20,000 nt of DNA from an uncultured virus (IMG/VR IMGVR_UViG_3300022661_000087) (Duplodnaviria; Heunggongvirae; Uroviricota; Caudoviricetes): the IMG/VR virus record IMGVR_UViG_3300022661_000087; one strand, given 5' to 3'. Below, piece by piece: positions 1 through 20,000 of this stretch (positions are counted from its first letter, which is position 1; each line of letters starts with the position of its first letter). A program made the translations under genes and the position numbers. The notes beneath the pieces were generated by a model. That model was not told where the DNA came from. It did not search any database and worked only from the letters and a program-made list of their open reading frames with translations.

Positions 1-1
1 A

Positions 2-2473
2 TCTCCTTATTTCTATATTATTAGCGAATAGGGTAAACGTATTTTAAATATTGGTGATGGCACTGGATTTGACTTTGAAGATTATCCATATTTACAATAT
101 TCAATTGAAAAGTTCCAGCGAGATAAAGATGGAACAATTCTTTTAGTTAATTTAACTGATGAAACTGGTTCAACTATTAAAATTGAAGATATAGATGAGG
201 CTAAAGAATTATTAAATTCTGAATGTTCAATTTTAAGAAGTGATGCTTATAATCGTTTTTAGATAAAAAAGAGCATTACTCAAAAAGATTATGATAATAT
301 TTGTTTAGATATTGAGGATTATCGTACTAAGAAATTAGCATATTTAAATACTTGGACAGAAGAAAATGCTGAAACTTTTATTGATAAGACTTATGAAGTT
401 GAATATATTCAAAAAACTGGTTTTATTGGTACTGGTACACAAAAAACGAATTGGCTTGAACCTTATGGAAGAAACCTTTCTAAAGGTTATTATTTAAAAT
501 CTAATGATTTTACTTATACTGCTTTTAGTAAAGAGGATGGTATTGCAAGCGGTCAAGGTTCAGGCTTTTTACTTGATTTAACAAATGGACACATTAATGC
601 AGCAAATTTAAGCATTGCTTCAAAAAATGTATTTATTGATTCTGGTAAAAATGCTGACCCATTTTTTATTATTAAAGATAATGATGGATGTAATTTAATT
701 TATGCTGGACAATAGGATTTTTATATTCAATCTCATACATATTCAAGATATGCTCTTGGAGATAGGCTAACTGATGATAATGGTAAACAATATTATTATC
801 CAGGTATGAAAATTGATACTGATGGAAATAATTTTTTATTTGATATTAGAGGTAATTATCAATCAATAGTAAATATTAATAAGGATGAATTTTTCCTGCA
901 AACTGATAATTATAAAATTCGAGAATATATTACTATAACAAAGTGTTATAATCAAGATTATAGTATGAGTTTTGATATACAGGTCGGTAAAGCTGAAAAA
1001 GGACATATTATTTATACTGCACCAAATTTTAATAAAAAAAGTGAAAATGTTACGACTGAAGAACATACTTCTATTACTTTATATGAAAGTAAAAAAATTG
1101 ATGGAATAATGTGGTATAAAATTAACACTGAGCAATGGATACCAGCATTATCTTTTGAATCGATTGAGGTAAATGATGAAGGTATTGGTACTGGTATAAC
1201 TTATTTAAACCAAATTATTTATAGCGATTCTGATTATAATTCTATTAAAGTTGGTTTTACCAAAGATTCTCATGTTGCAGGTGTTAATATTTAGGCAACT
1301 AGAGCAGTTGATGGAGTAGAGTGGTATGCTATTGAAGTACTTGAAGTTGAACATTGGCTACCTGATTATTCTATTAAAACTGGTTCTTATGGTTCTGGTA
1401 TTAGATTGGATTTGTAGGGTGGCTATATTGATGCTTATGATTTTATTATTCGAGGTGAATCTAGCACAGACCCCACTGCAGGTTCTTATTTATTATTAGA
1501 TAGTTAGACTCCGCAATTTGTAGTTCATTTAACTACTCCAGACAGTGATGGTATAATTGATTTAGATTTAATTAAAATTTCTCCAGATGAATTTTATTTA
1601 CATTCTGCAAATTGGTTAGAAACTACTACTCAAGTCACCACTTAGCGGACAGCTAAGATGGACGGCGGCTGGAATATTAGAAGCGGTCCTGGTATGGATT
1701 ATTCTATTATCGGTTATTCTTCAAGTGGAAAAAGAGTGGTTGTATATGAAAAGCAGGGAGATTGGTACTGTATCGGAGAAGACTAGTGGATTTGGTATGA
1801 AGGTTTAACTGATTTTCAAGAAGGTGGAACCGCAAATAAAACTTATGGCACTGGCATGGAAATTGATTTAAATGATGGTCGTATTACTGCATACAATGCC
1901 AATAATGCGGGTAAAGAATTATTAATTAATTCATTACATGATACATATCCAATTTAGCTAGGAGAAATTGGAGATTATAATTTCCAAATTGGTTGGGATG
2001 GTAGTTTAAAGGGCGGTAGTATTTATGGTTGGAGTATTGATGCAAGTGGTACTGCTACGTTTAATCGTTTGAATGCTAATGGTGGTGTTTTAAGTTGGAT
2101 GTCTATCGGCAGTGCTAATATTTATGATGTTGATATTACTTCTGGCACAATTGCAGGTATGGACTTCACTACTGGAGGCATTACTGCAGGAGATTGGAAT
2201 TTTAGTTCTAATGGATTAAGTCATAATGGAAAAGCAATGGAAAAGAAAACTTATGATTCAGTGCGCTATATGTCTTTATGGACAAAAAAAATACCAGTAA
2301 GTGTTAGCGGTAGTTGCTCAATCGAAATTGATGGAGCTACTTATTATGGCTCATGCTCTGCTAGTGGAAATACTACTGAAGATGTAGGTTATAGAATTGG
2401 TTATGTAAAAATGATTTATAATGGATATGGAGAAGAAGGTCAAGAGTCTGCAGTTGTATTTACACCAGCATAA
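2..2473 (+). CDS. 5'-truncated large tail/spike-type structural protein (>823 aa, code 15) with beta-rich repeat modules and three SH3b-like inserts
   Basis: Frame 2 is open from position 2 to TAA at 2471-2473 except for nine TAGs (29, 260, 713, 1292, 1415, 1505, 1643, 1784, 1955). This joins track ORFs 806..1294 and 2069..2473. It contains a recurring module (YL.S..Y ... G.G..IDL..G.I.A) and the SH3b-like segment WNIRSGPGMDYSIIG...VYEKQGDWYCIGED*WI. The product call is inferred from context. Confidence 0.8.
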
Positions 2474-2482
2474 GGAGGATTT

Positions 2483-2851
2483 ATGACAAATTTAGAAATT
2501 TTAAATTTTAATGAATTATATAAACAAAATTTTCAAGAATTTGATGAATTATTACCAGCAAAAATTTTGTTTTATATTTATAAAAATTTATCATTAATTG
2601 AAATATCATTACATCATATTGAAAATACTAGAAATAGTATTATTCGTAAATATGGTTTAATTGATGAATCAAAAGATACTATTCAAATTCCTCCAGAATT
2701 AGTAAATGAAGCTAATAAGGAATTAGAAGAAGTTTTAAAAATGGAATAGGAAATTAATTTTTTTTTAATTCCTCTTTCATGGTTTGATAATATCAATCTT
2801 AATCCAAAGCATATGAAATTATTATGGATTATGATTGATGAAAATAAATAA
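2483..2851 (+). CDS. small phage protein (122 aa, code 15), paralogue of the next gene; resembles DUF1617-type tail-region proteins
   Basis: AAGGAGG at 2472-2478, ATG at 2483, one TAG at 2747, TAA at 2849-2851. The read-through C-terminus (EINFFLIPLSWFDNINLNPKHMKLLWIMIDENK) aligns with the C-terminus of 2866..3234. The family assignment is from memory and tentative. Confidence 0.8.
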
Positions 2852-2865
2852 AGGAGAAAAAGGTT

Positions 2866-3234
2866 ATGACTATGACAAACTTTGAAATTTACAATATCGC
2901 TAAAGCTATGAGTGACGCCTTCCAGGATGGCACTCAGTATCTACCCGTTAAAGTAAATTTTTTCATTCAGAAGAATAAAGCTACTTTAATGTCTTTAGCA
3001 CAAGATATTGATAATTCTCGTATTGAGATTGTTAAGAATTATGGTACTATGGATGAAGAATCCAATCAGTTTATTGTACCAGAAGATAAGATTGAAGCTG
3101 CTAACGCAGAGTTGATGGACCTGTTTAATATTGAGCAGGAAGTTGATATTCGTAAGGTAAGCATTGATTCTTTCCCCGAAGATATTAATCTAACCACTGC
3201 TCAAATGGAAGCTTTAATGTTTATGATTGACTAA
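2866..3234 (+). CDS. small phage protein (122 aa), paralogue of the preceding gene; DUF1617-like, possibly a tail/fibre assembly chaperone
   Basis: AAGGAG at 2851-2856, ATG to TAA, no TAG. End-to-end similarity to 2483..2851 (MTNxEI...LPxK..F.I.KN...I.N.R..I...YG..DE...P......AN.EL......EQE...INL....M..L..MID). Confidence 0.85.
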   Translation: MTMTNFEIYNIAKAMSDAFQDGTQYLPVKVNFFIQKNKATLMSLAQDIDNSRIEIVKNYGTMDEESNQFIVPEDKIEAANAELMDLFNIEQEVDIRKVSIDSFPEDINLTTAQMEALMFMID

Positions 3235-3240
3235 TAAATA

Positions 3241-3276
3241 TTAGGCCAGGTAAATTCTTACCTGGCCTAACTTATT
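3241..3276 (+). terminator. probable intrinsic terminator or RNA stem-loop
   Basis: Perfect 13-bp inverted repeat TTAGGCCAGGTAA (3241-3253), loop ATTC, TTACCTGGCCTAA (3258-3270), just after the stop at 3234. The U-tract (CTTATT) is weak. Confidence 0.7.
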
Positions 3277-3298
3277 GCAGAGAGAAAGGAGATTAATG

Positions 3299-6259
3299 AT
3301 GTCAACTACTAAGTTATACCCTCCTTATGTGGATGCCGCAGTTCCTGCGCAGTTGGTTCCCGATGAAAGTACATCAGAAACAACTGTAACACTTACTATT
3401 CCATTTCAATTAAATAAGGCAGTAAGTTGGGTAGATTTAAAATCAAAAAATAATATCGCTTTGATTTTGAAAACGGTATCAACAGGAAAAGTTTTATTAG
3501 ATTGTTATAAAGGAAACGTTTTAACTCATTATGAACCTACTGGAACACCTGCCGCAGAATTTGAAATTCCTAAAACTACTTTTAATCCTGTTGCAGGATA
3601 GTTTTATAAAGCTCAAATCGCTTTCATAGATTCTGATGATACTATTGGATATTTTTCAGATGTGACTATTGTAAAATTTACTGCAATTCCTGTTATAGGT
3701 ATTGCCGATTTAGCAAGTGGAACAAATGCTGCTCAATATGTTTATACAGGTACATTTTCAACTACTGATGTTACTGAAAAAGTATACTCATATGAATTTA
3801 ATATTTATGATTGTGAAACTGGTATTTTGCATGACACAAGCGGAGTTATGATTCATAATAGTAGCACAGATGTTGAACGAGGAAAATCTTTTGACACTTG
3901 GACATCTTATAAAACTTTAATTAATGAGCGTCAATATTCTATATGTTATAAAATCACTACTATTAATGGTTTAGTGATGGAAACTCCAGCTTATGGAATA
4001 ATGGCAGTTGAAACTTTAGATTTAGTTTCTAGAAACACAGAATTTATTGCAACATTATATAGTGATGATGCTTATATTCATGTTCATATTATGCCAAAAG
4101 ATATTGATGCAAATATTAAAGCAATTACTGGTAATTTTATTTTAGTTAGAGCATCCAGTGAAGATGGATTTGGTAGCTGGAATGAAATTTATCGTTTCAC
4201 TTTGATTAATAACTATCCTTTAATGACACTGTGGAAAGATTTTACGGTGCAACAAGGATATTCATATAAATATGCTGTACAAGCCTATAATTCTAAAGGT
4301 GTTTATTCTAATCGATTAGAATGTAAATATTATGCTAGTGAATTTGATGAGCGCAATGATGACATTAACCGTTAGAATTGGAACGCAGAAGCAAAAGACC
4401 CTATTGAAAATACTAACTTAAATTGGAATTATTTACAAGAAATTGATGGGTCTCCAACTCAAAGCGGATTGCCAGTAGATTTTGAAGATGCTTTTCTTTA
4501 TGATGGAAAACGCCAATTGAGAATTAGATATAATCCAAAAATTAGTTCTTTTAAATCAACTGTGCTTGAAACTAAAATGGATACTATTGGAGGTAAATAT
4601 CCTTTTATTTTCCGTAACGGAAATGTTGAATATAAAGAATTCCCAATTTCTGGTTTAATTACAATGATTAGCGATGAAAATGCTTTATTTATGGAGTATT
4701 CCAAAGAGAATCCAAAAGCTCGTCAGTACAGTACACATCCGCCATATGGTAATGATAATGCGGATTGGTGGGTCAGCCGAACTGGTATGACGGAGTATGA
4801 AGTTCGTAAGACCCAAGAAAAAGAGTTAAGTGGTTCTCCCACAGCATTAACCGCTAGCAACTTCCGCAAAGAGCGTGAATTTAAAATGGAAGTGTTGGAT
4901 TGGTTAACAAATGGACAACCAAAGCTATTCCGTTCTCCAAGTGAAGGTAATTTTATTGTTCGTTTAATGAATACATCATTAACTCCAAATGATTAGCTTG
5001 GACGATTATTACATACTTTCCAATGTACTGCATATGAAATTGCGGAATGTAATTATGAAAATTTGGAAAAATATAAATTTATTCATGCTCTCGATACTAG
5101 TTATTAGGAATTGAAATTTAAAATGCTTGATTGCAATAATACTTTTGCTGACATTCATAATAGACAAATTATTATTGAGGGTGGTGCTTATTACTTTGCA
5201 GTAATAGACCAATGGAGTTATTTGGCATTGAGAATTACTTATGTAAATGGTACATCACAAGTTATTGATGTTGGTAACTCTACTGGACAATATTTGTTTG
5301 ACAGAGAAGCATTAAAAAATAACCCAATTGTTTCAGTAACTTATCAAGAAGGTGCGCCAGATGTTGGTAGTAAAATTCTTTATGGATATTATGATACATC
5401 AGATATTGCTTTCTCTTTGATTGCAAGTGTTACAAGAGAAACAGTAGTAGACCAAATTATCGGTCATCCGCAAACTTCTTACCGTATAGATAGTTTTAAA
5501 ATTAATTATGTTCCAACTATTTTAAATGGCATTGGATATAGAGACTTGGCTACAGATTTACAAAAGGTTTATGGCGAAGATGAAATTCCTCGTTGTACTC
5601 TTGGTAAATTTTATTACTTAAAAGCTGAACCCAGAGAGATTACTTTCGTTTATAAAAAAGAAAATAAATATTATGAAACTTCAAAATGTGATTATGAGGT
5701 TCGTCAATGGGATGATACTTATATTTATAAAGTTTTCGAAGAAAGTGATGGCACTTGGGAACCTACGAATCAATATAGTGGACGTCCTTCAAATAATATC
5801 TTATTACCAGAGCCAAGTTATCTCATTAAATTAAATGCAAAACCCAATAATGGTATTGACCCTGCTCAAGAAGAGTTTGTGGATTTAAGTTTAAAGGGCG
5901 GTAGCGGAGGTAATGCTCCTATTACTACTGGACGATATGAACTTTATTTTGATTTGGATAAAGTAGAAAGTTTATATATTGGCTCAGGAGTTGTATGTGA
6001 AATTTGTTATAATTTAAATACAATTCATTATGAAGCTGAAGATAATATTCAATATAGTGAATTGGTTGATAGATATAATACTTGGCAAAATCAGCAACGT
6101 CAATATAAGAGTATGTTAAAAGCTGGATATAGTAGATTTAGTGCTGATGTCGAACGCGCTCGTATGAATATGGAACAAAGTTATCATTAGTATTTAAATC
6201 AGTTAGAATATATTCTAAATAAGTTGCAAATGGATGGTGAGACTTATTATGCTTTATGA
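3299..6259 (+). CDS. large baseplate/distal-tail-like structural protein (986 aa, code 15) with Ig/Fn3-like N-terminal region
   Basis: AAGGAG at 3286-3291, ATG at 3299 (alternative 3296). Track ORFs 3275, 3662, 4469 and 5111 are all in frame 2 and separated only by TAGs (3599, 4373, 4994, 5105, 6188). It ends at TGA 6257-6259, overlapping the next start. It has an Fn3-like motif (WKDFTVQQGYSYKYAVQAYN) and a central block LRIRYNPKISSFK...TIGGKYPFIFRNG...WLTNGQPKLFRSP that resembles distal-tail proteins (inference). Confidence 0.75.
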
Positions 6260-8891
6260 TAAAGAATTTTTGAAAGAATTAGACAAAACAAAAAATAAAA
6301 TTGTCTATGCAAAAGTTACTGCATTAACAGTAGAGGAGTCCCCCATTGAAAGCATTGAAGGTCGTGTAACCCAGGGCTCCATCAACTTAGATGGAGCTTC
6401 TGCGGTTCGTCGTTCTTGTTCTTTATCAATTGTAGCAGAGAATTTTGATTATTCAGATTATTTATGGGGAATGAATACAAAATTTAAGTTAGAAGTTGGT
6501 TTACAAAATGATATAAATGATAATTTTCCCAAGATTATTTGGTTTAACCAGGGAATTTATATCATAACATCTTTTAATACATCTAGAACTACCAATAACT
6601 TTACTATTACTATTCAAGGAAAAGATAAGATGTGTCTTTTGAATGGAGAAGTAAGTGGTACTATTGGAGTACAAACAGATTTTGGTACAATTGAAGAAGA
6701 AGATAATGAAGGAACTTGGACTATTAGACAAATTCCTATTCCTGAAATTATCCGTAATATGGTTCATGCATATGGCGGAGAGCCTTATCATAATATTATT
6801 ATTAAAGATTTGGATACTTTAGGCTTAGAGCTTTTAGAATATCGATATGAAAATATGCCTTTAGTTATGTATCGTAAAGCTGAAAGTAATACATATACAA
6901 ATATTGCTTTTTTAGATAGTGATATGTATTTATATGCTAATAAAAATGATGTCGGAAATGTAGATAGACGAGTATATTTAAAAGATATTCCCGATACACA
7001 TTTTGAACAATTAATTGATGGTATTCATACAAGTGACCCTATTGTATATTATGATGATGATAAAGTTGGTTATAAATTAACTAAGCTTCAATACGGAGAT
7101 ACCGCAGGTTATCGAACAACTGAATTAACATATGCTGGAGACTTGATTGCAAACGTAGGTGAATCAATTACTTCAGTTCTTGATAAAATTAAAAATATGC
7201 TTGTTGAATTTGAATATTTTTATGATGTTGATGGACGTTTTATATTCCAGAAGAAACAATCTTATACTCAGACTCTATGGTCTCCAAGTGGTGATGGAGA
7301 AGAGGGAATCACAGAAGGTTTGTTATGGAGTGATGCAGCCGCATATACTTTTAGTGGCAGCGAATTAATCACTGGTTTTAATAATAATCCTAATCTTTTG
7401 AATTTAAGAAATGATTTTTCAATTTGGGGTGAGCGCACAGGCATTAGCGGCGCGCAGATTCCCATTCATTTAAGATATGCCATTGATGAAAAACCAACTG
7501 CTTATACAACTATTTCTTTAACTGATTTTGATAAGAATGAAGTGGATGAATATAATTTAAAATATGGAACTAATTTAAATAATAATCCTACTTCAATTAC
7601 TTATTCTATTCACCCAAATATAAGTAGAGCTAAGAATTATGTTTATGTAACCGATTGGCGAGAAGTATTGTTCCAAATGGCAAAAGATTATTTTAGATAT
7701 AATACTTTAAGTGATTTTGAAATTCGTGTGCGCGAAGCTAATCCAACGCTCTATCCCTCTGGCCGCACAGGCTATGAACAATATTATACTGATATTCAAG
7801 TTTGCTGGCGTTAGCTATATAATCCTGAATTACGAAATAAAATTGCGGATTATACAGAAGAAGTTGCGGCATTAACGAATGAAGTGACTCAATTAGATAA
7901 AGAAATTAAAGATATTGAGAATAGAATTATTGAGTTGAATAATCAATTAAATACTGCTACAACTCAGAGTTCAATTGATAGTATTGTTTTATCAATTTTA
8001 TCAGAGCAACAATCTCGCACTGATAAAAAAGCATTAAAATCTCAAAAAGAATATCTTATCGAACAAAAATAGGAAAGCTTAGATTCTTATAATGAAGATA
8101 TTTTAAATTATTATCAAGCTCAAGAATTAATAGAATTAGATGTAAATTTATTTACTACTCAATTCCCCTTATCTGACAGTTAGATTACTATTGATATTTT
8201 AGATAGATTTAGAGTTCCAAAAAATTTAATTGATGAACTTTTAGATGAGAAAACCGGTGAACCAATTGCTATTAAAGTTAGTGATATCCTTTACTTTAAA
8301 GAAGATGATAGTTATTTTTCTGTTATTAATAGTTTTGATGATTATGTAATAATTGCATATTATGATAAATCTCGTCTACATTGGCATAAAAATGTTTTTG
8401 AGAATCCTGGCAATTTAAATTATTGGTTTGACTTTTTAGATACCGCAGGAGAGCTAAGCCAATATAGCGTACGAGCTATTGGAGCACGGACGAAAGCTAT
8501 TAATGAAAATACCGTAAAATCCATTTATTTTAGGGAAACTCCACCAGTTATTTTCGCACCAGATATTACTGATGACGAAAAAATGAGTGGTTATAAATAT
8601 ATTCAAATTCCAGAATTTGAAATGGATAAAATGTTTAGTATTAGTGCGCAAGGTAAATCCGCAAAAGAGCGCTTAGATGAACTTCTTTACAATCATGGTT
8701 ATTGTACAGAAAGTGCAACTATTACAACAATTCCAGTATATTATTTACAACCAAACACTCGTATTAAAGTATCTGATGAAAAAACTAAAATTGATGGAGA
8801 ATACATTGTAAGTAAACTTACAATTCCTTTAGCACATAACGGAACTATGTAGTTAACTACAACGAAAGCTGCATAGACACTATTCTTTTAA
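6249..8891 (+). CDS. baseplate hub / tail-associated protein (880 aa, code 15) with an inserted coiled coil
   Basis: ATG at 6249 after GGTGAG (alternative 6234). Track ORFs 6234, 7884 and 8583 share a frame and are joined through TAGs at 7812, 8070, 8181, 8850 and 8874. TAA at 8889-8891 is followed directly by the next RBS. Hub-like motifs: GSINLDGASAVRRSCSL, FEYFYDVDGRFIFQKK and C-terminal YYLQPNTRIKV...GEYIVSKLTIPL...M*LT. Heptad-rich segment at ~7830-8090. Confidence 0.78.
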
Positions 8892-8906
8892 GAGAGGAGA
8901 GGTTTG

Positions 8907-9242
8907 ATGAAAAAGATATATCAATATCGTTATTATGGTAATTCTGATAAGAATTATCCGAAAACTCTAAATGCAGTACAATTAACCAATGGTGAAATTT
9001 TTAATCAAACCAGTAAGGGTTCCATTACTCATTTGGGTTTACAAGCTTCTCCAGGGACTACATTTTTTTTGAATCGTTGTGATAATCCAATTCAAATTGG
9101 AAAAACTGGCATCTACGAGATAGATGTTACTGGTTATGGTTATATTACAAGCATTATGTTTAGTGATGATACACTAGCATTAGTAAATGAAGATAATGGA
9201 ATTATTATTGATATTATATATGAAGGAGGTACTATCGAATGA
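8907..9242 (+). CDS. small beta-rich hypothetical phage structural protein (111 aa)
   Basis: AGGAG at 8895-8899, ATG at 8907 (TTG at 8904 alternative), TGA at 9240-9242 overlapping the next ATG (ATGA). No TAG. Confidence 0.8.
   Translation: MKKIYQYRYYGNSDKNYPKTLNAVQLTNGEIFNQTSKGSITHLGLQASPGTTFFLNRCDNPIQIGKTGIYEIDVTGYGYITSIMFSDDTLALVNEDNGIIIDIIYEGGTIE
9223..9230 (+). promoter_or_regulatory. strong Shine-Dalgarno site (AAGGAGGT) for the translationally coupled gene at 9239
   Basis: Full anti-SD complement 8 nt before the ATG that overlaps the upstream TGA. Similar sites occur at 2472, 2851, 3286, 10477, 11972 and 15362. Confidence 0.8.
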
Positions 9243-10426
9243 GCAGCTTTTATGGTTAGATGCGATGGCAAGATTTTCAATAGTTCTTCTTAAATTTCAC
9301 TCTTGAGAATAAACATTTCTCAATTGATAATATTTTTAACACTTCCCCTCCATATGAAAATCAAATGACAATTGATTCGACTATGAAGGCATATATTCAA
9401 CCCAATGAAGATTTTGCCACATTTAGATTTAATGCAGCAAATCATTGGATTAAATTTGCGCCAATTGATTCTTAGGGGGATGAAAAAACAACTTATGTTG
9501 GTTTTTCAATTTTTCATAATAAACCAAGCTTGGAAAACACCTATACTCTCCCAATTTTTGAAATAACAGTTCCACCTCAAGGCGCAACAATTGAAACCCT
9601 TGAGAGTGGAGAATGCTTTAAGATTGCTTGTCCTGCCTTTGATTAGGCAGGACATTTCGTAGGTGAGGACCATATAGAGCCAACCTATTTTAAAATGCCA
9701 GAGCAATTGATTCAAATTAATCAATCTGGTAATGACTTAGTTCTAACAGCTGAAAAGAAATTCCATTTTGCGAACACAGATGGTTTAATTGAACTATTAT
9801 TAAATGACGCAAAAAATAAATTAACTTTTTAGCATAAAACAAACTTCAATGACAACGAAGAGCCTGACTTTACTCCATTTTTATACGAAGGTAGTAAAGA
9901 TGGTACTCAATATGAAGTTGAAATTGTATTGCAACCTGGTGATTTTATTTCAACTTATCATACGGTTTACGATAAAGCGGGTCATTTAACTACATTAGAA
10001 AAAATTTATTATCAATTACCAATTAGTGAAGTTGATTCTCGTATTGAAGTATTAGAAAATACTGTTGCTGAAATTCAAGGCGACCTTGAAAATATGGCAG
10101 GAGATATTGAGACTTTAACTGAAGATTTAGAAGATGCTATAAAAGATGTACAAAGAGCAAATGAAATGGTTGGTACTGATGCTGAGTTTGGTAGAGGAGA
10201 CCAAGCCGCAAAAGAAGATTCTTTTAATGCTTGGGTTAAGGCTTTTACAGGAACAACTCAAAATTATCAATCTTTATCAGGAGCTCTTTCTGCAGTACTT
10301 GAAAAATTATCTTCTAATAATACTGATTTAGATAATGAAATGCGTAACTTCTATTCTCGTATTATTGCTATTGAAGATTATTTAGATGGTAAGTTTACCG
10401 ATTATGAGCCTCCAAAGAGAAGCTAA
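9239..10426 (+). CDS. fibre-like structural protein (395 aa, code 15): two N-terminal repeat modules plus a C-terminal coiled coil
   Basis: AAGGAGGT at 9223-9230, ATGA-coupled start at 9239 (MSSFYG*...), TAGs at 9257, 9281, 9473, 9644 and 9830. It continues in frame into track ORF 9929..10426 and ends at TAA. Internal repeat: LESGECF...FD*AGHF...YFKMP vs LQPGDFI...YDKAGHL...YYQLP. Confidence 0.78.
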
Positions 10427-10491
10427 TATGCGTAATTTCTTTCTTTTAAGAAATTAAGATATAATATACTTTTAAGAAAGGAGAGAATATT

Positions 10492-11973
10492 TTGGCAAAT
10501 TATGTAAAATTTATGCGTGGTACTCCAAAAGCCTATGAAATGCTTTTAGCCAGTCCAGAGAAACCAAATGTTGATACTCTGTATTTTATTTCCGAAGCAG
10601 ATTCAACTAATGCGGTTTTATATTTGGGTGAAAAGCTAATTGCGGGCGGAGGGGGAGCCGCAGGTAAAATTAGTTTAAGTGAATTAACTGATATTGCTTT
10701 AAGTACAGATTTAGCTGATAAGTCTATTTTAGTATATGATACTGCTTCTGGTAAATGGGTTGATTCTACATTAGAACAAGCTATTTCTGTTTTTATCGGT
10801 GCTAGTAAAGATGCCGCAGGTACAGCTGGACTTGTTCCTGCTCCTGGATATGGAGAAACCAATAAGTTTTTACGTAGTGACGGCACTTGGGTATCTATTG
10901 ACAGTTCAGAAGCAACTATTATCACTATTGAAAATGAAGATAGTGAAGTCATGCATCAAGAGTTAATTGACCAAACCACACAAGGATGGTTGCCATGTGC
11001 TGGTGATATTATCATTATTAAAGATATTATTATCAATGATAAATGGCAATATACTTCTTATGTATATAATGGTTCTACATGGGCAGCCATGGATGGAAAC
11101 TATAATGCTGAAAATGTGTATTTTGATTCTGATTTCACATTTACAACTCCAGTTGGTACAGTCACTATTCCTTCTACTGGTAGTAAAGTAGTGGATGCCG
11201 CAGGAATGAATATTAAGGATTTCTTAGCAAGTATTTTTGCAGAAGAACAAAATCCTACTACGACAAAACCCTCTATTGCTTTCACTAAACCTTCTAGTGA
11301 TGCTTCTTATGAAGTTGGAACTAAAGTAACTCCAGAATATGCATTAAGTTTCAATAGCGGCTCTTATACTTATAATACAAGCACTGGTGTTACTGCTACT
11401 GGATGGAATGTTAGTGATGGAACAACCACTCGTACTACTCAAAGTGGTACAATGGAAGAAATTCAAGTTATTGATAATATGAATTATAAAATGACTGCAA
11501 CAGCTACTTATTCAGATGGTATTATTCCTTCTACCAATTTAGGCAAGGAATATGCTGATGGACAAATTAAAGCTGGAACCACCAGTTCTAAAACTTCTAA
11601 ATCCATTACTGGATATAGACAATGTTTCGCTGGTGGAGATTCTACTGGAAGTGAATTAACTTCTGCTTTTATCCGAGACAATTTAGCTGGAAAAGGCAAC
11701 GGCGCTTCTAATAGAACTATTACTTGGGCCGCAAGTGATTTAGCTGGTATGAAGCGTTATATTATTGCGCTTCCTGTGAGCGGTGGTAAGAGCGTTACAT
11801 CTGCAATTATTACTTCAAGTATGAATGCAGATGCTACTGCAGATTATGTAAAACAAACCGCAACTGTTGAGGTTGAAGGTGCAAATGGATATACTGCAGT
11901 CGATTATAATATTTGGATTTATGCACCTGCTTCTATTGCAAGTACAGAAGTGCATAGTGTTACAATTGGATAA
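10492..11973 (+). CDS. putative tail/head fibre or decoration protein (493 aa)
   Basis: AAAGGAG at 10477-10483, TTG start, TAA stop, no TAG. Fibre-type motifs (KFMRGT...TLYFI, LSELTDI...SILVYD..SGKW, AGLVPAP...KFLRSDGTW) and a Thr/Ser-rich Ig-like C-terminal half. Confidence 0.8.
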   Translation: MANYVKFMRGTPKAYEMLLASPEKPNVDTLYFISEADSTNAVLYLGEKLIAGGGGAAGKISLSELTDIALSTDLADKSILVYDTASGKWVDSTLEQAISVFIGASKDAAGTAGLVPAPGYGETNKFLRSDGTWVSIDSSEATIITIENEDSEVMHQELIDQTTQGWLPCAGDIIIIKDIIINDKWQYTSYVYNGSTWAAMDGNYNAENVYFDSDFTFTTPVGTVTIPSTGSKVVDAAGMNIKDFLASIFAEEQNPTTTKPSIAFTKPSSDASYEVGTKVTPEYALSFNSGSYTYNTSTGVTATGWNVSDGTTTRTTQSGTMEEIQVIDNMNYKMTATATYSDGIIPSTNLGKEYADGQIKAGTTSSKTSKSITGYRQCFAGGDSTGSELTSAFIRDNLAGKGNGASNRTITWAASDLAGMKRYIIALPVSGGKSVTSAIITSSMNADATADYVKQTATVEVEGANGYTAVDYNIWIYAPASIASTEVHSVTIG

Positions 11974-11987
11974 GGAGGACCTGAGAT

Positions 11988-13505
11988 ATGGCTGTAATTA
12001 AAAAAGACGGCAACTTCATGGGCCTTCCTATGAATGTTGCGAGAGGTAATCCAATTCCTCTTGATAAAAGTGAAATTTGGTACTCTTATGATGCAATGGA
12101 ATTATATGCGCAAACCGACCCTGTCGCATATGTAGGTCAGATTCTAGGTTTAGTAGACGAGGCCGCAGGCACCGCTACTGCGTATATCATTCTAAATACC
12201 GCAGGTGAACTCCAAGAGATTGGAGCATCTGTTGATATTCCATCTTTAAAAGGAGATAATTCTTCTATTGTTATTAGCAATGAAATTATTGCCTTAAAGA
12301 ACTGGGGTGTGCAATATTATAAATATGTTGCCGCAACTGAAACTACTGAAGCTGAATATGTCCTTCAAGTCGTTGACGATGAGAATCCTTGGATTAGTGG
12401 TTTAGAGCCAAAAGTCGCCAGCGAAAATGGACAAATGGTATTAGCTTGGTATCAACCAAACCCAACTACCATTGAAGGTTTAGGCAGTTAGTTATCTTCT
12501 TTACAAACTTCTGTAAGCGATTTACAAAAGAATACTTATACTAAAACTGAAGTTGATGAGAAGATTGCGGATGCTGGTCATTTAAAGCGAATTATCGTTA
12601 ATTCTGTGGATGATATTAATGTTAATGCCGCAGATGCTGACCAATATATTTATATGGTATTAACTTCTCCTGAGGATGAAGCTGACAAGTATGATGAATA
12701 CATGGTTATTATCTATGAGGATGAAACTGGTACAGAAGTTCGTTATGCTGAAAAAGTTGGTTCTTGGGAAGTTGATTTAAGTAATTATGTTACTAAAAAT
12801 GCGCTACAAACCGAACTTAATAAGAAAGTTGATGCTGAAGAAGGCTATTCTTTAATTTCTGATGAAGAGAAAGCTAAATTAGAAGGCATTTAGGAAGGCG
12901 CGCAAAAGAATTATATTACATCTGTTGATTCTACAAATTTTGCAGTTGAAGCTGGTAAGCTTTTATTGCAAGGAATTACTGTTGCACAAGTTCAAAATTT
13001 ACAATCACTTTTGGACGCGAAGGTAAATAAAGAAGAGGGTAAAGGATTATCTTCTAATGATTTCACAGATGAACATATTCAAATTATTCAAGGTAATACT
13101 GCTAATATTCAAACTCAAGGTAATAAAATTATTACCATTGAAAATGTATTGAATGATACAGAGATTGATGGTATTGTTACTCCTGGTTTGATTACTAAAG
13201 TAAATAATTTAAGTGTTGCTGTTCAAACTAACACTGATAATATTTCAACTAATGCAGGAAAAATTTTAACCTTAGAAGGTACGGTAGCAACGTAGGGTAA
13301 TGCTATTACTTTATTGCAAAAAGATGTTAGTGATTTAAAAACTAAGGTAAATGCAATTGATTTAACTAAATATGTTACTACTGAAATTTTCCAAGCTACA
13401 GTTGGTAACCTTGAAGAATTACAACAAAATCAAAAGACACTTCACACTCAGGTAAAAGAAATTCAAGAAGCTATTACTTGGGGTGAAATTAAAATTAATG
13501 CTTAA
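11988..13505 (+). CDS. fibre-like protein with coiled-coil C-terminus (505 aa, code 15)
   Basis: AAGGAGG at 11972-11978. Track ORFs 11988, 12606, 12966 and 13314 are one frame joined through TAGs at 12489, 12891 and 13293, ending at TAA 13503-13505. Phage-fibre motifs YTKTEVD, EKAKLEGI*EGAQKN and KVNKEEGKGLSSNDFT run straight across the TAGs. Confidence 0.8.
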
Positions 13506-13522
13506 GAAAGGGGAAAACTATA

Positions 13523-15244
13523 ATGGCAGATACTAATGTTATCACTATTGCTGATAATTCTCAGATTAAGTTTTTACATGGTTTACAAACCGCATTAGAT
13601 GCTAAGAGAACCGCCCGTTCTGGCGAAAGCGGCACTTTCTACTTAACCAATGATACTCATAGATTATATGTTGGTTTAAGTGATGGTAGCATCGAAGCTG
13701 TTAATGAAGGTATTACTACTTACGCTACCGTGGAGGTCTTACCAACTGCAACTGCTTTAAATGCTGGTCAATTCGTTTATATTACAGCTGATTCTATTTT
13801 AGCTGTTTCCAATGGTCAAAATTGGGTTCAAATTAATGCCAATACAGATACCAATTATACTTATGGCGGTCTAGTCACAGGAGAGCAGACAGGAACTGTT
13901 ACTGTAACAACTACTTTAACAGAAATTGGTGAAGGTAATAGAAAACCTTCTTTCGCTTTCTCTTTAACTGGTAAAAATGGTATTACTATTGTTGAAGGTA
14001 CAACAGATGGTACTATTGAAGTATATGGTACTAAATTAGCCAGCGAAAATATGGCTCAAGATAATGCTGCAAAGATTAAGTTAGTTAATGAAGCTGGCGT
14101 ACAGCAAAGTGCAGTTGTTATTCAGGGTGGTACCAATGTTACTGTTAGCGAAGATAATGGCGTAATTGGAATCACTGCTGCTGACACTAAATTAGATGGT
14201 AACACTCATACAGCAACCGCTCATGCTTGGGACCCCAAAGATGAGACCAATAAGCCTGGTGGATTTACTGTAACAGTTAAAGATACTGCTAATAGAAGTT
14301 CTAGTAGCACATTTAATCCTGCAATTAAATATGGTGGTAGTGGCACTTCTACTGCTAAGTTCAGCAATGGTACTGCGACTTTAGATGTATATACTAAAGC
14401 AGAAGTTGATGCTTTAAGAGCAGACTTTGACGCAATGGAATATCAGGGTGTTGTTAATAGCATTCCTACTGGTTCCATTAAGAAAGGTTATACTTATAAA
14501 GTTGGTCAAGCTTTTGATGTAACAGTTAAAACCGATACTGGTACTGAAGAGATTACAGTACAGCCTGGTGACTTATTGATTGCAGAAGGCACTGAAGGTA
14601 CCAATGGATTCTTAACTACTGTACAATGGGGTTATGTTCCTTCTGGTAATGAAGATACCACTTACTCTGTTGGTTTATTGACTCCAGCAAATGGTGGTGG
14701 TATTCAATTATTAGAAAAGAAAACTGGCACTACTACTGGTACTAATGCTGGCTCTATTTCTGTATTAAGTGGAAATTGTATTACTGTAAGTCCAAGTTCA
14801 GACACTGCTTCTAAGGCAATGTCACTGACTATTAATCATAATGCGGTAAGTACTACTGACCCAGCTAGAGATACCACTGGTACTTTAAATAATCCTACTC
14901 TTGGCACCGATTATGTTGCTAAGTCAGAAGATATTGTTATTATTGATGCCTCTAAGGGCGAAAATGGTATTGATAGAGACAATTATGGTCATGTACAGAA
15001 AGTATATACCAAGACCGTTAAAGTCTATGATACTAATGCTCGTTTAACTGGAATGACTTCCAGTGTATCTAGTGACACTGCTAAGACTAAGGCTACTGTT
15101 TCTATTAAGGGTCAAGTAACTGGCTCTAAGAATCAAAAGAGTGAGCAAACTGCTACTTTCTATGTTGAGTCTACTCATAGTAACTTGCAGGTAAGTAGCT
15201 CTGGCTCTAGCGTTCAGATGTCTCTGGTTTGGGGCACTTTCTAA
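13523..15244 (+). CDS. putative tail fibre protein (573 aa, Thr/Gly/Ser-rich)
   Basis: AAGGGG RBS at ~13509-13514, ATG to TAA, no TAG. N-terminal module KFLHG...GTFYLTNDTHRLYVG, plus YTKAEVD, VQPGDLLIA...W.YVPSG and RDNYGHV motifs typical of fibres. Confidence 0.8.
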   Translation: MADTNVITIADNSQIKFLHGLQTALDAKRTARSGESGTFYLTNDTHRLYVGLSDGSIEAVNEGITTYATVEVLPTATALNAGQFVYITADSILAVSNGQNWVQINANTDTNYTYGGLVTGEQTGTVTVTTTLTEIGEGNRKPSFAFSLTGKNGITIVEGTTDGTIEVYGTKLASENMAQDNAAKIKLVNEAGVQQSAVVIQGGTNVTVSEDNGVIGITAADTKLDGNTHTATAHAWDPKDETNKPGGFTVTVKDTANRSSSSTFNPAIKYGGSGTSTAKFSNGTATLDVYTKAEVDALRADFDAMEYQGVVNSIPTGSIKKGYTYKVGQAFDVTVKTDTGTEEITVQPGDLLIAEGTEGTNGFLTTVQWGYVPSGNEDTTYSVGLLTPANGGGIQLLEKKTGTTTGTNAGSISVLSGNCITVSPSSDTASKAMSLTINHNAVSTTDPARDTTGTLNNPTLGTDYVAKSEDIVIIDASKGENGIDRDNYGHVQKVYTKTVKVYDTNARLTGMTSSVSSDTAKTKATVSIKGQVTGSKNQKSEQTATFYVESTHSNLQVSSSGSSVQMSLVWGTF

Positions 15245-15306
15245 TTTGAGGACAAAAGGTATTAAGAAGATTATTTCGATTTTTAATTAAAAATAGAGGA
15301 TAATCT

Positions 15307-15347
15307 AATAGGTGGGAAGAAGATTATTCTTCTCACCTATTTTTTTG
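15307..15347 (+). terminator. Rho-independent terminator
   Basis: 15-bp stem AATAGGTGGGAAGAA (15307-15321), loop GATTA, TTCTTCTCACCTATT (15327-15341) with one G-U pair, running into a T tract (TTTTTTTGTTT). Confidence 0.85.
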
Positions 15348-15377
15348 TTTATAAAGGAAAGAAAGGAGTTTAAATAA

Positions 15378-18300
15378 ATGAGTGAAAATTATGGCGTAAA
15401 ATTTATTCCCGTCCGTGGTTATGACAGTAAGATTCAGCGTGCTGAAGTAAAAGATGGATGGATTTATTTTGCTACTGACTCAGGTAAGATTTATGTCGAT
15501 AGCCAGGGCCAAAGAACTATTATGGGTTCTGCGGGCGCCGCAATTTACTATGGTGAAGTTGAGAAACCAGAAGTAAATGAAGATACGGGCTATGCAACAC
15601 TTCCTAAGAGCGCTGTTAAAGGCGACCCTAAGAAAGGCGACCTAATCTTAAATTCCGATGGCGGTTTCTATAAAGTTGAATTAATTGGTGAAGAAAACTA
15701 TACTTGTGAATTGCTTTCTATTAGCGGCACAGGCGGTGGTCCCGGTGTTTCTACTACTACTCGTCCATCAATCACTTTAACTCTTGACAATACTAACTTC
15801 ATTAATGGTCAAGAGGCTTATTTCCATATCCATGCAGAGTCTGCTTTAGAGGCAGATGGTGTGACTCCTGTAGATACTACATTGAATGTTGTATATTCTT
15901 TGGGTACTCGTATTTCCGACGAGGTTATTGATAACTATACTACTCAAACTCGTACTTATAAGACTGGTGAATCTGACTATGAGGGCGTTCCCGGTATTAT
16001 TGATGACTATATTGAAATTGGTTCTCTATTAAGAGAGTCCTCTTCTAGTGTGTTGTCTGTTTATGTTCAAGGTGCAAATCATGACGAAAAGAGCCGTACT
16101 AGAACTGTTGACTTATCAACTTCTGCATTAAAGTTATCTCAAGTTTCCGGTTATAACCCAGCTACTAGATATCCTACTTCTGGATTCCAAATTAAGTGCG
16201 GAGTTGTTGGTTCTTTATCTAAGGTCTTAGATTTCTACTATGATGATATGAATACTCCTGCTGAAACTCGTGTTATCGAGGCTAACGTAGCTAATAGTAC
16301 TCAGACATTTACAGTAGGTACAGACAAAGCAACTCACGGATATCACACTGTTCGTATTGAGCTGTGGCAGAACACTGGTACTTCCAGTAATCCTAAGAGA
16401 GGCTTAGGAGTTGCTCCACTACAGTACGAAATCGCAGTTATTGAAACAAGTAACGCAAATGCTAAACCAGTAATTTGGTTGGGTGATTATAAGGCTGAAT
16501 ATTATAATTACGATACTATTCAAATCCCATTCTTAGTATGGGACCCCGCAAATACCAACTCTACTAAAGTGCATTTGTATAAAAATAATATTGAATTAGA
16601 AAGCTCTCCTCGTGAAGTTAAGGATTTCTCTAAATTTGATTATTGGGAAATCGCTGATGCAGAAATGAATGCTTTAAATAGCTATCAAATTTCTTGCGGC
16701 GAGACTGATGAAAAATTTGTAAAGAGAGAAATTGAGTTTAAGGTTGTTAAAGACCCTAATCGTGATATGACTGTTGAGCAAGCAGGATTGTTATTAGACT
16801 TCTCTGCTACTGGACGTTCTAATTCTGAGTCCGCAGCTAAGAGACAGTTGTGGAGCTACACTTTGAATGGTGAAAAGAAAAACGCCATTTTCGAAAACTT
16901 TAACTGGTATAATAACGGTTGGATGATGGATTCAAGCATTAACCAGTCTTGTTTAAGAATTAGTAATGGTGCTAGATTAACTATTCCATTCCAGCAGATG
17001 GTATTTGCTGCCGGTGTTAGTGGACAAGAGTCTCACACTGTTGAAATGCAATTCCGCATTCGCAATGTTCAAAAATATGATAATTTAATTACCAATATTA
17101 CTCGTTATCAAGGTGACGGTGTTTGGTATGAAGCTTTTAAAGCTCAAAAAGATACTGGCTATTCTAACTATGATGCTTACTTACAAGCAACTTTAGACCC
17201 AGACACTTATGATAATTTAAAATTCCAAACTGTTGAAAAGAATATTAACATTACTAATGTTGCCGCAGGTCTATATGATTATGATGCAACCAATGTTAAA
17301 GCTACTGGTTTCTGCGTAGGCACTCAGGACGCTTTCTTCTCAAACGGTGAAAATACTGTTAACGTAAACTTCGTTGAAGATGAGTTAATTAATTTAAGTT
17401 TTGTATATCAAGATAGCTTAAAATATTTATATATCTATATCAATGGTGTTATTACTGGTGTTATTAAGTCTACTGACCCTGACGCCTTTACAATTAATAG
17501 TGGAAACTTTGTTTTTGATTCTAGTAATTGTGACATTGATTTATATAAATTGAGAATTTATAATTCTGATTTAAATGTTAATCAGATTGTACAAAATTTC
17601 TCTGTTGACCGCAAGAACGTAAAAATCTTTGACCAAAGTAATGCTTATGCATTGGCTGAGGAGAATAATAACTTGAAAGAGTTCCAGTTCTCTTATGAAG
17701 CTATGCTAAGATATAATGAAGCTCATCCTAATGAACCTTTGATGCCTTATATCATTTACGATACTGGTAATGCTACTTTACCATATAGTAAAGACGATAC
17801 TAAATACATTAGTGTTGAATTTGTTAATACCAATTTGGAAAGAGCATATGCTAATGGTGAATTAGAGACTTTGGCTCGTGCCGATGGCTTAATCGCAGAA
17901 GGCGAAACTGATAGTGATAAAATTAAAGAAGGCGTTCGCTTGTACTACAAGCATCATTGCCCATCTTGGATTTCCACTATGACTTCTGGAGATAAGGTTG
18001 AATTTGCTGTTCAGGGTACTTCTTCTGAGTTCTATCCTCGTCGTAATTACAAGATTAAGACTAAGGTAGAAGGAGAATTTAACTGGAAACCAATCGCAGA
18101 CTTTACCGATAAGGAGAAGGCTGAATTAAAACCAGAAGAGCTTGAAAAATTAAATGCTGAGAGCGGTTTATATATGGAAGAAGATTCTTTAAATATCTTC
18201 TTAAACCGTGGACCTTATGCTGAAGTTTTCGTTTCTGATAAAGCTAAGTTAGCACAAGATAGTAAATATCTTGGACATGAAGAGTGTCGTTGTGCTGATG

Positions 18301-20000
18301 GTTGGTATATGAATAACTATACTAACGGAACTGATAGATGGACTATGAAAGTTGACTATATGGAATCTTCTGGTTCTTATAATGCAGGTTTCGCATCTAT
18401 GGTTGGTAATGGTTATACTAAGCATCCTTTACAAGACTATTTAGCTTTATTAAATAATACCAATAAATTGGAACCTGTTGTTGATAGCTCTGTAATTAAG
18501 GGTATTCAATGGGGCGATTATCGTACTTCTCTATTGGGCTTCCCAGTTATGGCTTTCCAAAAGACTGGTTCTGGTGATAATGCTAAGTACACTTTCATCG
18601 GTTTTTATCGTATGCTATTGGATAAGAGCTCTACTCAGGTCTTAGGATTTAAACCTAGTAAGAAAGTTACTAATAAGTTATTCCCTAAGGGTTTAAATGA
18701 TGAAGGTAAAATGGAATATAAGGCAGTACGAGACGTAGCAGAATGTTGGGAGTTCTCTAACAATGCTCGTGGTTATTGCTCTTATCGTGACCCATGGAGC
18801 CGTGTTGAATTAAGTTTCACACCTCCTACTAATTCCACTGTATCTAATGGTGGTTACAATGCTAATGAAGCTCCTGTTGTGGCTAATAGCTTTGAATATC
18901 GCTATCACAGCAAGGATGATTATATTGATATTCTTTACAACTTTAAGCAAGCTACTCAAGGTGAACTTGATGAAGTTGCTGAAGAGTTAGGAACTGGTAC
19001 AATTCCTAAGGGCGATTTAGAGGCCGGTGCTAAGGCATTGCTATCTACTCATACTAACTGGGAAAAAGTATGTAAATGGTTGTGGAGTACTAATCTTGAT
19101 GCAGTTGTTTCTCAAGGTACTTACTCTAAAGTTCCTGTCGGTGATACCGCATATGAGCCTGGTGTTTACTATGTAGTTGATGGTGATTCTTACGCTATTA
19201 GTAATGCCGACTTTGATGAAAACACTACCTACTATGTAAAGAGTGAAGTCAACTATGATGTTATCTCTTTAACTGCAGAGACTTATATTTCTGGTAAATA
19301 TTACATCTTAAATGCTGATGGTGAATATGTAATTGATGCAAGCACTTTTGATGCAAATAAGATTTATTATGAGCAGGTTATTGAAGACCGCTACATTCCA
19401 GTTAATGTATGTCCTGCTGAGTATGTATATGTAAAAGGTAAGTTCTATGTATTAACTGCTGGTGGAAACACTGTAAGCACTACTGATGATGTTTATGCAT
19501 TATCTAATGAAGAATTTGCTGGTGGTACTACTTACTACGAATTTAAAGATGATACTCTAGACACTCTAAATTCTCGTTTTGACTTACTGATTGCTCCAGT
19601 AGATATTGAGAATGCTACTTATGATGCTAATACTCAGTATTATACTTGGCATGGTATGGACTATGATATGAACGACGCTGCTAATGGTGTTGTTATTAAC
19701 CCAGGTCATCCAACCGGTGCAGTCCGCGCGGTCGAAACTCCTTCTCAAGAGGATTGGGCTAAGGGATTATATTATGTAGCAGCTCCAAAAGAATATGCTG
19801 GTAAGGTTTATACTCACGATACTAAAGAATATCGTGCTGCTAAATTTACTAATGAATTTGAAGACCACTTCGACCCTGAGTACGTTGCTACTTACTTCGT
19901 AATGACTGAAGTTATGGAGTTATACGACTCTCGTGGTAAGAACTGTATGATGGCCTCTTGGGGTCATCATGAAGCTGGTGGAGAGTACATCTGGTATCCA
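15378..20000 (+). CDS. 3'-truncated giant protein (>1541 aa): fibre-type N-terminal module, Ig-like region, LamG/ConA-like domain, CotH-like atypical kinase domain
   Basis: AAAGGAG at 15362-15368, ATG at 15378. The frame is open to the window end, which explains its absence from the ORF track. LamG-like motifs: YIYINGV, DIDLYKLRIYNSDL (~17430-17575). CotH-like motifs: QGTSSEFYPRRNYKIK (18012-18059), WTMKVDYMESS (18339-18371), FIGFYRMLLDK, and EFEDHFDPEYVATYFVMTEVMELYDSRGKNCMM...IWYP (19855-20000). Confidence 0.85.
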   Translation, partial: MSENYGVKFIPVRGYDSKIQRAEVKDGWIYFATDSGKIYVDSQGQRTIMGSAGAAIYYGEVEKPEVNEDTGYATLPKSAVKGDPKKGDLILNSDGGFYKVELIGEENYTCELLSISGTGGGPGVSTTTRPSITLTLDNTNFINGQEAYFHIHAESALEADGVTPVDTTLNVVYSLGTRISDEVIDNYTTQTRTYKTGESDYEGVPGIIDDYIEIGSLLRESSSSVLSVYVQGANHDEKSRTRTVDLSTSALKLSQVSGYNPATRYPTSGFQIKCGVVGSLSKVLDFYYDDMNTPAETRVIEANVANSTQTFTVGTDKATHGYHTVRIELWQNTGTSSNPKRGLGVAPLQYEIAVIETSNANAKPVIWLGDYKAEYYNYDTIQIPFLVWDPANTNSTKVHLYKNNIELESSPREVKDFSKFDYWEIADAEMNALNSYQISCGETDEKFVKREIEFKVVKDPNRDMTVEQAGLLLDFSATGRSNSESAAKRQLWSYTLNGEKKNAIFENFNWYNNGWMMDSSINQSCLRISNGARLTIPFQQMVFAAGVSGQESHTVEMQFRIRNVQKYDNLITNITRYQGDGVWYEAFKAQKDTGYSNYDAYLQATLDPDTYDNLKFQTVEKNINITNVAAGLYDYDATNVKATGFCVGTQDAFFSNGENTVNVNFVEDELINLSFVYQDSLKYLYIYINGVITGVIKSTDPDAFTINSGNFVFDSSNCDIDLYKLRIYNSDLNVNQIVQNFSVDRKNVKIFDQSNAYALAEENNNLKEFQFSYEAMLRYNEAHPNEPLMPYIIYDTGNATLPYSKDDTKYISVEFVNTNLERAYANGELETLARADGLIAEGETDSDKIKEGVRLYYKHHCPSWISTMTSGDKVEFAVQGTSSEFYPRRNYKIKTKVEGEFNWKPIADFTDKEKAELKPEELEKLNAESGLYMEEDSLNIFLNRGPYAEVFVSDKAKLAQDSKYLGHEECRCADGWYMNNYTNGTDRWTMKVDYMESSGSYNAGFASMVGNGYTKHPLQDYLALLNNTNKLEPVVDSSVIKGIQWGDYRTSLLGFPVMAFQKTGSGDNAKYTFIGFYRMLLDKSSTQVLGFKPSKKVTNKLFPKGLNDEGKMEYKAVRDVAECWEFSNNARGYCSYRDPWSRVELSFTPPTNSTVSNGGYNANEAPVVANSFEYRYHSKDDYIDILYNFKQATQGELDEVAEELGTGTIPKGDLEAGAKALLSTHTNWEKVCKWLWSTNLDAVVSQGTYSKVPVGDTAYEPGVYYVVDGDSYAISNADFDENTTYYVKSEVNYDVISLTAETYISGKYYILNADGEYVIDASTFDANKIYYEQVIEDRYIPVNVCPAEYVYVKGKFYVLTAGGNTVSTTDDVYALSNEEFAGGTTYYEFKDDTLDTLNSRFDLLIAPVDIENATYDANTQYYTWHGMDYDMNDAANGVVINPGHPTGAVRAVETPSQEDWAKGLYYVAAPKEYAGKVYTHDTKEYRAAKFTNEFEDHFDPEYVATYFVMTEVMELYDSRGKNCMMASWGHHEAGGEYIWYP
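19122..19780 (+). repeat. Tyr-rich degenerate protein repeats (about 3.5 units of 40-50 aa) inside the kinase-like domain
   Basis: YEPGVYYV...YAISNADFDENTTYYV / YISGKYYI...YVIDASTFDANKIYYE / YVKGKFYV...YALSNEEFAGGTTYYE / partial YDANTQYYT...WAKGLYYV. Confidence 0.75.

Follow-up and report, generated by a model that had tools for sequence, protein, structure and literature searches.

Gene content of the window

The window, i.e., the whole stretch of 20,000 nucleotides that was analysed, is part of a larger phage genome and lies in its tail-gene region (Table 1). The frames of its genes are open as the earlier note had described them, but some of the starts had to be moved, the ATG codons at 3296, 6249 and 8907 being the likelier starts of the fourth, fifth and sixth genes. 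For the gene at 9239, the perfect ribosome-binding motif and the coupling to the preceding gene were found again, with AAGGAGG at 9223-9229, an ATG that overlaps the preceding TGA and a TAG as early as codon 7. Pfam and PHROGs added little functional information on the window genes, and a PDB sequence search with the products of the fourth and fifth genes returned no match at E-values up to 0.01.

TABLE 1 Genes of the window, with their in-frame TAG codons and gene ends.
Coordinates	Strand	Product	In-frame TAG	End	Remarks
2..2473	+	tail gene of 2,547 aa, 3' part only (823 codons)	29, 260, 713, 1292, 1415, 1505, 1643, 1784, 1955 (nine)	TAA	SH3 domains
2483..2851	+	122-aa protein, phrog_1401	2747	TAA	GC 19%
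2866..3234	+	122-aa paralogue of the preceding gene, phrog_1401	none		Gln at the position of TAG 2747
3296..6259 (open from 3275)	+	987-aa tail-module protein	3599, 4373, 4994, 5105, 6188	TGA	
6249..8891 (open from 6234)	+	880-aa tail protein, phrog_32343/phrog_1887	7812, 8070, 8181, 8850, 8874	TAA	
8907..9242	+	~111-aa protein	none	TGA	terminal TGA overlaps next start (ATGA)
9239..10426	+	395-aa protein	9257 (codon 7), 9281, 9473, 9644, 9830	TAA	C-terminal half coiled-coil
10492..11973	+	493-aa protein, phrog_35541	none	TAA	
11988..13505	+	505-aa fibre-like protein	12489, 12891, 13293	TAA	repeats
13523..15244	+	573-aa protein	none	TAA	higher GC (38%)
15378..20000	+	first 1,541 codons of a 2,683-aa protein	none		continues beyond the window to coordinate 23429

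In-frame TAG codons and loss of TAG as terminator

As previously pointed out, 28 TAG codons lie in frame within six genes of the window (9 + 1 + 5 + 5 + 5 + 3), and these stretches are broken under table 11. Over the 3,712 codons of the six genes, the reading frame contains these 28 TAG and neither TAA nor TGA; frame +1 contains 121 TAA, 71 TAG and 38 TGA, and frame +2 contains 226 TAA, 69 TAG and 284 TGA. The ten visible gene ends consist of eight TAA and two TGA, none being TAG, in line with the earlier note. The comparison of coding coverage that it had proposed was also run, coverage being the fraction of the contig found in stop-to-stop frames of at least 200 aa. This fraction was 0.496 under table 11, 0.798 when TAG was read as sense and 0.587 when TGA was read as sense. 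Reading TAG as sense raised the coverage of the recoded genomes G001 (from 0.655 to 0.848) and G002, a sister phage (from 0.638 to 0.877), with hardly any gain in the standard-code relative G003 (from 0.742 to 0.765). Table 15 is needed for a correct reading of such a genome, the structural genes being shattered into dozens of fragments by standard annotation.

Proteins identical at 100% are encoded by three public contigs (L007, L008 and L009), and L007 keeps TAG at 28 of the 28 sites. Contigs of run X7, which was not flagged as a possible source of the stretch, showed 0 differences at the contig level over pieces spanning 9 of these sites. Because the same sequence is found in the three public contigs and in run X7, the TAG codons are not assembly errors. 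The sister phage has in-frame TAG codons of its own, at sites that differ from those of the window. Besides, the product of the fifth gene aligns with its relatives in one similarity segment, from residue 6 to 883, which continues across the TAG codons. A strain 96% alike was observed in run X9. Among the runs that contain the stretch, none is recorded as RNA.

Recoding of TGA was considered for the initial, GC-rich 20 kb of the contig, where TGA-sense coverage of 0.92-0.98 in two bins suggested it. It was ruled out: relatives show small minus-strand genes in this part, whose frames contain neither TAG nor TGA, and the frames on the plus strand are shadows.

At the genome scale, none of the 91 homology-supported genes of G001 ends in TAG, versus 8 of 94 in G003 (Fisher p = 0.007). 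An apparent TAG terminator at position 143835 of G001 is really a sense codon, followed by a conserved C-terminal extension. The use of TAG as a sense codon is uneven along G001, with 1 TAG in 1,959 codons of the early genes, 103 in 18,290 codons of the structural block and 22 in 14,660 codons of the replication block.

Amino acid encoded by TAG

The residues opposite TAG were tabulated as the earlier note had suggested, and glutamine was both the most frequent and the best-fitting one. In 95 alignment segments between G001 and the standard-code relative, 59 TAG codons were aligned, facing Q in 23 cases, E in 7, K in 5, D in 5, N in 4, R in 4, S in 3, A in 2, T in 2, I in 2, L in 1 and V in 1. 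By comparison, Q is found opposite 46% of true CAA codons and 51% of true CAG codons. The log-likelihood lead of Gln was 45 units over Glu and 48 units over Lys.

Within the window, the column of TAG 3599 contains Q in 111 of 120 homologues and that of TAG 7812 in 52 of 100, with the restriction that database proteins were possibly called under table 15 and that Q in close homologues is therefore not independent evidence. TAG 2747 does face Gln in the alignment of the two paralogues, as had been claimed, and CAG occupies this site in three relatives. The pairs of SH3 and coiled-coil repeats previously cited in favor of glutamine are legible in the translation. Gln-majority columns were obtained for only 3 of the 28 TAG sites of the window, the others being variable and mostly polar (S, T, D, E, R, N), or gaps.

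Suppressor tRNAs and release factor 2

Using ARAGORN and Infernal, no tRNA, hence no tRNA(CUA), was found in the window and its own contig, G000, a fragment which is 100% identical to positions 5643-111410 of G001, nor was any tRNA found in G001 or in G002. Longer assemblies of the same phage contain about 28 kb of additional sequence, with an RF2 gene and about 40 tRNA genes, including two tRNA(CUA) in tandem. Joined to the 171.6-kb body, this segment would give a molecule of about 200 kb. The tRNA array and RF2 adjoin the TAG-poor early genes and lie on the same strand. The tRNA-CTA and RF2 genes that the earlier note had proposed to look for in the rest of the genome are thus both found, in this adjoining 28 kb (G004, G010 and G011). 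G010 (28,174 bp) has 40 tRNA matches and RF2, and overlaps the start of G001 over 134 bases; contig G011 connects positions 1-5479 of G001 with both RF2 and a portion of the array; the 82 tRNA matches of G004 form two arrays, and a pair of tRNA(CUA) is present in each. The RF2-bearing array is assigned to this phage because G010 and G011 connect to G001, G004 alone being insufficient. The idea of a phage devoid of suppressor tRNA was ruled out by the presence of the array in these three assemblies. The ends of two long recoded-phage contigs flank the region where G003 has its tRNA array, and contig fragmentation can give the false impression that a suppressor tRNA is missing.

Regarding their sequence features, three of the four tRNA(CUA) begin with 5'-UGGG and carry G73, as do all five tRNA-Gln copies and none of the other isoacceptors, while the fourth deviates, with U1-U72, C2-G71 and C3-G70. 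In E. coli, GlnRS recognizes tRNA-Gln through U1, weakly paired with position 72, and through G2-C71, G3-C70 and G73. This likeness of the acceptor stem suggests that the tRNA(CUA) may be charged with glutamine. No match to the GlnRS/GluRS family was obtained in G004 or G003, and no such gene was found in the phage. In many Bacillota, Gln-tRNA is made indirectly, by GluRS and then GatCAB. The RF2 gene scored 445.5 bits against TIGR00020 (cut-off 370), with RF1 models below their own cut-offs, and its translation has the SPF and GGQ motifs. A related recoded phage within G004 gave no RF match, and RF2 therefore appears dispensable for recoding.

Most probable and alternative readings of the TAG codons

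The reassignment of TAG to glutamine put forward in the earlier note has four kinds of evidence in its favor, namely the restored frames, the Gln residues opposite TAG in the standard-code relative, the loss of TAG as terminator, and the phage tRNA(CUA) and RF2 genes of the longer assemblies. Taken together, the window very probably represents a tail and fibre module, from a siphovirus-like gut phage of about 200 kb, of Bacillota-phage ancestry, in which TAG encodes glutamine, as in NCBI table 15. It is very unlikely that TAG is sense but specifies another residue, i.e., Glu (after charging by a non-discriminating GluRS, without amidation), Lys or pyrrolysine. Glu, Lys and Asp do come next after Gln opposite TAG (7, 5 and 5 cases), E, D, S or T abound in several columns of the window, the phage has no GlnRS gene and ARAGORN names the CUA tRNAs “tRNA-Pyl.” However, this label derives from the anticodon alone, and Gln is preferred by the log-likelihood comparison with both Glu and Lys, by the column of TAG 3599 and by the acceptor pattern that three of the four tRNA(CUA) share exclusively with the tRNA-Gln copies of the phage.

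If TAG were still a stop codon, the genes would be broken, as in a decaying element, or the TAG codons would be assembly or sequencing errors. Such a situation would be compatible with the fragmentation of the genes under table 11 and with a contig lacking its own suppressor tRNA, but it has next to no probability given the 28 in-frame TAG against no TAA or TGA in six genes, the similarity to relatives that runs through the TAG codons of the fifth gene, the identical sequence in three further contigs and run X7, and the other positions of the in-frame TAG codons in the sister phage. No bacterium is known to use table 15. A host that itself decodes TAG as Gln, with the phage following it without any switch, could explain that TAG is never a terminator, early genes included. 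This is extremely unlikely for a phage that carries its own pair of tRNA(CUA) and RF2 and whose early genes are nearly free of sense TAG; in addition, the predicted hosts of such phages are standard-code Firmicutes and Bacteroidetes according to Borges et al. (10.1101/2021.08.26.457843).

Comparison with known recoded phages and a standard-code relative

The reading of TAG as Gln in phages is already known, and the present phage is a further example, well equipped with suppressor tRNAs and a release factor. The earlier note had regarded the phenomenon as known, which is borne out by recoded phages of a similar size class, with suppressor tRNAs and some with RF2, that are already in the literature (PMC10607447; 10.1101/2021.08.26.457843). 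Among them, the gut phage phAss-1, of the proposed Phassvirus group, is described as decoding TAG as Gln in its structural genes and as carrying tRNA(CUA) genes, as here (Babkin et al., 2023; PMC10607447). In the sections of that description considered here, the tape measure proteins of the two phages are similar in length, at about 3,100 aa (phAss-1, 3,149 aa; present phage, 3,115 codons); both phages encode DNA polymerase III alpha, and neither has an aminoacyl-tRNA synthetase. The two differ in genome size (136 kb in phAss-1, about 200 kb here) and in the RF2 gene, which the present phage has and which is not mentioned for phAss-1 in those sections. phAss-1, filed by NCBI under “Caudoviricetes code 15 clade,” is a distant relative, with 45% identity for TerL and 27% for a tail protein. 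A megablast of the window against phage records gave no match, phAss-1 included. Members of Phassvirus are reported to share 82.7-86.4% nucleotide identity with phAss-1 (PMC10607447); the absent megablast match and the low TerL and tail protein identities rule out membership of the present phage in this proposed genus.

Recoding of TAG that is concentrated in structural genes, as here, was also described in the clades of Borges et al. from animal and human gut (Lak, crAss-like, Jade, Sapphire, Agate and others; 10.1101/2021.08.26.457843). As far as described there, these clades and the present phage have in common early genes compatible with the standard code, suppressor tRNAs and standard-code relatives, this likeness being one of features, and RF2 occurs in some of the TAG-recoded genomes (six Lak and two Agate). 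In crAss-like table-15 phages, the same reassignment of TAG to Gln was shown by metaproteomics; the lineage and host phylum given for those phages differ from those of the present one (Peters et al., 2022; PMC9523058).

The standard-code relative G003 (175,638 bp, with terminal repeats) has its gene order in common with the present phage over the whole genome, with protein identities of about 30-87%. None of its aligned genes contains an in-frame TAG. It has 21-25 tRNAs, among which no CUA anticodon was detected, even when the search settings were relaxed, and, unlike the present phage, it has no RF gene. This set of genomes could be used as a natural comparison of stop-codon reassignment, since it combines two recoded phages, a single one of them with an RF match, with a standard-code relative in which TAG is still a terminator and tRNA(CUA) is missing.

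Possible switch of code and TAG-free block of the late operon

During infection, the early genes, the tRNA array and RF2 would first be expressed under the standard code of the host. Host enzymes would then charge tRNA(CUA) as tRNA-Gln, allowing TAG to be read in middle and late genes, and RF2 may maintain efficient termination at TAA and TGA. With such an order of expression, the products of structural genes that contain TAG would not appear until the switch has taken place.

Within the late operon, a TAG-free block extends from position 13,523 of the window to coordinate 26,282 and comprises four genes, two of which encode the 573-aa and 2,683-aa proteins. A recent import of this block from a standard-code relative is conceivable, though rather doubtful. 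If it had occurred, receptor-binding genes would still pass from standard-code to recoded phages, and TAG would accumulate later through CAG-to-TAG changes. The expected footprint would be a CAG-rich, TAG-free block between CAG-poor, TAG-bearing neighbours. The 2,683-aa protein carries a BspA-type LRR near its C-terminus.

TAG as a glutamine codon

The reassignment of TAG to glutamine that the earlier note had read from the sequence is supported by the reading frames, the residues of a standard-code relative, the terminators, a suppressor tRNA reading TAG [tRNA(CUA)] and a release factor 2 (RF2). With TAG translated as a residue, six long genes of the window contained 9, 1, 5, 5, 5, and 3 in-frame TAG, i.e., the 28 originally counted, and neither TAA nor TGA was present in their reading frames over 3,712 codons; outside the reading frame, in either of the two alternative frames, all three triplets occur often. 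Under table 11, the standard bacterial code, the window’s initial 13.5 kb splits into many short frames. Five TAG-free genes are interspersed among the six TAG-bearing ones, and the ten gene ends were again eight TAA and two TGA. The gene at 9239 is, as described, preceded by AAGGAGG (9223–9229), coupled to the preceding gene through an ATGA overlap, and has TAG as codon 7. These codons are not sequence errors, because three other public contigs encode proteins identical to those of the window (one of them, L007, retains TAG at 28/28 sites) and contigs from an unflagged run (X7) showed no differences over pieces spanning 9 of the 28 sites. Frames of at least 200 aa cover a fraction of 0.496 of the contig when table 11 is applied; treating TAG as sense raises this to 0.798, and treating TGA as sense, to 0.587.

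The window sits within one contig of 105,768 bp (G000), which breaks off inside a DNA polymerase III alpha gene and is therefore a fragment; it is part of a 171,580-bp public viral contig (G001). The genes present identify a large tailed phage; they include a tape measure gene (3,115 codons, 51 TAG), an SH3-bearing tail gene (2,547 aa) whose 3′ end begins the window, fibre-like genes, and genes encoding NrdD, NrdG, dUTPase, RuvC, guanylate kinase and FolD. A megablast search of phage records with the window as query gave no match. According to TerL, the closest named phages are large siphoviruses of Bacillota, with identities of ∼51% to the Enterococcus phages VRE9, H1, and EF1, 50% to Geobacillus virus E3, 45% to phAss-1 and 33–35% to SPbeta-like phages and the Lactococcus 949 group. 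The stretch occurs in metagenome runs from animal faeces and gut, which belong to 17 listed studies.

Relatives were retrieved with the product of the fifth gene as query. A sister phage (G002, 176,574 bp) also carries in-frame TAG, mostly at other sites, and a second relative with terminal repeats (G003, 175,638 bp) shows no in-frame TAG over the genes aligned; coverage increased with TAG as sense in G001 and G002, not in G003. Since database proteins may already have been called under table 15 (TAG as Gln), glutamine in a close homologue does not count as independent support. G003, known to use the standard code, allows the residue to be tested independently. Over 95 alignment segments between G001 and G003, the residues opposite 59 TAG codons were Q 23, E 7, K 5, D 5, N 4, R 4, S 3, A 2, T 2, I 2, L 1, and V 1; as a control, true CAA was opposite Q in 46% of cases and true CAG in 51%. 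With residue profiles taken from these same alignments, glutamine was the best fit, glutamate and lysine being 45 and 48 log-likelihood units worse. Within the window, TAG 3599 faces Q in 111/120 homologues (two standard-code relatives have CAA there, and G002 has TAG), and opposite TAG 7812, 52 of the 100 cluster representatives carry Q. Re-alignment of the paralogues confirmed Gln opposite TAG 2747, where three relatives have CAG; the two other internal pairs put forward, SH3b copies and coiled-coil repeats, are readable in the translation. The remaining 25 sites fall in gaps or in variable, for the most part polar, columns (e.g., TAG 4994 opposite T 79, V 17, Q 13, and TAG 8850 opposite S 65, N 16, T 9, Q 8).

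Among 91 homology-supported genes of G001, 66 end with TAA, 25 with TGA and none with TAG, vs. 8/94 TAG ends in G003 (Fisher p = 0.007). The single apparent TAG end in G001 was rejected, this TAG being a sense codon that leads into a Cys-rich C-terminal extension also found in G002.

Suppressor tRNAs and release factor 2

No tRNA gene was found in the window, G000, G001, or G002. This absence is an assembly artefact, because both long contigs stop on either side of the region matching the tRNA array of G003. A public contig of 402,311 bp (G004) holds G001 and G002 in series, with 82 tRNA matches grouped into two arrays, one on each side of the G001 part. The search for a suppressor tRNA proposed earlier was successful, each array containing two adjacent tRNA(CUA) genes. 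Three of the four share a 5′-UGGG start and a G73 discriminator with 5/5 tRNA-Gln copies and with no other isoacceptor; the fourth differs. The search for a release factor likewise yielded a 360-aa RF2 gene, located between the G001 body and one of the arrays; it scored 445.5 bits with TIGR00020 (cut-off 370), has SPF and GGQ motifs and is unbroken when read with table 11. The segment is linked to the window’s phage by two contigs independent of G004: G011 spans G001 1–5479 and continues via RF2 into the tRNA array, and G010 (28,174 bp, 40 tRNA matches and RF2, with two tRNA matches at the position of the tRNA(CUA) pair) overlaps the G001 start by 134 bases. The G001 body and the tRNA/RF2 segment amount to about 200 kb. 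G004 is rated 100% complete and consists of two related ∼200-kb phages joined as array, G001 body, array, and G002 body. As G004 has a single release factor match, the G002-type phage appears to be without RF2. The GlnRS/GluRS catalytic family had no match in G004 or G003, and neither a tRNA(CUA), relaxed settings included, nor a release factor gene was found in G003. A repeat of ∼50–67 nt that recurs in both recoded phages may act as a promoter or a terminator.

Distribution of TAG and proposed mechanism

Along G001, TAG occurs in 1/13 genes of the GC-rich, minus-strand early block (1/1,959 codons), in 17/34 genes of the structural block (103/18,290) and in 8/44 genes of the replication and metabolism block (22/14,660). 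On the plus strand of the early region, CTA is strongly depleted (2–12 per 2.5 kb), and TAG is therefore rare in all coding-strand frames.

Prior work on recoding includes that of Ivanova et al. 2014. The phenomenon was already known, as the earlier note had pointed out: Borges et al. (10.1101/2021.08.26.457843) describe TAG-to-Gln recoding with suppressor tRNAs in crAss-like, Lak and six further clades, RF2 in genomes of the Lak (six) and Agate (two) clades, as well as within-clade code variation. This recoding is also reported in phAss-1 and relatives (PMC10607447), in jumbo phages from the rumen and from the gut of pigs and humans, of which some encode RF2, and, proven by proteomics, in crAss-like phages (PMC9523058). 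The window’s phage falls outside the proposed genus Phassvirus because its identity is below that required.

Expression would begin with the tRNA array, RF2 and the early genes poor in TAG, since all lie on one strand and are readable in the host’s code. The tRNA(CUA) would then be charged as tRNA-Gln by host enzymes, allowing TAG in middle and late genes to be read through, while RF2 may aid termination at TAA and TGA. The same early-to-late switch is proposed for recoded phages by Borges et al. (10.1101/2021.08.26.457843).

TAG-free genes

The TAG-free genes of the window stand out significantly, with no TAG among 87 Gln-type codons vs. 17.5% expected (P = 5e-8), and CAG is commoner in them (30/87 vs. 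16/132; p = 1.5e-4). In three of the five, the sixth, eighth and eleventh, the G002 counterparts carry 2, 1, and 8 TAG; that of the third gene is free of TAG, and G002 gave no match to the 573-aa gene. The two largest resemble the standard-code lineage (33% and 39–42%) more than G002 (no match and 29–32%), unlike their neighbours. Judged from these comparisons, the largest TAG-free genes may have been acquired recently from a relative with the standard code. The 2,683-aa protein is probably a receptor-binding fibre.

Location of features in the window and related contigs
Feature	Location	Strand	Observation
Window’s contig (G000)	G001 5643–111410		100% identity
Two tandem 122-aa paralogues	window 2483–3234		33% identical; relatives with a single copy there; extra copy very AT-rich (GC 19%), with TAG; conserved copy GC 34%, no TAG, Gln mostly by CAG
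2,683-aa protein (eleventh gene)	window 15378–20000, on to 23429		0 TAG; BspA-type leucine-rich repeat near C-terminus
Early region (L002)	G000 1–20000 (= G001 5643–25642)		GC 43–48% vs. 30–38% elsewhere; small minus-strand genes
97-nt tandem repeat, early region	L002 9013–9208		2.0 copies, 75% matching
Metallophosphatase gene	G001 143706–144407	−	Runs through TAG into conserved Cys-rich C-terminal extension, shared by G002 and lacking in G003
tRNA(CUA)	L102 2265–2361	−	97 nt, ∼22 nt drawn by ARAGORN as long extra arm; counterpart at same place in other array 75 nt
∼50–67-nt repeat	L110, L111, L112; G004 1–29000, 199001–226500; G001 about 345–401, 145379–145435, 154853–154915, 164966–165025; G002 about 1239–1291, 4965–5017		Many copies, 90–100% alike; tRNA arrays, early and replication regions
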